Source: Candidatus Latescibacterota bacterium
Lineage (GTDB): Bacteria; Latescibacterota; UBA2968; GCA-2709665
Direction: 5' to 3'
Assembly: GCA_965116875.1 (NCBI GenBank)
Contig: OZ220733.1
Span: 2,944,001 to 3,008,000 of the forward strand
DNA length: 64,000 nucleotides
Every line of letters begins with the position of its first letter. Within the stretch, counting starts at the first letter, position 1. Both the position numbers and the translations under genes were made by a program. The notes below the pieces were generated by a model. That model was not told where the DNA came from. It was given only the letters and a program-made list of their open reading frames with translations, and did no database searches. Shown here piece after piece: positions 1 through 64,000 of this stretch.

Positions 1-349
1 CATTATTCGGAAACACGCCGGACGAACTCACGTACACGTAGCGCTCCAGGCTGTCCGCGAACCGCCCGCAAGCCCGCGACACCTCCAGGTTGATCTGCGT
101 GTTGATCTCGAAATAGGGTCCTACCAGGTTGGCCGTGTGAATCACGGCATCCGTCCCCGAGACAAGCTTCTGCGTGAACGCTCCGTCCGCCAGGTCTCCT
201 TCCACGAGCTCCACGTCCAGACCGTCCAGCCGGCTCAGACAGGGGTCGTCCGGCAATACGCAGCCCCGGACGTCCAGGTTCAGGTCCAGTAGCTGACGTA
301 CCAGCCGGCATCCCACCTGTCCCGCCGCGCCGGTCACGAGTACCTTCAT
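1..349 (-). CDS. NAD-dependent epimerase/dehydratase (extended SDR), 3' end truncated by window edge
   Basis: Manual translation from ATG at 349 (RBS GGAGG upstream): MKVLVTGAAGQVGCRLVRQLL...VEGDL...DAVIHTA...YVYVSSSGVF. TGxxGxxG Rossmann motif. Not in the ORF track because the stop lies outside the window. Confidence 0.9.
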   Translation of the reverse strand, partial: MKVLVTGAAGQVGCRLVRQLLDLNLDVRGCVLPDDPCLSRLDGLDVELVEGDLADGAFTQKLVSGTDAVIHTANLVGPYFEINTQINLEVSRACGRFADSLERYVYVSSSGVFPNN

Positions 350-623
350 GGCAGACCTCCTGATCGATTTGCGGAACGGCAGAAACCCGCTCTGCAGTCA
401 CTGCGGTGGGCGAACGAACCCAATATATCCCCTGGGGTCCGATATCGCAACCCCGCCGCCAACGTACAGAACTTCCAGCGCGCCTTTCATTCTATTGGAA
501 TGTGCCTACCCGATTTGCTAAATTGACGAAACTCCGCACGCGTTCATCCGTATGTAAAGTCCGTCGCGCGAAACCAAGACATCCCTGTCGTTCGGCCTCC
601 CAGCCCATCCCGGAGCGCAGCCC

Positions 624-1694
624 ATGTCCACCGCACAACGCTTCCGCCCCGCGCACATGCACGCCATCGCCCGCAATCTGTTGTCGGCTGCCGGCGCCCC
701 GCGCCACGTCGCAGATACCGTTTCCGGAGTCCTCGTCAACTCCAACCTCTCCGGCCACGACTCCCACGGCGTGCTCCGGATCCCCACCTATCTGGACGGT
801 ATTTCCGGCGGCGCAATCGTGCCGGCCGCCGAACCGGAGATCGTCCGGGAGAACGGGAATACGCTGATTGTGGACGGCCATAGCGGGATGGGGATCTATA
901 CCGCGCGAAAGGCCATTGACCTCGCCATCGACAACGCCGCCCGGTCCGGGGTGTGCTGCATCAGCTTCAGACGCGTGGGCCACTTCGGACGGCTCGGAGA
1001 ATACGCGGAGATCGCCGCCCGCGCCGGCTGTATCGCCATCATCACCATCGGCGTGGGGACCGTGGACGCCGTCGCGCCGTACGGCGCAACCCGCGGCCCC
1101 CTCGGGACGAATCCGATCGCCTTCGGAGTGCCCACCGGCGATGCCGCCCCGTTTATCCTGGACATTGCCACGAGCGTCGTGGCCGAAGGCAAGCTGCAGG
1201 TGGCCCGCGCCGAGAAGTCGTCCATTCCGGAAGGAAATATCCTGGACAAACACGGCAAGCCCAGCACAGATCCGCTGGACTTCTACGACGGAGGATATCT
1301 CCTGCCGTTCGGGGCGCACAAGGGCTCCGGGCTCCTGCTGCTGACCTGCCTGTTGAGCGGCCTGTCGGGCGTTCCGGAAGTGGAAGAGGGTACACTTTCG
1401 GGCGCGTTCATGCAGGTGATACGCATCAGCGCCTTCACTCCGCTGGCGTCCTACCAGCGCGGGATTCGCGCCTTCCTGGACATGATCAAGGCCATCCCCC
1501 CGGCGCCCGGCTTCGACGAGGTCCTCGTGCCGGGGGACTTCGAACACCGCACCCGCGCGCAACGCCTTCGTGACGGATTCGACGTCCCGGGCCCCATCGT
1601 GGAGGCGTTGACGGATCGCGCGGACCGGCTGAACGTGTCCATGGCGGAAGACACCGTTGAGCCTGGAGATGAGGAAAGGTACATGAGGCGGTGA
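624..1694 (+). CDS. Ldh_2 family (malate/L-lactate/L-sulfolactate-type) oxidoreductase
   Basis: Motifs GHDSHGVLRI, HFGRLGEY, GTNPIAF, LDIATS, PFGAHKGSGL, VLVPG. Confidence 0.92.
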   Translation: MSTAQRFRPAHMHAIARNLLSAAGAPRHVADTVSGVLVNSNLSGHDSHGVLRIPTYLDGISGGAIVPAAEPEIVRENGNTLIVDGHSGMGIYTARKAIDLAIDNAARSGVCCISFRRVGHFGRLGEYAEIAARAGCIAIITIGVGTVDAVAPYGATRGPLGTNPIAFGVPTGDAAPFILDIATSVVAEGKLQVARAEKSSIPEGNILDKHGKPSTDPLDFYDGGYLLPFGAHKGSGLLLLTCLLSGLSGVPEVEEGTLSGAFMQVIRISAFTPLASYQRGIRAFLDMIKAIPPAPGFDEVLVPGDFEHRTRAQRLRDGFDVPGPIVEALTDRADRLNVSMAEDTVEPGDEERYMRR

Positions 1695-1785
1695 GACGGT
1701 AGAGGGGAGACGGGAGAAGAAGCCCATGCACGGTATGGTTTTCCTCCTTGCCTTCGGCACGAGAAGAAACCCTATGCGGCACGCG
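1691..1785 (+). repeat. Dispersed heptamer-armed repeat, copy 1 (right arm replaced by another hairpin)
   Basis: GTGAGAC/GGTAGAG/GGGAGAC/GGGAGAA heptamers, then core CTTGCCTTCGGCACGAGAAGAA shared with 21470-21594. Confidence 0.75.
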
Positions 1786-1862
1786 ATACCCGCCTTTCCT
1801 CCCCCTTTCCTTTAGGAGAGGGGGCCGGGGGGAGAGGTCCCGTGCGCATCGACGTTGCAATG

Positions 1863-1890
1863 GTAGGAGCGTCCCTTGTGGGCGCCCGCC
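1863..1890 (+). repeat. GTAG-type REP-like element
   Basis: GTAGGAGCGTCCCTTGTGGGCGCCCGCC, near-identical to copies at 2542-2567 (inverted) and 2622-2649. Confidence 0.75.
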
Positions 1891-1912
1891 TTTTCAAAAA
1901 ATATACTGAATT

Positions 1913-1929
1913 AATATAATTATTATATT
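1913..1929. promoter_or_regulatory. AT-rich palindrome upstream of brnT, candidate TA autoregulatory operator
   Basis: AATATAAT-T-ATTATATT perfect inverted repeat in an AT-rich promoter-like stretch. Confidence 0.45.
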
Positions 1930-2012
1930 GAAAATATATGATTATTGTATATATTCTATGCGGAATCGCTGAATTGGATGTTTGATAATGGCCGAATGGA
2001 CGGACCCTGTCA

Positions 2013-2282
2013 ATGGAGTTCGAATTCGACGATTCGAAGAGTCAGAGAAATATGGAAAAACACGGCATCGACTTCATTGAGGCTCAAGGGATCTGGGATG
2101 ATCCCGAAATCATCGAAATCCCGGCTCGGGTCGTAGACGAACCCAGGTTTCTTGTGATCGGGATGATTCGCGGGACCTGCTGGTCTGGTATCGTCACGTA
2201 TCGCGGGGAGAAGGTCCGGATCATATCCGTCCGCCGGTCCAGAAAGGAGGAGATCGAAATCTATGAAAGCGCAAGAACTTGA
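2013..2282 (+). CDS. brnT: BrnT family ribonuclease toxin (DUF497)
   Basis: MEFEFDDSKSQRNMEKHGIDFIEA...EPRFLVIG...VRIISVRRSRKEEIEIYE matches the BrnT pattern. Confidence 0.9.
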   Translation: MEFEFDDSKSQRNMEKHGIDFIEAQGIWDDPEIIEIPARVVDEPRFLVIGMIRGTCWSGIVTYRGEKVRIISVRRSRKEEIEIYESART

Positions 2283-2490
2283 GGAGAAATTCGACAGCGG
2301 AGAAGATGTAACCGGGTACCTGGACCTGGATCGGGCGAGAAGGCCAGCCCAGGAGCCGAAGCGGGTGAACGTGGATTTTCCAATCTGGATGGTTCATTCG
2401 CTCGACAGGGAAGCCGGGCGTCTGGGTGTAACGCGGCAGTCGATCATCAAATTCTGGATCGCGGAAAAGCTGAAGGTCGTGTCTTCGTGA
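2263..2490 (+). CDS. brnA: BrnA-type antitoxin (CopG/RHH)
   Basis: Overlaps brnT. MKAQELEEKFDSGEDV...KRVNVDFPIWMVHSLDREAGRLGVTRQSIIKFWIAEKL, a ribbon-helix-helix. Confidence 0.88.
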   Translation: MKAQELEEKFDSGEDVTGYLDLDRARRPAQEPKRVNVDFPIWMVHSLDREAGRLGVTRQSIIKFWIAEKLKVVSS

Positions 2491-2541
2491 GATGGAGCGG
2501 AGGGCCGACCGGGCAGTGGACTCCTGGTTATCGCCGGTGTC

Positions 2542-2649
2542 CGGGCGCCCACAAGGGACGCCCCTACAAGACCGGACATTCACGAATTGGACTGTCCGGA
2601 ATCCGTACCGACATTACATTCGTAGGGGCGCCCCTTGTGGGCGCCCGCC
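2542..2649. repeat. Pair of GTAG-type REP-like elements in opposite orientation
   Basis: CGGGCGCCCACAAGGGACGCCCCTAC (2542-2567) and GTAGGGGCGCCCCTTGTGGGCGCCCGCC (2622-2649). Confidence 0.75.
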
Positions 2650-2676
2650 TCTCCGGTGTTCCTCTCACAAGAATGA

Positions 2677-2706
2677 AAACGGGGGCGAGATGAATCGCCC
2701 CCGTTT
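2677..2706. terminator. Hairpin between convergent genes
   Basis: AAACGGGGGCGA-GATGAA-TCGCCCCCGTTT. Confidence 0.6.
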
Positions 2707-2730
2707 ACCTTTCATCATTTTTCCCCGCGC

Positions 2731-3324
2731 CTATACGTGCGGGCCTCGTTCCCTGATAATCCGTAACGCCAGGTCCGGATCGATCTGAACGATCATCTCC
2801 GGTTCGATTTTGCAATGGCCGGGCAGGTCGAACCCCGCCACCGCGCTGCGGGCGTGCCATCCCGACAGCGATGCGTCCATCCCGTCTTCGCCGAACCGCG
2901 AACCCGGTCCTCCGAACACGTCGTGGAAGACCGTGCTGTACCCGTCCACGACCTGGGGCGACTTCGAAAAGGAACCGCCGCCGGCGGAATTCACCATCCC
3001 GATGCATTTTACGCAATACCACACGTCGTTCAGCGTGCCGAACGGGTCCAGCGCCCAATGCAGCGTCACGACGTGGGAAATGCCCGCCTCCCTTCCGGCC
3101 TCGAAACCTGCTTCCACGTCCGCGTCGTCATTGGTCACCGCGCCTGTCCCACCCCCCGTCCCTGATGTAAACACCAGCCCGGAAGGCGTAAACGTGGCCA
3201 TGCAGATCCGCCGTCCCTGAGGCGCAGGACACGCATCCTCCCTGGATCCCAGATCGATTCCCAGCTCCTCCAACCGGTCGTATACGTCGAAATCCCTCTG
3301 CCATGAACCGTGCAGTTCCGCCAT
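2731..3324 (-). CDS. RidA/YjgF-like (Rid) family protein
   Basis: LVFTSG, VKCIGMVNS, PQVVDGYS...VFG, HARSAVAGFDLP...EPEMIVQI match the Rid subfamily with the HARSAVG motif. RBS GGAGG upstream. Confidence 0.75.
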   Translation of the reverse strand: MAELHGSWQRDFDVYDRLEELGIDLGSREDACPAPQGRRICMATFTPSGLVFTSGTGGGTGAVTNDDADVEAGFEAGREAGISHVVTLHWALDPFGTLNDVWYCVKCIGMVNSAGGGSFSKSPQVVDGYSTVFHDVFGGPGSRFGEDGMDASLSGWHARSAVAGFDLPGHCKIEPEMIVQIDPDLALRIIRERGPHV

Positions 3325-3473
3325 TTGCTCTCCTCCGTGTAAGTTGGCGATTCCGAAAAACGTGCACTTAAAATATAGTCTGTATACGCGATGTCAAGCC
3401 TCGAAAACGGCACCGCGTACCGGAATTTTCCTGGCGAGATCGTCGCGGAATCCGGTCTCTCTCCGCGTTCCCG

Positions 3474-4559
3474 CTACCAGATGGTGGCGGCGATATACCG
3501 CTCACCGTCGGGCTCGTCGTCGTAATAATACGCGGAAACGACCCTGCCGTCCGGCCGCTGCACCGCGCGTGGATAGCCGACGTCGTGGTCCCCGCCGTCG
3601 TCCCTCAGGACAATGGGGTCGGTCCACGTCGCTCCCTCGTCTTCGCTCACCACGGCCCGAAGCCCCGAAGGCGCGTCGCGGTACCCGTATACGAGGCAGA
3701 GGCGCCCGTCGTCCAGCAGCATCATCGCGGGCGGGTTGCCCCCCGTCCCGGTTTCGGCCACCGGCCGGTTGACGTAGCGCCAGTTCGCCGCGTTGTCGTC
3801 CGAACTGTACAGGTCGATCCAGTTGCCTTCCCTGCTCCCGCCGCCCCCCCGGCATCGCACGGACACCAGGATGCGTCCTCCGGGAAGCCGGATGCTGGCC
3901 GGCATGATGGCGAATCCCTCCGGTTCATCTCCGATCCAGGACAGGAACTCAAACGTCCTCCCGCCGTCCAAGGTGCGCGCGCAGAACACCCGGCCCTCGC
4001 GCCCGTCGGATTTGGCCGACGTGAGGAACAACGTGCAGGTGTCCGGTCCATCCAGCAGATAGTCCGTTCGGGCCGCGATTCCCCGCAGCCCGAACATAGG
4101 CAGACCAAAGGGACCGTCCCATGACCGGCACCGGTCGGTCGACGTATAGAACCAGGACCGGGCGCCGTCTGCAAGTCCTGTACGGGCGCACATCAGCGCG
4201 ATATCCGGATGGCTGAAGTCGATCCCATAGGGATGCCCGGGCGGCAGCTTAGCCGCCACTTCAATCTCCAGCGAGCGGTTCACATGCTCGTTCGCCGATA
4301 CCCCCTTGCCTTCCGGAGAGGCGATCGGTATCGGTTCGACGGACCAGTTCAGACCGCCGTCCGGACTGCGCGCCTGCATGGTCTCAAAGGGCCGGTCCCG
4401 GTCGCGCCGGTGAAACCCGCCGTCCGACTTGTGATACCCCAACGTGAAGCCGACCACGATCTCGTTTCCCCACGACCAGATCCCGTAGTTCGCCGGCCAC
4501 CCGGCGTATCTCCCCTTTTCCCTGTAGACGACGACGTGTTCCATGTTCAGTACTCCCAT
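3474..4559 (-). CDS. BNR/Asp-box (sialidase-like) beta-propeller protein
   Basis: Repeated Asp-boxes: SPDGGLNW, STDRCRSW, TLDGGRTF, SDDNAANW, SEDEGATW. C-terminal DVGYP. True start may be 4544. Confidence 0.85.
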   Translation of the reverse strand: MGVLNMEHVVVYREKGRYAGWPANYGIWSWGNEIVVGFTLGYHKSDGGFHRRDRDRPFETMQARSPDGGLNWSVEPIPIASPEGKGVSANEHVNRSLEIEVAAKLPPGHPYGIDFSHPDIALMCARTGLADGARSWFYTSTDRCRSWDGPFGLPMFGLRGIAARTDYLLDGPDTCTLFLTSAKSDGREGRVFCARTLDGGRTFEFLSWIGDEPEGFAIMPASIRLPGGRILVSVRCRGGGGSREGNWIDLYSSDDNAANWRYVNRPVAETGTGGNPPAMMLLDDGRLCLVYGYRDAPSGLRAVVSEDEGATWTDPIVLRDDGGDHDVGYPRAVQRPDGRVVSAYYYDDEPDGERYIAATIW

Positions 4560-4777
4560 CTTCGGTAATATGTATTACTGATGGCGGTTGTCGTTGAATT
4601 CAATCAGATCACCCGTATCGCAAACCACGCGTAAAGGTTATCGCTGGATATTCTGACGCCAGCCCGCGCAAATCCGCCTTGTGCGCCATCACGGGCGGCA
4701 TTATTCTATACCGGCCGCGGCATACAGATCTCCTCGCCCTTCGCGTCCGGACCCGTATAAACAGAAAGGACCTCTCG

Positions 4778-5422
4778 ATGGATACACTGCAACTGGCGGC
4801 GCCCACCAACGCCTTTGTCCTGTTCAACGGCAGGGACCTCAGCAACTGGACCGCCCGGGACGGAGGCGATCCCGGATGGTCCGTGGAAGACGGCATCCTC
4901 CAGGTCGTGCCCCGGACGGGTGACATCATCCACACCGAGCCCCTGACCGACTTTTTTCTCCACCTGGAGTTCCGCAGTCCGGACATGCCCGAGGCCACGG
5001 GACAGGCCAAGGGCAACAGCGGGGTCTTTTTGCAGGGCCTCTACGAGATTCAGGTCCTGGATTCCTCGCACGTCAACGTCCCCGGCACCGGCGACTGCGG
5101 CGCCTTTTACCTCGAGTCCGCCCCGCTCGTGAACGCCTGCAGACCGGCCATGGAATGGCAGACGTACGATATCTGGTTCCGGGCGCCCCGCCTGGGCGAC
5201 TCCGGCGACGTTTCCGAACACGCCCGCGCCACCGTTCTCCAGAACGGCATCGTCATCCAGAACAACGTGCAGATCTCCGGCCCCACGGGATCCGCTTCCG
5301 GCTTGACGGTTGGAACTTCCGGCCCGCTGCGCCTGCAGGACCACGGAGACCGCGTCGCCTACCGCAACATCTGGGCCGTTCCGCTTCCCACAAAGGGTTC
5401 CGACACGTACGAACCGCAGTAG
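4778..5422 (+). CDS. DUF1080 / 3-keto-disaccharide hydrolase family
   Basis: LFNGRDLSNW, DFFLHLEF, GNSGVFLQG.YEIQVLDS, WQTYDI, LQDHGDRVAYRNIW. Start chosen after AAGGA. Confidence 0.92.
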   Translation: MDTLQLAAPTNAFVLFNGRDLSNWTARDGGDPGWSVEDGILQVVPRTGDIIHTEPLTDFFLHLEFRSPDMPEATGQAKGNSGVFLQGLYEIQVLDSSHVNVPGTGDCGAFYLESAPLVNACRPAMEWQTYDIWFRAPRLGDSGDVSEHARATVLQNGIVIQNNVQISGPTGSASGLTVGTSGPLRLQDHGDRVAYRNIWAVPLPTKGSDTYEPQ

Positions 5423-5485
5423 CATTCGCGATGGAACCCGCGCTGTATTGTAATCGGCACGACTTGCATACAATGACGGTCTCCC

Positions 5486-6082
5486 ATGAATAACGCCATT
5501 GATCTGGCCGGCCTTGACACGGATCCCGGTCTCCTCAGGTTCGCCCTGAACGGAAGTTGTGTCGACGGCCCGTCCTTCGAAACCTGGAGGCGGGCGCGAT
5601 CGTTCATCGCCTCCGAGATCCATCGGCCGGGTGCCATGCTGGATATCGGATGCGCCAACGGATTCCTGTTGCGTTGTCTACAGGAATGGTCCGAATACCC
5701 GATCACTCCGTTCGGTATCGACTCCAGCGCGGGCAGGGCCCGGGACGTCGCCAGGTTCTTTCCCTCGCAGCGAGACCATTTCGCCCGTCTTCCCGTAGAG
5801 CGGATGGGCGAAATCGACGCTCACGGTCTTCCCACCAAATACGATTTCATCTACTGGGCCGTCTGGGACAATTACGGGTTCGACCGTCAGGACCGGATCG
5901 ACCTTCTGCAACGGGCCTTCGAGAGTGTGAAAGACGACGGACGGCTGATACTGGGCTTCTACGACCGCGATCCCAAGACGATCGATAACAAGATCGCCCG
6001 GATTCAGGACCTCAATCTCGGGCACGGGGTCCGCGTGGCGAATCCCAACGGACCGCAGGAACTGTTGCGGATATCGAAATAG
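5486..6082 (+). CDS. Class I SAM-dependent methyltransferase
   Basis: Motif I MLDIGCANG, then YDFIY and DDGRLILG. Confidence 0.75.
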   Translation: MNNAIDLAGLDTDPGLLRFALNGSCVDGPSFETWRRARSFIASEIHRPGAMLDIGCANGFLLRCLQEWSEYPITPFGIDSSAGRARDVARFFPSQRDHFARLPVERMGEIDAHGLPTKYDFIYWAVWDNYGFDRQDRIDLLQRAFESVKDDGRLILGFYDRDPKTIDNKIARIQDLNLGHGVRVANPNGPQELLRISK

Positions 6083-6086
6083 CAAA

Positions 6087-6114
6087 GGCGGGCAACCACA
6101 AGGGTTGCCCCTAC
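6087..6114 (-). repeat. GTAG-type REP-like element
   Basis: GGCGGGCAACCACAAGGGTTGCCCCTAC, same core as 34840-34864 and 35011-35038. Confidence 0.8.
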
Positions 6115-6183
6115 AATTGCACATCAGGCGCAGGTGTTGATGTTGATTTTTCTGACGGCTGACGGCTGAGAGCTGCTTCCCAC

Positions 6184-6648
6184 TCATCTCCTGATCACGT
6201 CCTCGAACTCCTGGAACATTTCGATGCTGATGCCGTCCGGGTCCAGTGCGTACATCGCACGGGCCACCACCACCCCGTCGCGGTCCACGTCCGTGGGCGG
6301 ATTGATCGAACCGAAACCCGCCTCCTTGAGTCGCGCGTGCATCGCGTCCACGTCGTCCACCTCGAACGCCGCGTGCGATGCGCCCAGATACCGGTTTTCC
6401 TGGGGCCGGGGCTCAACTTCCGGATGAACGTATTGAACGAGTTCCAGTATGAACTCGTTCACGGGATGCCGCAGGATCGCAATCTTCAGATGGACCTCGT
6501 CGTAGCCCAGAATCGTATCGTACGACGGAAGGTCCTTCCGCTCGGATATCCGCACAAGCTCCAGCCCGAGCAGGTCCCGGTAAAACGCAACCGAACGATC
6601 CAGGTCCGATACCGTAAATCCGTGATGGTGCCCCATTACAATGCCCAT
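6184..6648 (-). CDS. VOC/glyoxalase family protein
   Basis: HHGFTVSDLDRSVAFYRDLLG, LELVQY, HAAFEVDDVD, DPDGISIEM. Confidence 0.92.
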   Translation of the reverse strand: MGIVMGHHHGFTVSDLDRSVAFYRDLLGLELVRISERKDLPSYDTILGYDEVHLKIAILRHPVNEFILELVQYVHPEVEPRPQENRYLGASHAAFEVDDVDAMHARLKEAGFGSINPPTDVDRDGVVVARAMYALDPDGISIEMFQEFEDVIRR

Positions 6649-7321
6649 ATCTCTTTACTCCATGAAAGTAGACAGCCGCGAGGATGGTAATGAAAAACCT
6701 GCCGAAAGGGCGCTGTCGATTGCTGTTCGCACGGAAATCATACCCGAAATATACCACTCTAAATCATGCGAAGTTATGAACGCCATTTTAGCTAATATAT
6801 AACCGGGAGTGACAAAAAGCCGACATTTTTCGCACCTCCTCGACGTGTATTTTCGCAGCGCGTTCATTGAGCTTGTCGAAATGCCCGCGCTGCGGTAGCC
6901 AGTCGTTGTCCTTCGCCGACCCTTCGACAATCCTTCGGCAGGCTCAGGACAACGGCTCAGGGACCGCAGGCTCAGGGGGCGGGAAAGGTTGCGCGAGATT
7001 GAATCCGTTCGCGGTGGCATCGATCGAATACAGGAATCGACCCAGACGTCGCCCTTGGTTTGCGGGAACCCGCGCCCCGTCACGGTCGTATATATGGCAT
7101 CTGTGGCGGTGACCCGCTGACTGTTCGGAAAGCTACGGAACCGGTCTGACAGACGTGGGGCCGTCCGGCGCGGATACCTGCTGAACCTTCCGTACCCTAT
7201 CGACGGAATGGGGCTCCGGCAGTTGCGTCGATTCCGTTGTCCGTCCAGGCAGGGCGCGCGTCCGATCATCGGGCCGCGGCCGGCCTGGTCCGTTTTCAAC
7301 CTGTTTCAAAGGAGTTGATCC

Positions 7322-7750
7322 ATGCGCATCCGAAGTACGCTTTCTGTCGTCACCCTTTCGCTCTTTCTGATGGCCGGATCCAGTCTGGCAGGAACCGTGG
7401 AGGTACCGGGCGACGGCAACCCGGCCCTGTACGTCGTGAAGGTACACGCAGACTGGTGCGGCGCCTGCACGGCGCTGATACCCGTCCTGGACGAGGTCCG
7501 GACGTCACTTGCGGACAAGCCGGTTCTGTTTCTCGAGCTGGACGTGACCGACGCGAAGCGCACCTCCCAGTCGCGCCTGCTGGCCGCCGCCCTCGGTATC
7601 GAGGAGCCGTTCAAGGCCAACAACAAGACGGGCCTGGTCCTGCTCATCGATCCCGCGAAGAAAGCAGTCGTGGAGACCCTGACGCGCAAGAATCCCGCGG
7701 ACGAGATGACGGGCAAAATCAAGGGCCACATCGCCGCGAATGGCAAGTAA
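7322..7750 (+). CDS. Exported thioredoxin-fold protein
   Basis: Signal-peptide-like N-terminus, HADWCGAC active site, RBS AAGGAG. Confidence 0.85.
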   Translation: MRIRSTLSVVTLSLFLMAGSSLAGTVEVPGDGNPALYVVKVHADWCGACTALIPVLDEVRTSLADKPVLFLELDVTDAKRTSQSRLLAAALGIEEPFKANNKTGLVLLIDPAKKAVVETLTRKNPADEMTGKIKGHIAANGK

Positions 7751-7773
7751 CGCTAGTGTAAGCCTGCGACGTG

Positions 7774-7935
7774 GCAGTCCGTTGATAAGGTCGCTCTGCA
7801 GGCGAGGCCGAGCCATTGTGGTCGAAGACAAGGCGCGCGACCGAGTCCCATCCTGCGATTCGGCGAGGGAGCGCAACGCAGTATTTCGACCGCAAGGGCC
7901 GGACGCAGGCCGGATGGACTTTTTCAACGGGCTGC
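7774..7935. mobile_element. MITE-like element with about 19-bp imperfect terminal inverted repeats
   Basis: Left end GCAGTCCGTTGATAAGGTC, right end GACTTTTTCAACGGGCTGC. A shorter relative lies at 41583-41668. Confidence 0.65.
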
Positions 7936-8063
7936 TAAGGTCGGGTGACAAAAGCATTGCGGAGAAGCGATCCCCGAGGTTTCTTTCTGATTGAGATATC
8001 CGGACGTCAACCCGTTCCGCGCATCCGGGAAGCTCCCGTCCCCGTCGACTAAGGATTCGTTCA

Positions 8064-9131
8064 ATGATCATCAAAAACATCAGCGCGACCACGGTCAGCA
8101 TCCCCTACGCCGCGCCCGTCGGGCCGTACGTCGGTCGCGGCGCCGGAGGCGGCACGCTGGGTGGAACCGGCCTCATCGTCAGAATCGAGTCCGATTCGGG
8201 CCTCGTGGGTTGGGGCGAGGGCACCGGCGGCTTCGCAACGGACCCGAACGCGGTTCTGTCAGGCGCCCACGTTTCCGACGTTGAAAAGGCAATCGGCCTC
8301 ATGGAGCGTGCGGGCATTCCGAGGGGCCCGATGTCCGGCATCGAAATGGCGCTCTGGGACCTCCTTGGCAAGCACGCCGGGCTGCCCCTCTGCCGCCTGA
8401 TGGGCGGTATCGTGCGTACGGAGGTCGACTTCACCGCGTGCATGGGCCTGAAAGCGCCGGAAGAGTCGGCAGCCACCGCCCGTGAATACATCGACCGGTG
8501 GGGATTTCGCGTCATCAAGACGAAAGCCGGAAACGACCCCGCGCAGGACCTGGCCATTGCCGAAGCGGCCCAGAGGGAAATTGGGGACGAAGCCGCATTC
8601 CGTCCGGACGCGAACGGCGGCTATCCCCCTGAAGAGACGCTGGAGATCATGAGGAAGATGGCGGATCTCGGCGTCATGCATTTCGAAGACCCGTGCGACA
8701 CGGAACACGTGGAAACGCTGGCGCGTGTGCGGGCCGAGGTGGGCACTCACATCCTCGTGAACGGCGGCGTGGCCCTGCCCGGCAGCATCCGGCCTTTTCT
8801 GGAGTCAGAATGTGCGGACTCCCTGATGCCGGACACGCCGGCCGCCGGTGCGCTGCTCCGCGTGAGAAAAATCGCGGACGCGGCCGAGCCCTGGGGCGTG
8901 CCGTGCCTGATGCACTGTTCGCACGACCTGGGCCTTAAAACCGCAGCCATCACCCATATCGCCGCTTCAACGCCCAACTTCTCGGGTCCCAACGACACCT
9001 GCTACCACGGGCTTGTCGACGACGTTCTGGCCGAACCGTTCAAGTTCGAAAACGGGCGGCTGAAGGTTCCCCTCGGCCCGGGCCTCGGCGTGGAAGTCGA
9101 CGAATCCAGGGTTGAAAAGTACCGGGTCTGA
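8064..9131 (+). CDS. Mandelate racemase/muconate lactonizing enzyme family (enolase superfamily)
   Basis: GLVGWGE, IEMALWDLLGK, KTKAG, DANGGY, FEDP, GPGLGVEVD. Confidence 0.9.
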   Translation: MIIKNISATTVSIPYAAPVGPYVGRGAGGGTLGGTGLIVRIESDSGLVGWGEGTGGFATDPNAVLSGAHVSDVEKAIGLMERAGIPRGPMSGIEMALWDLLGKHAGLPLCRLMGGIVRTEVDFTACMGLKAPEESAATAREYIDRWGFRVIKTKAGNDPAQDLAIAEAAQREIGDEAAFRPDANGGYPPEETLEIMRKMADLGVMHFEDPCDTEHVETLARVRAEVGTHILVNGGVALPGSIRPFLESECADSLMPDTPAAGALLRVRKIADAAEPWGVPCLMHCSHDLGLKTAAITHIAASTPNFSGPNDTCYHGLVDDVLAEPFKFENGRLKVPLGPGLGVEVDESRVEKYRV

Positions 9132-9181
9132 ACCGCGCGAAGACCGCTTGGGGTTTTAAGACAGCTTCTGAAGGGTCCGGT

Positions 9182-10021
9182 ATGGATTTCGTCCGCGTCG
9201 ACGACCGGGACTGGTCCAAACTCACGCTGGGCGAACGCATCCGCCAGATCGAACTCGACGGATACGTCGTCATGCCCGATCTGCTTGAGCCCGGTCACGT
9301 TACCGAGCTCAAGGCCGAGACCACCAGGCTCGAGACGCGTGCGGTGGACTACAGCGTCCGCCAGCAGGTCTGTCCGAACCTGCAATTCATGGGCGGTCCG
9401 ATCACCCACCTCATCGCCCATCCTCCCACCCTCGCCTTTCTGAGAGAACTCTTCGGCGGCGAGACCATCTTCATGTCCTGCACCTACGCCCGCTCCGAGC
9501 CCGGTCACCCCGGCATCAGTCTCCATACCGACGGGCAGCCCTACGGTTCACAGATCTTCGGTTACGGCGGCAGCGTACCGTTCATGGTGAGGGTGCTCTA
9601 TTATCTGGACGATCTCACGCGGGATGTCTCGCCCTTTCGCGTGATCCCCCGCTCCCATCTGTCCATGCACGCGGACGCCAACCCGTACAAACGTTACGAG
9701 GACCATCCCGAACAGGTGATGGTCCCCGTTACATCCGGCGGCGCCGTTCTGATCAACCACAAGGTCTTTCACGGGAACTTCCCGAACACCGGCGCCCACG
9801 CCCGCGAAATGATTGCCATCGCCTACCGCCCCGCCTGGGCGGGACCCATCGACGAAGTCCCCGCGTGGGACGAGGCCGACCTCGCCGCCCTGCCCGATAC
9901 CGTACGCCCCCTGTTCGCCGATCCCAACACCCGCCACTGGGATTTCCACGGCGGCAACAAACCGGCCGATATGGCCAGCGAAGCGCCGGGAATCAACCCC
10001 AGCCGATGGGATCGTCGATAG
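9182..10021 (+). CDS. Phytanoyl-CoA dioxygenase (PhyH) family Fe/2OG enzyme
   Basis: DGYVVMPDLL, LHTD (HxD), VIPRSH, FHGN. Confidence 0.85.
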   Translation: MDFVRVDDRDWSKLTLGERIRQIELDGYVVMPDLLEPGHVTELKAETTRLETRAVDYSVRQQVCPNLQFMGGPITHLIAHPPTLAFLRELFGGETIFMSCTYARSEPGHPGISLHTDGQPYGSQIFGYGGSVPFMVRVLYYLDDLTRDVSPFRVIPRSHLSMHADANPYKRYEDHPEQVMVPVTSGGAVLINHKVFHGNFPNTGAHAREMIAIAYRPAWAGPIDEVPAWDEADLAALPDTVRPLFADPNTRHWDFHGGNKPADMASEAPGINPSRWDRR

Positions 10022-10063
10022 AAAACCGTCCGAGATCGGCAGGAGGCGATCCTCAACCGCGCT

Positions 10064-10951
10064 TCACGTCAGCGAATTCCACTCCGCTCCCAGCGCATCG
10101 AACTGCCCGTAGAACGCCTCCAGGACGGGGTCCGCGAGGGGTCCTTTCGCCGTCAGCGCCAGGTTGTGCCTGGCGTGATCCGGATTCGTGGTGCCAACGA
10201 TGGCCGTGTCGACAGCCGCCTGAGAAAGCGTAAACCGCAGGGATAGCTCGATGGGATCTTCCGGGGCCCCGTCGGGAATCTCGAGTTGCTGCGCCCGATC
10301 CCAGTACGCGTCGGCGTAACCGTAGGGGGACGCTGCCTTGCCGATCGCTCCGTTCGCGATCGGCCGTTTGACGATCACGCCCATCCCAGCCTCCTGCGCC
10401 TCCGGCAGCACGTTGCCGCGACCCTTCTGGTCCACCAGGTTGAAGGACGTCTGCAGCGTGCTGAATACCCCCATCCGGATGGCTACCAGCGCGTCCTCTC
10501 CGTCGCCGCTGTACCCCACGTACCGCGTCTTGCCCGCGTCCTTCGCCCGCATCACCGCGTCCACGGCCTCTCCCGTCCGGAGCACGTCGGCCGAACACGT
10601 GTGTAGCTGTACAAGGTCGACGTGGTCCGTCCTCAGCCGCTTCAGCGACCGGTCGATGCTTTCATCGATCACCTCGCCCGACCACGGCTCCCCGGTTGCA
10701 TCTCCGGTCACGTGGCCGCACTTGGTCGCCAGCACGTATTCATCCCGCCGACCGCCGATGTGCCGGCCGATCAACTCCTCGCTGTTGTGATAGCACGCCG
10801 CCGTGTCGATCAGCGTGATCCCGTCGTCCAGCACACGGTTCAGCAATCGCCCGACCCGCTCAGGGTCCACGTCTTCAAGTCCGATCCTGGCGCCGCCGAA
10901 CCCAAGGCGGGTCACCTCCATGTCCGTCCTGCCAAGCGTGCGCGTTTCCAT
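10064..10951 (-). CDS. Aldo/keto reductase
   Basis: METRTLGRTDMEVTRLGFG, IDTAACY, LATKCG, SLKRLRTDHVDLVQLH. RBS GGAGG before ATG 10951. Confidence 0.93.
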   Translation of the reverse strand: METRTLGRTDMEVTRLGFGGARIGLEDVDPERVGRLLNRVLDDGITLIDTAACYHNSEELIGRHIGGRRDEYVLATKCGHVTGDATGEPWSGEVIDESIDRSLKRLRTDHVDLVQLHTCSADVLRTGEAVDAVMRAKDAGKTRYVGYSGDGEDALVAIRMGVFSTLQTSFNLVDQKGRGNVLPEAQEAGMGVIVKRPIANGAIGKAASPYGYADAYWDRAQQLEIPDGAPEDPIELSLRFTLSQAAVDTAIVGTTNPDHARHNLALTAKGPLADPVLEAFYGQFDALGAEWNSLT

Positions 10952-10972
10952 TGTGAGACCTCCGAAAGAACC

Positions 10973-11097
10973 GTAAGACGTGAGACGTGAGAGGGGAGAG
11001 ATTGCCTGCCCTGTGAGGTTTCTCCTCGTGCCGGAGGCAAGGAGTAAAAAAAATGGGGCATGGATTTCCTCTACCGTCTCCCGCCTCCCGTCTCCCC
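10973..11097 (-). repeat. Dispersed heptamer-armed repeat, copy 2
   Basis: GTAAGAC/GTGAGAC/GTGAGAG arm, core CTCGTGCCGGAGGCAAGGAG (reverse of the copy 1/3 core), GTCTCCC arm. Confidence 0.75.
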
Positions 11098-11299
11098 GCA
11101 TTTCTTCTACCCTCTCCCCTCTTGCCGTGTTTCGGGCAAGATACCGCCAACGACAGGATAATGCAAGAGGTTACCCCGTGATCCCGTTTTGGGTTGACAG
11201 CATAGCCCGTGTGGTTTAGGTTTGAATAACACGATCCGGGATGAATCGGCGCGAGAACGGTTGGATAATTTCGAGGCAGGATACCAGGGGGAAACACCG

Positions 11300-12166
11300 A
11301 TGGAACAGACCCGAGACCGGGTGGCCTTTGACAATTACGTCAACGACGGCGGCTACACCGCGGACCTCTACGAATACCACGAAATCGACGAAGGAATCGA
11401 AAGCCTGGATGCCGCGACCGATGCGGACGTGGATTTCTTTCATCGGAACGGCTATCTCGCCGTCAGGAACGCGTTCACGAGCGCCGAGGTCGAGGATATG
11501 CTCGATGGCCTCATGGATCTCATTAAAGGGAAGAATCCGGAGTTCAAAGGCGTTCAGTTCGAGGCCAGTTACAAGGACACCCTGGACACGCTTTCGGACG
11601 ACGAACGGTGGGACGCCGTGAGAAAACTCCAGTACTTCATGGGCTACGATCATCGCCTGACGGTTGTGGCCGAACACCCGAGGATCCTGGACGTCATGGG
11701 GCGGATCCTCGGCGAGGAGCCGGCGCTCTATTCCCACCAGGCCATCCTCAAACCGCCGCTGGTCGGCCGTGAAAAACCCTGGCACCAGGACCACGCCTAT
11801 TTCAATCTGCCCATGGGAACGCAGATTGTAAGCATGTGGATTTCACTGGACCACGCCACGCCCGAAAACGGATGCATGAGGGTGATACCCGGCACGCACC
11901 TGCGGGGTCCCGTGGTCCATTTCAAGCGACGCGACTGGCAGCTTTGCGATACGCACGTGGTCCGAGACCGCGTCGTGGCGGTCCCGCTTAAGCCGGGCGG
12001 CTGCCTCATCTGGTCCGGCCTGATCCATCACGGCACCCCCGCCAACACCACGTCGCAGCGCCGCCGCGCCCTCCAACTCCACTATTTCCCCGCGCGCGTG
12101 AAGGAAACCACGTCACAGGAACGCCTGGCCGTATTTGGCAGCGAGGGCAAGGACGTCACCTGCTGA
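11300..12166 (+). CDS. Phytanoyl-CoA dioxygenase (PhyH) family
   Basis: FFHRNGYL, KPP...KPWHQD, WISLDHATPENGCMRVIPGTH, HHGTPAN...RRALQLHY. Confidence 0.93.
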   Translation: MEQTRDRVAFDNYVNDGGYTADLYEYHEIDEGIESLDAATDADVDFFHRNGYLAVRNAFTSAEVEDMLDGLMDLIKGKNPEFKGVQFEASYKDTLDTLSDDERWDAVRKLQYFMGYDHRLTVVAEHPRILDVMGRILGEEPALYSHQAILKPPLVGREKPWHQDHAYFNLPMGTQIVSMWISLDHATPENGCMRVIPGTHLRGPVVHFKRRDWQLCDTHVVRDRVVAVPLKPGGCLIWSGLIHHGTPANTTSQRRRALQLHYFPARVKETTSQERLAVFGSEGKDVTC

Positions 12167-12245
12167 CGCTCCCACGAACTCCAAAGCTCCATCGAACAAG
12201 CCCCGGTGCATTTTCCTCCGGGGCCTTTTTCGCCCGGGTCCAGAT

Positions 12246-13076
12246 ATGGACACCAAACTCCACATCCTGGTACGGATCCTCCTCGGCGGCCTGGCGCTCT
12301 ATATTTTCTACGGCGCCGTCCTCTTCTTCGCGCAGCGCCGCTTCCTGTTTCCGCGGCACCTGGTCCGGACGCCGCCCGGCGTCGCGTCGGATGCATCGGA
12401 TATCGAACGCATCTGGTTGACGTCGCGCGCCGGCCGAACGGAAACCTGGCTGCTCCCGCCCCAGAACGGCGCGGGCCCCGCTCCGGCGTTCATCGTCGCC
12501 CACGGCAATGCCGAACTCATCGACCACTGGGCCGGCGAAATGGCGGCGCTCAGACGTCTGGGAATCGCGGTCCTTCTCGTGGAATACCCCGGTTACGGAC
12601 GGTCCGAAGGTTCGCCGACCCAGGCCCGCATTACGGAGGCCTTTGTCGCCGCGTACGACATGCTGGCCTCCCGGGAAGATATCGACGCGGACCGGATCGT
12701 ATTCATGGGCCGCTCGCTCGGAGGAGGCGCCGCATGCGCGCTCGCGGCCGAACGTCCCCCGGCGGCGCTGGTGCTGATTTCCACATTCAAAAGCGTCAAC
12801 GCCATCGCCGCGGAGAAATTCTTCGTCCCTTCGTTCTTCGTACGAGACCCGTTCGACAATCTGAAGACATTAAAGAACTATCCCGGGCCCGTTCTCATCG
12901 CGCATGGCAAGCGGGACAATCTGATTCCGTACAGCCACGGCGCCGCGCTGCGAGAGGCGTCCGGGCGCGGCCGCCTCATCACCTACGAGGCCGGCCACAA
13001 CAACTGCCCGCCCGACTGGCCGACCTTCTGGGCGGAGGTCGAACGCTTTCTCAAGGAGGAAGGAATTCTACCGTAG
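12246..13076 (+). CDS. Alpha/beta hydrolase (ABHD13/Bem46-like)
   Basis: N-terminal TM, HGNAE, EYPGYGRSEG, GRSLGG nucleophile motif, HGKRD, GHN. Confidence 0.9.
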   Translation: MDTKLHILVRILLGGLALYIFYGAVLFFAQRRFLFPRHLVRTPPGVASDASDIERIWLTSRAGRTETWLLPPQNGAGPAPAFIVAHGNAELIDHWAGEMAALRRLGIAVLLVEYPGYGRSEGSPTQARITEAFVAAYDMLASREDIDADRIVFMGRSLGGGAACALAAERPPAALVLISTFKSVNAIAAEKFFVPSFFVRDPFDNLKTLKNYPGPVLIAHGKRDNLIPYSHGAALREASGRGRLITYEAGHNNCPPDWPTFWAEVERFLKEEGILP

Positions 13077-13241
13077 ACGCCGTGCCGGCCGGTCCGATTG
13101 CGATTCCGCCCGAGACCTCCGCTTGAACGACCTCGATACCCCGCTTTCGCGCTTATACCTTTTGTGCTTTTTGTGGTAAATTTACCGGCTGTCTTCTTTC
13201 GAATTGTGGTTAAACCCTGCAAAGGAACGGAGAATGCACGC

Positions 13242-14018
13242 ATGCAGGCCATCGACTTCCACAACTCGTACCTCGGCTGGCGGATCGACTGGGACGTGCT
13301 TCCGCCCGATACCGCTTCGCACAGGCCTCCGTGGGCGCTCAACGAAGTCCGGATCCCTATCGAATGCCGGTGCATGGTAACGGAAAAGGCGTCGGGAGCG
13401 TCGGGGGAATTTGTGCTGGGGGCCAACTGCAAGACCGAACGCGTCGGGGTGCCGAAGGATATCTGGACGACCCCCAACGCGGATTTCGTTCCCATCTTCA
13501 CACACGACCGCTTCCTGATGATCAAGACGTACGACCACGTCGGCCGGCGCGTCCCGGCATACCCTCCCTCGCTCGGCGAGCAGCCGGAACGACAGACCGG
13601 CCTTTCCGGAGAGACCTTCGTAGACGTTCGCATCGACATTGCAAAGCGCGAGGGCATGCTGTTAGACAATGCGAATGACGTCATCCGGGCCGTGTCCGAC
13701 AACGGCCAACTCGTTGCCCGCACCGAATTCGAGTATGAGCGGTACCTAGCTGTAATCGACTATCCTGTGAGGACGATCAATACGAACGAGCGGGACGGTT
13801 TCTTTCAGACCGACACCGGACCTCTGCTCTTCCCGGACCTGAGCCGGGAGCCCGACGAATTGATCGAAGGAATGGAACTCGCGTTTTCGGCGTTCAACTC
13901 GCCGGACTGGATTGAGTTTCTCGTGAGGGTCCCGTCGCCGCTGACCGACGGTCTCAGCGTCTGGCACTATTCCAGGTCCGTCAGGCTGGACTGCAGGAAC
14001 ACGGTCGTTCGGATCTGA
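13242..14018 (+). CDS. Hypothetical protein
   Basis: 258 aa with host-like codon usage and an RBS-like GGAG upstream. No family recognised. Confidence 0.75.
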   Translation: MQAIDFHNSYLGWRIDWDVLPPDTASHRPPWALNEVRIPIECRCMVTEKASGASGEFVLGANCKTERVGVPKDIWTTPNADFVPIFTHDRFLMIKTYDHVGRRVPAYPPSLGEQPERQTGLSGETFVDVRIDIAKREGMLLDNANDVIRAVSDNGQLVARTEFEYERYLAVIDYPVRTINTNERDGFFQTDTGPLLFPDLSREPDELIEGMELAFSAFNSPDWIEFLVRVPSPLTDGLSVWHYSRSVRLDCRNTVVRI

Positions 14019-14065
14019 CTTTCCGCGCAAAAATGGTGTGTGAAACCAACCGCAGGGAGTGAAAC

Positions 14066-14557
14066 ATGGGCGTAGCTGTCATAGACGTGCCGGTTGCGGG
14101 AGAATTATCGTCTCTGATAGATCGTTCAGCGCGTGAAAACATGGATGCATTGTCGCGCTCTTCAATTCTAGGCGAGATATACCGGAATTTCGAAAATACC
14201 AATGAGGCAGTCTTGAATGCCATGTCTGATTGGCGCGAGTTTCTGAAGCTTCTTGAACAGAAACCGGAAAATTACAAATCCATGTGCCGCAATGGTGACG
14301 TGGAAAGGGCTATTGCTGGCCTGGATGAAGCCGGGAAGACAGTGCGCAGAGAGAGTTGGCTGGTTCTGGGGGAAGAAATCAGGGAGAACTACCCGGGCAT
14401 TTACGATAGATTTAAAGCGGTGGATGAGAATATTGAAGCCTATGGCGCCCTGCTTCAAGAGGTAAGCTGGACCATGTTGATTCTGCATCGGGAAAACCAG
14501 CTAGGCACGGGAAAGACGTTTGCCGTAGGCGAGGCAATAGCCGATTTGTGGAGATAG
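14066..14557 (+). CDS. Hypothetical helical protein (lower GC)
   Basis: RBS GGGAG before ATG, 163 aa, followed by a bidirectional terminator. Confidence 0.65.
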   Translation: MGVAVIDVPVAGELSSLIDRSARENMDALSRSSILGEIYRNFENTNEAVLNAMSDWREFLKLLEQKPENYKSMCRNGDVERAIAGLDEAGKTVRRESWLVLGEEIRENYPGIYDRFKAVDENIEAYGALLQEVSWTMLILHRENQLGTGKTFAVGEAIADLWR

Positions 14558-14585
14558 ACGTAGCTGGATTGTCTCTCCTGCCAGT

Positions 14586-14621
14586 AAAAAAAGCCGAGGT
14601 TTTCACCTCGGCTTCTCTTTT
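14586..14621. terminator. Bidirectional intrinsic terminator
   Basis: A-tract, AAGCCGAGGT-TTTC-ACCTCGGCTT, T-rich tail, between convergent genes. Confidence 0.8.
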
Positions 14622-14766
14622 ATCTGTTGTCTCGTGGCCCGGGCGGTGATTGCGGCCTGGGTGGCGCTTGTGGCGTTGTTTCCGGCCTTGGAGGCGGTGC
14701 GGGTCTGGGGCGTTCGGGATTGCGCGGCGGCCTGATTGCTCTTTCTTCGCTGGCCTTTTCCGGCAT
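14620..14766 (-). CDS. Small Pro/Arg-rich peptide (48 aa), translationally coupled
   Basis: AAGGAGGCA-TGATG overlap with the upstream stop. Translation MPEKASEERAIRPPRNPERPRPAPPPRPETTPQAPPRPQSPPGPRDNR, ending at the terminator. Confidence 0.65.
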   Translation of the reverse strand: MPEKASEERAIRPPRNPERPRPAPPPRPETTPQAPPRPQSPPGPRDNR

Positions 14767-15281
14767 CATGCCTCCTTGATCGAATATTGATCTACCAGCG
14801 AATCATCCGCTTCTCTCTGGCTCTGCCTGTTCAATCTGTCATTAACTGAAATATCTGCCCATCCCGGAATGCTTGTGGCCCTCTCGCCGGCCTCGACAAG
14901 ATCCATCAATATATCGTAGGCTTCGTCGTTGCCTATTACATTGTTTTCTATCTTCGACCACAACGCTTTGTGTTTATCCTGCAAGTCAAAACACATCACG
15001 CTGACCGCATGAAGACTGGCAGATTTTCTCGCATAATTCCCGAGTAAACCGAACACACTGACAGCTATAATGCCCAAATCGACGATGACTTCAGCCAGCC
15101 GGCCGATGTAGTCCGAAAACATAAAGCGCCCGGCTCCGGCGATCGCGCACAGAGCGAGTCCTATCATGACTGCATTGTGCCGCCTGCGATACTGGCGTGA
15201 GAGTTTATCGTAGTATCTGGCTGCCCGCTCCACGTCCAGGTATTCGTTCCAGGCCATATTTCGAGTCGCATCACTCACCAT
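14766..15281 (-). CDS. Two-TM membrane protein, SLATT-like architecture
   Basis: N-terminal helix (YYDKLSRQYRRRHN), two hydrophobic helices, C-terminal helical region. RBS GGAGG. Confidence 0.65.
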   Translation of the reverse strand: MVSDATRNMAWNEYLDVERAARYYDKLSRQYRRRHNAVMIGLALCAIAGAGRFMFSDYIGRLAEVIVDLGIIAVSVFGLLGNYARKSASLHAVSVMCFDLQDKHKALWSKIENNVIGNDEAYDILMDLVEAGERATSIPGWADISVNDRLNRQSQREADDSLVDQYSIKEA

Positions 15282-15354
15282 GGCAGACCTCCGCCGTCAA
15301 CTGAATTCCGTCGCAATTTCCCAATGCGGGTCTTATCCCCTTGACGACAAATAT

Positions 15355-15383
15355 AAAGTACCGGATCGTACCTGTCGAGTCAA
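15355..15383 (-). promoter_or_regulatory. Sigma70-like promoter for the 2TM/peptide pair
   Basis: TTGACT-17 bp-TACTTT on the minus strand. Confidence 0.5.
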
Positions 15384-15450
15384 GCCGTATCCGGGATCCG
15401 GACTCGTTTTCTGAAGCCAGTTCTTCTCCTGACCCATCATCAGCCGGTCT

Positions 15451-17133
15451 TCAGCCCCCCGGCAATTCTACGCTCCGGCCGCTTTCCAGGTCCATCGTAA
15501 CGGCGCGGAACTGGAATCCGTATCGCTCGACCACGTCCCCGCGCGTGTCCCCATCGACGTCAAGCAGCAACACTGTCGCGCCCTTCAGGTTCGCTCCGGC
15601 GCTGATCTCGTACGCGCCGTTATCGCGACGTCCGAACCGCACCGTGCGCCGCGCGCGTTCCCATGCGTCGATCCGCTCCGCCGTCCACCAGGGCATTCCC
15701 TTGTCTTTGGTGTATCCGACGATCTCCCTGAGTCCGCCGCGTACGGCCGGTTCCCACACGTGGGCGGGATGAAAGAGAAAATGCGCGATCCCGTGGTGTC
15801 CGAATGCCCGGTCCGCGAAACAGTGCGCCAGACGGGTGGAACACCGTTTGTGGATGTCCTGCACGGTCAGATTCACTTCCAGCACGTTGATCGGCGGACC
15901 GCCCGGCTCTTCGTCGTCAATGGGAAACCAGGGGTGGCACCCCCCGAAGGGAAAGCCGTTGGTATAGGGTGTATTCGGCCCGCGGCTCTGTTCCAGGGTG
16001 ATGCCCAGGCGTTCGCACCAGCGGAAGAACTCCAGCCGGCCCTGCCAGCGCAGCGTATGGTTCTTGTTGGTGGTGACCGGCCTTCCCGCCGCTACCGTAA
16101 CCGTCTTCAACTGACCCGCCAACTCGTCATATCCCCATTTCAGATGGGCGGTCTCCGGCTTCCGGTCGTCCGGCGCCGTCTGCCAGGTCTGGGCGTCGTA
16201 GTGCAGCGCCACCTCCGAGCCGTAGTCCTGGATGGCGCGGTAGAACGCCGGCTGGTAGTGGCCCGCCATGTTGCACCATGTCGTACGGATGTCTACCTCC
16301 TGCGTCATACGGAGCAATGACCACCCCAACGCTTCGTCTCCGCCGTCCGAGTCGTGCGACATGTGCGCGATGGCGTGCAGATTGTCCGGCCAGTACCACA
16401 GGAGGGGCAGGGAGACGCCGCACTCCCGGCAGGCGTAGAGAACGGACTTGATGATCAATTCCCGGAACTCATCCGCGATCGGCTCCAGGAAGACCAGGTT
16501 CTCCTCTTCGCCGGGCACGGGCGACCGGTCGCGGTCCAGGTCCAGCGCCAGGCCCTGGATCACGTCGATCCGCGTGGGACCGGTCGCGGGGGGAACCGGA
16601 TGCCCCTGCTGGATCTGCACGATGGTCCGGACCACGTCGGGGCCCACGGCGATCGCCAGGCCGTTCCCGGTGCGATGCTCCACCACCCCGTCGCTTGCGC
16701 CCATCACCCGCGCCAGCGCCGTACCATCCACCGCCTTGATTCGCCGCCCGCCGAAACAATGCAGGCTGCTGTCAAATCCGGAGGTGACCGGGTGGTCCTT
16801 CGCCGTCACCTGAACGTATCCATCCGCCATTTCACCCCGGTCCGCCGCGCCGAATACGTCGTCGAGCCCGGACATGCCTCCCAGGCCGATCAGCGCGCCG
16901 CCGGATTCCACGAATCCCGCAAGCAGCGTCCGCTCCGACTCTGCCAGCGGCATATGCCAGGGCAGCAATACCACGCGATATCCATCCAGGGCGGCCAGGG
17001 GACGATCGATCTCGTCATACGGAATACCGGCGTGCGCGAGAATCTCCCGGATGTAGAACCCGCCGTACACCCGGGATCCCTCCGGCGCCGTCTGCCCTTC
17101 CGGGTCCGTTACCACGCAGAATGGAAGACTCAT
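15451..17133 (-). CDS. Hypothetical protein: GATase-like/trimerisation-type N-domain plus polysaccharide-deacetylase-like domain
   Basis: FVESGGALIG...LDDVFG in the N-part. SHDSD, EVALHYD and FLFHP resemble NodB/CE4-like motifs. RBS AGGAG. Confidence 0.6.
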   Translation of the reverse strand: MSLPFCVVTDPEGQTAPEGSRVYGGFYIREILAHAGIPYDEIDRPLAALDGYRVVLLPWHMPLAESERTLLAGFVESGGALIGLGGMSGLDDVFGAADRGEMADGYVQVTAKDHPVTSGFDSSLHCFGGRRIKAVDGTALARVMGASDGVVEHRTGNGLAIAVGPDVVRTIVQIQQGHPVPPATGPTRIDVIQGLALDLDRDRSPVPGEEENLVFLEPIADEFRELIIKSVLYACRECGVSLPLLWYWPDNLHAIAHMSHDSDGGDEALGWSLLRMTQEVDIRTTWCNMAGHYQPAFYRAIQDYGSEVALHYDAQTWQTAPDDRKPETAHLKWGYDELAGQLKTVTVAAGRPVTTNKNHTLRWQGRLEFFRWCERLGITLEQSRGPNTPYTNGFPFGGCHPWFPIDDEEPGGPPINVLEVNLTVQDIHKRCSTRLAHCFADRAFGHHGIAHFLFHPAHVWEPAVRGGLREIVGYTKDKGMPWWTAERIDAWERARRTVRFGRRDNGAYEISAGANLKGATVLLLDVDGDTRGDVVERYGFQFRAVTMDLESGRSVELPGG

Positions 17134-17256
17134 TGATGGTCTCCTGATTTGAAAACGGGTCGCCCGAACTGTTCTCAGAGGCGACCCGTTTGAACATGCG
17201 GATGGAATCGGTTGTGGATTTCCAGAGTCATCCGGAATCCCGTTCTGCGGAACCTC

Positions 17257-18273
17257 TCACGATTGCTCGGCCATATCCTTCAGCCGGTTCAGCTGACTGT
17301 CGCTGCCCAGCGCGATGAGTACGTCGTCCTGGAAAATCGTGACGCCCGAGAGCCCCGCCGAATCCGCCGGATCGACCCGGGGTTTTCCGTCCGACCCCTG
17401 GATTCCCACGACAATCGCTCCCGTCCGCTGCCCGATGTCGGTCTCCTTCAGTTGTCTGCCTACGAGCGGAGACTCGTTGCCAATGTGGAACTGTTCGAGT
17501 CGCATCGCCGCCTCGCCCTCGCCCACGACCACGTCAAGAAAGTCCACGATCGACGGACGAAGTAGCGCCGACGCGATTCTCCGCCCCGCCAACTGGTAGG
17601 GCGACATCACCCGGTCGGCGCCTGCGGTCATCAGCTTTCCAATGGTCCGCTCCTCCGCCGCACGCGCGACAATCGTCAAATCGGGATTCGCCTGCCGCGC
17701 CGAAAGCACCACGAACACATTGAGCGCGTCCTCACGCAGCACGGCAATCAGGCCCTTTGCATTGTGGATGCCGGCTTCGACCAGCACCTCATCATCCTCC
17801 GCACGGCCCGCCACGAATAGGACGGTTTCGTCCCGCCCCAATTCGGAACGTTCCGGATCCTTATCCACGATCACGAAGGGCATGCCTGCCCGCTTCAGTT
17901 CCTGCGCCACCTCCTTGCCCACCACTCCGCCGCCACAGATGATGTAGTGATCTTTCAGGTTCGAGACCAGACGTTTCATTCTGCGCCCCCGCATTGCGTG
18001 GATAATCTGACCTTCGAAAACGAAACTGATAACGGTTGTCACCGAATACCCGACGGCCACAAAACTGAACATCAGAAACAGGATCGTGAATCGTTGACCC
18101 ATCGGCGAAAGCGGATGCACCTCGCCGTAGCCGACGGTCGTAATCGTAATCACCGTCATGTACAGACTTTCCCACAATTCCCATCCCTCAATCCAGACGT
18201 AGCCCAGCGTGCCGCCCAGCACCAGCAGTATCGGAACCATGAACGCAAGGGCAACGCGAAGAAGCGGCGACAT
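17257..18273 (-). CDS. Potassium channel with RCK (TrkA-N/TrkA-C) domains
   Basis: Selectivity filter TITTVGYGE, HYIICGGGVVG, AGADRVMSPY. Confidence 0.93.
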   Translation of the reverse strand: MSPLLRVALAFMVPILLVLGGTLGYVWIEGWELWESLYMTVITITTVGYGEVHPLSPMGQRFTILFLMFSFVAVGYSVTTVISFVFEGQIIHAMRGRRMKRLVSNLKDHYIICGGGVVGKEVAQELKRAGMPFVIVDKDPERSELGRDETVLFVAGRAEDDEVLVEAGIHNAKGLIAVLREDALNVFVVLSARQANPDLTIVARAAEERTIGKLMTAGADRVMSPYQLAGRRIASALLRPSIVDFLDVVVGEGEAAMRLEQFHIGNESPLVGRQLKETDIGQRTGAIVVGIQGSDGKPRVDPADSAGLSGVTIFQDDVLIALGSDSQLNRLKDMAEQS

Positions 18274-18433
18274 CTGGAAACTCCGGGAAGGAAACCGCCA
18301 ATCGGGAGCGGGTGACGGCGGGTACGACCGGGCTTCGCAAGCTGCGGCGTGCACACCGCGCGGTTCAGTCTCACGCGGTACGCCCATCGTGCAGGGTGAC
18401 GACGGCCGACTCAATCAACGAGGATGGGCTTGT

Positions 18434-19492
18434 TCAGGTACCCACGTCGGCATTGGCCACCAGGACCGGATCCGCGAGTCCGTAGGCGTTGTTCCGGACC
18501 CGGGTCTTTCCGTCCGACCGTACCGACAGTTCATCCGGTTGCTGGTAGAGCCAGTTGTGATGGATATCCACGCCCTCTTCGGGGACGCCCCGTATGACGA
18601 CGGCGGTTTCGGGACAGCGGAACGTGTTGTGATGCACCTTCATCCAGGTGCCCGCGACGTCAGTCCCGTCCTTACGGTCCCTGCCTCCGTGCATATCGAA
18701 ACAGTGGCTCAGCGATTCACCGATTTCCACGTTGTTCCGGGCCTCGTACCCGCTCCCCGATCTGCCCGTTCCCGCCAGTGAGTGCCGGTTGTAGTCGAAC
18801 CGGTTGTATTCGATCAACGAGAATGCCTCGTCGTGGCTCACTCCGTATCCCAGGCCGTTGTATTGGTTGTGATGGATGAAATTGTGGTGGACGTGATGTC
18901 CGTCTCCGGCGCTGAGATAGACCGCCGCGTGGCTCCAGCCCGCAAGCTCGCAGTTGTCCACTTCCAGCCCCGGCTGTCTGGTGGTGATCCCATTGGATGT
19001 TGGGAATTTATAATAATACTCGTGCCCCCTGCCTTCGCGGAACGACCGGTTGTGGTGTTCCAGGCACCGCTTGGGATTGGGGCCTTTTATGCGCAATCCG
19101 GAGACCCTCACATTCGGCCCCGTCACATGGATCAGGGGATTTGTATCGAACGTGTCGCTCAGGATCATCCCGCCGTCCGAACCGCCCACGCCCCTGTCGC
19201 TGGCGAGGGTGACGCCTTCGGGGATCTCCAGCACGATGGACTCGATATATACGCGTTCGGTGCAGTCGATTCCCGCCGCGCCGTCAATGTAGACCGCGTC
19301 TCCGGATTTCGCCTGCGCCAGCGCCTCGAGGAGGTCGTCCAGCGTCGAAACGGTGTCCGCCGGTGCGGATACCGCGCTTTCATATCCCTCGCCTCCACCG
19401 ATGGGGCCTCGTTCGTCTGCCCGTGCGCCGAATGCTACACCTTCGATTTCGATCCAGGTCTGTCCCAACGGTTCCATTTCGCTGCCGAACAT
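18434..19492 (-). CDS. Right-handed parallel beta-helix protein
   Basis: Repeats VDNCELAGW, VHHNFIHHN, IEYNRFDYNRH, VHHNTF, IHHNW. Confidence 0.75.
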   Translation of the reverse strand: MFGSEMEPLGQTWIEIEGVAFGARADERGPIGGGEGYESAVSAPADTVSTLDDLLEALAQAKSGDAVYIDGAAGIDCTERVYIESIVLEIPEGVTLASDRGVGGSDGGMILSDTFDTNPLIHVTGPNVRVSGLRIKGPNPKRCLEHHNRSFREGRGHEYYYKFPTSNGITTRQPGLEVDNCELAGWSHAAVYLSAGDGHHVHHNFIHHNQYNGLGYGVSHDEAFSLIEYNRFDYNRHSLAGTGRSGSGYEARNNVEIGESLSHCFDMHGGRDRKDGTDVAGTWMKVHHNTFRCPETAVVIRGVPEEGVDIHHNWLYQQPDELSVRSDGKTRVRNNAYGLADPVLVANADVGT

Positions 19493-19515
19493 CGCCAGCC
19501 TCCTTTTCAGTGCGG

Positions 19516-20478
19516 TTATTCACTCAGCGCTACCACGTAACCCTTTTTATTGTCCACCACGTTCAACAGCGGTTCGCCGTCCCGGAACCGCTGTATGTTT
19601 TCCAGAATCAGGCCGATCCGTCGATCCTCGATCCGGTCCGAGATTGCCGCAACGTGCGGGGTGATCATCACGTTCTCCATCGCCCACAGCGGATGCCCTT
19701 CCTGTAGCGGCTCTTCCTCGAAGACGTCCAGCCCGGCGCCCGCCAGTTCTCCCTTCTGCAGCGCCCGCGTCAGCGCGGCAAGGTCCACCACCTTTCCCCT
19801 GCCGATGTTGATGAAAATGGCGCTCGGTCTCATCGCCTTCAGCGCCGCGGCATCGATCATCCGGTCGGTCTCGCCGGTATGCGGGGCGCAGATGACGAAG
19901 AAATCCACCTCACCCAGCATCTCGTGCAGTTCGTTCACGCCGTAAATCCGCTCGACGTGGTCGGGGCGCGCTTTCGGCGCCGGATCCAGCGCCAGCACGC
20001 GCATGCCGAACGCATGGCCCCGTTCGGCAACCGCCAGCCCGATGCCGCCCAGGCCCAGCACGCCGAGGGTTGTGCCCGCCACGTGGATTACCGGTACGGC
20101 TTTTTTCTCCCATCGACCCTCCAGTTGACTCCGGAAATATGCCGGAATGCCCCTGGCCAGGGAAAGCAGCAGCGCAAACACGTGCTCCGCAATGACGTCG
20201 CTGTAGATCCCGCGCAGGTTGGTGACAGTGACCTTGCTTTCTCGCAACTCAGGGAAATAATAGCCGTCCAGCCCGGCGCTCGTTGCCTGAACCCACCGCA
20301 GCTTCTTTCCGGCGGACAGCAGCGACGGCGTCATGCGGCCGTAGTATGCGTCGGCATCTCCGATCAGATCCAGCGCCGCCGCCTCGGAATCCGCTTCGCA
20401 CGCCTCCACGTCCAGCTCCCTCACCCGTGCCATCCAATCCGGCTTGAACGCCGGCCAGAATACCATTTTCACAGCCAT
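19516..20478 (-). CDS. D-2-hydroxyacid dehydrogenase
   Basis: GLGGIG, NIGRG, AGLDVFEEEPL, ITPHVA. Confidence 0.93.
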   Translation of the reverse strand: MAVKMVFWPAFKPDWMARVRELDVEACEADSEAAALDLIGDADAYYGRMTPSLLSAGKKLRWVQATSAGLDGYYFPELRESKVTVTNLRGIYSDVIAEHVFALLLSLARGIPAYFRSQLEGRWEKKAVPVIHVAGTTLGVLGLGGIGLAVAERGHAFGMRVLALDPAPKARPDHVERIYGVNELHEMLGEVDFFVICAPHTGETDRMIDAAALKAMRPSAIFINIGRGKVVDLAALTRALQKGELAGAGLDVFEEEPLQEGHPLWAMENVMITPHVAAISDRIEDRRIGLILENIQRFRDGEPLLNVVDNKKGYVVALSE

Positions 20479-20479
20479 T

Positions 20480-21352
20480 TCATAGCTCCTCCACCGGAGT
20501 GTATTCACCCCTGTCGTCAATCGTGATGGTTGCCCAGACCTGCTCCGGGTCGTGGGGCCACGCCACCAGCCAGCCTTCGTCGGCCGCCTGATTCAACACC
20601 TGCTGCCGCACCGTGAACGTCTTCCTGGGATACAGGTCGAACGCCATGATGTAGACCGGGTGCACGTGATGTCGCGTGGGGACCAGGTCCCCAATGAAAC
20701 AGACGGTCCCGCCACCCGAATGTACCAGGACGGACTGATGCGCCTTCGTGTGCCCGGGCGTAAGAAAAACGCGCACGCCATGGCAGACCTCCACGTCGCC
20801 CTCCACAAGCTCCAGTACGCCCGCGCGTTCCAGCGGCAACAGGTCGGACGCGGCGTTGTACCCGTGAACGGTCTGCCGGTCCGCGCCAACGGCGTCTTCC
20901 CATTCCTGTCGTTGCACGATGTACCGGGCGTTCGGAAACGCGGGCTCATAACCGTTGTGGGTCCGAACCGTTGTCCCGCCCGCGTGGTCCATGTGAAGGT
21001 GGGTGAGTACCACCCGGTCCACCGCCTCCGGCGCAACGCCCGCATCAGCCAGCGCTTCGATTACTCCCCGGGAGGGGTCCACGCCATAGATGTCCCGGTA
21101 CTTCCCGGACAGCTTCTCGGCGCCGACGCCGGTTTCAACCAGAACGGTCTCCGCCGCTGTCTCCACCAGCAGGCAGGTCAGGCCGAGTTGGATCCGGTTC
21201 CGCCCGTCCGGCGGGATCTTCTTTTCCCAGATCGACCGGGGGACCACGCCGAACATCGTCCCCCCGTCGAGACGGAGTCGCCCCGCGTCCAGCGCGGTTA
21301 CGCGGATGTCCCCGATCGTCCTCGAATCGACCTTTCGATTGGATTCGCTCAC
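20480..21352 (-). CDS. MBL-fold metallo-hydrolase (YtnP/AHL-lactonase-like)
   Basis: LDGGTMFGVVP, THLHMDHAGG, TPGHT, GDLVPT. Confidence 0.92.
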   Translation of the reverse strand: MSESNRKVDSRTIGDIRVTALDAGRLRLDGGTMFGVVPRSIWEKKIPPDGRNRIQLGLTCLLVETAAETVLVETGVGAEKLSGKYRDIYGVDPSRGVIEALADAGVAPEAVDRVVLTHLHMDHAGGTTVRTHNGYEPAFPNARYIVQRQEWEDAVGADRQTVHGYNAASDLLPLERAGVLELVEGDVEVCHGVRVFLTPGHTKAHQSVLVHSGGGTVCFIGDLVPTRHHVHPVYIMAFDLYPRKTFTVRQQVLNQAADEGWLVAWPHDPEQVWATITIDDRGEYTPVEEL

Positions 21353-21415
21353 CTGACTCCAATGTTGAAGTGGCTAAGTCCTGACACCGGTTTCCAACAA
21401 GGATTCGTGCATTTG

Positions 21416-21475
21416 ACCTCATTTCAAACAAGGACAAAGGTCAAATTGGCCACAAAAAGCCTGAAAGCGGGGAGA
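21416..21475 (+). repeat. About 60-bp imperfect direct repeat, left island flank (partner 30533-30591)
   Basis: ACCTCA...GACAA..GTCAAATTGGCCACAAAAAGCCTGAAAGCGGG versus ACCTCA...GACAA..GTCAAATCGGCCACAAGAGCCTGAATGCGGG. Confidence 0.65.
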
Positions 21476-21594
21476 CGTTAGAGGTGAGACGGGAGAAGAA
21501 GTCCATGCCCTGTATGTTCTTTCTTCTTGCCTTCGGCACGAGAAGAATCCTCACGAGGCAGGTAATCTCTACCCTCTTCCGTCTCACGTCTTCC
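21470..21594 (+). repeat. Dispersed heptamer-armed repeat, copy 3
   Basis: GGGAGAC/GTTAGAG/GTGAGAC/GGGAGAA arm, core CTTGCCTTCGGCACGAGAAGAA, inverted arm CTCTACC/CTCTTCC/GTCTCAC/GTCTTCC. Confidence 0.78.
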
Positions 21595-22158
21595 TGCTTC
21601 TGGGGCGCCGGAGGGAGAGATCCCGTTCACGTCCAGCGACCTGGTGTATCCTGGGTATCCGCAGTTGAATCGCCTTTATCAACGTGAGCATATACGAATT
21701 AACGTGACCGAAACACGACGAATCCAGGTTGACCGCAGTCATTATGCAAGCATCGTTCGCTGGATGTCAAGCGCAAAAACAGCGCCGGTATCCACGTTCG
21801 GCGTTGTAAACGCGACCGGCGCAGACAGACCGACAATCCTGCTGTTAGCGGACATGCCGGCTTTCCCCGTCCTTCGATCACTGACTCTTCCAGATTACGC
21901 AGCCGGATTTTCACGTAGTCCGTATCGGCGTTTGGCGATGCTCCGTTTTCCGTCAATATGAGTTTCAGTCCACAATTGACCTGCGTTAATGTAGAATGCT
22001 ATTGCGTCCGACAGGCATCCGATATGTCGATATGACACGGACTTCAGCAGATTTTTTTTAGGATTCGGGATCGGGGGTCACTATTATGATAGGAGCAGGG
22101 ATCGATTCACGAACCTTTGGCAAGGTGCCCAAACAGATCCCTGTAATGTGGAGGTTGT

Positions 22159-23463
22159 ATGGACGTGGCAGACAGCATATTTGTCAGGCGAGTCTTGTCG
22201 GGCGACAAAGACGCTTTCGAACCGCTTGTTGAACGTTACAAGGGGATGGTGTACGCTCAGGTCGTGGGAAGGACGGGAAATTTCGACTCTGCGGAGGACA
22301 TCGTCCAGGCGACTTTCGTAGAGGCATATCGGCAATTGAAATCCTTGAGAGACCCTGCCAGATTTCGCGCGTGGGTTCGGGGTATCGCTATGAATCTTTC
22401 CCGGGAATGGAATCGGAAACGCAAGCAGAACGTACCGATTGAGGATATGGACAGTTCACAGGACGCGGCGGTTTATGACAAGGTTCTGCCGGATACACTC
22501 GTTGAACTGCCCGCGCCGCCGGACAGAGAGTTTGAAGCGGAAGAAACACGAGACTACGTGTTTCGTGCGGTCGAACGACTTCCGGAAAAGTATCGAGAGG
22601 TCGTGCTCCTTCACTACATGGAGGGGTTGAAGTACAGGGAAATCGCCGAGATGCTGGAAGTACCCGAAAGCACCGTGCTTGGCAGGCTTCAGGTGGGCCG
22701 CGACCAGCTTCGCGAAGATCTGATGCCGATCGTCGAGGAGACATTGAAGGAGCGCCAACCGACGTCTGAACTGACGAAAAAGGTAATGGCCGCACTGCCG
22801 CCGCTGCTCCTGTTGACTCCGGATTCGATCTGGGCAAGTGCAAAGCGGTTCTTTTCCCGAAGTCCGTACTGGCGAACCGGAGGTATTCTGACTGCAGCAG
22901 TTGTTGGAACGGGGATATACTATTCCGGATTCGTCGCCATTGTCCAATGGGAGAACGGCTCAGTTTCGTCACCGAAGCCGGAGGCGACCGCCGAGCAGAT
23001 GACAATCGAAATAGAAAGGGACGACCCGTCCAACCCCGTCAACCGGCCCAAACAGGCGGAAGTTGCCCTTCAGCAAAACGCTACGAAAGGAAGAGCAGAT
23101 GGGCAGACCGAAAGTGCCGACACCACAAGATTCACGCAGCAACGGAAAGCTTCAACAGACAGTCCTGCCAAGCCAACGCTGACACTGTCCGATTCGCCGG
23201 CGGATTCCGTGTTAACGATTGCCTACACAATTCCTGACTCCGCATTTAAGGATTCCGTGCACGTTGGGCTCAAAGTCTACAATATGTCTGGAATGCTGGC
23301 TGCATTGCTTGTAGACGACATCCAGAGGGTGGGAAGTCATACGTTACTACTCGAAAAACGTCGCCTGTCGGACGGCGTTTATATTGTCGATCTCAAGTTA
23401 AACCGGTCTAGAACGCATGCCGCGCAGAAGACATTTAGTCTTTTTTGGGCGGACAGACGTTAA
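22159..23463 (+). CDS. ECF sigma-70 factor with TM segment and C-terminal FlgD-Ig/T9SS-CTD-like domain
   Basis: Region 2 (AFEPLVERY...AEDIVQATF...FRAWV), region 4 (LPEKYREVVLLHYMEGLKYREIAEML), hydrophobic stretch, C-terminal IAYTIP...LKVYNMSG...LSDGVYIV. Confidence 0.85.
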   Translation: MDVADSIFVRRVLSGDKDAFEPLVERYKGMVYAQVVGRTGNFDSAEDIVQATFVEAYRQLKSLRDPARFRAWVRGIAMNLSREWNRKRKQNVPIEDMDSSQDAAVYDKVLPDTLVELPAPPDREFEAEETRDYVFRAVERLPEKYREVVLLHYMEGLKYREIAEMLEVPESTVLGRLQVGRDQLREDLMPIVEETLKERQPTSELTKKVMAALPPLLLLTPDSIWASAKRFFSRSPYWRTGGILTAAVVGTGIYYSGFVAIVQWENGSVSSPKPEATAEQMTIEIERDDPSNPVNRPKQAEVALQQNATKGRADGQTESADTTRFTQQRKASTDSPAKPTLTLSDSPADSVLTIAYTIPDSAFKDSVHVGLKVYNMSGMLAALLVDDIQRVGSHTLLLEKRRLSDGVYIVDLKLNRSRTHAAQKTFSLFWADRR

Positions 23464-23475
23464 TAGGAGGCCCGA

Positions 23476-24834
23476 ATGTTGACATCAATGTTAGAAATGA
23501 AGTATCGAAGTCGTCTTATGGAAATCGCTGTTCTGGTTCTGATTGCGATATTTCTGAGCTCGGACGCTTATGCAGGCGCACCGACTTATTCCAGGGAGGA
23601 ACAACGGCGCTTTTCAAAGGCGACAATGAAGCTTGCACGCGCAGAAGAAACAGAAGAGCACTGGGATGGGATACTCGCACTCGAAGCATTCCGCACAGAA
23701 TATCCGCAGACGAATTTGAAGGTAGATGCGCTGCAGTGGCTGTTTGTTCACTACAGCATGGTTGTCGATGATCCTGTGTTCCTCCTTCGCCTGGCTGAGG
23801 AAGCCATTGCGTTACAGCCGAATCGAAACGGTCTATACAGAAAGATAGTTACGACTTTTATTGACAAGGAGATTTTCCCGAGTCAAACCCTTATTTTCGC
23901 GCAAAAGTCACTGGCAATCGCGGAGAGCTTACATACCAATTCAGGTGACGGTTACCAGCGAGGTATTCTCCAAAGACAAGGAATGTTGAGCCAGGCTTTT
24001 CAGATGGCGAATCAGCCAGAGGAGGCATTGAAGGTAATCCAGCACAGCTTGCAGCAGGCGGAGGCGCTGCCTGTGACGGCCTTCCCGGATCAGGCAACCC
24101 GCCAGACAACCGTAGACGGGATTCGGCTGGATCTGCTGAGGCTCTACATCAAACAGCGCCGATGGAATCCTGCGTATGAACAGGCATGTGACCTTCTGAA
24201 GAGATCGGTGAACCGCGAACCCGTCTACGAACTCTGGAGCAGAGCGTATGTCGGGAAGTTCGGTTCTGCGGAGGGGATTATCAATGTTTACGCGGACCTG
24301 AAGGCCGAGATTGAAGAAATGCGCAAAGCCCGGATGGTTGAAAAACGCGTGAGGCGACCGGCGCCGATGTTCACATTGAAGACCTTGAATGATGAGACAG
24401 TGAGTTTGGAATTGAAGACCTTGACTGATGAATCAACGAGTTTGGAAGCGTTAAAAGGGAAGGTCGTGTTGATTAATTTCTGGGCCAGTTGGTGCGGTCC
24501 ATGTCTTGAGGAATTGCCTCAACTCGAAGCGCTGACGCGTATATTTAAACCGGAGTCGGTAGCGTTTCTGGCCGTCAATCTGGATACGCATGACGAGGAG
24601 GAGTATCGGAAGGATCTGGTGTTGAGCACAAAGGCGCGGTTGGCGCCCAGCATGACTTATCTGATGGGCAATGATGAAGTGAGGCGTGAATTCGGTTTCG
24701 ATAAAATACCGTATACGTGTATTGTGGATCGAGACGGGCACATCCGTTACGAAAAAACCGGCCTGAGCAGCGATTTCAAGGCATCCATCAAAGATCAGTT
24801 GACGTGGGTGATTGGATTATCCAAGACTGAATGA
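23476..24834 (+). CDS. Exported TPR-like plus TlpA/redoxin disulfide reductase
   Basis: Signal peptide, helical N-region, KGKVVLINFWASWCGPCLEELP, IPYTCIVDRDG. Confidence 0.88.
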   Translation: MLTSMLEMKYRSRLMEIAVLVLIAIFLSSDAYAGAPTYSREEQRRFSKATMKLARAEETEEHWDGILALEAFRTEYPQTNLKVDALQWLFVHYSMVVDDPVFLLRLAEEAIALQPNRNGLYRKIVTTFIDKEIFPSQTLIFAQKSLAIAESLHTNSGDGYQRGILQRQGMLSQAFQMANQPEEALKVIQHSLQQAEALPVTAFPDQATRQTTVDGIRLDLLRLYIKQRRWNPAYEQACDLLKRSVNREPVYELWSRAYVGKFGSAEGIINVYADLKAEIEEMRKARMVEKRVRRPAPMFTLKTLNDETVSLELKTLTDESTSLEALKGKVVLINFWASWCGPCLEELPQLEALTRIFKPESVAFLAVNLDTHDEEEYRKDLVLSTKARLAPSMTYLMGNDEVRREFGFDKIPYTCIVDRDGHIRYEKTGLSSDFKASIKDQLTWVIGLSKTE

Positions 24835-24975
24835 CGGAGGGTCGTTGGGCTGGGATTCGTGAATGGATAAGGCGCAGCGAATAGCGGATTCCGTTTCTGA
24901 TATTTCGTTGACATTTACGCTCCTGAGAGTAGGGACTCGGGAGCGTTTCCTGTTTACGACCGTCGTCACCTGTAT

Positions 24976-25004
24976 TTGCACTGTCAATAAACCTTGTTTA
25001 TATT
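24976..25004 (+). promoter_or_regulatory. Sigma70-like promoter upstream of the propeller array
   Basis: TTGCAC-17 bp-TATATT. Confidence 0.45.
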
Positions 25005-25144
25005 GAAATTAGTCCAACTGATGTTTCTGCGGACTATTGAGTGAGCCGGTAGGGTTTCTCAGATAAGACTTCAGTCCCGCGCGCTCGATCCGGAATCTGA
25101 ACGTGATATTCAAGAAGCATTAGAAACCGGAATGGAGAACACAA

Positions 25145-26320
25145 TTGAGCAGGGTTCGCGCCTATATTGAATCGAGCCCAACATCTCCTGTGCCCATCTT
25201 TCTGATCGCTGCCGCGCTTATGGTGGGTACCATTGCCGGGTGCGGATGGACCGGCGTTGTGGATGAGATTCCGGATGAACAGCACATTCCCGAAAGGACA
25301 ATACGAAATGCAGGGAAAGTAGCGCTTGAAATGCGAGAAAGCGTCGAGCTTGTGTTTGATGAGGACATGCCAGAGATTCGGGATGTTGAGTGGATAGGTA
25401 TTTCACCTGAGGGCACCTTGTTGGTTACCGACCGTGAAAACCATCAGGCGCACGAAATCAACTACCGGGACTTAGAGTACATTCGCTCATTCGGGCGTAC
25501 AGGCAGAGGTCTAGGGGAGCATTTGTCGGCTGACAATATGACGATAGATCCTGAGGGCAGGGTCTATCTCCTGGATGGAGTTCAAGGGCAGATCCTGCGA
25601 TTTGATCGCAAGGGCCGATTCCTGGATCGGACCCAATCTGTCGGGGTATCGAAGATTCACGCGGGTCGCAATGATGGGGTATTTTTTCTACGCGTAAACT
25701 CAAGCCTTATCATGGAATTACAGCGCCGGGACCCGTCGACGTGGGGCGTTTTGAGCCGTACACCGCTTTCCGATCCAAAACAGAGTTATGTGTCGTTTCG
25801 GATGAGGTATCTCGCAAAGTTGTGCTATAACGCGTCATTGCAGGTGTTTTATTATCTGGGCCCGAATGACTACATGGTCAAAGAGATCGATGCGGTAACA
25901 GGTGAGATTACGGCGAAATTCGGCCGGCGACCCAACGGGTTCGTTGCCGTGCCCGATCTCTACCACCATATCGGGCGCGGAACTTTTGATGAATTGACAC
26001 CTTTGGATATTACCACTGTAGGATCTATGACACTGGTTGAGGATCGATATCTATTCGTCTCACACGACCACCCGGAAACTTTAACGAGGGAATGGGTCGT
26101 CTATATGATAAACCCGTCCGGGACGTTCGAAGTGTTCGATCTGGATGACGTTACGATTGGACGCCTTCGCCAATTCAGCGGCCATGGCGGTGTGCCGGGG
26201 ATGGGAGCCATCACCGCCGCGAAGGAATCCATATATATCTGGAGGCCGCCTCGCAGCGAGGTTGCGGACAAATCCATCGGTACGATAGAAGAATATGCGG
26301 TTGTGTCGGGCCTGAACTAA
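25145..26320 (+). CDS. 6-bladed beta-propeller (NHL-like) lipoprotein, copy 1
   Basis: TTG start after GGAG, lipobox IAGC, NHL-like YIRSFGRTGRGLGE...IDPEGRVYLLD...RFDRKGRFL. Confidence 0.85.
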   Translation: MSRVRAYIESSPTSPVPIFLIAAALMVGTIAGCGWTGVVDEIPDEQHIPERTIRNAGKVALEMRESVELVFDEDMPEIRDVEWIGISPEGTLLVTDRENHQAHEINYRDLEYIRSFGRTGRGLGEHLSADNMTIDPEGRVYLLDGVQGQILRFDRKGRFLDRTQSVGVSKIHAGRNDGVFFLRVNSSLIMELQRRDPSTWGVLSRTPLSDPKQSYVSFRMRYLAKLCYNASLQVFYYLGPNDYMVKEIDAVTGEITAKFGRRPNGFVAVPDLYHHIGRGTFDELTPLDITTVGSMTLVEDRYLFVSHDHPETLTREWVVYMINPSGTFEVFDLDDVTIGRLRQFSGHGGVPGMGAITAAKESIYIWRPPRSEVADKSIGTIEEYAVVSGLN

Positions 26321-26403
26321 GAAGGGTCGCCGGGGCACTCAGGGATTTCGCGAAGAGTTCATTTCATTTGTCATCCAGGCTGTCAGCACGCGATCTGCGG
26401 GTC

Positions 26404-26497
26404 GATGTGTCTATGCGAATCGAAATTGCCATCGCCGCTGTTTTCGGTCGCGCGCCGACAATGCGGCAAGCCGTTTGAAGGCTGTGGGTTGCAACCG
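26404..26497 (-). repeat. Paralogous copy of cpt 3' end and downstream flank (spacer 1)
   Basis: Aligns with 30776-30870. Encodes QPTAFKRLAALSARDRKQ versus cpt QPAAFKRLAAMTARDRK-stop. Confidence 0.75.
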
Positions 26498-26549
26498 AAG
26501 GGTCCGTCGAGGACGGCGGCAAGGAACACTCAATGAAGGGAGAACACCA

Positions 26550-27719
26550 ATGAGTATGGTTCGTGTGTACACTTATTTGTGCTCGATATTTCCTGTTCGC
26601 GTCTTTTGGATCGCTGGCGCGCTCATCGTGGGTACTATTGCCGGGTGCGGAGGGGATCGGGTCTTGGAAGGGGTATCGGATGACGAGCGCATTCCCGAGA
26701 AGCAACTGCGATATGCTGGGAAAGTGGCGCTTGAATTGCAAGAAACCCTCGAGCTTGGGTTTGATCAGGACATGCCCGGGATCGGGCTTGTTCGTTGGAT
26801 GGGTATTTCACCTGAGGGCACCTTGTTGGTTACAGACTTTGAAAGCCATCGGGCGCACGAAATCAACTACCGGGACAACAGGTACATTCGCTCATTCGGG
26901 CGTACAGGCAGAGGTCCCGGGGAGCATTTGTCGGCTGAAAATATGACGATAGATCCTGAGGGCAGGGTCTATCTCCTGGATCCGGCTCAAGGGCAGGTCC
27001 TCCGGTTTGATCGCATGGGCCAATTTCTGGATCGGGCCAAATCTACCGGTGCATCGAAGATCCATGCCGGTCGCACAGGAGAGATATTTACTCTTCGTGT
27101 AAACTCAAGTCTTATCATGGAATTGCAGCGCCAGGACCAGGCGACGTGGGAAGTCTTAAGCAGTACACCGCTTTCCATTCGAAAGCAGAGTTTTGTGTCG
27201 TTTCGGTATAGAAGTGCGGCGCAGTTGTGCTATAACGCTTCGCTGCAGGTGTTTTATCATCTTGGCCCGAATGACTACATGATCAAAGAGATCGACGCGG
27301 GAACAGGTGAGATTACGGCGAAATTCGGCCGGCGCCCGAATGGATTCGTTGCGTTGCCCGATCGCTACCACGATATCGGGCGTGGAACCCTAGACGATTT
27401 GGAACAACTGGATTTTTCCCTTGTAGGATCAATGACATTGATCAGGGATCAATATCTATTGGTTTCATACGACCATCCAGGATCTCGAAGGTGGGAATGG
27501 GTCATGTATATGATAAATCCGTCCGGGTCGCTTGATGTGTTTGATCTGGATGACGTTACGAGTGGACTCTTTCAGCCGTTCAGCCACGACGGTGTGGATA
27601 TGGGAGCCATCACGGCCGCGCAAGAATTCCTATATATTTGGAGACCACCTCGTAGGCGAGTTGCTGACAGATCCATCGGTACGATAGAGAAATACGCGGT
27701 TATGTTGCACCGGAACTGA
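26550..27719 (+). CDS. 6-bladed beta-propeller lipoprotein, copy 2
   Basis: Paralog of copy 1, lipobox IAGC, ATG after GGAG. Confidence 0.87.
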   Translation: MSMVRVYTYLCSIFPVRVFWIAGALIVGTIAGCGGDRVLEGVSDDERIPEKQLRYAGKVALELQETLELGFDQDMPGIGLVRWMGISPEGTLLVTDFESHRAHEINYRDNRYIRSFGRTGRGPGEHLSAENMTIDPEGRVYLLDPAQGQVLRFDRMGQFLDRAKSTGASKIHAGRTGEIFTLRVNSSLIMELQRQDQATWEVLSSTPLSIRKQSFVSFRYRSAAQLCYNASLQVFYHLGPNDYMIKEIDAGTGEITAKFGRRPNGFVALPDRYHDIGRGTLDDLEQLDFSLVGSMTLIRDQYLLVSYDHPGSRRWEWVMYMINPSGSLDVFDLDDVTSGLFQPFSHDGVDMGAITAAQEFLYIWRPPRRRVADRSIGTIEKYAVMLHRN

Positions 27720-27825
27720 GAAAGGTCGCCGGGCCAATCAGGGTTTTCGAGTTGATTTCAATCATCCGCCGGACCGTCAGTGAGCGATACGGAGCCGATT
27801 TGTCAACAACGAGTTGTACTCGCGA

Positions 27826-27891
27826 TCGCCGCTGTTTTCGGTCGCGCGCCGACAATGCGGCAAGCCGTTTGAAGGCCGTGGGTTGGAACCG
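27826..27891 (-). repeat. Paralogous copy of cpt 3' end (spacer 2)
   Basis: TCGCCGCTGTTTTCGGTCGCGCGCCGACAATGCGGCAAGCCGTTTGAAGGCCGTGGGTTG, same block as spacers 1 and 3. Confidence 0.75.
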
Positions 27892-27943
27892 AAGGGTCCG
27901 TCGAGGACGGCGGCAAGGAACACTCGATGAGGGGTGGACACCA

Positions 27944-29122
27944 ATGAACAGGGTTCGCACGTACACTGATTCGAGCTCAAAATTTCCTGTCCGGGTCTTG
28001 CTGATCGCAGGCGCGATGATGGTGGGTACAATTGCCGGGTGCGGAGGGGATCGCGTTTTGGAAGGGGTTCTGGATGAAGAGCGCATTCCCGAAAGGCCGC
28101 TGCGATATGCCGGGAAAGTGGCGCTTGAATTGCAAGAAACCTTCGAGCTTGGGTTTGATAAGAACATGCCTGAGATTGGGCGTGTTGAGTGGATGGGTAT
28201 TTCACCCGAGGGCACCCTGTTGGTTACCGACCGTGAAAGCGATCAGGCGCACGAAATCAAATTCAGGGACAACCAGTACATTCGTTCATTCGGGCAAACA
28301 GGTTTCGGTCCCGGTGAGCATGCGTCGGCGTACAGTATGTCGATAGATCCTGAGGGCAGGGTCTATCTCCTTGATAGGCGTGGAGGGCAGATCCTCCGGT
28401 ATGATCGTATGGGCCGATACCTGGATCGGACCCAATCTATCGGCATATCGAAGATTCACGCAGATCGCATGGGAGAGATATTCTCCCTACGCGTAAACAC
28501 AACAAGCCTCATTATGGAATTACAGCGCCGGGATCCGGCGACGTTGGAAGTATTGAGCAGTACACCGCTTTCCGATCTGAATCGGAGCTTTGTGTCGTTT
28601 CGGGTGAGCAAATTCGCGAGGTTGTGCTATAATGCTTCATTACAGGTGTTTTATTATCTGGGCCCGAATGACTACATGGTCAAAGAGATCGATGCGGCAA
28701 CAGGTGAGGTTACGGCGAAATTCGGCAGGCGCCCGGAAGGATTCGTTGCGTTGCCCGATCGCTACCACGATATTGGCCGTGGAACCTTCGACGATTTGAA
28801 ACAATTGGAAATCACCAAAGTAGGATCTATGACATTGGTTCAGGACCGATATCTGTTCGTCTCATACTACCACCCGAGACCTCCAGTGATCGAATGGGTG
28901 GTCTATAGGATAAATCCGTCCGGGTCGTTTGATGTGTACGATCCGGATGACGTTACGAGTGTACTCCTTTATCCATTCAGCGATCGCGCCCGTGCGGGTC
29001 GGGCTGAAGCCATCACGGCCGCGCGAGAATTCATGTATATCTGGAGACAGCCTCCTGGCGAAGTTGCGGACAAATCCATCGGTACGATAGAAGAATACGC
29101 GGTTACGTTGGACCTGAATTGA
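27944..29122 (+). CDS. 6-bladed beta-propeller lipoprotein, copy 3
   Basis: Paralog, lipobox IAGC. Confidence 0.87.
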   Translation: MNRVRTYTDSSSKFPVRVLLIAGAMMVGTIAGCGGDRVLEGVLDEERIPERPLRYAGKVALELQETFELGFDKNMPEIGRVEWMGISPEGTLLVTDRESDQAHEIKFRDNQYIRSFGQTGFGPGEHASAYSMSIDPEGRVYLLDRRGGQILRYDRMGRYLDRTQSIGISKIHADRMGEIFSLRVNTTSLIMELQRRDPATLEVLSSTPLSDLNRSFVSFRVSKFARLCYNASLQVFYYLGPNDYMVKEIDAATGEVTAKFGRRPEGFVALPDRYHDIGRGTFDDLKQLEITKVGSMTLVQDRYLFVSYYHPRPPVIEWVVYRINPSGSFDVYDPDDVTSVLLYPFSDRARAGRAEAITAAREFMYIWRQPPGEVADKSIGTIEEYAVTLDLN

Positions 29123-29208
29123 GTAAGGTCGCCGGGACACTCAGGGAATTCGCGTGGCCCGTTTCATTTCATTCATCCTCCTGGCTGTCAGCATGCGAGC
29201 CGCGGGCC

Positions 29209-29302
29209 GATGTGTCCACGCGAATCGGAATCGGCATCGCCGCTGTTTTCGGTCGCGCGCCGACAATGCGGCAAGCCGTTTGAAGGCCGTGGGTTGCAAC
29301 CG
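29209..29302 (-). repeat. Paralogous copy of cpt 3' end and downstream flank (spacer 3)
   Basis: GATGTGTCCACGCGAATCGGAATCGGCATCGCCGCTGTTTTCGGTC versus GATGTGTATACGCGAATCGAATTTGGCTTCGCTGCTATTTCCGGTC at 30776. Confidence 0.78.
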
Positions 29303-29354
29303 AAGGGTCCGTCGAGGACGGCGGCAAGGAACACTCGATGAGGGGAGAACACCA

Positions 29355-30533
29355 ATGAGTATGGTTCGCATGTACACTTATTTAAGCTCGATATTTCCTG
29401 TTCGCGTCTTTTGGATCGCTGGCGCGCTCATAGTGGGTACTATTGCCGGGTGCGGAGGGGATCGGGTCTTGGAAGGGGTATCGGATGACGAGCACATTCC
29501 CGAGAAGCAACTGCGATATGCTGGGAAAGTGGCGCTTGAATTGCGGGAAACCTTCGAGTTTGGGTTTGATCAGGACACGCCTGTGATCGGGCGTGTTGAT
29601 TGGATGGGTATTTCACCTGAGGGCACTTTGATGGTTACCGACTTTGAAAGCGATCAGGCGCACGAAATCAACTACCGGGACAATCAGTACATTCGCTCAT
29701 TCGGGCGTCCAGGTAGAGGTCCCGGCGAGCATTGGTCGGCTGAAAGCATGTCGATAGATCCTGAGGGCAGGGTCTATCTCCTTGATGGGGTTCAAGGTCA
29801 GATCCATCGGTATGATCGCAAGGGCCGGTTTTTGGATCGGACCGAATCCATCGGCATATCGAAGATTTATTCCGGTCGCAAGGGAGAGATATTTTCACTA
29901 CGCGTAAACCCAACAAGCCTTACTATGGAATTACAGCGCCGGGACCCTGCGACGTGGGGAGTTTTAGGCCGTACACCGCTTTCCAATCCGAATCAGAGTT
30001 TCGTGTCGATTCGGATGAGGAAATTCGCGAGGTTGTGCTACAATGCTTCATTGCAGGTGTTCTATTATCTGGGCCAAAATGACTACATGATCAAACAGAT
30101 CGATGCGGCAACAGGTGAGGTTACGGCGAAATTCGGCAGACGCCCGAAAGGATTCGTTGCGTTGCCCGATCGCTACCACGATATCGGGCGCGGAACTTTC
30201 GAGGATTTGCAAGAAGTGAGAATCACCCTTGTAGGATCTATGACACTGGTTGAGGATCGTTATCTGTTCGTCTCATACGACCACCCGGAATCTCCAGTTA
30301 GGGAATGGGTCGTCTATATGGTAAATCCGTCCGGGCCGTACGACGTGTTCGATTTGGATGAAGTATGGAGTCTACGCCTACAGTTTAGCGGCGGTCACGG
30401 CCGTGTGCGGATGGGCGCCATCACCGCCGCGCATGAATCCATATATATTTGGAGACCGCCTCGCCATAACGAAGTTGCGGAGAATTCCAACGGAACGTTA
30501 GAAAAATACGCGGTTGTGTTGGACCTGAATTAA
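29355..30533 (+). CDS. 6-bladed beta-propeller lipoprotein, copy 4
   Basis: Paralog, N-terminus near-identical to copy 2. Confidence 0.87.
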   Translation: MSMVRMYTYLSSIFPVRVFWIAGALIVGTIAGCGGDRVLEGVSDDEHIPEKQLRYAGKVALELRETFEFGFDQDTPVIGRVDWMGISPEGTLMVTDFESDQAHEINYRDNQYIRSFGRPGRGPGEHWSAESMSIDPEGRVYLLDGVQGQIHRYDRKGRFLDRTESIGISKIYSGRKGEIFSLRVNPTSLTMELQRRDPATWGVLGRTPLSNPNQSFVSIRMRKFARLCYNASLQVFYYLGQNDYMIKQIDAATGEVTAKFGRRPKGFVALPDRYHDIGRGTFEDLQEVRITLVGSMTLVEDRYLFVSYDHPESPVREWVVYMVNPSGPYDVFDLDEVWSLRLQFSGGHGRVRMGAITAAHESIYIWRPPRHNEVAENSNGTLEKYAVVLDLN

Positions 30534-30735
30534 CCTCAATTTGAAAAATGACAACAGTCAAATCGGCCACAAGAGCCTGAATGCGGGTAGAGGGTAGACG
30601 AAATTCGGGAAGACGGTAGACGTAAGAGGTTAGAGATGACCCGCCTCGTTTGGTTTCAATTCATGCCGGAGGCATTGAGGAGAAACGAATTGGCAAAGAT
30701 TCCTTCTTCCGTCTCCCCTCTCCCGTCTTCCCGCC
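30533..30735. repeat. Right island-flank direct repeat plus heptamer-armed repeat copy 4 (core inverted)
   Basis: 30533-30591 matches 21416-21475, followed by GGTAGAG/GGTAGAC/GGAAGAC arm, core ATGCCGGAGGCA, GTCTCCC/CTCTCCC/GTCTTCC arm. Confidence 0.65.
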
Positions 30736-30809
30736 TTTTTGTTCTTTCTCCTCCCCTCTCACCAGGTGGTGGGACGATGTGTATACGCGAATCGAATTTG
30801 GCTTCGCTG

Positions 30810-31484
30810 CTATTTCCGGTCCCGCGCCGTCATTGCGGCGAGCCTTTTGAAAGCGGCGGGTTGAGGGCCGTGCTTCAAATGTATTAAAATTGCCCGGCTG
30901 CATTCCTCCGGACGCATCCTCGCGGTATCGACTTCGAGGTCATAGATTCCTGGTTTGTGCACTTCGCGGTCCCATCGATGCACGCTGTAGGGCGGCGGCG
31001 TGTCATCCGCGATTCGCTGATCCTTGAGCCATGTGTTACGCCGTCGTTCCCATACGATTTCAACAGGACAACGTACGCCAACGAACCAAACGGGCAGGCC
31101 TTCCATTCGCCGCGCACAATCGTACAGGATTCCTTGAGGAATATTGTAGTCGTCATGGTGACCGGCGTCGGTAACGACGTTTATACCCAGACGACTGTGT
31201 GCCGCAATCGACTCATACATCGCTGCATACATTGTTGGCACCAGGAGTTCGATCTTCTCTCTTTGCGCAAACGGTTCTTCTTCCATTCTCTCGATGCCGG
31301 CTGGCCGAAGCCCGACGCCCGGACGATACTGTTCGGGTGTAATGCGTATGTAACGATCTGCGCCGAGGTTCATCCACGGTTCGTCCGACGCCTCCTGGAT
31401 CGCGGTGGCAATGCTCGACTTCCCGGATCGCGGAGCGCCGTTTAGTATGATTACCTGTCCCAGCTGAGTTTCCTGTTCCATCAT
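30810..31484 (-). CDS. Chloramphenicol phosphotransferase (CPT)-like P-loop kinase
   Basis: IILNGAPRSGKSS, VWFVGVRCP, VHKPGIYDLEVDT...PEEC. Confidence 0.88.
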   Translation of the reverse strand: MMEQETQLGQVIILNGAPRSGKSSIATAIQEASDEPWMNLGADRYIRITPEQYRPGVGLRPAGIERMEEEPFAQREKIELLVPTMYAAMYESIAAHSRLGINVVTDAGHHDDYNIPQGILYDCARRMEGLPVWFVGVRCPVEIVWERRRNTWLKDQRIADDTPPPYSVHRWDREVHKPGIYDLEVDTARMRPEECSRAILIHLKHGPQPAAFKRLAAMTARDRK

Positions 31485-31705
31485 TTATCGTGCCTCGATT
31501 ATGGTCATGGAACCTGTGCTTTCAATCTCGGATAAATTATCTCCTGACTCAAAGGAACCGGCCATACGCGCTTCTTTCTTGCTCATCCACAGTTGTTGAT
31601 TAAAACGCTCCAAAATCCCACTATTCCTGCTTGACAATTCGCGTCCACTTGACGTTCTTTTGCAAGAGTTGTGTATAGAACAACCTGAACTGCCCGGAGC
31701 GTGTG

Positions 31706-31930
31706 ATGAACGGGAAATTTCTCAACAACGACAACATTCGCATGGCAATCTTGCTGTTAACCATCCTGGGTTCCTGGTGGCACCTGTCCTCTGAAATCAG
31801 CAGACAGATAGACCGTGTGGATCGAAGATTGGATTCGGTTGATCGAAAACTGGAGAGAATCGACGAACGCCTGGATTCCTTCGGAGAGCGAATTGCCGCG
31901 AACGAAACAAGACTAAGCGTAGAAAAGTAA
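31706..31930 (+). CDS. Small TM plus coiled-coil protein (paralog A)
   Basis: 74 aa, one hydrophobic helix then heptads IDRVDRRLDSVDRKLERIDERLDSFGERIAANE. Paralog at 35195. Confidence 0.75.
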   Translation: MNGKFLNNDNIRMAILLLTILGSWWHLSSEISRQIDRVDRRLDSVDRKLERIDERLDSFGERIAANETRLSVEK

Positions 31931-31947
31931 GAGCCTGAGTCCTTAGT

Positions 31948-32412
31948 CTACGTCAACAACCTGCCTGCCGGTTTGCTAAACTGGCGGGCTGAATTTTTCC
32001 TCCTTACCACCTCCACCACACCCTCCGACGGCCGCATGCGGACGGTATCGCCGGTCCGGATGGTCGCCAGCGGGTCGGGTTCGAGTTCGTGCATCAGCGC
32101 CACGTTCGCCAGAACGGCGCCCTGTACCATCACCGGATTCGTGCGTCCGAAGATGAAACCCGCCGGGCAGGTTCCCCTCTCAACCATATCCAGCATCATC
32201 CACGACGTGGCCACGCCGCCCTTGGACGTGCGGAACACGACGATTTTCGCGGAGATCGACTGCCCGTAGAGCGGATGGGTCTCCCGGCTGATCACGCCCC
32301 GGTACCGGTCATAGTCGTACCGGGCGCTGAAGCCTTCGTCGCATACCAGCGCGACCCCTTCCGCGTGGGGTCCGACACCCGGATGCCCGTGAAGAACAGT
32401 GGTCTCAGTCAT
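31948..32412 (-). CDS. Aconitase X small (swivel) subunit, DUF126
   Basis: AEGVALV...HPLYGQSISAKIVVFRTSKGG...IRTGDTVRM. Confidence 0.85.
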   Translation of the reverse strand: MTETTVLHGHPGVGPHAEGVALVCDEGFSARYDYDRYRGVISRETHPLYGQSISAKIVVFRTSKGGVATSWMMLDMVERGTCPAGFIFGRTNPVMVQGAVLANVALMHELEPDPLATIRTGDTVRMRPSEGVVEVVRRKNSARQFSKPAGRLLT

Positions 32413-32472
32413 TATTGTGTTCTTTCTATCCACCGGCGAAGCCTCGGAAGACAAGGTCCCGTCGCCGCCCCT

Positions 32473-33711
32473 TTATCCAACTCTTCCCGTCACCGCCGCA
32501 TCGATACACGTCTCCACAGGCCGGAATACCGGGTTGTATCCATATCCGGAAATGATATTCGCCAGTTTTGCCGAATTCGTCACGAGCGTGCGGTACTGAA
32601 ACCGCTGTTGCAGGACGCGGGCGTTCATGATATAGAAACAAACACCCGTGAGGATTCTCCCTCCCGCACTTTCGACGATTTCCGTGTATCCCATCCGGTC
32701 CGCCAGCGCTTTGATCTGATAATTGGTGGTGAGATACAGCTTCGAGCCGGAATGGACGCGCCGACCCCGCAGCAATTCCGCGATCGACTGAAGTTCGAAA
32801 AGAGAAAGCTGTGGCGTGCCGCAGACCACGAGGTCGACCGCTTCCTTCTCCGGCTGGAAGGATTCGTACGCCGCCCGCAGCGTCCCCGGCGAAATCACGA
32901 TCGTCTCGTCCGGTATTCGACCCCCGTACGCCTCTTCGGTCGTTCGGGCCTCGGGCGTCACCCCCACCATGTGGAACATCGCCAGCGATCCGTAACTGGC
33001 CAGCGCCGCGCCCAGGTGCTTCAGGTCGTCGATCGACGGCTTTACGTCAATCCCCTCAAATACCGGCACCCGCCAGTAGTCGTCCGCCCGCCGCCCCACC
33101 GCGCAGCCAAGCGCGCCCCAATCGCTGTTTGACCGCGGCTGGTCCTCGACCATCACGCGCACCGATCCCCGCCGCGTTTCGGGAAGGTGGAATCCGTAGC
33201 GCGGCACCCTGCCCGTAAGGCCCGCCCACACGGCCGCCGGTCCGGCCTCGAAGTTCGATCTGGCGCCGGCAACGGAGTTCGCGAAAATCACCGTGCCGGT
33301 ATCGCCCCAGCCCAGGTGTTCGCCGAATCGCGGCGGGTCCACCGTCTGATAATTGATGCAGGTGTTGCACGGCAATGCGCCCATCGCCGTGAGCGCATCC
33401 ACGATACGGCGTTCCCTGTTTACGGTATCCTCGTCCTGTCCTACGTCCCGCCACAGGGCGAAGTCCACGCTCCTCGGGTTGGTCGTTACCGGGACACGGA
33501 AACGTGCGCCCGCCGCAGCGGTTTCTTCCAGAAAGCGGAGGCCCGGCTCCGCCAGCGCTTCGATGTCCGCCATCACGTGCACCGTCCGTACGGGCACGAA
33601 GTCCTCGGCGCGAAAGAACCTCCCCACCTCCATCTGCCGGGCAAGCGCTTCGCCCGCTGCCGTCCCCATCTCTCCGGCCAGCATCGCCTTCTCTTCGCAC
33701 GTTAATCGCAT
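32473..33711 (-). CDS. Aconitase X catalytic subunit, DUF521
   Basis: MRLTCEEKAMLAGEMG, TTNP, TCINY, ANSVAGARSN, MFHMVGVTPEA, TNSAK. Confidence 0.9.
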   Translation of the reverse strand: MRLTCEEKAMLAGEMGTAAGEALARQMEVGRFFRAEDFVPVRTVHVMADIEALAEPGLRFLEETAAAGARFRVPVTTNPRSVDFALWRDVGQDEDTVNRERRIVDALTAMGALPCNTCINYQTVDPPRFGEHLGWGDTGTVIFANSVAGARSNFEAGPAAVWAGLTGRVPRYGFHLPETRRGSVRVMVEDQPRSNSDWGALGCAVGRRADDYWRVPVFEGIDVKPSIDDLKHLGAALASYGSLAMFHMVGVTPEARTTEEAYGGRIPDETIVISPGTLRAAYESFQPEKEAVDLVVCGTPQLSLFELQSIAELLRGRRVHSGSKLYLTTNYQIKALADRMGYTEIVESAGGRILTGVCFYIMNARVLQQRFQYRTLVTNSAKLANIISGYGYNPVFRPVETCIDAAVTGRVG

Positions 33712-33869
33712 CAGTATCTCACCGAAGGCCAGGCTGTGGATTCCAGATGTTTGAAGTCTTCGTTGCCTCCAGCACGTAAAGAAACCCTTCAAGGCATGTA
33801 ATCTCTTCCCGCTACCGTGACTCCCCGCATTTTGACGACCTCTTCGGAGGTGCACCCCGGTGGTAACAT

Positions 33870-34658
33870 TTAACTCGACTCAGCTTCGTTCCGTACGTCC
33901 TGGAAAATCGTCTGTTTGATTTCGGCGACAATTTCGAAGAAATGGGGTTCGGCGGTCACGGACAGCGGCCGCGGGCGGGGCAAATCGATATCGTAGATTC
34001 TTGAGTTCCTGCCCGGTCGGGGCGTCATCACGTAGACCCGGTCGGAGAGGTACACGGCTTCGGGGATCTGGTGGGTGACAAAGACGATGGTCTTGCGGGA
34101 CTGTTCCCAGATGTTCAGGAGCATCAGGTTCATTTCGTCCCGCGTGAAGGCGTCCAGGGCGCCGAAGGGTTCGTCCATCAGCAGGACCTGCGGGTCGTAC
34201 GCCAGCGCCCGGACGATGGAAGCCCGTTGCTGCATACCGCCCGAGAGTTCGCCCGGATAGTGACGCTCAAAACCCTTCAGGGCCGTAATCTCGATCAGTT
34301 CGTCGATACGGTCCCGGTAGCGTTCCGGGTCTTCCCGCATGATCTCAAATGGAAACCGGATGTTCTGCAGCAGGTTCCGCCATGGCAGCATGTTGGAGGT
34401 CTGGAAGACCATGCCGATCTCCCTTCGCGGCTCCAGGACCTCTTTTCCGTTTACCGTTATTCTGCCCTCGGTGAGCGGCCAGAGCGCCGCCATGGCCCAG
34501 AGCAGGGTGCTCTTGCCGCAGCCGCTCGGGCCCACGATCGACACCAGTTCGCCTTCCGCCACCGAGAGATTGAAGCCGTCCAGCGCATGGACCTCCCCGC
34601 GGTCTCCGGTGAAGGTTTTCGATGCGTTTTCGACTGTGATGATGGGCTGGCTTTGCAT
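33870..34658 (-). CDS. ABC transporter ATP-binding protein (NitT/TauT family)
   Basis: Walker A GPSGCGKS, LSGGMQQR, LLMDEPFGALD, FVTH, PRPGR. Confidence 0.93.
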   Translation of the reverse strand: MQSQPIITVENASKTFTGDRGEVHALDGFNLSVAEGELVSIVGPSGCGKSTLLWAMAALWPLTEGRITVNGKEVLEPRREIGMVFQTSNMLPWRNLLQNIRFPFEIMREDPERYRDRIDELIEITALKGFERHYPGELSGGMQQRASIVRALAYDPQVLLMDEPFGALDAFTRDEMNLMLLNIWEQSRKTIVFVTHQIPEAVYLSDRVYVMTPRPGRNSRIYDIDLPRPRPLSVTAEPHFFEIVAEIKQTIFQDVRNEAESS

Positions 34659-34839
34659 CTGCAGTACAAAAGGGAACGCCGCGATCGCGCGGTACGAGGG
34701 CGACTCGTTCAGGCCCAGCGAATTGGGCGTATCGCGGCGGGTTGGAATCGATTAAGACAGCTTCTAAGGGCGAACGGGAGTATATTCGATTTCGGGAGAT
34801 GGAACAAGGGATTTCTGGCGAGCAAACCAGCGACAGGGA

Positions 34840-35038
34840 GGGCAACCACAAGGGTTGCCCCTACAAATACAAGGTTGCCACGCGGGTCGGCGATATCAAT
34901 TCACGAACGCATGATTGTGTAGGGGCGACCGGCCGGTCGCCCATTTGCAACCCACAAACCGGGCTCACACAAAGACACGAAGGCACAAAGGAAATCGGAA
35001 ACAGCGACAAGGCGGGCAACCACAAGGGTTGCCCCTAC
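34840..35038. repeat. Cluster of three GTAG-type REP-like elements
   Basis: GGGCAACCACAAGGGTTGCCCCTAC at 34840-34864 and 35014-35038, GTAGGGGCGACCGGCCGGTCGCCC at 34919-34942. Confidence 0.8.
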
Positions 35039-35194
35039 AAATACGAGGATATCGCCCGGCGGGTGGGACCTGCCTGCCAACCATAACCTGGCGCAGGCAG
35101 ATGCCCTGGCACAAAAGCATCTGTATTTTAACCTTTTCGCTTGACAAGGTCTACCTCTTTGGCGTACTTTTTTCATACAGATCGGAGGTACGCC

Positions 35195-35425
35195 TTGAAT
35201 GGGAAAATCTTCAACGAAGACAATATGCGACTGGTACTTTTGCTATTGGCCATCTGGGGTCTGATGTGGAACTTTTCCTCCGGAATCAATAAAAGAATAG
35301 ACAGATTGGAAGACAAGATGGAAACGAAATTCGATACGGTTGACCGGAAATTGGAAAGAATAGATGCACGCCTGGACTCCTTCGGGGAACGTATCGCCGC
35401 AAACGAAGCAAAACTCAAAGAGTAA
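35195..35425 (+). CDS. Small TM plus coiled-coil protein (paralog B)
   Basis: TTG start after GGAGGT. NGKIFNEDNMRLVLLLLAIWG...VDRKLERIDARLDSFGERIAANE. Confidence 0.75.
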   Translation: MNGKIFNEDNMRLVLLLLAIWGLMWNFSSGINKRIDRLEDKMETKFDTVDRKLERIDARLDSFGERIAANEAKLKE

Positions 35426-35627
35426 AATTCCATTGCATCCATAACGTCGTCAACGGCCTGCCAGTAAGACAAACTGGCGGGCTTTTCTTGTCTCCCCTAC
35501 TTTCCCCGTAATCCTTGCCTCCATTCGTGCATTTTCTTAAAATTACATGCCCGTGGGTGTTGCGCGGGAGGCAACCCGACGCGTTGTTTTCGAAAGACGA
35601 CTGCCGTTTCTATCAACAGGTGAACCA

Positions 35628-36911
35628 ATGCAGACCGACTACGCGTTTGAGATGGGGACTTCGAATTTGCGGTTCGGACCGGGCGCGACGAGAGAAGTGG
35701 GGATGGACCTTTCCGAACTGGGCGCCAGGCGGGTGATGCTGCTGACGGACCCCAATCTCGTGGACCTGCCGCCGGTGCGGACGGCGGTCGAATCCCTCAG
35801 GAGCGAGGGGGTCGATTACGCGCTCTACGACCGCGTCCGGGTCGAGCCCACGGACGTTTCGTTTCAGGAGGCGATTGACTTCGCACATGATGGAGATTTC
35901 GACGCCTTTGTCGCCGTGGGCGGGGGCTCCTCGATCGATACGGCAAAGGCCGCGAATCTCTATTCCACCTATCCGGATGATTTCTACGCGTACGTGAACG
36001 CGCCGATCGGGAGCGGCAAACCGGTTCCCGGCGCGCTCAAGCCGCTGATCGCGATTCCAACGACCGCCGGAACCGGCAGCGAGACCACGGGCGTCACGAT
36101 ATTCGATATCTCCGCAAAACACGTCAAGACCGGTATCGCCCACCGCCGCCTGAAACCGTCGCTGGGCATTGTGGACCCCGAGAATACGCGCACCATGCCG
36201 CCGGTTGTGGCGGCCTCGACGGGGCTGGATGTGCTCTGCCACGCCCTCGAGTCCTATACCGCGATTCCGTACGATCAACGCCCGCTGCCCGAACGCCCGA
36301 TTCTCCGGCCGGCGTACCAGGGCACCAATCCGATCAGCGATATGTGGGCGCTCAGGGCCATCGAGCTGGTCGCGCAAAACATCGTGCGCGCGGTTGCGGA
36401 CCCGGACGACGACGAGGCCCGGTCGAACATGATCCTCGCGTCGAGCATGGCGGGGATGGGGTTCGGCAACGCGGGCGTTCATCTGCCCCACGGGATGTCC
36501 TATCCCGTCTCGGGGATGGTGCGGGATTACCGGCCCGAAGGGATGGTTAGCGACCATCCCATCGTACCCCATGGGATGTCGGTCTTCATGAACGCGCCGG
36601 CTTCCTTCCGGTTTACCGGACCTGCCTGCCCGGAACGCCATCTCAGGGCCGCGCAGTTGCTGGGCGCGGACATTTCCGGCGTGAAAGACCCTGAGGCGGA
36701 GGCGGGAGGCGTTCTCGCGGACCGCATCGTGGCGTTGATGAAGCGGCTGGAAATGCCCAACGGACTTTCGGCGATCGGGTTTGCGGAAGCGGACGTGCCC
36801 GCGCTGGTGGAGGGCACGCTGCCCCAGCACCGTGTGACCAAACTGTCACCGAAACCCGCCGGCAGAGAGGACCTGGAAGCGCTGTTCCGGGACGCGCTGA
36901 CTGCCTGGTAG
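35628..36911 (+). CDS. Hydroxyacid-oxoacid transhydrogenase (Fe-containing ADH family)
   Basis: DYAFEM, VRVEPTD, GGGSSIDTAK, YVNAPIG, PTTAGTGSE, RPAYQG.NPISD, GVHLPHGMSYP. Confidence 0.92.
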   Translation: MQTDYAFEMGTSNLRFGPGATREVGMDLSELGARRVMLLTDPNLVDLPPVRTAVESLRSEGVDYALYDRVRVEPTDVSFQEAIDFAHDGDFDAFVAVGGGSSIDTAKAANLYSTYPDDFYAYVNAPIGSGKPVPGALKPLIAIPTTAGTGSETTGVTIFDISAKHVKTGIAHRRLKPSLGIVDPENTRTMPPVVAASTGLDVLCHALESYTAIPYDQRPLPERPILRPAYQGTNPISDMWALRAIELVAQNIVRAVADPDDDEARSNMILASSMAGMGFGNAGVHLPHGMSYPVSGMVRDYRPEGMVSDHPIVPHGMSVFMNAPASFRFTGPACPERHLRAAQLLGADISGVKDPEAEAGGVLADRIVALMKRLEMPNGLSAIGFAEADVPALVEGTLPQHRVTKLSPKPAGREDLEALFRDALTAW

Positions 36912-36944
36912 AAGTACAGCGGACATCAGGAGGATGAGACTCGC

Positions 36945-38015
36945 ATGGCTTCGACAGGATCGTCAGAGCCACAGGTCAGTTCCGCCAGAGAACGCGGCGC
37001 TGCCGAAACTGATCATCTGCCCCCGTTCCCCGAGGGTTGGTATCTGGTAGACACGCGGCAGTCCCTTCTGCGGGAGAAATTGATCGAAAAGACCTGGATG
37101 GGAGAGGAAATCGTCGCCTGGTGCGATGAGGAGGGCCGTGTCTGCGTGGCCGACTCGATATGTCCGCACCTCGGCTCGTCCCTGGGACCGGACGTTGGCG
37201 GGAAGGTCTGCAACGGACGTCTGGTCTGTCCGTTTCACGGGTTTGAATACGATGCGACCGGCCAGTGCGTCGCGACACCGAACGCCCCGGCGCCCAGAGC
37301 GGCGAAGCTGAAGGTATACGAAACCAGGGAGATCCTCGGCCTTGTCTTCGCCTGGTTCGGGAACGGCGGCAGGCCGTCACACTGGGAACTTCCCGGCGAG
37401 CCGACCACCGGTCCCGAGTGGAGTCAATTGGGTTTCCGGCGTCTCCGCTTCCGCAGCCATCCCCAGGAAACGGCGGAGAACGCCGTGGACCTGGGACACC
37501 TGCGCTACGTGCACGGCTACGACAAGGTCAATCCGGTCGGCGCGCTAACAGTGGACGGCGCCTATCTGAAGAGTTGCTTCGACTTCAGACGCACCCGCAG
37601 TTTGCTGGGTCTGATCGATCTCGTGTATGAAATCTCCGCCGTCACCCACATCCATGGACTCGGCTACTCCTACGTTGAAATCCACGAGAAAACCATCGAT
37701 ATGCACGCGAGACTCTGGGTGCTTCCCACGCCTGTTGACGGCACCGTCATCGATCTCGTTCTGGCCGGCCAACTGATGGAATTCCGCAAGCCCGGGCGGT
37801 TCATCACGGGTCTCGGCTTCGTGCCGATGAAGCTGCGCCAACGGCTGATGAATCACATACTGCTTGGGCAGCAGAAACGGGATGTGCTGCAGGACGTGGT
37901 GATCTGGGAAAAGAAGCGGCACCGGTCGCCTCCCAGGCTGTGCCGCGCCGACGGCCCTATCGGCGCCTACCGCCGCTACTGCAGGCAGTTCTACCCGGAA
38001 AAGCATGTAACTTGA
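36945..38015 (+). CDS. Rieske non-heme oxygenase, Neverland/DAF-36/KshA (sterol) type
   Basis: FPEGWY, Rieske CPHLG...CPFHG, mononuclear Fe motif ENAVDLGHLRYVH, C-terminal DVVIWEKK...P.LC..DGPI..YRRYCRQFY. Confidence 0.85.
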   Translation: MASTGSSEPQVSSARERGAAETDHLPPFPEGWYLVDTRQSLLREKLIEKTWMGEEIVAWCDEEGRVCVADSICPHLGSSLGPDVGGKVCNGRLVCPFHGFEYDATGQCVATPNAPAPRAAKLKVYETREILGLVFAWFGNGGRPSHWELPGEPTTGPEWSQLGFRRLRFRSHPQETAENAVDLGHLRYVHGYDKVNPVGALTVDGAYLKSCFDFRRTRSLLGLIDLVYEISAVTHIHGLGYSYVEIHEKTIDMHARLWVLPTPVDGTVIDLVLAGQLMEFRKPGRFITGLGFVPMKLRQRLMNHILLGQQKRDVLQDVVIWEKKRHRSPPRLCRADGPIGAYRRYCRQFYPEKHVT

Positions 38016-38214
38016 TCGATGCGGCATCCCCCGGTAGCGGGTCGCCGGAGATCGGATCCTGGGGGAGGGGGCACAAACCTGCCTGCATCTGTCGACTGAG
38101 GAGCGATCCGTCGTTCCCCTACGCCGCCAGGGCTTCCGGTACCGTCTGCCGGACCAACTCCCCGGAGGGGTCCCGCGCCGGTAGTCCAGCCGCCTTCGGA
38201 AGTTCCGCGAAGGC

Positions 38215-38243
38215 TTGACAAGGCACCTGAAATGCTGTATCAT
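38215..38243 (+). promoter_or_regulatory. Sigma70-like promoter upstream of the P450 gene
   Basis: TTGACA-17 bp-TATCAT. Confidence 0.55.
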
Positions 38244-38465
38244 ATCGTAATATGAACAAGTTACCCACTTCCAAAGCGAGTTCGAGTCCTTCACCTTTAC
38301 TCTTGTTGATGGAGTTTAATAAATCCGCTTAATTGGGAACAAGCCGCAATTTCAAACTGAGACACCACCCAAATACCCGTGCCCTTGCAAGGGCACGCGC
38401 GAAATGTCAAAAATCGTGTTCAGAACGCTCGAAATCCTGCGAGGGAGAGGATAACTGGTTAACTG

Positions 38466-40499
38466 ATGACACGAGAAACAGCAGTTGGAACGGGCCCGGG
38501 GGCGTCCACGGTGAGTCTGCCTGAGGAGCTGCTGCTGGCGCTGCTGGACGAGGAGAGCGGTTATTTTCGTCAGGTGCCCGGCTGGAACCTGAACTGCGCC
38601 ATGACCGGCGCAGCGCTGGGTGAACTGTCGCTGCTCGGCCGTATCGACACCGATCTGGAGTCGCTGTCGCTGTTGGATGCGACCGATACGGGTCGTCCGC
38701 TGCTCGACCCGATCTTGCGGGAGATCGCCACCGAAACGGAACCACACGACGCCCGCTACTGGGTTGAAAGGCTTGCTCCACAGTCCGAGGAGATGATCCC
38801 CCAGGCGCTGGACGGGCTCGTTCGGCGACAGATTCTCGACCTCCACCCGGGCGATTTCTATACCTTCACCAAGCGCCAGCGGCAGGGCGAAACACCGCCG
38901 GAAGAAGAACACCTGGCGGGCGAGTCCGTAAAGGCCCGGCTGACCAGGATCATCTTCTCGGACGAGATTCCGGGGCCGCGTGACGTGATTATCACCGGCC
39001 TGGTCAACGCCTGCCGCGTGTTCCATCTGATGTTTCAGATCGACGAGGAAGTGGAAGAACGGATTCAGTTCGTCAGCCAGATGGACCTGATCGGCCAGGC
39101 GATTGCGGCGGCGGTGGGCCAGAGCATCGTCGCGCCCACGCTTCGGCATCCATCGCTGACCAAACCGATTCCAACCGTGTCCCTGCGTGATCTCGTGTTC
39201 AATCGAGAGCTGCGAGAGGGCAGGCTGCCGGCAGGGTTCGCCATTCTGGCCGAAAAGTACGGTCCGGTATTCGAGCTTCGGCTCCCGTTCCGCCAGAACA
39301 TGATTGTACTGGCAGGGTTGAAGACAAACGAATGGGCCCATCGCATGGGGCGGGTGTTCTTGCGGTCGAAGGAGTACTTCGAGGGCGTCGACAAAGCGTA
39401 TGGCGTGTCCCGCTCGATGCACTCGGTTGACGGTGCAGATCACTTTCGTTTTCGCAAATCGTTGCAGCCCGCCTACTCTCGCAGGACTTTGACCAGGCGT
39501 CTGGATGAGGTCTATGACCTGGCCCGCGCGCATATGGCGAGTTGGGAAGTCGACGAAACGTTCCCGGTTCAGGAGATGCTGCGGCCGTTGCTGAACGCGC
39601 AGTCATCGCCGCTCCTGGCCAGCATTGACACCCAGGGCGAGATCGTCGACGCGCTGGAATACAAGATACGGGTGCTCAATGTAGGCATCGTCAAGATTCT
39701 GCCGCGTTTCATGCTCTATACCCCGTCGATGCGCCGCCGGGCGAAGGCCATGCAAAAGATCATCGAACGCATGGAGAGGACGCATACGGCCGCGCAGCGG
39801 GCCGGGATGCATGAGGACGTGGTTGACGCGTATCTGGCCCTGAACGCGTCCGATCCCCAGTTCCTACCCGAATCGGACCTGACGCTGCCGCTGGGGGCGA
39901 TCCTGATGACCGCCATGTACATGGGCGATCAGGTTGGCTTCGCTCTTTACTGGTTGGTGCAGAATCCCGAATTGTACGAGCGCGTCACGGCTGAAGCGGA
40001 CGCGTTGTGGGCTGAGGGCGATCCCGGCGAGGAGGACTTCACTCGAGAACGGATCGACGTGACCCACCGGGTGCTGATGGAGACTTTGCGGATGTCGCCG
40101 ATCGTGGCCATGTCGATGCGGACGGTGATGAATACCAGCGTGGTGGAGGGATACGAGCTACCGGTCGGGTCGCAGCTCCTGATTGCGCAGACGGCCACGC
40201 ATTACTCGGAAGAGGCGTTTTCCGATCCGTGGACGTTCGACATTGACCGCTACCTGCCCCCGCGGAGCGAGCACCTGGGCAGAGGCTACGCGCCCTTCGG
40301 GCTCGGCACGCACTCATGTCTCGGGAGCCGCTGGGCCGAAATGCATATGGCGATCAACCTCCTGATGCTCACGCATCACTTCAAAATCGAACTGGCCCGC
40401 CCCTACAAGCGGTTGCCGATGGATCCGTTTCCCTCCCAGTCTCCCAGCAACAAACTTAAGTTCAGGCTCGCCGAGCAGCGGCACGAAATTCGTGTCTGA
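38466..40499 (+). CDS. Fusion of GPP34 (Golgi phosphoprotein 3-like) domain and cytochrome P450
   Basis: N-terminal SLPEELLLALLDEESG...GAALGELSLLGRI (GPP34 pattern). C-terminal ETLR, FDIDRY and heme motif FGLGTHSCLG. Confidence 0.85.
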   Translation: MTRETAVGTGPGASTVSLPEELLLALLDEESGYFRQVPGWNLNCAMTGAALGELSLLGRIDTDLESLSLLDATDTGRPLLDPILREIATETEPHDARYWVERLAPQSEEMIPQALDGLVRRQILDLHPGDFYTFTKRQRQGETPPEEEHLAGESVKARLTRIIFSDEIPGPRDVIITGLVNACRVFHLMFQIDEEVEERIQFVSQMDLIGQAIAAAVGQSIVAPTLRHPSLTKPIPTVSLRDLVFNRELREGRLPAGFAILAEKYGPVFELRLPFRQNMIVLAGLKTNEWAHRMGRVFLRSKEYFEGVDKAYGVSRSMHSVDGADHFRFRKSLQPAYSRRTLTRRLDEVYDLARAHMASWEVDETFPVQEMLRPLLNAQSSPLLASIDTQGEIVDALEYKIRVLNVGIVKILPRFMLYTPSMRRRAKAMQKIIERMERTHTAAQRAGMHEDVVDAYLALNASDPQFLPESDLTLPLGAILMTAMYMGDQVGFALYWLVQNPELYERVTAEADALWAEGDPGEEDFTRERIDVTHRVLMETLRMSPIVAMSMRTVMNTSVVEGYELPVGSQLLIAQTATHYSEEAFSDPWTFDIDRYLPPRSEHLGRGYAPFGLGTHSCLGSRWAEMHMAINLLMLTHHFKIELARPYKRLPMDPFPSQSPSNKLKFRLAEQRHEIRV

Positions 40500-41583
40500 G
40501 TTCGCTGCGTCCGCTCTTCCGGCGCCCGATCTGGTCTACGACTCGCGAATTGAGCCTTTCACAATGAATTCATCTGGCGGCGGACGACCTCACACCGTAC
40601 GGGTGATCACGGGGGCGAGCGGGCAGATCGGTGGGGTGTTGGCGCGGGCTCTCGCCGACAAGTACGGGCCCCGTCAGGTTCGTGCGATCTTTCGGAAGCG
40701 TCGAGGGACGGCGGCGGATCTCGACGTCGCATGGGTCAAGGGCGACATTCTCAGCAAGCAATCGCTGATCGCCGCCTTCGCGGGCGCGGAGACTGTGTTC
40801 CATTTGGCCGCGTTGGTCTCGATCGGTACCGTCAGGGCACAGGAATTCCATCGCACGAATGTCCTGGGCACCCGCAACGTCGTGGAAGCGGCCCTCGAAT
40901 GTGGGGTGAGACGTCTGGTTCATGTCTCCTCGATCCACGCTTACGACCCGTTCCCGCTGGACGAAGTGCTTGACGAGAGTCGCCGCCCCGCGGACAGCCC
41001 GCGCGACGCGCCGTACGACCGTTCGAAAGCCGCCGGCGAAGCGGAGGTCCGGCGCGGTATCGACCGCGGTCTGGACGCCGTAATCCTGAATCCAACCAGC
41101 GTGATCGGCCCCTATGACGGCGCCCCGTCGCCTATGGGGCAGTTTTTTCTCGACCTCCACCGCAGGCGTCTTCCCGCACTGATCGCGTCTGGCTACGACT
41201 GGGTTGACGTGCGCGACGTCGTGGCGGCCACGATGGCCGCCGAGACACAGGCGAGACGTGGCGAGAACTACATCGTCTCAGGTCACTGGCACACCGTCCG
41301 CGAACTGGCGGAGCTGTCTCAGCAGGCGACCGGGGTAGCCGCACCTCGCCTCCAGTTCCCGATGTTCGCCGCCCGGTTATGGGCGCCCTGCCAGGTCGTC
41401 CTGGATCGGTGTCGCGGACGTCGTCCTCTCTACACGCCGGTGTCCGTCCGCGTCATGGCCCATGGCAATCGGCGGATATCAAGCGCCAGGGCGAAGGCGA
41501 AACTCGGGTTCCACCCGCGCCCGCTCGCCGAATCGGTCAGGGACACGTACCGCTGGTTCGACGAACACGGCATGCTGGATTAA
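40492..41583 (+). CDS. Extended SDR, 3-beta-HSD/HpnA/dihydroflavonol-reductase-like
   Basis: TGASGQIG, VFHLAA, TNVLGTRNV, YDRSK (YxxxK), NPTSVIGPYD. Overlaps the P450 stop. Start uncertain (could be 40564). Confidence 0.85.
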   Translation: MSEFAASALPAPDLVYDSRIEPFTMNSSGGGRPHTVRVITGASGQIGGVLARALADKYGPRQVRAIFRKRRGTAADLDVAWVKGDILSKQSLIAAFAGAETVFHLAALVSIGTVRAQEFHRTNVLGTRNVVEAALECGVRRLVHVSSIHAYDPFPLDEVLDESRRPADSPRDAPYDRSKAAGEAEVRRGIDRGLDAVILNPTSVIGPYDGAPSPMGQFFLDLHRRRLPALIASGYDWVDVRDVVAATMAAETQARRGENYIVSGHWHTVRELAELSQQATGVAAPRLQFPMFAARLWAPCQVVLDRCRGRRPLYTPVSVRVMAHGNRRISSARAKAKLGFHPRPLAESVRDTYRWFDEHGMLD

Positions 41584-41668
41584 CAGTCCGTTGGAAAAGT
41601 CGCTCTGCAGGCCTGCCGGTGAAGTCTTGGCAGGCAGGTAGCCCGGATGGACTTTTTCAACGGGCTGT
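41583..41668. mobile_element. Short MITE-like element, relative of 7774-7935
   Basis: ACAGTCCGTTGGAAAAGTCGCTCTGCAGGC...CCGGATGGACTTTTTCAACGGGCTGT. Confidence 0.65.
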
Positions 41669-41681
41669 AAAGGTGCGTGAG

Positions 41682-42443
41682 ATGATCGAAGAGCGTCTGC
41701 ACGGGATGCTGATATGGGCTGTCGTCGCGTTGGCGCCTGTGACGTTCCTGTACCTTCTCCGCAGGCCCGCGCCCTACGGGCGCCACTACGCGGGCGCGGG
41801 CTGGGGGCCCCACGTCTCCGCCAGGCTCGCATGGATCATCATGGAACTGCCGGCGCCCGCCGCCTTCCTCGTCGTCTATCTCAACGGCAAGGGCGCTTTC
41901 CAGATCGTGCCGCTGCTGTTCCTGGTCATGTGGCAGGGCCACTATCTGAATCGGACGTTCGTCTATCCGTTTCGTGTCCGGGCATGCGGTCGGAAGACGC
42001 CCCTTCTGCTGGTCGGATCCGGCTTTCTCTTCAATGCGATCAACGCGTACCTCAACGCCCGCTTCATCTCGGAATTCGGCGAGTACGGCACTGAATGGCT
42101 AGCCGACCCCCGCTTCCTGGTCGGCGTTGGGATATTCCTCGCCGGGCTCGCGCTCAATCTCCACGCCGACAACACGCTTATGCGCCTGCGTCAACCCGGC
42201 GAGACTGGCTATGCGATACCGCAGGGCGGCGGGTTCCGCTTCGTCTCGTGTCCGAACTACCTGGGGGAAATCCTCGAATGGGCGGGCTGGGCGGTGGCGA
42301 CCTGGTCGTCGTGCGGCTTTGCATTCATGCTGTTCGCATTCGCCAATCTCGCCCCGAGGGCGTGGAGCAACCACCGATGGTATCGAGAGACGTTCAGCGA
42401 TTATCCGGCACATCGCAGGGCCCTGATACCGGGCATCTGCTGA
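41682..42443 (+). CDS. 3-oxo-5-alpha-steroid 4-dehydrogenase (steroid 5-alpha-reductase, SRD5A-like)
   Basis: APYGRH, AWIIMELP, HYLNRTFVYP, LRQPGETGYAIPQGGGFRFVSCPNYLGEILEW, NLAPRA...HRWY...DYP..RRALIP. Confidence 0.92.
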   Translation: MIEERLHGMLIWAVVALAPVTFLYLLRRPAPYGRHYAGAGWGPHVSARLAWIIMELPAPAAFLVVYLNGKGAFQIVPLLFLVMWQGHYLNRTFVYPFRVRACGRKTPLLLVGSGFLFNAINAYLNARFISEFGEYGTEWLADPRFLVGVGIFLAGLALNLHADNTLMRLRQPGETGYAIPQGGGFRFVSCPNYLGEILEWAGWAVATWSSCGFAFMLFAFANLAPRAWSNHRWYRETFSDYPAHRRALIPGIC

Positions 42444-42576
42444 CGCCTGAGCAATCCCGCGCGCCAGACGGCGCCCGTGATCCTCTGAATTGGCCAACGC
42501 GCCTTGAGTTGAAGCCGGCAGACGGCGGCGTTCGCTGAGAGCGATGTGCAGCGCGTCCGAATGGCGCCCGTTTACG

Positions 42577-45500
42577 TTACCGGACGGGAACCAGATGCAG
42601 ACGGATGGCGTAAAGCGCGGGGACGATCATCAGCAGGATTGACGTGGCGATGAGGATTCCGAAGCCCAGCGACGCGGCGAACGGGACGAGGAACTGGGCC
42701 TGAATGGCGCGTTCCAGGATGAGTGGAAAGAAGCCGAGGAAAGTCGTCAATGAAGTGAGCATAATCGGCCGAAATCGTCCCTTTGCGCCTTCGATGATCG
42801 CGGTTCGCACAGGGGTGCCTTCCTCGAGTTTCTGATCGATGAAATCGATCATCACCAGGGAATCGTTCACAACCACGCCGCTCAGACCGAAGACGCCCAT
42901 GAAGGAAACGGCGCTCAGTGCCAGCCCCAGGACCCAGTGGCCCAGGATCACGCCGATCAGACCGAACGGAATGACCGCCATGATGATGAACGGTTTGGTG
43001 TAGGACCGCAGCGGGATGGCAAGCAGCGCGAAAATCAGGAGCAGGGCAATCGCAAACCCGCGGAACAGCGCGTCGAGGGACTCGAGCTGCTGTTGCTGCT
43101 CCCCGCCAAAGGTGTACGCCAGGTCCGGGTACAGGGCGGTCAATTCCGCGAGGATCGAACTGGCGAGGATATTGTTGGCTTCGTCGCCGCTGATTACCGC
43201 CGCGTCCACGTCAGCCGTGACCGTGACCACCCGCTGTCCGTCTTTCCGCCGGATGGCAGGCGGCGACCTTCCTGAATTCATGGTGGCAACGCTGGTCACC
43301 GGCACCTCCGCTCCGCTCGGGGTACGGATCAGGTACCCTTCGATATCTGTAATGGAATTCCGCTCATCGCCGGGCAGTCGTACGTAGACCCGGACTTCTT
43401 CCCGTCCTCGCTGCACACGGACCGCTTCCTCTCCGAAAAACGCGGCGCGCGCCTGTCCGGCCAACCCCTCAAGCGTGAGACCGAGGGTCTGCGCTTCCGG
43501 CCGCAGCTGGAGCTGGACTTCCGGAACGCCCGGGGTGTGATCCGAACGTATATCGTGGACGCCTCCGATGCCGCGGAGCCCTTCGACCACGGCGTCTGCG
43601 ATCCCCAGGAGGCGCTCAGGATGCGGATGAGACAGCACGGCCTCCACGGGGTTGCCGAAGTCGATGACCTCGCCGCTGTAGGTGATACCGCGCACGTAGG
43701 GCAGCACCCCCACCTCCTCTCGCCACGCCTGCACGAAATCCACGGTGGAGATCTCTCGTTGCTGCGCGCCCAGGAGTTTGAATTCGATGGTGGCGATATT
43801 GGCTTCCGGATTCAGGGTTGGCGCGGGGTTCAGTCCGCCGCCCTGGACCCGCGGCCGCTGCCCGACGGTCACGATAACGCCGGAAAGCAGCGGCGGCGCA
43901 TCCGCGGCGCGGTCGCGAGAGAGGCGTTCGATGACCCGGTGTCCGGCGTCCTCCAGTTCCCGCGCCGCCTGGTACGTCCTGGGAGCGGTCGTACCGTCCG
44001 GCATCTCCAGAGTGACCGTGGCGAAGTCCCCTTCGACTTCGGCCGCCAGGGTCGTCGGGATGATGCCGGTTCTCACCAGAGAGAAACTCAGCACGAGCAT
44101 TCCCACCGCCCCCGCCATTGTCACCCAGGGCTGGTCGGCCGCGAACTGCAATGCCCGGTCCAGGGGGCCCTGCACGAACCGGTTCAGCAGCACATCCACC
44201 CGTCCCTGTACCCGTGCGAAGAACCGGTCGAAGGCATTTGCCGGCGCCCATTCCGGGCCGTGCATGTGCGACAGGTGGTTTGGCAGGATCAGCAGCGATT
44301 CGACCAGGGAAACCAGAAGGATGGAGATCATGATGATCGGCAGCGCCCGCCAGGACTCACCGATGCCGCCCGGGATGAACAGCAGCGGCACGAAGGCGAC
44401 CACCGTCGTGAGGACCGCGAATATCAGCGGCACCTTTATGCGCCGCGCGCCCCGGATCGCAGCCTGAACCCCGGGGGTTCCACGCTTGCGTTCGCTCTGG
44501 ATGAGTTCGGACACGACAATGGCGTCGTCAACGACGATTCCTATGGCGAGGACGAACGAGAACAGGCTTTGCGCGTTGATCGCAACGTCGAGTACCAGCA
44601 TCACCGCCAGGGCGCCGATACCCGAGACCGCAAGGCCGACGGCGACCCACATGGCAAGCCGGATCTGGAGAAACAGGCTGAGCGAGACCAGCACCAGCAG
44701 AAGGCCCAGTATGCCGTTCTTCAGGAGGATCTCGGTACGTTCCTTGAAGTCCTGTGACTCGTCGTTCCATATCGTGACGCCCACGCCGTCCGGCAGTGCC
44801 GGAATCACCTCGTCCGCCAGGTGCTCCCGCACGGCCGTGGCGACTTCCATCACGTGCTCGCCGTCGGCCCGGAAGACCTCCACGAATACAGCGGGATGGT
44901 TCTGATGCCGGACAATCAGGTCGGCTTCCTGAAAGCCGTCGCGGACTTCGGCGATATCGCCAACGCGCAGAACCGTGCCATCGCTGTTGCTGAGGAGGAT
45001 GATTTCCTCGAAGTCCTGCTGGTCGTAGTTCTGACCCAGAGTCCGGACCCTCACCTGAGATTCCCGTGTATCGATACTTCCTGCAGACAGGTCCAGAGAA
45101 CTGCGGCGAATCGTGTTGGCGACATCGTTGAGTGTCAGCCCCAGTGACCTGAGTCGATGAAGCGGCACCTCGATGGAAATCTCGTAATTCCTGACGCCGC
45201 TGACCTCCACCTGGGACACGGAGGAAAGCGTCTTGAGCTCGTCCTCGATCTGGTACGCCAATTCCTTCAGCGAGCGTTCCGGCACGTCGCCGTAGACAAT
45301 GAGCCGCATCATGCTCTGGCGATTGGTCATCTCCCAGAACAGGGGACGTTCGGCGCCGCCGGGGAAGGTCTGTATACGATTGACCGCAGACTCGATATCG
45401 TCCAGGGCCCGCGCCATGTCCGTCCCGGAATCCATCTGGATTCTCACGGACGCGATCCCCGGCGCCGCCACCGACTTGACCGCCTTCACGTCGTCCAGTC

Positions 45501-45750
45501 CGCTGACCCGGTCCTCGATCTTGACAACGATCGACTCCTCCACCTCCTCAGGCGTAGCCCCGGGATAGGCCATCGAGACTTCAATGTGATAGAAGGGGAC
45601 CGTAGGCCACGCTTCCCGCTCCAGGCCGGTCAGCGAAACCAGACCGAACGCGATAATTGCCCACATCAACAGATTGGCCGCAATGCCGTTGTCGGCCATG
45701 TAGGCGATCGGCCCGGGCCGTTCGCCGTGGCTGTGTCCGTTTGTGCTCAT
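42577..45750 (-). CDS. RND efflux permease (AcrB/D/F family)
   Basis: YPGATPEEVE, GIVVDDAIVV, VVNDSLVM, RFRPIMLTSLTT. Confidence 0.93.
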   Translation of the reverse strand: MSTNGHSHGERPGPIAYMADNGIAANLLMWAIIAFGLVSLTGLEREAWPTVPFYHIEVSMAYPGATPEEVEESIVVKIEDRVSGLDDVKAVKSVAAPGIASVRIQMDSGTDMARALDDIESAVNRIQTFPGGAERPLFWEMTNRQSMMRLIVYGDVPERSLKELAYQIEDELKTLSSVSQVEVSGVRNYEISIEVPLHRLRSLGLTLNDVANTIRRSSLDLSAGSIDTRESQVRVRTLGQNYDQQDFEEIILLSNSDGTVLRVGDIAEVRDGFQEADLIVRHQNHPAVFVEVFRADGEHVMEVATAVREHLADEVIPALPDGVGVTIWNDESQDFKERTEILLKNGILGLLLVLVSLSLFLQIRLAMWVAVGLAVSGIGALAVMLVLDVAINAQSLFSFVLAIGIVVDDAIVVSELIQSERKRGTPGVQAAIRGARRIKVPLIFAVLTTVVAFVPLLFIPGGIGESWRALPIIMISILLVSLVESLLILPNHLSHMHGPEWAPANAFDRFFARVQGRVDVLLNRFVQGPLDRALQFAADQPWVTMAGAVGMLVLSFSLVRTGIIPTTLAAEVEGDFATVTLEMPDGTTAPRTYQAARELEDAGHRVIERLSRDRAADAPPLLSGVIVTVGQRPRVQGGGLNPAPTLNPEANIATIEFKLLGAQQREISTVDFVQAWREEVGVLPYVRGITYSGEVIDFGNPVEAVLSHPHPERLLGIADAVVEGLRGIGGVHDIRSDHTPGVPEVQLQLRPEAQTLGLTLEGLAGQARAAFFGEEAVRVQRGREEVRVYVRLPGDERNSITDIEGYLIRTPSGAEVPVTSVATMNSGRSPPAIRRKDGQRVVTVTADVDAAVISGDEANNILASSILAELTALYPDLAYTFGGEQQQQLESLDALFRGFAIALLLIFALLAIPLRSYTKPFIIMAVIPFGLIGVILGHWVLGLALSAVSFMGVFGLSGVVVNDSLVMIDFIDQKLEEGTPVRTAIIEGAKGRFRPIMLTSLTTFLGFFPLILERAIQAQFLVPFAASLGFGILIATSILLMIVPALYAIRLHLVPVR

Positions 45751-46958
45751 GGCGACTCGTCCGTCTCCGTCTGGACGGACATTCCCTCCGTGGCGAACTG
45801 GATCCCGCCGGTGATTACCGCCTGACCGTGTACCAGCGTACCTGTCACGTACACTTCATCGTTGGCGCGCTGCAATACCCGGACCGGAACGATGTTCACA
45901 ACGCCGCCTTTCACCATCCAGATCTCGTTTCCGGGTCTCAGTGATGCCCGCGGTACTTTGAAATAGCCCTCCAGCGCCAGGCCATCGATTTTCACCCGGA
46001 CGAATCCGCCTACCAATAACGGTGGATTGCCACCCGGACTGCCGATTCCATTCGACGCAACGCCCGCGGAAAACGGATCCGGAACGCGCACGATGACGTT
46101 GATGGTGCGTGATTGCTCGTCCAGGGCCGCCTCGGCCCGATCCACGAAACCTTCCCATTCATAATTCGCATCGCCGTACCGGGCAACCACCCGGGCGGCC
46201 GCGCCACGATTCCAGTCACCGGCCTTCAGACGCCACAGGTCCGGGATCAGGGCCGCGTCGCTTTCGGGCAGGGGTACGACCACTTCCACCGCATCGGAGG
46301 CGAAGAGCCGTCCCACCGGCTGGCCGGGATTGACGACCTGACCCACGTCCACGGTTTCCTCGCGCACACGGCCGTTGAAAGGCGCGGTTATCCTGGTTCT
46401 GGACAGGGCGAGCCTGGCGTCGGCAAGCCTGGCCTCGTCGCGACTCAGCGCGGCGGTTGCCGCGTTCAACTGGGGCTCTCTCAGCGTGAGAGGACTCGTA
46501 TCGGAAGGCGACGCCGGATTTCCCTTCTGTCCCGCATAAGACTCATACTGCGAGCGGGCAATCGACGCCTGTTCCTGTTCCCGGAGCAACGCCACCCGGC
46601 TGGCCGCGAGAATGGCCTCCGCTTCCTGCACCCTGAACCGATAGTGGACCTCTTCGATTCGGAACAGGCGCTGTCCGGCCGTCACCCGGCCCCCGCTCTT
46701 GAATCCCGGATCCACCCAGACCACCCGGCCGCCCACTTGAGGAACGATATCGACCTCCGCGCCGGGCCGAACGGTACCGGAACCGAATACCGGTATGGGC
46801 CCGGATCCGGCCGCAACCCGACCCGTCTGCACGAACGGTATCTGGGGAGGCTGTTCGATCCGCGTCGGTTCGGGCGACAGTAACCCCAGAAGGGCAGCCA
46901 GACCCACTGAAAACACGACAATGGCGACGGAAATCAGAATGCTGGATGTACGGGACAT
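45747..46958 (-). CDS. RND periplasmic adaptor (MFP)
   Basis: IVPQVGGRV, TRITAPFNGRV, VDVGQVVNPG, VPRASLR. Confidence 0.92.
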   Translation of the reverse strand: MSRTSSILISVAIVVFSVGLAALLGLLSPEPTRIEQPPQIPFVQTGRVAAGSGPIPVFGSGTVRPGAEVDIVPQVGGRVVWVDPGFKSGGRVTAGQRLFRIEEVHYRFRVQEAEAILAASRVALLREQEQASIARSQYESYAGQKGNPASPSDTSPLTLREPQLNAATAALSRDEARLADARLALSRTRITAPFNGRVREETVDVGQVVNPGQPVGRLFASDAVEVVVPLPESDAALIPDLWRLKAGDWNRGAAARVVARYGDANYEWEGFVDRAEAALDEQSRTINVIVRVPDPFSAGVASNGIGSPGGNPPLLVGGFVRVKIDGLALEGYFKVPRASLRPGNEIWMVKGGVVNIVPVRVLQRANDEVYVTGTLVHGQAVITGGIQFATEGMSVQTETDESP

Positions 46959-46964
46959 GACGAT

Positions 46965-48494
46965 CTACTCCATCGGTGGTCGGGAGATGCTCCCCCCCGG
47001 CGGTTCCTGGCCGAAGGCCTGGCGGGCGTCGGGGGTCCACGCGCCGCCCAGCGCCCGGTGAAGGGCAAGCCGGGCAAGACCCAGATCGCGTTCCGCCGTC
47101 GAGAGTAAGGACAGCGCGGTCAACCGCATCTGCATTGCGGAAAGCAAAGCCTCATAGTCGACCACACCCGAAACGTACCGCTGTTCCTGCAGCAATTCCT
47201 CCGCTTGAGCCGCATTCGATCGAGCCGTCAGCAGCGAATGGCGCCGGCGGCTGGCCTCCAGCCCGGCAAGGGCGGCTTCAACCTCGTTGACGGCGGTGAT
47301 CACGGATCTCCCGTAGGCCGCGACGGCGCCTTTCAGTCCGGCTTTCGCAAGCGCAAGATTACCGCGAAGCCGGGTTCCCTGGAATACGGGTCCCAGCAGG
47401 TTCATGCTCAGATTCCGGAACCATTGCTCCGGGTTGAACCACTCGCTCGACTCCGTACTCTGCAGCCCGATGGATCCGTGAAGGGACAGTCTCGGCGCCA
47501 GGTCCGCGCGGCGGGCGCCAACCTGGAATCGGGCCGCTTCCATCCGCTGCCTCGCCGCGATAACGTCCGGACGCTGCATCAGCATACGGGTTGGAATACC
47601 CGGTGGAACGGGCTGAAGGTCGCCGTCGCCGGCCGGGGAATCGGACATCAACCGCGCGAGGTCCACACGGTGGTCTCCCATAAGCACCCGGAGCCGGCCC
47701 TCGGCATTGGCCAGCAGCGCTTCGATCTGCGGGAGTCCGGCCTGTGCGCCGCGCGCATCCTGCCGCGCCCTGAGGAGGACGCTCACGTCGGTCAGCCCGC
47801 GGTCGTAGCGGGACTCGGCCAGCGACTCTCGTTGTCCGGACACCTCCGCCATATCGGATGCCAGCGTCCGTTGCCGGCGCAGGTTGACGATTTCAAGGTA
47901 GGTCCGGACGGTTTCGGCCAGAACGCCCATCCTGGCCGTCATATAGTCCGCCTCGGATGCAAGGCGCTCGGCGCCCGCGGCCAGACCGTCGTTCCGGTTC
48001 CTGCCCCAGAAATCCAGTTCGTAGGCGAACTCCACACCGGCCGTGTAGGTCGTCAGCCCGAGTCGTTCCGGGAGCGTGATTCCCGGCACGCCGGCTGCTC
48101 CCGAACCGACTCCCAGTTCGTCCAGCTGGGCGCCGATTCCCGCGTTGGTGGGCGCGTCGAACTCGTTGACGCCGGCTGTTGGCTGAATGGATGGAAAAAG
48201 GGGCGCCCTGGCGATACGTGCCCGCGCTCTTGCCTGTTCGACGCGAGCGACCGCGGCGGCCAGGTCGAAGTTCGATGCCAGCACGCCCTCGATGATCCTG
48301 TTCAGGGCCGGGTCGGCGAACGTCTTCCACCATTCCCGCCGCTGGATGGAACCGGCGGACTCATTTCCGTCGGATTCGTCGTTCAGCGCCACGACCGATT
48401 CGGCGACCGGCGGCGCTGAACGCGGCGCCAGGGTGCAGCCGGAGACGAGAAAGCCGAGAAAAGCGGTTGTCAGTGGTTTCAGCGAATGAGACAT
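46965..48494 (-). CDS. Outer-membrane efflux lipoprotein (NodT/TolC family)
   Basis: Lipobox LVSGC, WWKTFADPAL, YELDFWGR, RPDVIAA, LHRALGGAW. Confidence 0.92.
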   Translation of the reverse strand: MSHSLKPLTTAFLGFLVSGCTLAPRSAPPVAESVVALNDESDGNESAGSIQRREWWKTFADPALNRIIEGVLASNFDLAAAVARVEQARARARIARAPLFPSIQPTAGVNEFDAPTNAGIGAQLDELGVGSGAAGVPGITLPERLGLTTYTAGVEFAYELDFWGRNRNDGLAAGAERLASEADYMTARMGVLAETVRTYLEIVNLRRQRTLASDMAEVSGQRESLAESRYDRGLTDVSVLLRARQDARGAQAGLPQIEALLANAEGRLRVLMGDHRVDLARLMSDSPAGDGDLQPVPPGIPTRMLMQRPDVIAARQRMEAARFQVGARRADLAPRLSLHGSIGLQSTESSEWFNPEQWFRNLSMNLLGPVFQGTRLRGNLALAKAGLKGAVAAYGRSVITAVNEVEAALAGLEASRRRHSLLTARSNAAQAEELLQEQRYVSGVVDYEALLSAMQMRLTALSLLSTAERDLGLARLALHRALGGAWTPDARQAFGQEPPGGSISRPPME

Positions 48495-48800
48495 GCCGGT
48501 GAACCGAAGCCAATCGACCCGGCGCTTCGGGAGGCGCCACGTCGTTTTCTGAACGTCCAGTCGAGCTTCGCGATGAAACAGTCCCGGCGGCAATGCCATG
48601 CGAGACCGCAACTTTCCATACGAAAATCTGCCCATCTTGTCAAATTAAAAATCGGATTCGGGGTCCCCATAGGCCGTCTTCCGGAGCGTGCCAGGGCGAG
48701 CCTTTTTCCTTGAATTAGTCGTTGCCAATCGTGGGTTTTCTTCATACCTTGCCGGGCCTGTACCTCGTTTTTCTCCATTTCCATGGGAGGGTAGGACGTT

Positions 48801-50762
48801 GTGGAAGCCAAACTGATCTGGTTGCTGATATTTGTGGGCCTGTACTGGGCCTATTGTCTTTTCTGGGGGTTTCGGGGGGCCCTGCGGTCGCGCACGTCCG
48901 CGGATTATTTCGTGGCCGGCCGGAGCATTGGAATCTGGGTCTTCGTGCTGGCCGCCACGGCCACCAGCTTCTCGGGCTGGACCTTCGTGGGGCATCCGGG
49001 TCTCATTCTGGAGGCCGGCCTTCCCTATGCGTTCGCTTCCTTCTATGCGCTGACGATCCCGTTTACCGGCGTGCTCTTTCTTCGGCGCCAATGGCTCATC
49101 GGGCGGGCATTTCAGCATATCACCCCCGGCGAGATGTATTCCCACTACTACGGCGGCGATACCATCCGGCTATTGACAGTTCTGGTGGCATTTCTGTTCA
49201 GCGTGCCGTATCTGGGTGTCCAGCTTCGCGCCTCGGGGTTTTTGTTCAACGTGCTCTCCGACAACCTGCTGAGCGTGGAAGTGGGTATGTTCGCCCTTTC
49301 CGCCATCGTGATGATCTACGTGGCCGCCGGAGGGCTTCGATCGGTGGCCTACGTGGACTGCGCGCAGTGCATCCTTCTGGCGTTCGGAATCGTTGCGCTG
49401 GGTTTCGTGGCCATCCACTTTGCCGGCGGATGGACCGCATTTACGGACGGAATCGGGAATCTCGTCCGGCAGGACCTCGTGTCCGGCAATGAGCTAACGC
49501 CGGCGGGGCATTCCCGTTACGTGGCGTTGCCCGGCTCAATCCAGGTTGTTTCCGAGGGGTCGAAAGCGGTTGGCGGCGTCTGGACCGGCATGATGTGTAT
49601 GACCTATATGTTCGCGCTGATGGGCATTCAATCTTCCCCCGCGTTTTCCATGTGGGCTTTTTCCAACCGTACCAGCGAACCCTTTCGCTGGCAGCAGGTG
49701 GTGGCGTCCTCGGTGATCATCGGCATCATCCTGTTTACGTTCACCATTTTTCAGGGCCTGGGCGGTAACGTACTGCTGGCCAACGGAGTTTTCGAAGAGG
49801 TGAGCCGCCCGGAACTGGTGCCCCAGTTGATCAACCTGCTGGCGGACAGCTATCCGTGGCTGGTGGGACTGCTTGCCGTTTGCGCGCTGGGGGCCATGCA
49901 GAGTACGGGGGCGGCATACATGTCCACGTTCAGCGGGATGGTGACACGGGACCTCTACCGGCGTTATGTTTCGCCAGATGCTTCGGACAGCACGCAGAAG
50001 CTCTACGGCCGCATTTTCGTGATCGTCGTTACGCTTGCGGCGCTGATCGTGGCGGCCAGGTCCACGCAGGCGATCGTGATGCTGGGCGGGCTGGCCGTGG
50101 CGTACGGATTCCAGATGTATCCGGCGCTGATGGGGCTTTGTTATTTCCGTTTCTTTACCCGCAAGGGGGTGGTATGGGGGCTGGTGGCCGGACTGGCAGC
50201 GGTGACGCTTACCGACCGCACGGTCAGCGAGGTGCTTCCCGTGATCATGGGATTTGTGAAACTGTTCCTGCCGGACCGCATCGCTTCCACCGTCAGCGAC
50301 ACGCCCTGGGGTGCGTACCCGCTGACGATTCACAGCGCGGGCTGGGGTATCTTCTTCAATATGCTGGTTGCCGTTCTTGTATCGTACCTGCGGCCTGAAA
50401 CCGGGGAGGACCGGGAGAGAAAAGCGGACCATCACCGCTTCGTTCAGGCTGTCTCGGGTATTTCGCAGGATCGGCGCAGGCATGTACCCCTGGCCTGGCT
50501 GCTCACTGTGGCCTGGTTCCTCGTGGGCTTCGGGCCCTTTGCCGTGGTCGGCAACTCGCTGTTCGGCGACCCCAACGTTCCCGCGACGTGGGGGCCGTTC
50601 GGGCTGCCATCGCTGTGGATCTGGCAGTTGTTGATGCTCGGCTTCGGCATCTTCGTCATGTGGTACCTGGCGTTTTACGTGGGGCTTTCCAGGTCGATCC
50701 CGCCCGAAAAGGTGGAGGAGGCGCGAAAGACGCACCTGGCGGAACCGGACGACGCGACCTGA
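48801..50762 (+). CDS. Sodium:solute symporter family protein
   Basis: DYFVAGR, ATSFSGWTF, GGLRSVAYVD, many TM helices. Confidence 0.92.
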   Translation: MEAKLIWLLIFVGLYWAYCLFWGFRGALRSRTSADYFVAGRSIGIWVFVLAATATSFSGWTFVGHPGLILEAGLPYAFASFYALTIPFTGVLFLRRQWLIGRAFQHITPGEMYSHYYGGDTIRLLTVLVAFLFSVPYLGVQLRASGFLFNVLSDNLLSVEVGMFALSAIVMIYVAAGGLRSVAYVDCAQCILLAFGIVALGFVAIHFAGGWTAFTDGIGNLVRQDLVSGNELTPAGHSRYVALPGSIQVVSEGSKAVGGVWTGMMCMTYMFALMGIQSSPAFSMWAFSNRTSEPFRWQQVVASSVIIGIILFTFTIFQGLGGNVLLANGVFEEVSRPELVPQLINLLADSYPWLVGLLAVCALGAMQSTGAAYMSTFSGMVTRDLYRRYVSPDASDSTQKLYGRIFVIVVTLAALIVAARSTQAIVMLGGLAVAYGFQMYPALMGLCYFRFFTRKGVVWGLVAGLAAVTLTDRTVSEVLPVIMGFVKLFLPDRIASTVSDTPWGAYPLTIHSAGWGIFFNMLVAVLVSYLRPETGEDRERKADHHRFVQAVSGISQDRRRHVPLAWLLTVAWFLVGFGPFAVVGNSLFGDPNVPATWGPFGLPSLWIWQLLMLGFGIFVMWYLAFYVGLSRSIPPEKVEEARKTHLAEPDDAT

Positions 50763-50841
50763 TTCGTGCCTCAGGATTAAGAATAGTAAGGTCATTTCAT
50801 ACAGGGCGCAAATCCACACATGTGAATGTGGATTGTGATCG

Positions 50842-50876
50842 AAAAAAGGACGGGTTCCCGCGGAGCCCGTCCTTTT
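50842..50876. terminator. Bidirectional intrinsic terminator
   Basis: AAAAGGACGGGTTCC-CGC-GGAGCCCGTCCTTTT between convergent genes. Confidence 0.8.
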
Positions 50877-50907
50877 CTGCTTTCTGAATACGCTGACCTG
50901 AAGAAGC

Positions 50908-53235
50908 CTACGGCAGCAACTCCGGTCCTCGTTCGTCTTCCCAATCCATACGCACGCGGTCCCGCCCGCCGCCGGTATGGTCGATACTGACGGTCCACAC
51001 GTTCGCGCGCCGGACGGTTTTCGTCGTGATTCCGGCGGTGACGCGGTCCGCGCCGAAGGGGTATATCACGTACCCTGTCCGGAACGGGAGCCGCGCCCGT
51101 CTCCTATATATGGCCACCGGCGCCGGCACGTCCTGTCCGCTGACCGCCAGCCAGCCCTGGACCGGGTCGTGCCGGCCGCAGACCGTCCGGGGCTTCATCC
51201 GGGTCAAAGGAAGCAGTTCCAGGTTGGGTGCGTCCATGCGCCCCGTCCGGACGGCGCCCGTATCCGGATCGATGAGCAGACGGAACGGCATGAAGTGGAA
51301 CAATGCCTCGTACGTATGGCTGCCTTCGCCTGTCAGTTCATCGAAGACGATGAAATAATCCGGTTTGACGAAAATCACCGCACGGCGATGCCGGACCGCC
51401 GCATCCAGATCCGCGTAGGCCGCGTCGTAGCTCGCAGCGGCAACGTCGGATCGGTCGTCCGAATTCCAGAACGTGGAATCGTGGGCGGACCGGGTCCATT
51501 CATCGATGGTCTGACTTCGGCCGCGGGCCTGCGCGCAGCCGTCGACAAGGACGGTATTGTGGGCCTGCGTGGTCGTATAGAACCGGGTCCACGGGTTGGT
51601 GTAGTACGAGGCGATGCCCGGATCCACGATGTACGGCGTGCCATGGGCGTAGACTTCGATGCTGAGTTTGTCCTCGTGCTGGTGCCAGCGGCCGTAGGGT
51701 CCTCCCTCGAAGAACAGATACCGGGCGTCGCGGTCCCAGCCGCTGCGCATGATGAAGTAGCCCGAGTCGCGCAGGGCGATCGAATGGTAGTCCGGCGGCG
51801 CGCCCTCGCGGCCTTCGGTGCCCACCCAAACGGCGGCGGGATTGTCGAAAATACGGCCCGGGCACGCCAGCGAGTCTCCGTATTTCGAGTCCATGCTTCC
51901 GGCATCGGAAACAGAGGGGTGGGTGAAGTCCGGGCGGGTGATGGCCACGCACCAGTCGAACATCGATCGAATGCCGGCTTCCAGTTCCGGGTCGATCGGA
52001 TGGTTGAATTTTCGCGCAACCCGAAATGACTCGAGAAACCAGGTGGCAATGCTCATCTGGTAACCGGGCGTCAGCTCGTAAGAAGCCCCGTCGGGCATCA
52101 CCTGGATGCGCATGTCCTCCAACAGCCGGCGATACCCTTCTTCGCGCCAGCTCGCTGCGTCCCTGAATTCGGGAAAGGCACAGCCCAGAGCCGCAATGGT
52201 CCGGGCTTCGGCGATGGTTTTGTTCGAGGGTGGGAAGGATTCGAAGCGCAGCAGACAGGCCTGGTGCTCGTAGATGGACTTGAGCATGTCGATGATCGTG
52301 GCGTCACCGGTTTCCGGACATGCGCAGAGTACGCGGAAAACGTCCACGAGTGTGCTGAACGGCCGGATGGCCGCCACAAGCGAATGGCCCCACGGGAATC
52401 CGCCGGCGCGAAGGCCGCGGGGGACCGGACAGCGCCGCATCCAGTCCGCGATGTATCGCTCGATGCCCTTCGCGTATTTCGCGTCTCCGGTCTGCCAGAA
52501 CGCGTCTATCGCCGGCCTCAGGAACAGGAGATAGTGAATGGCCAGCGTCCATTCGATGTAGCCGGTGGGATTGGCTTCCCAGTCGATCTCCGCCGACCAG
52601 TCCTGTCCCAGCACCCTGCCTTCCAGCACGCGGTCGGCCTGATCCGGATCGGTATTCGGCTCTTGTTCGCTCGGGACCAGTTCCCGGTCGAAGCCGCTGG
52701 ACCGGAAATACCTTGCAACCTCCGAAAGCGTAGATCCGCTCGGCGCGGCCTTCAGAAACTCCAGGCCGGTGTGGTCCGGATTCAGCGCGGCGATGAGGGC
52801 TTCATCCGTCATCCGCGGGCCGGGCGTTATTGCCCGTTCCACTAGGCGAATATTGCGAAACCGGCTGCCCTGGGGCCCCTCAATCGATGCCGATCGCATC
52901 TGTTGCCATCCCGAAGGAATCCCCTGCGTATAGAAACACTCGGCTGGGATCCGGAACTCCCGCCAGCCCTCCCAGATGTTTCCGCCGCGAGGCGAGACGA
53001 TGGCGTGGAACAGATAGCCGTCGTCCTCACTCATGCCCTCGGTGCGATGGCCCGACGTCATCCGGCACCAGAGCAGTCCGTTCGCGCCAGGCGGCAGAAA
53101 GACGTCGGCGCGAATCTCGTTTGACCGCCGCCAGTCCCCCGTATCCACCGGCAGGTCGACGTTTTCTTCGCGCTCGGATTCAAAAAGAAGCTGCTCCGAG
53201 ACGACCGTATCGTCCTTAAACTTCGCGAGGTCCAT
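50908..53235 (-). CDS. Heparinase II/III-like polysaccharide lyase
   Basis: DGASYELTPGYQ, SGYFIMRSGW, HQHEDKLS, IVDPG, AHNTVLVDG, KPDYFIVFDEL. Confidence 0.88.
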   Translation of the reverse strand: MDLAKFKDDTVVSEQLLFESEREENVDLPVDTGDWRRSNEIRADVFLPPGANGLLWCRMTSGHRTEGMSEDDGYLFHAIVSPRGGNIWEGWREFRIPAECFYTQGIPSGWQQMRSASIEGPQGSRFRNIRLVERAITPGPRMTDEALIAALNPDHTGLEFLKAAPSGSTLSEVARYFRSSGFDRELVPSEQEPNTDPDQADRVLEGRVLGQDWSAEIDWEANPTGYIEWTLAIHYLLFLRPAIDAFWQTGDAKYAKGIERYIADWMRRCPVPRGLRAGGFPWGHSLVAAIRPFSTLVDVFRVLCACPETGDATIIDMLKSIYEHQACLLRFESFPPSNKTIAEARTIAALGCAFPEFRDAASWREEGYRRLLEDMRIQVMPDGASYELTPGYQMSIATWFLESFRVARKFNHPIDPELEAGIRSMFDWCVAITRPDFTHPSVSDAGSMDSKYGDSLACPGRIFDNPAAVWVGTEGREGAPPDYHSIALRDSGYFIMRSGWDRDARYLFFEGGPYGRWHQHEDKLSIEVYAHGTPYIVDPGIASYYTNPWTRFYTTTQAHNTVLVDGCAQARGRSQTIDEWTRSAHDSTFWNSDDRSDVAAASYDAAYADLDAAVRHRRAVIFVKPDYFIVFDELTGEGSHTYEALFHFMPFRLLIDPDTGAVRTGRMDAPNLELLPLTRMKPRTVCGRHDPVQGWLAVSGQDVPAPVAIYRRRARLPFRTGYVIYPFGADRVTAGITTKTVRRANVWTVSIDHTGGGRDRVRMDWEDERGPELLP

Positions 53236-53272
53236 GGATTGTCCCTTTCGCGCAAGCGGTATCAAATCCACT

Positions 53273-53947
53273 TCAAGTGATACGAAGACACTCAACATTC
53301 GTCCGCACTACAACCGTACCGGCGATAAAATCATGTACCGCCCGACGCTTATCATTCGTGAGCATAGTAACGCATTCTGCAACCCACCAGGCCAGTACGA
53401 CGACAGACGTCCACATCTCACGTGAAGTCGTTGCATCGGTATCAGTTTCGGCGCCAGTTAGCAACTCACCAATGGGTAATCCCACTAAGAATCGATACGA
53501 CTCGTAAATAAGTAAGGGGGCCAAGATAAGCAATGGGATGCTGTCTCGGATCAAAGCATGTTTAAAAGTTATCGGTTCCTCGGTTTTTGCATCAACAACC
53601 CTTACGTATGTAGAACGCTTCCCGACAGTTTGTCCAAATCGACCATGCATATAAATTGTATAAACCCACCAATAAGCAGTATTCACTACCAAGACAATCA
53701 CGAAAAACCAACGCATATTCGCCCAGAATGAAACCTCTAGAGTAACATAGTATTGTAGAATCAAGGTAACTGGAAAGAGCACCACTCCATCAGTATAACT
53801 TGCCCATAGTCGAGGCCAGAAGGTTCGATATTTCTGGTCAGGATAAGCAGAATATCCCTTATAGAATCGCCAAGTATACAATGGAACAACAAGAAGTGAC
53901 ATACCAAAAGCTGCAAGAAATACGAACGCAAAAAAAGCAAATATCAT
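53273..53947 (-). CDS. RDD family membrane protein (low GC)
   Basis: FWPRLWA..D, GQTVGK, ALIR, KRRAVHDFIAGTVVV. RBS AGGAGG. Confidence 0.88.
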   Translation of the reverse strand: MIFAFFAFVFLAAFGMSLLVVPLYTWRFYKGYSAYPDQKYRTFWPRLWASYTDGVVLFPVTLILQYYVTLEVSFWANMRWFFVIVLVVNTAYWWVYTIYMHGRFGQTVGKRSTYVRVVDAKTEEPITFKHALIRDSIPLLILAPLLIYESYRFLVGLPIGELLTGAETDTDATTSREMWTSVVVLAWWVAECVTMLTNDKRRAVHDFIAGTVVVRTNVECLRIT

Positions 53948-54152
53948 ATATGCCTCCTGGTCCCACTCCCAAGATCATATGTAATTTCCACCCAGACAAG
54001 ATTTTATTTTACTACCCTGACAATGTTGAAAAAGACAGGCTGATATGTATCCGGGCGGCCCGGTTACGCCGACTGGTCGGGCAGCTTTCGAACCTGCCTC
54101 CGCTGTGCCCTTTCACGCCAGGACGTCGCCAAGCCCGGCTTGAACACGGGGG

Positions 54153-54180
54153 TTGACAACAGGACCGGGAAGGGTACATT
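54153..54180 (+). promoter_or_regulatory. Sigma70-like promoter upstream of hemB
   Basis: TTGACA-16 bp-TACATT. Confidence 0.45.
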
Positions 54181-54240
54181 CAGATTGTGCGTGGATTGGC
54201 ATCCCGCGCCGCATTTTGCTCTTTTTGCTCTTTGTTTCCG

Positions 54241-54359
54241 ATCCTGCTAATCCTGGTCCGTTTTGGTCTTGCTTTTGGTTCTTAATCCTGTTAATCCTGC
54301 TAATCCTGTGAATCCTGATCCGGTTTGGCCTTTCTCCTGTCCATCCTGTCTATCCATGT
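54241..54359. repeat. Degenerate 9-mer tandem repeats (AATCCTGnn)
   Basis: AATCCTGTT AATCCTGCT AATCCTGTG AATCCTGAT and related units. Confidence 0.7.
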
Positions 54360-54388
54360 AAGTTTGCGTTTTTGAGAGAAGAGGTCAT

Positions 54389-55381
54389 ATGGAACTGACC
54401 TATCGACCCCGGCGGTTGAGGCGCACGGAACCCATACGGACCCTGGCGAGGGAGACCGTACTGAACGTCGGGGACCTGATCTATCCCATGTTCGTGACGG
54501 AAGGCGCCAACGTTCGCGAAGCCATCGACTCGATGCCCGGGCAGTTCCGGTTCTCTGTCGACGAACTCGTTCGGGAATGCGAGACGGTGTACGGCCTGGG
54601 CATCTGCGGCGTGAATCTGTTCGGCTATTCGGAGGAAAAGGACGAGCGCGCCACGATGGCGTACGCGCCGGATGGTTTGATCCAGAGGGCGGTCCGGGCA
54701 CTGAAGGCGGCGCTGCCTGATCTCTGCGTTCAGACGGACGTGGCGCTGGACCCCTACACCACGCACGGACACGACGGCCTGCTGATCGACGGCGAGATCG
54801 CCAACGACGAGAGCGTCGGGGTGCTGTGCAGAATGTCGCTTTCTCACGCCGAGGCGGGCGTGGACTGGGTGACCCCGTCGGACATGATGGACGGCAGAAT
54901 TGGCGCCGTCCGGGTGGCGCTGGACGACCATGGATTCAGCAATGTGGGCATCATGGCCTATTCCGCCAAATACGCATCCTGCTTCTACGGACCGTTTCGG
55001 GGCGCGCTCAAGTCCGCGCCCGTAAAGGCGCAAGGCGTCCCTGAGGACAAGAAGACGTACCAGATGGATCCCGCCAATATCCGGGAGGCGATGAAGGAAA
55101 TCACGCTGGATATCGAGGAAGGGGCGGACGTGGTGATGGTGAAACCCGCACTGCCGTACCTGGACGTCATCTCGAGCGCGCGGCAGAGCTTCGAAACGCC
55201 GATCGCGGCCTACAACGTGTCCGGCGAATACGGGATGGTCCTCGCGGCCGCCGACCGGGGCTGGGTGGAGAAGGAGCGCGCTATGGTCGAAACGCTGACG
55301 TCCATCAAACGGGCGGGCGCAGATATGATCCTGACCTACTTCGCCGTTGAAATGGCGCAATTGTTGAAGAATGCGACATAG
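54389..55381 (+). CDS. hemB: Porphobilinogen synthase (Asp-type, non-Cys metal site)
   Basis: RPRRLR, DVALDPYTTHGHDG, PSDMMDGR, YSAKYASCFYGPFR, MVKP, AYNVSGEY. Confidence 0.97.
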   Translation: MELTYRPRRLRRTEPIRTLARETVLNVGDLIYPMFVTEGANVREAIDSMPGQFRFSVDELVRECETVYGLGICGVNLFGYSEEKDERATMAYAPDGLIQRAVRALKAALPDLCVQTDVALDPYTTHGHDGLLIDGEIANDESVGVLCRMSLSHAEAGVDWVTPSDMMDGRIGAVRVALDDHGFSNVGIMAYSAKYASCFYGPFRGALKSAPVKAQGVPEDKKTYQMDPANIREAMKEITLDIEEGADVVMVKPALPYLDVISSARQSFETPIAAYNVSGEYGMVLAAADRGWVEKERAMVETLTSIKRAGADMILTYFAVEMAQLLKNAT

Positions 55382-55432
55382 GCGTCTCTCAGGCGCGTCA
55401 CGCGTGGAAAAACCGGATAAAGCAGAATTCCC

Positions 55433-55461
55433 TTGACAGGGCATTGAGAATTCGATATCGT
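55433..55461 (+). promoter_or_regulatory. Sigma70-like promoter of the trpS leader
   Basis: TTGACA-17 bp-TATCGT. Confidence 0.55.
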
Positions 55462-55501
55462 TGACCGGTCATACACAATCCTGATGAAAAGGAAATTGAA
55501 A

Positions 55502-55579
55502 ATGGCGGCGCGCTGTGGAAATTCCGGAAGCTGGTGGCGGTACGACCTCAATCGTACCGGCCAGCTGACTGCGTGCTGA
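55502..55579 (+). CDS. TrpL-like leader peptide
   Basis: MAARCGNSGSWWRYDLNRTGQLTAC with TGG TGG at 55532-55537. AGGA upstream. Alternative in-frame ATG at 55484. Confidence 0.75.
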   Translation: MAARCGNSGSWWRYDLNRTGQLTAC

Positions 55580-55608
55580 ATCTGAGAATCGATTTTTTGA
55601 GATCAACG

Positions 55609-55638
55609 TCCCTGCCGGCCCCCGGCGGGGATTTTTTT
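55609..55638 (+). terminator. Attenuator terminator (3:4) upstream of trpS
   Basis: TCCCTGCCGG-CCC-CCGGCGGGGA followed by T7. Confidence 0.8.
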
Positions 55639-55645
55639 GGAGATT

Positions 55646-56728
55646 ATGGAGATGGATGAACGAAAACGGATCCTCACGGGCGACCGGCCCACGGGGAGAA
55701 TGCACCTGGGACATTACGTCGGCTCGTTGAAGAACCGGGTGCGGCTGCAGGACGAATACGAGTGCTTTTTCCTGGTGGCGGACCTGCATATGCTCACGAC
55801 CCGGCCGCAGAAGGAGCACATCCATGCCCTGCGGGAAAACGTGCGGGAGATGCTGCTGGACTATCTGGCGGTGGGTATCGATCCGTCCAGGTCGACCATT
55901 TATCTGCAGTCGGCAATCCACGCCGTATACGAGATGAATCTGTTCTTCGAGATGCTGGTGACGCTGCCGAGAGTCGCACGTTTGCCCAGCATCAAGGACA
56001 TGGCGCGCGCCGCCAGGCTGGACGAAGAGGCGATCCCCTTCGGGCTGGTCGGATACCCAATCTTGCAGGCGGCGGATATATTGACCCCCAGGGCGCACCT
56101 GGTTCCCGTGGGCAAGGACAACCTGGCGCACGTGGAGGTCACCCGGGAAATCGCCCGCCGGTTCAACAGCTACTACGGGGAGGTCTTCCCGATTCCGGAC
56201 GCGCTGATCGGCGAGGTCCCCGTTCTGGTGGGTACGGATGGCCAGGCCAAGATGAGCAAGAGCCTGGACAATGCGATTTTTCTGTCCGACGACGCGCAGA
56301 CCGTGAAGAAGAAGGTGCGCGGGATGTTTACGGATCCCAATCGGATCAGAGCCGACGTACCCGGTAGGGTGGAAGGGAATCCCGTATTCGTCTACCACGA
56401 CGCGTTCAATCCGGACAGGGAGGAAGTAGCGGACCTGAAGTCGAGGTACCGCGAGGGGACGGTCGGCGACGTGGAGGTGAAGGAGAAGCTCACGCGGGCG
56501 CTGAACGACTTTCTCGACCCGATCCGGGAGCGGAGGGCGCGATACGAAGCGGATTCCGGGTACGTGGAAAAGGTACTATACGAGGGAACGCAGCGCGTCC
56601 AGGTGGTCGCCGATGAAACGCTCAAGGCCATGAAGAAAGCGATGGGGCTCACAGGCGTCTGGAACCGCATTTCCAGAAAGGCCCGGGACCGGATGCGGAA
56701 GCAGGAAGCTACGGACTCAGGATCGTGA
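55646..56728 (+). CDS. trpS: Tryptophan--tRNA ligase
   Basis: [34 protein letters not shown]. Confidence 0.97.
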
Positions 56729-56788
56729 GAATATCCCTGGAACAACGTCCGGGCAATTCGACACGTATCGAATTCCGGTAATCGCAGT

Positions 56789-57730
56789 TCACCCCGCGGG
56801 AACAGCCCGCTCGCTGTCGGCCGCCTCGAAGAGGCCGGCGGCGAGCGCTTCAAGGCGGTCGCGCCAGGCCAATTTTTCGAGCCATCGGGCGGGGGCGCCC
56901 GACAAGCCCCACAGCGCGCCGGCGAGCTGTCCGGTCACCGCGGCCACCGTGTCGGCGTCACCGGCGAGATTGGCCGCCAGAATCAGGGCATCCTCAATCG
57001 AATCAGTCCGGTCCACGCACCACAGCGCCGCCTCGAGCGTGTGCACGACGTATCCCGAAGAGGAGATGTCATCGCGCTCCTTTGCGCGCCACGATCCGGC
57101 GGCCGCGTCAGCGATCAGGTTATCGCCGGTCCAGTCTCTGGCGCGCATGACGGTCTCCTTCGGCGCGCCGGCGATCGCCTCGATCAGCAGTTCGGCGTAG
57201 AGCGCGCAGGCCTCCACTGCGTGAGGGGCGCCGTGCGTAGTACGGCTCTGCAGCCGGGCGGCAGCCGTCGCTTTGCCTCGATCGCGCCACCAGCGGATCG
57301 CCACCGGCGACAGCCGCATCAACGAACCGTTGCCGGCGGTCCGGGGATCGGTGCTGCCGCTCAGCGGCTCTCCGGTTTTCTTAAAAGACAGGAGCGCGGC
57401 GTCCGTGGCATTCCCGATATCGAAACACACGCCGGTGACCGAATTGTATCCTTCCTCACGCCACCGGAGGAACCGCACCATCAGGTCGTGAATGTCCAGC
57501 CCACCCCGTTCCATCAGCGACTCCGCGAGACACAGGGCCATGCTGGTATCGTCGGTCCATTCCCCGGCGGCCAGCCCGAACGGACCCCCGCCCACCAGAT
57601 CGGTAACCGGCGGATTCGAGTCCCGCCCGGAGAATTCCAGCGTCGTGCCGAGCGCGTCGCCCAGCGCCAGCCCCACCAACGCCCCCCTGGCGCGATCAAG
57701 CGCCGCGATATCTGCCGTGGACTCAGCCAT
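56789..57730 (-). CDS. ADP-ribosylglycohydrolase (DraG/ARH family)
   Basis: GLALGDALG, GEWTDDT, CFDIGNAT, GNGSLMR, GDADTVAAVTGQLAG. Confidence 0.93.
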   Translation of the reverse strand: MAESTADIAALDRARGALVGLALGDALGTTLEFSGRDSNPPVTDLVGGGPFGLAAGEWTDDTSMALCLAESLMERGGLDIHDLMVRFLRWREEGYNSVTGVCFDIGNATDAALLSFKKTGEPLSGSTDPRTAGNGSLMRLSPVAIRWWRDRGKATAAARLQSRTTHGAPHAVEACALYAELLIEAIAGAPKETVMRARDWTGDNLIADAAAGSWRAKERDDISSSGYVVHTLEAALWCVDRTDSIEDALILAANLAGDADTVAAVTGQLAGALWGLSGAPARWLEKLAWRDRLEALAAGLFEAADSERAVPAG

Positions 57731-57798
57731 ATCCCTCCACGATTCCGGTTTCTCTGCTGCCCGCCTGCTGCCAGGTATGAAAAGGGGTACTCGTCCTC

Positions 57799-57840
57799 GC
57801 AAAAGAGGGGGTGCGGCGGTCGCCGCACCCCCTCTTTTGC
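57799..57840. terminator. Perfect 20-bp inverted repeat downstream of the TonB receptor
   Basis: GCAAAAGAGGGGGTGCGGCG-GT-CGCCGCACCCCCTCTTTTGC. Confidence 0.75.
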
Positions 57841-57855
57841 CATCCTGCGGCTACA

Positions 57856-60813
57856 TCAGAACCGCATGCTGACCTGGCTGAACACGAGCCGACCCACTTC
57901 CGGGGCGCCGATGAATGAACGGTACCGTGTATTGAAAAGATTGCTCGCATCCAGATGCAGATCCACGTCCCTTTCGACGGGCAACCGGTATTTCAGCGAC
58001 GCGTCGACGACCGTATAGGCATCCACGTCGCCCACGTACACCCCGGACTGCATGGGAAAGGAATCGGTGAAGCGGAGCGCGCTGCCAACCGACAGGCCCA
58101 GCCCGGTGAAGTCGTATGAAGCCCCCAGTTTGAACTTGTGCCGGGGCGAATTCAGGGTGATATCGCCAACGCCAGGGACGAGCGTGTATTTCAGATTCTT
58201 GAAGAAGTTCTTGTCCACGTATGAATAGTTGCCGGTAAGTCTCCATTTTGCCGTCGGATACCAGGCCAGGCCCAGGTCCAGCCCGCGGATGGTGATATCT
58301 TCATAGTTGCGGTAGGTCAACACCATCGCGTACGGATCAGACGCCTGTTCCGGCGACACCGTTCCGTATGGAATCGCCGCCGCCCCGGCCACGAAGATGG
58401 CGGTCAGTTCGTCCACAGGAGATCCGTTCCGGTTGCCCTCAAGGAGTCCCGGCACCTGCACATTGTCAACCAGTTGGAGACCGGCGGCGAGCACCGCGTT
58501 CGACGGATCGGACAGCGTCTGTTCGAATCCACGGCTCAGGGCCTCGGCCAGACTCTCCGGTTCGAGAAACACGTTGGGGGTTTCCACCGACACCGAACCC
58601 ACGTAGTTCTGGATCCTGGACTGATACAGGTCCGCGGCCACGATGAGCTTGTCCGCAATGACGCCCTTGTAACCGAACTCGATCGTCCTGGTAATCGCAG
58701 ACCGGATGCGCGGAACGTCATAGGCCGTGACCGGGGTGGCGCCGTCCGACTCCACAAAGAAGAACGGCTGCTGAATATCTTCCGGATTTTCCCCCAGCGG
58801 CGGCGTTGCGATGTTCAGCCGGCCCATGACGTTGCGAAGACCTGTCAATCGCTCGGGAACGATGCCGGGGAAGGCCTCGGCCAGTCCGTTCGCAAAGTTC
58901 CGGGCTTCTTCGGCTCCCATGCCCTGTTGGATCAGGATGTCGACGGCCATTTCCTTTACCGTCGGCAACAGCTGCTCGAGCACCACCTCCCTGCCGATCC
59001 CCCACATCACGTTGGTGAATTCCGGGTCGTCCAGGCGAAGATACTCATCGGCCGGAAGACCGGCCATCGGGGCAAACGGCGAGCGGAAGAGCGGCCGGCC
59101 GCCTTCCCGCCGGAACGTGAAGCCGAAGTCGTTGTCCTGGTAGTTGCCCTGGGTCCAGAGATCGATCGGGTCGAACGTCAGGCCGCGCGCCGTGAACATC
59201 GGCGAGAAGATTCCGCTGAACCCGAATGGGTCTCTGGTTGCCAGCAGATCGAGATAGAGATTGTTCGAGGTGGGCGTGGTGAACGCTCTGTTATATGTCA
59301 GCCGCCACGTCTGGGTCGGCTTCGGCTTCAGCACCAGCGCGGCCCGGGGTGAGAATTCGGGGTCCGCGAGGCGGCTGTGGTAGTCGTAGCGCAGGGCAAG
59401 CACGAGGTCAACCATTTTGGACAGGGAGGTTTCACTTTGCAGGTAGACCCCGAACTCGTTCAGGTCGTCGTCATCCTCGTTCCTGCCCATGACGGTTTCT
59501 TCGGTATCCGGCCGGGTAAACAGTGCGTCCAGGCCATACGTGAACCGCTGGCGGGTACCCAGTTTCGACACGTGCTGCGCCTGGAAGACCGTGAGGGAGG
59601 ACTTGTCGACAACGGGATCGCCCGTTCGCAGCAGGAAAGTGTCGCCGGAATCGGTCCAGTTGCGGAAGGCCTGGACAAACCAGTCGCCGTACAGCACGCG
59701 CATCTGAGCGTAGTTGTACTGCCAGTCTCTCGTCTGGGAGGCCCCCACGCCGGTAAGCCCGACCAGGTCCGCCTTGTTGTGTCCGGACGAAAAAATGGCG
59801 GTGAAGTTGTCGGAAGCGCGCCAGTCCAGACGCGCTTCCAGCCCGAGATTGTTGGTTTCGGGGTTGCGCAGCGGAAGAGACGGCAGGTTCAGACCTGCGG
59901 CAATCTGCTCCTCCCGGCGTTCCCTGGCCCTCACCTCTTCCGGGTCGACATATCCCCACTCCGTCCCTGTATAGTACCGGGCGGAAACCTTGTAGCCCAC
60001 CCGGTCCCCGATCTTTCCCGCGTGGCGAATCGAAGCCTGGCGCAGGTTGCGCTCTCCGTATCCGAAATGTGCGCTCGTGCCCTGCGAGGTAAAGGGCGAA
60101 TGGGTGATGATGTGCATGACCCCGTCGGCGCTGTTGGGTCCGTACAACGCCGATCCGGGCCCAAGTACCACCTCGATTCGTTCCACGTCGTCGCTTGAAA
60201 TGGGAATGAAATTCGGGGCATTGACCCGCACGGACGGCACCCTGGCAAGCCGGTTGTCCGTCATCATGAGCAGGGTGCCGGTGAATACGCTGTTGAATCC
60301 GCGCACCACGATGCTGCTGTTCGCCAGTCCGGTTTTCGCGAAATCCACCGACGGCAGGTTCTTCACGTGGTCGGCCACGTTCATCGAGGGGTTGTTGCGG
60401 ATATCGGCGGTCTCGACCACCGAAACGGAGGCGGGAGCGTCCAGGATCTTTTCCCTGCGGCGCGAGGCGGAGACCACGCTCTTCTCGAGAAAGATGACCT
60501 GCTCCTTCAGAATCACATCCAGCGTGGTGGATCGGCCCGACTGCACCGTCACGTTCTCTCGAATCTCGGACCTGTAACCGATGAATGTAAACTCGATCCG
60601 GTATTTCCCCGCCGGAACGGCAAATCGGAACCGCCCCTCGTCGCCGGTCGCGGCCAGGGTCTGCTTCCCGAAGTCCACACCCGTAACCACGACGTTGGCG
60701 CCGGGAAGGAACTCACCGCCCTCCCCTCTCACCGTCCCTTCGATATAGCCGTTGGGCTGGGCCGAAACCGTCACCCACCCCAGCACCAGCCAGCAAAACA
60801 GGAATACGCGCAC
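57856..60813 (-). CDS. TonB-dependent receptor with N-terminal carboxypeptidase-regulatory-like domain
   Basis: Signal peptide, GEFLPGANV...FIGY, plug VVSASRR...ERIEVVLGPGSALYG, NLFN, terminal Phe. Confidence 0.93.
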   Translation of the reverse strand: MRVFLFCWLVLGWVTVSAQPNGYIEGTVRGEGGEFLPGANVVVTGVDFGKQTLAATGDEGRFRFAVPAGKYRIEFTFIGYRSEIRENVTVQSGRSTTLDVILKEQVIFLEKSVVSASRRREKILDAPASVSVVETADIRNNPSMNVADHVKNLPSVDFAKTGLANSSIVVRGFNSVFTGTLLMMTDNRLARVPSVRVNAPNFIPISSDDVERIEVVLGPGSALYGPNSADGVMHIITHSPFTSQGTSAHFGYGERNLRQASIRHAGKIGDRVGYKVSARYYTGTEWGYVDPEEVRARERREEQIAAGLNLPSLPLRNPETNNLGLEARLDWRASDNFTAIFSSGHNKADLVGLTGVGASQTRDWQYNYAQMRVLYGDWFVQAFRNWTDSGDTFLLRTGDPVVDKSSLTVFQAQHVSKLGTRQRFTYGLDALFTRPDTEETVMGRNEDDDDLNEFGVYLQSETSLSKMVDLVLALRYDYHSRLADPEFSPRAALVLKPKPTQTWRLTYNRAFTTPTSNNLYLDLLATRDPFGFSGIFSPMFTARGLTFDPIDLWTQGNYQDNDFGFTFRREGGRPLFRSPFAPMAGLPADEYLRLDDPEFTNVMWGIGREVVLEQLLPTVKEMAVDILIQQGMGAEEARNFANGLAEAFPGIVPERLTGLRNVMGRLNIATPPLGENPEDIQQPFFFVESDGATPVTAYDVPRIRSAITRTIEFGYKGVIADKLIVAADLYQSRIQNYVGSVSVETPNVFLEPESLAEALSRGFEQTLSDPSNAVLAAGLQLVDNVQVPGLLEGNRNGSPVDELTAIFVAGAAAIPYGTVSPEQASDPYAMVLTYRNYEDITIRGLDLGLAWYPTAKWRLTGNYSYVDKNFFKNLKYTLVPGVGDITLNSPRHKFKLGASYDFTGLGLSVGSALRFTDSFPMQSGVYVGDVDAYTVVDASLKYRLPVERDVDLHLDASNLFNTRYRSFIGAPEVGRLVFSQVSMRF

Positions 60814-61208
60814 CGTCTATCTCCCTCAAACGATCAGGGCCGCACCCTGAAGATGGCGAATCGGGACAACAATCGAATCCGGAATTCGTCGACTTACCAA
60901 TGACATAACAACCATTTCCGCCGACTCCGGACGTCGTTGGAAAACCGACCCACAATGGTTAAATTCGGCCAATTCGGAGAATCCATGACAATCAGAAATT
61001 TCCGAAAGCCTTCCTCCTGCCATTGTTCAATCGTCGAATTTTATTATATATTAAAAGTTACAACCGATGCGACGGTCTTGTCAACTTCATCGCACACCCG
61101 CCGCCGTGTGGATGATCTGAAGATCCAACAGAATCTGGCGGACGATTGAGCGAACCAGATTGCCGGGAACAACGCAACAGGAAGTCGTCCACCGTGGAGG
61201 TACTCCGG

Positions 61209-62000
61209 ATGCGTACCAGGAAATTTGTCGTGCCCGCAATCCTGTTCCTGGCAACTGCCGCCTGCGACGATGCGGCCGGACCGCGTTATATCGAGACCGT
61301 TGAAGTCACCGTGGGTCCGACCCTCGCCAGGTGCTACGGCGTCGGCGAGCAGACCTGCATGGTGGTAGACGGCAGGTTGTTTTACGACGCCATCGGTGGC
61401 TTTACCTTCGAAGCCGGCTACACCTACCGGCTGCGGATCGGAAAATACGACCCCTGGGATGGAGGAGAACCGCCCCAGGATGCAGGCCGTTACGCCTATC
61501 GCCTGCTGGAACAACTGGAAAAGACCCGCGCCCCATCCACTCCGGCGACGCTGGTTGTGGGGCCCACACGGGTTACGTGCTCGAATTCGGATGATTTCTG
61601 CCTGCTGATTGACGGTGTTCCATACGACGACATCATCACGAATTTTGATTATGAGGCGGGTTTTTACTATACACTAAATGTAAGCAAATTTGCCGATGGC
61701 CGCCATGTGCTGGATGAAATCGCCACAAAGGACGAGGCGACGGGCACGGAAGAGGAAATAATCGTGGTTGGGCCGGGCAGAGTGCACTGCGACGATAATC
61801 GTTCCATCTACTGCAAAGTTGTCAATGGAGCGCCGTTCCGAAGTGAAATCGTTGGCTTCCAGCCATTGCACGGCTATAGCTACCGATTACGCGTGGTACG
61901 ATTCAGCATGTTCCCTGGCGGGGTTACGCCGCCGTCAAACAATATCCCGACGTACGGGTATCGCTGGCTGGAAACGCTTGAGCGAAATCAGGGCAATTGA
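61209..62000 (+). CDS. DUF4377-like repeat lipoprotein
   Basis: Lipobox-like TAAC. Three repeats of VGP...C...C...I.GF.F/YEAG..Y.L (DAGRYAYRL in repeat 1). RBS GGAGG. Confidence 0.75.
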   Translation: MRTRKFVVPAILFLATAACDDAAGPRYIETVEVTVGPTLARCYGVGEQTCMVVDGRLFYDAIGGFTFEAGYTYRLRIGKYDPWDGGEPPQDAGRYAYRLLEQLEKTRAPSTPATLVVGPTRVTCSNSDDFCLLIDGVPYDDIITNFDYEAGFYYTLNVSKFADGRHVLDEIATKDEATGTEEEIIVVGPGRVHCDDNRSIYCKVVNGAPFRSEIVGFQPLHGYSYRLRVVRFSMFPGGVTPPSNNIPTYGYRWLETLERNQGN

Positions 62001-62100
62001 ATATCCGCGTGCCTGCAATGCAGGTCACAGTCGATTTATATACTGGCCGGAAGATGAACGGTCCGGTTTCGATGCAGTCCGCATATAGGAGAAGGACATA

Positions 62101-64000
62101 ATGGAAGCAGGTGGCCACACTGAATCTTCGGGAGTCATCAACGAAATTAAAGTGAATTCCGGCTCCTCCCAGCCGATAGCAATCGTGGGTATGGCGTGCC
62201 GGTTCCCCGGTGCGCCGGACATCGCTTCATTCTGGCGATTGCTCAGGGCCGGGGGGAATGCCGTCAAAGAAGGTACGCCGGGCTCGGGGACAGGGCGCTG
62301 GGGCCTGCTCTTCCCCGACGACGCGGTACGGAGCGACGGTTGCCGTTTCGGAGCGTTCGTCGACGACATCGACCTGTTCGACGATACATTCTTCCGGATT
62401 TCACCGGTGGAAGCGGAGTTTCTGGATCCGCAGCAGCGCATGATGCTTGAGACGAGCTGGGAGGCCCTTGAGGACGCGGGGATCGATCCGGAGGGTTTGA
62501 GAGAGAGCCTCACGGGCGTCTACACGGGGATCAGCAACGACGAATACCGGATGCTCGTGGTGGACTCTGTCAAGCCTGACGAGGCTGCTGGATGTCTCTA
62601 TGCGCTCAGCGGCACGAATCTGAACGGCGCGAGCGGGCGGGTTTCGTTCGTGCTGGGGCTACGTGGACCGGCCAAGGCGGTAGACGCCGCGTGCGCATCG
62701 TCCATGGTATCCGTCCACGACGCCGTGGCGGACTTGCAGCAGGGGAAGGCGGACCTGGCGATCGCCGGGGGCGTGCAGGCGATCCTGAACGGTCGCATCT
62801 ACGAGTTGCGCGCTGAAGCGATGATGCTCTCTCCGGACGGGCAATGCAAGACCTTTGACGCCTCGGCGAACGGCTATGTGCGTGGCGAGGGCTGCGGGGT
62901 CGTCGTCCTCAAGCGGCTGAGCGAGGCGGAGGCCGACGGAGACCGGATCTGGGCGGTGATCCGGGGTGCGGCCGTGAATCACGGCGGGGCCAGTACGGGG
63001 CTGACGGTACCGAATACGCCGGCGCTCGAAGAGGTGATCGAAACCGCATTGACCGACGCGGGCATCTCCCCGCTGGAAGTGGACTACCTCGAGGCGCACG
63101 GGACGGGAACCACCGTGGGCGATCCGATCGAGATCAATGCCGTGGCCAACGTCTACGGGCGTGGACGGACGGACGACCGGCCGCTCCTCATCGGATCGGT
63201 CAAGACCAACATCGGGCATCTGGAATCGGCCGCCGGCGTCGCGGGTGTGATCAAGGCCGCGCTGGTGCTGAACCGGGGCGTGATTCCCAAACACCTCCAT
63301 TTCCGGAATCCAAACCCGAGCGTGGACTGGGACGGTCTGCCCCTGCAAGTGACGTCCTCGATGTTGGACTGGCCCCAACGATCCGGGAAGACACGCCTCG
63401 CCGGGGTGAACTCCTTCGGCATTTCCGGAACCAACGCGCACATTGTCATGGAGGAATACCGCGCGCCGAACGGCGGCTCTCCGGGAGAATCCGGGAATGC
63501 CGGAGCCGCGAAGCCGGTGGCGGTTTCACTCCCGCCGGCGATGGGCGATCTGCCGCCAACCGCTGGAAGGGTCCGCTCGCGCCCGGTTCGACTCCTCCCG
63601 TTGTCGGGAAAATCCGACGACGCGCTGCGCGACCTCGGGGGTCGTTATCTTACGTGGCTTGACGAACGCAATGGCGAACTTGCTTCGGAAGAACGGGAAA
63701 TACTCGCGGACATGGCATGGACGGCGGGCGGGGGCCGGAGCCATTTCGATCACCGCGCAGGGGTTGTCTTCCACGACGTGGAATCGCTTCGAAACCAGCT
63801 GAAAGAAGTCGCGGAAGGACGTAGTTGCAAGTCGTCGCGACCGCCGTCCCGGGTTGCGTTCGCCTACACCGGACAGGGGAGCCAATGGGTTGGCATGGGA
63901 CGGGATCTGTACGAGAGTGAACCGGTGGCGCGGGCGGTTCTGGATCGCTGCGAGGCGGTCATTCTTGAAGAACGGGGAGCCTCGCTGCTGGACATGATGT
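62101..64000 (+). CDS. Type I PKS (KS plus start of AT), SupA-like, truncated at window end
   Basis: Manual translation: PIAIVGMACRFPGA, DPQQRMMLE, VDAACASS, EAHGTGT, KTNIGHLE, GVNSFGISGTNAH, then AT start FAYTGQGSQWVGMG. RBS AGGAG/AAGGA. Frame open to the end, so absent from the ORF track. Confidence 0.93.
   Translation, partial: MEAGGHTESSGVINEIKVNSGSSQPIAIVGMACRFPGAPDIASFWRLLRAGGNAVKEGTPGSGTGRWGLLFPDDAVRSDGCRFGAFVDDIDLFDDTFFRISPVEAEFLDPQQRMMLETSWEALEDAGIDPEGLRESLTGVYTGISNDEYRMLVVDSVKPDEAAGCLYALSGTNLNGASGRVSFVLGLRGPAKAVDAACASSMVSVHDAVADLQQGKADLAIAGGVQAILNGRIYELRAEAMMLSPDGQCKTFDASANGYVRGEGCGVVVLKRLSEAEADGDRIWAVIRGAAVNHGGASTGLTVPNTPALEEVIETALTDAGISPLEVDYLEAHGTGTTVGDPIEINAVANVYGRGRTDDRPLLIGSVKTNIGHLESAAGVAGVIKAALVLNRGVIPKHLHFRNPNPSVDWDGLPLQVTSSMLDWPQRSGKTRLAGVNSFGISGTNAHIVMEEYRAPNGGSPGESGNAGAAKPVAVSLPPAMGDLPPTAGRVRSRPVRLLPLSGKSDDALRDLGGRYLTWLDERNGELASEEREILADMAWTAGGGRSHFDHRAGVVFHDVESLRNQLKEVAEGRSCKSSRPPSRVAFAYTGQGSQWVGMGRDLYESEPVARAVLDRCEAVILEERGASLLDMM

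What the first reader, a model, noticed from the sequence alone, without database searches (positions are those of the whole stretch)
36945..42443. Candidate bacterial sterol-tailoring cluster: Rieske desaturase, GPP34-P450, 3-beta-HSD-like SDR, 5-alpha-reductase
Seen: four consecutive co-oriented genes, each from a family with sterol-acting members, with the P450 and SDR overlapping. Established: Neverland/DAF-36 Rieske enzymes are sterol 7,8-dehydrogenases (KshA relatives are 9-alpha-hydroxylases), 3-beta-HSD/isomerases make 3-keto-delta4 steroids, and SRD5A reduces them to 5-alpha products. No ring-degradation genes (kstD, hsa) or sterol/hopanoid cyclase genes are in the window. Inference: a modification rather than catabolic pathway, turning host or dietary delta5 sterols into 5-alpha-stanol, delta7 or oxidised sterols, compound types known from sponges. 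This is my best candidate for an undescribed system.
Basis: partly seen in the sequence, partly recalled or inferred. Interest (0 to 1): 0.88.

Follow-up and report, generated by a model that had tools for sequence, protein, structure and literature searches.

The report
Sponge-symbiont sterol-tailoring gene cassette
A sponge-associated bacterium that cannot make sterols carries a horizontally shared set of genes (a Golgi-protein/P450 fusion, a dehydrogenase, a steroid 5-alpha-reductase, a Rieske oxygenase and an efflux pump) that most likely remodels sterols taken from its host.

Summary
Window 36945-42443 encodes a KshA-type Rieske oxygenase, a GPP34-P450 fusion, an HpnA/SdmB-like SDR and an SRD5A-type reductase.

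- **Conserved core:** in 35 related loci from six phylum labels, the SDR (25) and SRD5A (20) follow the P450 at over 60% identity.
- **Horizontal transfer:** the P450 is 74-87% identical where RecA is 62-68%.
- **Second clade:** a P450 clade of 38 loci sits beside a sterol methyltransferase (32), a sterol-sensing-domain transporter (24) and the Rieske (33).
- **No sterol synthesis in this genome:** the window's 97.7%-complete genome shows no oxidosqualene or squalene cyclase and no squalene epoxidase. It does hold a sterol methyltransferase.
- **SRD5A:** scores 276 bits against a crystallised bacterial progesterone 5-alpha-reductase.

Best reading, by inference only: exogenous, probably host, sterols are remodelled.

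The fusion itself is published (Microbiome 2025, PMC11706023) as a sponge-symbiont hallmark, read as a phagocytosis-evasion factor. That paper's main text never mentions sterols. This scan has already found the same cassette on other genomes.

The parts
36945..38015 (+). Rieske non-haem iron oxygenase of the KshA_C type (356 aa). It is a loosely attached member of the cassette.
   Evidence: Pfam gives Rieske 60.8 bits and KshA_C 79.8 bits. The best solved relative is KshA 4QDC at 80 bits, and the alignment shows the CxH..CxxH and DxxHxxxxH motifs. SdmA scores 34.8 bits against a cut-off of 600. A homologue lies within 8 kb of the P450 in 13 of 35 clade-A loci and 33 of 38 clade-B loci. tblastn at 1e-8 found no second copy in the genome.
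38215..38243 (+). Sigma-70-like promoter site in the 450-bp gap before the P450 gene.
   Evidence: TTGACA, 17 nt, TATCAT: 11 of 12 positions match, and it is the only such site in 36700-42700. Shuffles give a mean of 1.5, so it is a pattern match only. No Rfam family was found in 37900-38600. The two RNA runs have no contig cover on 38143-38378, while the DNA runs do.
38466..40499 (+). GPP34-cytochrome P450 fusion (677 aa), the invariant core of the cassette. The GPP34 domain spans about 38517-39119 and the P450 domain about 39237-40439.
   Evidence: - Pfam: GPP34 98.4 bits, p450 119.8 bits.
- Haem Cys loop FGLGTHSCLG and ExxR are present.
- The I-helix reads TAMYMGD where CYP51 has AGHHTS.
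- Best solved relative: Methylococcus CYP51, 88 bits.
- AlphaFold2 model: pLDDT 88.9, pTM 0.84. Best fold match is 6MCW at TMt 0.83, almost tied with P450 BM3.
- All 120 listed homologues carry both domains.
40492..41583 (+). Extended short-chain dehydrogenase/reductase, HpnA/SdmB-like. The probable true start is the ATG at 40564.
   Evidence: Pfam gives Epimerase 114.9 and 3Beta_HSD 75.8 bits. NCBIfam gives HpnA 207.2 (cut-off 368) and SdmB 200 (cut-off 600). The alignment shows the TGASGQIGG and YDRSK motifs. The best solved relative is 3WJ7, a putative oxidoreductase, at 142 bits; NSDHL 6JKG scores 41 bits. It lies directly downstream of the P450 at 60% identity or more in 25 of 35 clade-A loci.
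41682..42443 (+). SRD5A1/2-type 3-oxo-steroid 5-alpha-reductase homologue (253 aa).
   Evidence: - Pfam Steroid_dh 164.6 bits.
- 276 bits (E 2e-81) to PbSRD5A 7C83, 156 bits to human SRD5A2 7BW1, and 43 bits to an enoyl-CoA reductase.
- The catalytic Glu and Tyr are aligned and conserved. The Gln of the published QEY motif is Met in 22 of 22 aligned homologues.
- Present at 60% identity or more in 20 of 35 clade-A loci.
- It is the only Steroid_dh gene in the genome.
42577..45750 (-). RND (AcrB-type) efflux permease, convergent with the cassette.
   Evidence: ACR_tran 546.6 bits. RND_permease_2 scores 428 bits, below its cut-off. A homologue at 66-91% identity lies beside the P450 in 11 of 35 clade-A loci and 6 of 38 clade-B loci.
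45747..46958 (-). Periplasmic adaptor (membrane-fusion protein) of the pump.
   Evidence: TIGR01730 RND_mfp 154.5 bits, above its cut-off of 94.9. It travels with the RND gene in related loci.
46965..48635 (-). Outer-membrane channel (NodT/OEP type) of the pump.
   Evidence: TIGR01845 outer_NodT 251.8 bits, above its cut-off of 210. Pfam OEP 141 bits.

Best explanation
This is a horizontally shared sterol-tailoring cassette of sponge-associated bacteria. The bacterium cannot cyclise squalene or oxidosqualene, so the substrate should be an exogenous 3-oxygenated sterol, most likely from the sponge host or its diet.

All steps in the proposed route are inferred:
1. The sterol sits in the cytoplasmic membrane.
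2. The soluble P450 is held at the membrane or fed its lipid by its GPP34 domain, and it oxidises the sterol. Its I-helix has Tyr where P450s normally have the acid-Thr pair, so its chemistry may be unusual.
3. The SDR interconverts the 3-hydroxy and 3-oxo forms, as 3-beta-HSD, SdmB and HpnA relatives do.
4. The seven-helix SRD5A reduces the 3-oxo-delta-4 intermediate to a 5-alpha product with NADPH.
5. The Rieske oxygenase adds a further oxidation.
6. The adjacent RND pump moves substrate or product across the envelope.

The net outcome would be 5-alpha-saturated and oxidised sterols. A sister version of the cassette swaps the SDR and SRD5A for a sterol methyltransferase and a sterol-sensing-domain transporter.
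For: **Shown**
1. Domain content.
2. Recurrent synteny.
   - In 35 clade-A loci (72% identity or more), the SDR is present in 25 and SRD5A in 20, both at 60% identity or more. Five of the 35 loci end less than 1.3 kb after the P450.
   - In Dehalococcoidia loci L024 and L027, a distantly related SDR (29-30%) and SRD5A (39%) sit on the other side of the P450. The three-family link therefore persists without orthology.
3. Sterol-specific neighbours of the same P450 family.
   - Sterol methyltransferase with Sterol_MT_C in 32 of 38 clade-B loci.
   - MMPL transporter with sterol-sensing and Patched domains in 24 of 38.
   - Rieske in 33 of 38.
   - In L006 and L008 the triad lies 3-5 kb from an SMT and a monooxygenase-oxidosqualene-cyclase fusion (TIGR03463, 724 bits).
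4. SRD5A scores 276 bits to PbSRD5A, which reduces progesterone in vitro (passages of PMC7815742). It scores only 43 bits to an enoyl-CoA reductase.
5. No de novo sterol route in the own genome (one contig, 97.7% complete).
   - PF13249: no match. PF13243: 25 bits only. PF08491: none.
   - One SMT is present.
   - Of the 25 genomes with the P450-SDR pair, 17 have no cyclase match, 6 have the OSC score class and 2 have the SHC class only.
6. Horizontal transfer.
   - The P450 is 74-87% identical where RecA is 62-68%, in 8 cross-lineage comparisons. The close relative L003 has RecA 98% and P450 92%.
   - The SDR and SRD5A DNA is 91% identical to a Bryobacterales locus.
   - One tree clade of 26 rows spans six phylum labels.
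7. Patchy distribution within the own phylum. The P450 occurs in 49 of 168 genomes and 7 of 49 genera. SRD5A occurs in 13 of 168, and 10 of those 13 are P450-positive.
8. Sponge setting and transcription.
   - A run labelled sponge metagenome holds 21 contigs at 99% or more.
   - Two sponge metatranscriptome runs from one study hold 268 and 494 contigs at 85% or more. These lie mainly on the P450, SDR and SRD5A, and none lies on the intergenic gap.
   - PMC11706023 reports GPP34 genes expressed in 45 of 107 MAGs.
Against: - No enzyme of the cassette has been assayed. The substrate and the order of steps are inferred.
- The SDR scores the same on hopanoid-associated HpnA as on SdmB, and both scores are below cut-off.
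- The Rieske is far from SdmA (34.8 of 600 bits).
- The Gln of the published QEY catalytic motif is Met in all 22 aligned cassette-type SRD5As. Q56A and Q56L abolish activity in human SRD5A2.
- The P450's similarity to CYP51 is weak (23% identity), and its fold match is nearly tied with fatty-acid hydroxylase BM3.
- No ferredoxin or reductase partner was seen next to the cassette. This was not searched genome-wide.
- SRD5A is missing from the same position in the nearest relatives L003 and L016.
- A third clade of the fusion sits beside sulfotransferases, with no sterol-specific neighbour.
- Contig depths cannot rank expression, and DNA carry-over in the RNA libraries is not excluded.
- A missing cyclase in draft MAGs is weak evidence. 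It is firm only for single-contig genomes.
Confidence: 0.6

Rival explanations
1. The cassette provides late steps of the bacteria's own de novo sterol synthesis, for example C-14 or C-4 processing. In cyclase-less genomes it would be a leftover, or it would work on intermediates released by neighbouring symbionts.
For: In L006 and L008 the triad lies 3-5 kb from an SMT and a monooxygenase-oxidosqualene-cyclase fusion. The P450's best solved relative is CYP51. The SDR scores 200 bits on SdmB. 19 of 79 carrier genomes have the OSC score class. De novo sterol operons in sponge MAGs are published (PMC9531527, passages).
Against: 17 of 25 genomes with the P450-SDR pair have no cyclase match. These include the single-contig own genome and several records titled 'chromosome'. 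The genes are intact, 80-90% conserved and found in RNA contigs, so they are not relics. The SdmA and SdmB equivalog cut-offs are missed by a wide margin. Only one OSC-class hit was checked with a cyclase-specific model.
Confidence: 0.14
2. A resistance cassette: the enzymes inactivate a toxic host or neighbour steroid or terpenoid, and the RND pump expels it.
For: A tripartite RND pump adjoins the P450 in 11 of 35 clade-A loci and 6 of 38 clade-B loci, at 66-91% identity across phyla. Spread across phyla within one habitat is typical of resistance genes.
Against: Most loci have no pump. The sister cassette carries a biosynthetic-type sterol methyltransferase. No regulator typical of drug-efflux operons was noticed in the cassette, though this was not searched. 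This rival overlaps the main reading and does not exclude it.
Confidence: 0.1
3. The substrate is not a sterol but another polycyclic or isoprenoid lipid, such as a hopanoid-type triterpenoid or a polyprenol.
For: The SDR scores 207 bits on HpnA, the hopanoid-associated epimerase. 23 or more carrier genomes hold the high-scoring SHC-like cyclase class. A third clade of the fusion pairs with sulfotransferases, without sterol markers. The SRD5A family also contains polyprenol and enoyl reductases.
Against: The SRD5A is 276 bits from a progesterone reductase and 43 bits from an enoyl reductase. Sterol_MT_C and sterol-sensing domains sit next to the sister clade. The own genome has no SHC either. 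By established chemistry, squalene-hopene cyclase products lack the 3-oxygen that 3-HSD and 5-alpha-reductase chemistry needs.
Confidence: 0.1
4. The published reading: the GPP34 domain binds host PI4P and the fusion is an effector that blocks phagosome maturation. The neighbouring genes would be incidental.
For: The GPP34 Pfam match is 98 bits. The fusion is reported as exclusive to sponge symbionts and as expressed (PMC11706023; abstract and sections 18 and 19).
Against: The neighbourhood is conserved across phyla, and SRD5A is an integral membrane enzyme. The N-terminus shows no hydrophobic signal-like stretch: residues 1-14 are polar and low-confidence, but no signal-peptide tool was run. 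Similarity to GOLPH3 itself is E 0.14. In that weak alignment, the Arg recalled as PI4P-binding (R90, from memory) aligns with Thr. A P450 needs haem and an electron donor.
Confidence: 0.04
5. Part of a steroid catabolic pathway, with KshA-like ring opening.
For: The Rieske's best solved relative is KshA. A metagenome survey of steroid catabolism that includes sponges exists (PMC5790920; search listing and abstract start only).
Against: The genome has only one KshA_C-type gene by tblastn. There is no ring-cleavage, side-chain beta-oxidation or KshB-type gene in the cassette or in any of the 80 related loci's recurrent clusters. 5-alpha reduction and C-24 methylation are not catabolic steps. 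A genome-wide search for kstD or hsa genes was not run.
Confidence: 0.02

Closest known systems
GPP34_L proteins (GPP34 + cytochrome P450) of sponge symbionts, Ferreira et al., Microbiome 2025 (PMC11706023)
   Same: The architecture and distribution match. The paper counts 656 of 663 long GPP34 proteins as GPP34+P450. It finds them only in sponge symbionts, across many phyla, forming one clade, and expressed. The window's protein belongs to that family.
   Different: The paper reads the family as a PI4P-binding anti-phagocytosis factor. It describes flanks only for short GPP34 genes of two actinobacterial groups, noting a nearby P450. Its main text contains none of the words sterol, steroid, cholesterol, methyltransferase, MMPL, efflux or dehydrogenase. 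I could not see its supplements, including the flank figure S11. The conserved sterol-type neighbourhood here points to a metabolic role.
De novo sterol gene clusters of sponge symbionts: the ERG24-CYP51-LSS operon of Ircinia MAGs (PMC9531527) and SMT/sdmAB clusters (PMC10070321)
   Same: Sponge symbionts of many phyla share horizontally spread, conserved clusters of sterol enzymes. A DFR-like SDR and SMTs are among the neighbours (passages). In L006 and L008 the present triad lies next to such genes.
   Different: Those clusters are built around an oxidosqualene cyclase and are read as de novo synthesis. This cassette has no cyclase, and 17 of 25 carrier genomes have none anywhere. Its core enzymes (GPP34-P450, SRD5A) are not named in the passages I read. 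'P450' and 'Rieske' occur 0 times in the main text of PMC10070321. Supplements were not seen.
PbSRD5A / human SRD5A2 steroid 5-alpha-reductases (PDB 7C83, 7BW1; PMC7815742)
   Same: 276 and 156 bits over the full length. The catalytic Glu and Tyr and the C-terminal NADPH-binding half align.
   Different: The Gln of the QEY motif is Met in the cassette enzymes. The natural substrate here is unknown. PbSRD5A's genomic context was not examined.
SdmA/SdmB bacterial C-4 sterol demethylation pair (Methylococcus)
   Same: A Rieske oxygenase plus an extended SDR acting on the sterol A ring. The SDR scores 200 bits on the SdmB model.
   Different: Both equivalog cut-offs of 600 bits are missed; the Rieske scores 34.8. 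The Rieske and SDR do not travel together: clade B keeps the Rieske without the SDR, and most clade-A loci keep the SDR without the Rieske.
Early brassinosteroid and stanol route in plants (P450 C-3 oxidation, then DET2 5-alpha-reduction) and the gut-bacterial cholesterol-to-coprostanol route
   Same: The logic is the same: a delta-5-3-beta-ol is oxidised to a 3-oxo-delta-4 intermediate, which is reduced to a saturated stanol by an SRD5A-family or related reductase.
   Different: Different organisms and enzyme lineages. No orthology was shown. The resemblance comes from memory and is only a lead.

Membership tests
GPP34_L (GPP34 + cytochrome P450 fusion of sponge symbionts) | A single polypeptide with an N-terminal GPP34 domain and a C-terminal P450 domain | tested here: met
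   One 677-aa ORF. PF05719 98.4 bits (residues 18-218) and PF00067 119.8 bits (residues 258-658). The model has pTM 0.84.
GPP34_L (GPP34 + cytochrome P450 fusion of sponge symbionts) | Occurs in sponge-associated bacteria of many phyla | tested here: met
   Relatives carry record titles from seven phylum labels. A run labelled sponge metagenome holds near-identical contigs. Restriction to sponges was not tested here; that claim is the paper's.
Cytochrome P450 monooxygenase (canonical O2-activating type) | Haem-thiolate Cys loop and ExxR | tested here: met
   The Cys-loop residues G612, H616 and C618, and E539 and R542, are invariant in 45 sequences. The loop reads FGLGTHSCLG.
Cytochrome P450 monooxygenase (canonical O2-activating type) | I-helix (A/G)Gx(D/E)T acid-alcohol pair | tested here: not met
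   The window and clades A and B read [ST][AS]xY[ML]GD, with Met-Tyr at the acid-Thr position. More distant fusions keep AGx(D/E)T.
CYP51 sterol 14-alpha-demethylase | Close sequence relationship to characterised CYP51 and the CYP51 I-helix His-Thr | tested here: not met
   CYP51 is the best PDB hit, but at only 88 bits and 23% identity. AGHHTS aligns with TAMYMG. The fold match is nearly tied with BM3.
SRD5A1/2-type 3-oxo-5-alpha-steroid 4-dehydrogenase | Steroid_dh domain with full-length similarity to characterised enzymes, rather than to enoyl or polyprenol reductases | tested here: met
   PF02544 164.6 bits. 276 bits to 7C83, 156 bits to 7BW1 and 43 bits to an enoyl-CoA reductase. No SRD5A3 structure was available for comparison.
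SRD5A1/2-type 3-oxo-5-alpha-steroid 4-dehydrogenase | Q-E-Y catalytic signature (PMC7815742) | tested here: inconclusive
   Glu and Tyr are conserved. Gln is replaced by Met in 22 of 22 aligned homologues.
SRD5A1/2-type 3-oxo-5-alpha-steroid 4-dehydrogenase | NADPH-dependent reduction of a 3-oxo-delta-4 steroid | not testable with these tools
   Needs an enzyme assay.
3-beta-hydroxysteroid dehydrogenase / SdmB-type sterol SDR | Score above the family's curated cut-off | tested here: inconclusive
   Pfam 3Beta_HSD scores 75.8 bits against a cut-off of 22, but it covers only 188 of 280 positions and is outscored by Epimerase at 114.9. NCBIfam SdmB scores 200 of 600 and HpnA 207 of 368. NSDHL scores 41 bits.
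3-beta-hydroxysteroid dehydrogenase / SdmB-type sterol SDR | Rossmann GxxGxxG and catalytic YxxxK | tested here: met
   TGASGQIGG and YDRSK are visible in the alignment. These are generic SDR features.
KshA / Neverland / SdmA group of sterol Rieske oxygenases | Rieske [2Fe-2S] motif, mononuclear-iron motif and KshA_C C-terminal domain | tested here: met
   PF00355 60.8 bits and PF19298 79.8 bits. The motifs align with KshA.
KshA / Neverland / SdmA group of sterol Rieske oxygenases | Orthology to one characterised member, which would fix the reaction | tested here: not met
   SdmA scores 34.8 of 600. KshA scores 80 bits over the N-terminal half plus a short C-terminal block. No Neverland model or sequence was available, so that comparison was not made.
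De novo bacterial sterol synthesis cluster | Oxidosqualene cyclase (and squalene epoxidase) in the cluster or genome | tested here: not met
   Own genome: PF13249 none, PF13243 25 bits, PF08491 none. PF01222 also gave none, but that search had no positive control.

The most novel reading that the evidence does not exclude
Part of the unusual sterol chemistry long credited to sponges may be carried out by their bacteria on host sterols. This would cover 5-alpha-stanols, extra side-chain methylation and possibly sulfated sterols.

The bacteria would use interchangeable, horizontally traded modules built around one scaffold enzyme, the GPP34-P450:
- SDR + SRD5A
- SMT + sterol-sensing transporter + Rieske
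- sulfotransferase

In this reading the GPP34 domain is a lipid- or sterol-handling or membrane-docking module, not a PI4P-binding effector. The sterol-linked clades use a non-canonical Tyr-bearing I-helix for an atypical P450 reaction.
Probability: 0.3. Interest if true: 0.85.

Novelty: new variant of a known kind. Interest (0 to 1): 0.68.

Why it matters
- **Who makes sponge sterols is an open question.** It bears on the 24-isopropylcholestane 'sponge biomarker' debate, as discussed in PMC10070321.
- **What this cassette would show.** It is cyclase-independent, transcribed and traded between at least six phylum labels within one habitat. Symbionts lacking a sterol pathway would then still edit sterols.
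- **A testable alternative for the GPP34-P450 fusion.** The fusion has so far been explained only as a host-evasion factor. A metabolic role can be tested directly.
- **Enzymes of possible biocatalytic interest.** These include a bacterial 5-alpha-reductase variant with Met-Glu-Tyr in place of QEY, and a P450 lineage lacking the acid-alcohol pair.

Tried and rejected
- **Fe-ADH gene (35547-36911), 33 nt upstream of the Rieske.** It is conserved only in the two nearest relatives, L003 and L016. I treat it as a lineage-specific neighbour and not part of the cassette. The absence of RNA-contig cover over most of it is no evidence either way.
- **ORF clusters c12 and c13.** These were shadow ORFs on the strand opposite the Rieske and SDR genes. 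I dropped them and recounted presence by tblastn.
- **Riboswitch or leader in the 450-bp gap.** No Rfam match at E up to 1.
- **Plasmid carriage.**
  - The fusion's only plasmid match is a plain P450 at 28% identity.
  - SRD5A gave two matches at 36-45% identity, with no fusion nearby.
  - Phage records were not searched.
- **Fold search.** It did not discriminate the P450's subfamily: CYP51, BM3 and CYP184 are tied. The GPP34 half was not resolved separately.
- **GOLPH3 comparison.** E 0.14, too weak to settle PI4P binding.
- **The stand-alone SRD5A paralogue of genus relatives (L100, L101).** It has no sterol-type neighbours.
- **Habitat from small shares.** I draw no habitat from them.
- **Literature.**
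  - Five searches and term look-ups inside three papers found no paper linking GPP34-P450 to sterol genes or SRD5A in sponge symbionts.
  - The library lacks most subscription journals, and supplements were closed.
- **Not run.** Complex prediction, a genome-wide search for kstD/hsa or ferredoxin partners, and a metagenome-contig scan.

Full report
**What is in the window**

Searches confirm four co-oriented genes:
- A Rieske/KshA_C oxygenase at 36945-38015.
- A single 677-aa GPP34-cytochrome P450 fusion at 38466-40499.
- An extended SDR. The longest ORF is 40492-41583, with a probable start at the ATG at 40564.
- An SRD5A-family reductase. The probable gene is 41682-42443, 253 aa.

Convergent with these is a tripartite RND efflux pump: the permease at 42577-45750, the adaptor at 45747-46958 and the outer-membrane channel at 46965-48635, all on the minus strand.

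A 450-bp gap separates the Rieske gene from the P450 gene. It holds the region's only sigma-70-like site, matching 11 of 12 positions at 38215-38243, and no Rfam family.

The reported P450/SDR overlap depends on a GTG start that homologues do not support.

**The organism**

The window lies in a single 5.45-Mb contig that is 97.7% complete. Its nearest named relative is locus L003, whose record is titled Candidatus Latescibacterota. RecA is 98% identical between the two.

A run labelled sponge metagenome holds contigs 99% or more identical to the stretch.

**Related loci**

The fusion has many relatives:
- All 120 listed hits at 72-100% identity carry both domains.
- A scan of species-representative genomes gave 532 confirmed loci. 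The best 80 were kept.
- By record titles, these come from Latescibacterota, Acidobacteriota (Bryobacterales), Alpha- and Gammaproteobacteria, Gemmatimonadota, Rhodothermota, Chloroflexota (Dehalococcoidia) and Nitrospirota.

I clustered the ORFs of all 80 loci. After finding that two clusters were antisense shadow ORFs, I recounted by tblastn.

| Group | Loci | Neighbours found |
|---|---|---|
| Clade A (72% identity or more to the window's P450) | 35 | SDR at 60% or more in 25; SRD5A at 60% or more in 20; Rieske 13; RND 11; MMPL 10 |
| Intermediate (60-72%) | 7 | MMPL 2; Rieske 1 |
| Clade B (under 60%) | 38 | Rieske 33; sterol methyltransferase 32; MMPL 24; flavin amine-oxidase-type protein 19; RND 6; no cassette-type SDR or SRD5A |

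Notes on these counts:
- In clade A, the SDR and SRD5A lie directly downstream of the P450. Five of the 35 loci end within 1.3 kb of the P450 and so cannot show these genes.
- The sterol methyltransferase carries CMAS plus Sterol_MT_C. The MMPL transporter has sterol-sensing and Patched domains (Pfam).

Further observations:
- In Dehalococcoidia loci L024 and L027, a distant SDR (29-30%) and SRD5A (39%) lie on the other side of a clade-A P450.
- In L006 and L008 the triad is 3-5 kb from an SMT. It is also near an ORF that joins a UbiH-like monooxygenase to a 2,3-oxidosqualene cyclase (TIGR03463, 724 bits).
- L008 has a broken rve transposase just upstream of the P450.

**Horizontal transfer**

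Between the window's genome and eight genomes of other lineages, RecA is 62-68% identical while the P450 is 74-87% identical.

| Locus | P450 identity (%) | RecA identity (%) |
|---|---|---|
| L007 | 86-87 | 62 |
| L012 | 85 | 64 |
| L013 | 83-84 | 68 |
| L015 | 83 | 64 |
| L006 | 85-86 | 66 |
| L021 | 80 | 63 |
| L020 | 80-81 | 64 |
| L028 | 74 | 64 |
| L045 (clade B) | 55 | 67 |

Other lines of evidence:
- At the DNA level, the window's SDR 3' part and SRD5A are 91% identical to the Bryobacterales locus L004.
- In a 77-row tree, one clade of 26 rows (support 99) spans six phylum labels. The Latescibacterota label needs at least three changes.
- Within the own phylum, the fusion (E up to 1e-100) occurs in 49 of 168 genomes but only 7 of 49 genera.
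- SRD5A occurs in 13 of 168 genomes and 2 genera. Ten of those 13 also have the fusion.

**No sterol synthesis in this genome**
- The own genome has no SQHop_cyclase_N match and only a 25-bit C-domain match in a 289-aa frame.
- It has no squalene epoxidase match.
- It has no ERG4/ERG24 match, but that search lacked a positive control.
- It does carry a stand-alone sterol methyltransferase (Sterol_MT_C, 79 bits) about 100 kb away.
- It also carries a short GPP34 gene.

Among 79 other carrier genomes, 42 have a cyclase match, in two score classes:
- About 370-400 bits, which I read as squalene-hopene cyclase.
- About 147-165 bits in long frames, found in 19 genomes, which I read as oxidosqualene cyclase. 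Only one member of this class was verified.

Of the 25 genomes with the P450-SDR pair, 17 have no cyclase match, 6 have the OSC class and 2 have the SHC class only.

**The individual enzymes**

*SRD5A*
- It scores 276 bits (E 2e-81) to PbSRD5A, 156 bits to human SRD5A2 and 43 bits to an enoyl-CoA reductase.
- PbSRD5A reduces progesterone in vitro, and a Q-E-Y motif is described as essential (passages of PMC7815742).
- Here Glu and Tyr are kept, but Gln is Met in all 22 aligned homologues.

*P450 domain*
- It is closest to Methylococcus CYP51, but weakly: 88 bits and 23% identity.
- The AlphaFold2 model is confident (pLDDT 88.9, pTM 0.84). Its fold matches do not separate CYP51 from BM3.
- The I-helix of clades A and B carries Met-Tyr where the acid-Thr pair normally sits. 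More distant fusions keep AGx(D/E)T.

*SDR*
- It has generic SDR motifs.
- It scores equally on HpnA (207 bits) and SdmB (200 bits), both below cut-off.

*Rieske protein*
- It is of the KshA_C type.
- It is far from SdmA, at 34.8 bits.

*GPP34 domain*
- It matches the Pfam model at 98 bits but human GOLPH3 only at E 0.14.
- In that weak alignment, the Arg I recall as PI4P-binding aligns with Thr.

**Transcription**

Two sponge metatranscriptome runs from one study hold 268 and 494 contigs at 85% identity or more.
- The contigs are concentrated on the P450, with fewer on the SDR and SRD5A.
- One RNA contig spans the P450/SDR junction of a relative.
- There is none on the intergenic gap, which the DNA runs do cover.

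Contigs cannot rank expression, and DNA carry-over is not excluded. PMC11706023 reports GPP34 genes expressed in 45 of 107 Aplysina MAGs (section 19).

**Interpretation**

The P450 fusion is the constant element. Its partners are interchangeable sets of enzymes whose characterised relatives act on sterols.

A genome without a cyclase that keeps, conserves and apparently transcribes the SDR/SRD5A set and an SMT is most simply explained by modification of exogenous sterols. The A-ring route (3-hydroxy-delta-5 to 3-oxo-delta-4 to 5-alpha) is the best-supported specific step. The roles of the P450, the Rieske enzyme and the pump remain open.

I put the general sterol-tailoring reading at about 0.6. 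The rivals are de novo synthesis accessory, resistance and efflux, a non-sterol lipid, a secreted effector, and catabolism. They are listed with their evidence in the rival section.

**A third clade**

In the own phylum, fusions at 33-38% identity are followed by a sulfotransferase in 8 of 10 loci fetched. A ninth locus has two sulfotransferase-like genes instead. PhyH and inositol-monophosphatase-family genes lie nearby. Only two members of the sulfotransferase cluster, plus one of the L094 pair, were scanned with Pfam.

This fits a general 'oxidise and decorate a lipid' role for the family. It says nothing specific about sterols.

**What is known**
- The fusion and its restriction to sponge symbionts are published (PMC11706023; abstract, sections 9, 18 and 19, and passages read).
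- Sterol operons and functional SMTs of sponge symbionts are published (PMC9531527 and PMC10070321; passages read).
- I found no paper joining the two, and none naming SRD5A in this setting (searches; in-paper look-ups). Supplements were closed and may list these neighbours.
- Earlier reports of this scan reached the same reading on other genomes. I saw them only after searches had given me mine. They are not independent evidence.

**Verdict**

The feature is real. It is a new variant of a known kind: bacterial sterol gene clusters built around the known GPP34-P450 fusion. Interest is moderately high because it makes symbiont editing of host sterols directly testable.

Noticed in passing
L008:14762-18028 (-) and the same place in L006: An ORF of at least 1088 aa (cut by the locus end) joins a UbiH-like FAD monooxygenase N-terminus to a 2,3-oxidosqualene cyclase (TIGR03463, 724 bits). 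It is a likely squalene-epoxidase/cyclase fusion and sits next to a sterol methyltransferase. Long open frames of 1064-1672 aa accompany the same score class in most of the other OSC-class genomes.
   Followed up: partly
L090-L099 (own phylum; for example L091:8024-11188, L095:6853-10067): A third GPP34-P450 clade (33-38% identity) is followed by a sulfotransferase in 8 of 10 loci, and L094 has two sulfotransferase-like genes. PhyH dioxygenase and inositol-monophosphatase-family genes lie nearby. This clade keeps the canonical I-helix AGx(D/E)T.
   Followed up: partly
window 41700-41720 region of SRD5A (residues around MELPAP) and homologues in L004-L044: The Gln of the published Q-E-Y catalytic motif of steroid 5-alpha-reductases is Met in all 22 aligned cassette-type and paralogous sequences.
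   Followed up: yes
L003 and L016, 11114-11178, versus window 41579-42554: The two nearest relatives lack exactly the roughly 977 nt that hold SRD5A between the SDR and the RND gene. Genus relatives instead carry a different SRD5A paralogue (59% identity) about 20 kb from their P450, with no sterol-type neighbours (L100:8679-9437). The window's genome lacks that paralogue.
   Followed up: yes
L008:6573-7913: A broken rve-family transposase (two ORFs) lies directly upstream of the GPP34-P450 gene. This hints at how the cassette moves.
   Followed up: no
L007:4556-7218: A 337-aa P450 fragment, a Rieske gene and a 116-aa methyltransferase fragment lie directly upstream of an intact clade-A triad in a Bryobacterales chromosome. 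They look like remains of a clade-B module.
   Followed up: no
G000:C1:2841355-2842365 (-), about 100 kb before the window: A stand-alone sterol methyltransferase (Sterol_MT_C, 79 bits) in a genome without any cyclase. Its neighbours are unrelated: a heparinase-like protein, a helicase and a GFO/IDH oxidoreductase.
   Followed up: partly
G000:C1:1679788-1680387 (+): A short GPP34-only gene (338-aa frame, GPP34 161 bits) elsewhere in the genome. Its neighbours were not annotated.
   Followed up: no
window 22000-32000: A block of lower G+C (0.51-0.53, against 0.60-0.64 around it) with positive GC skew lies upstream of the cassette. It was not examined.
   Followed up: no
own phylum, for example G224:C13:3348739-3350718 and G170:C1:2988103-2990079: Several third-clade GPP34-P450 matches contain a single in-frame TAG or TGA. 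These may be pseudogenes or sequencing errors.
   Followed up: no
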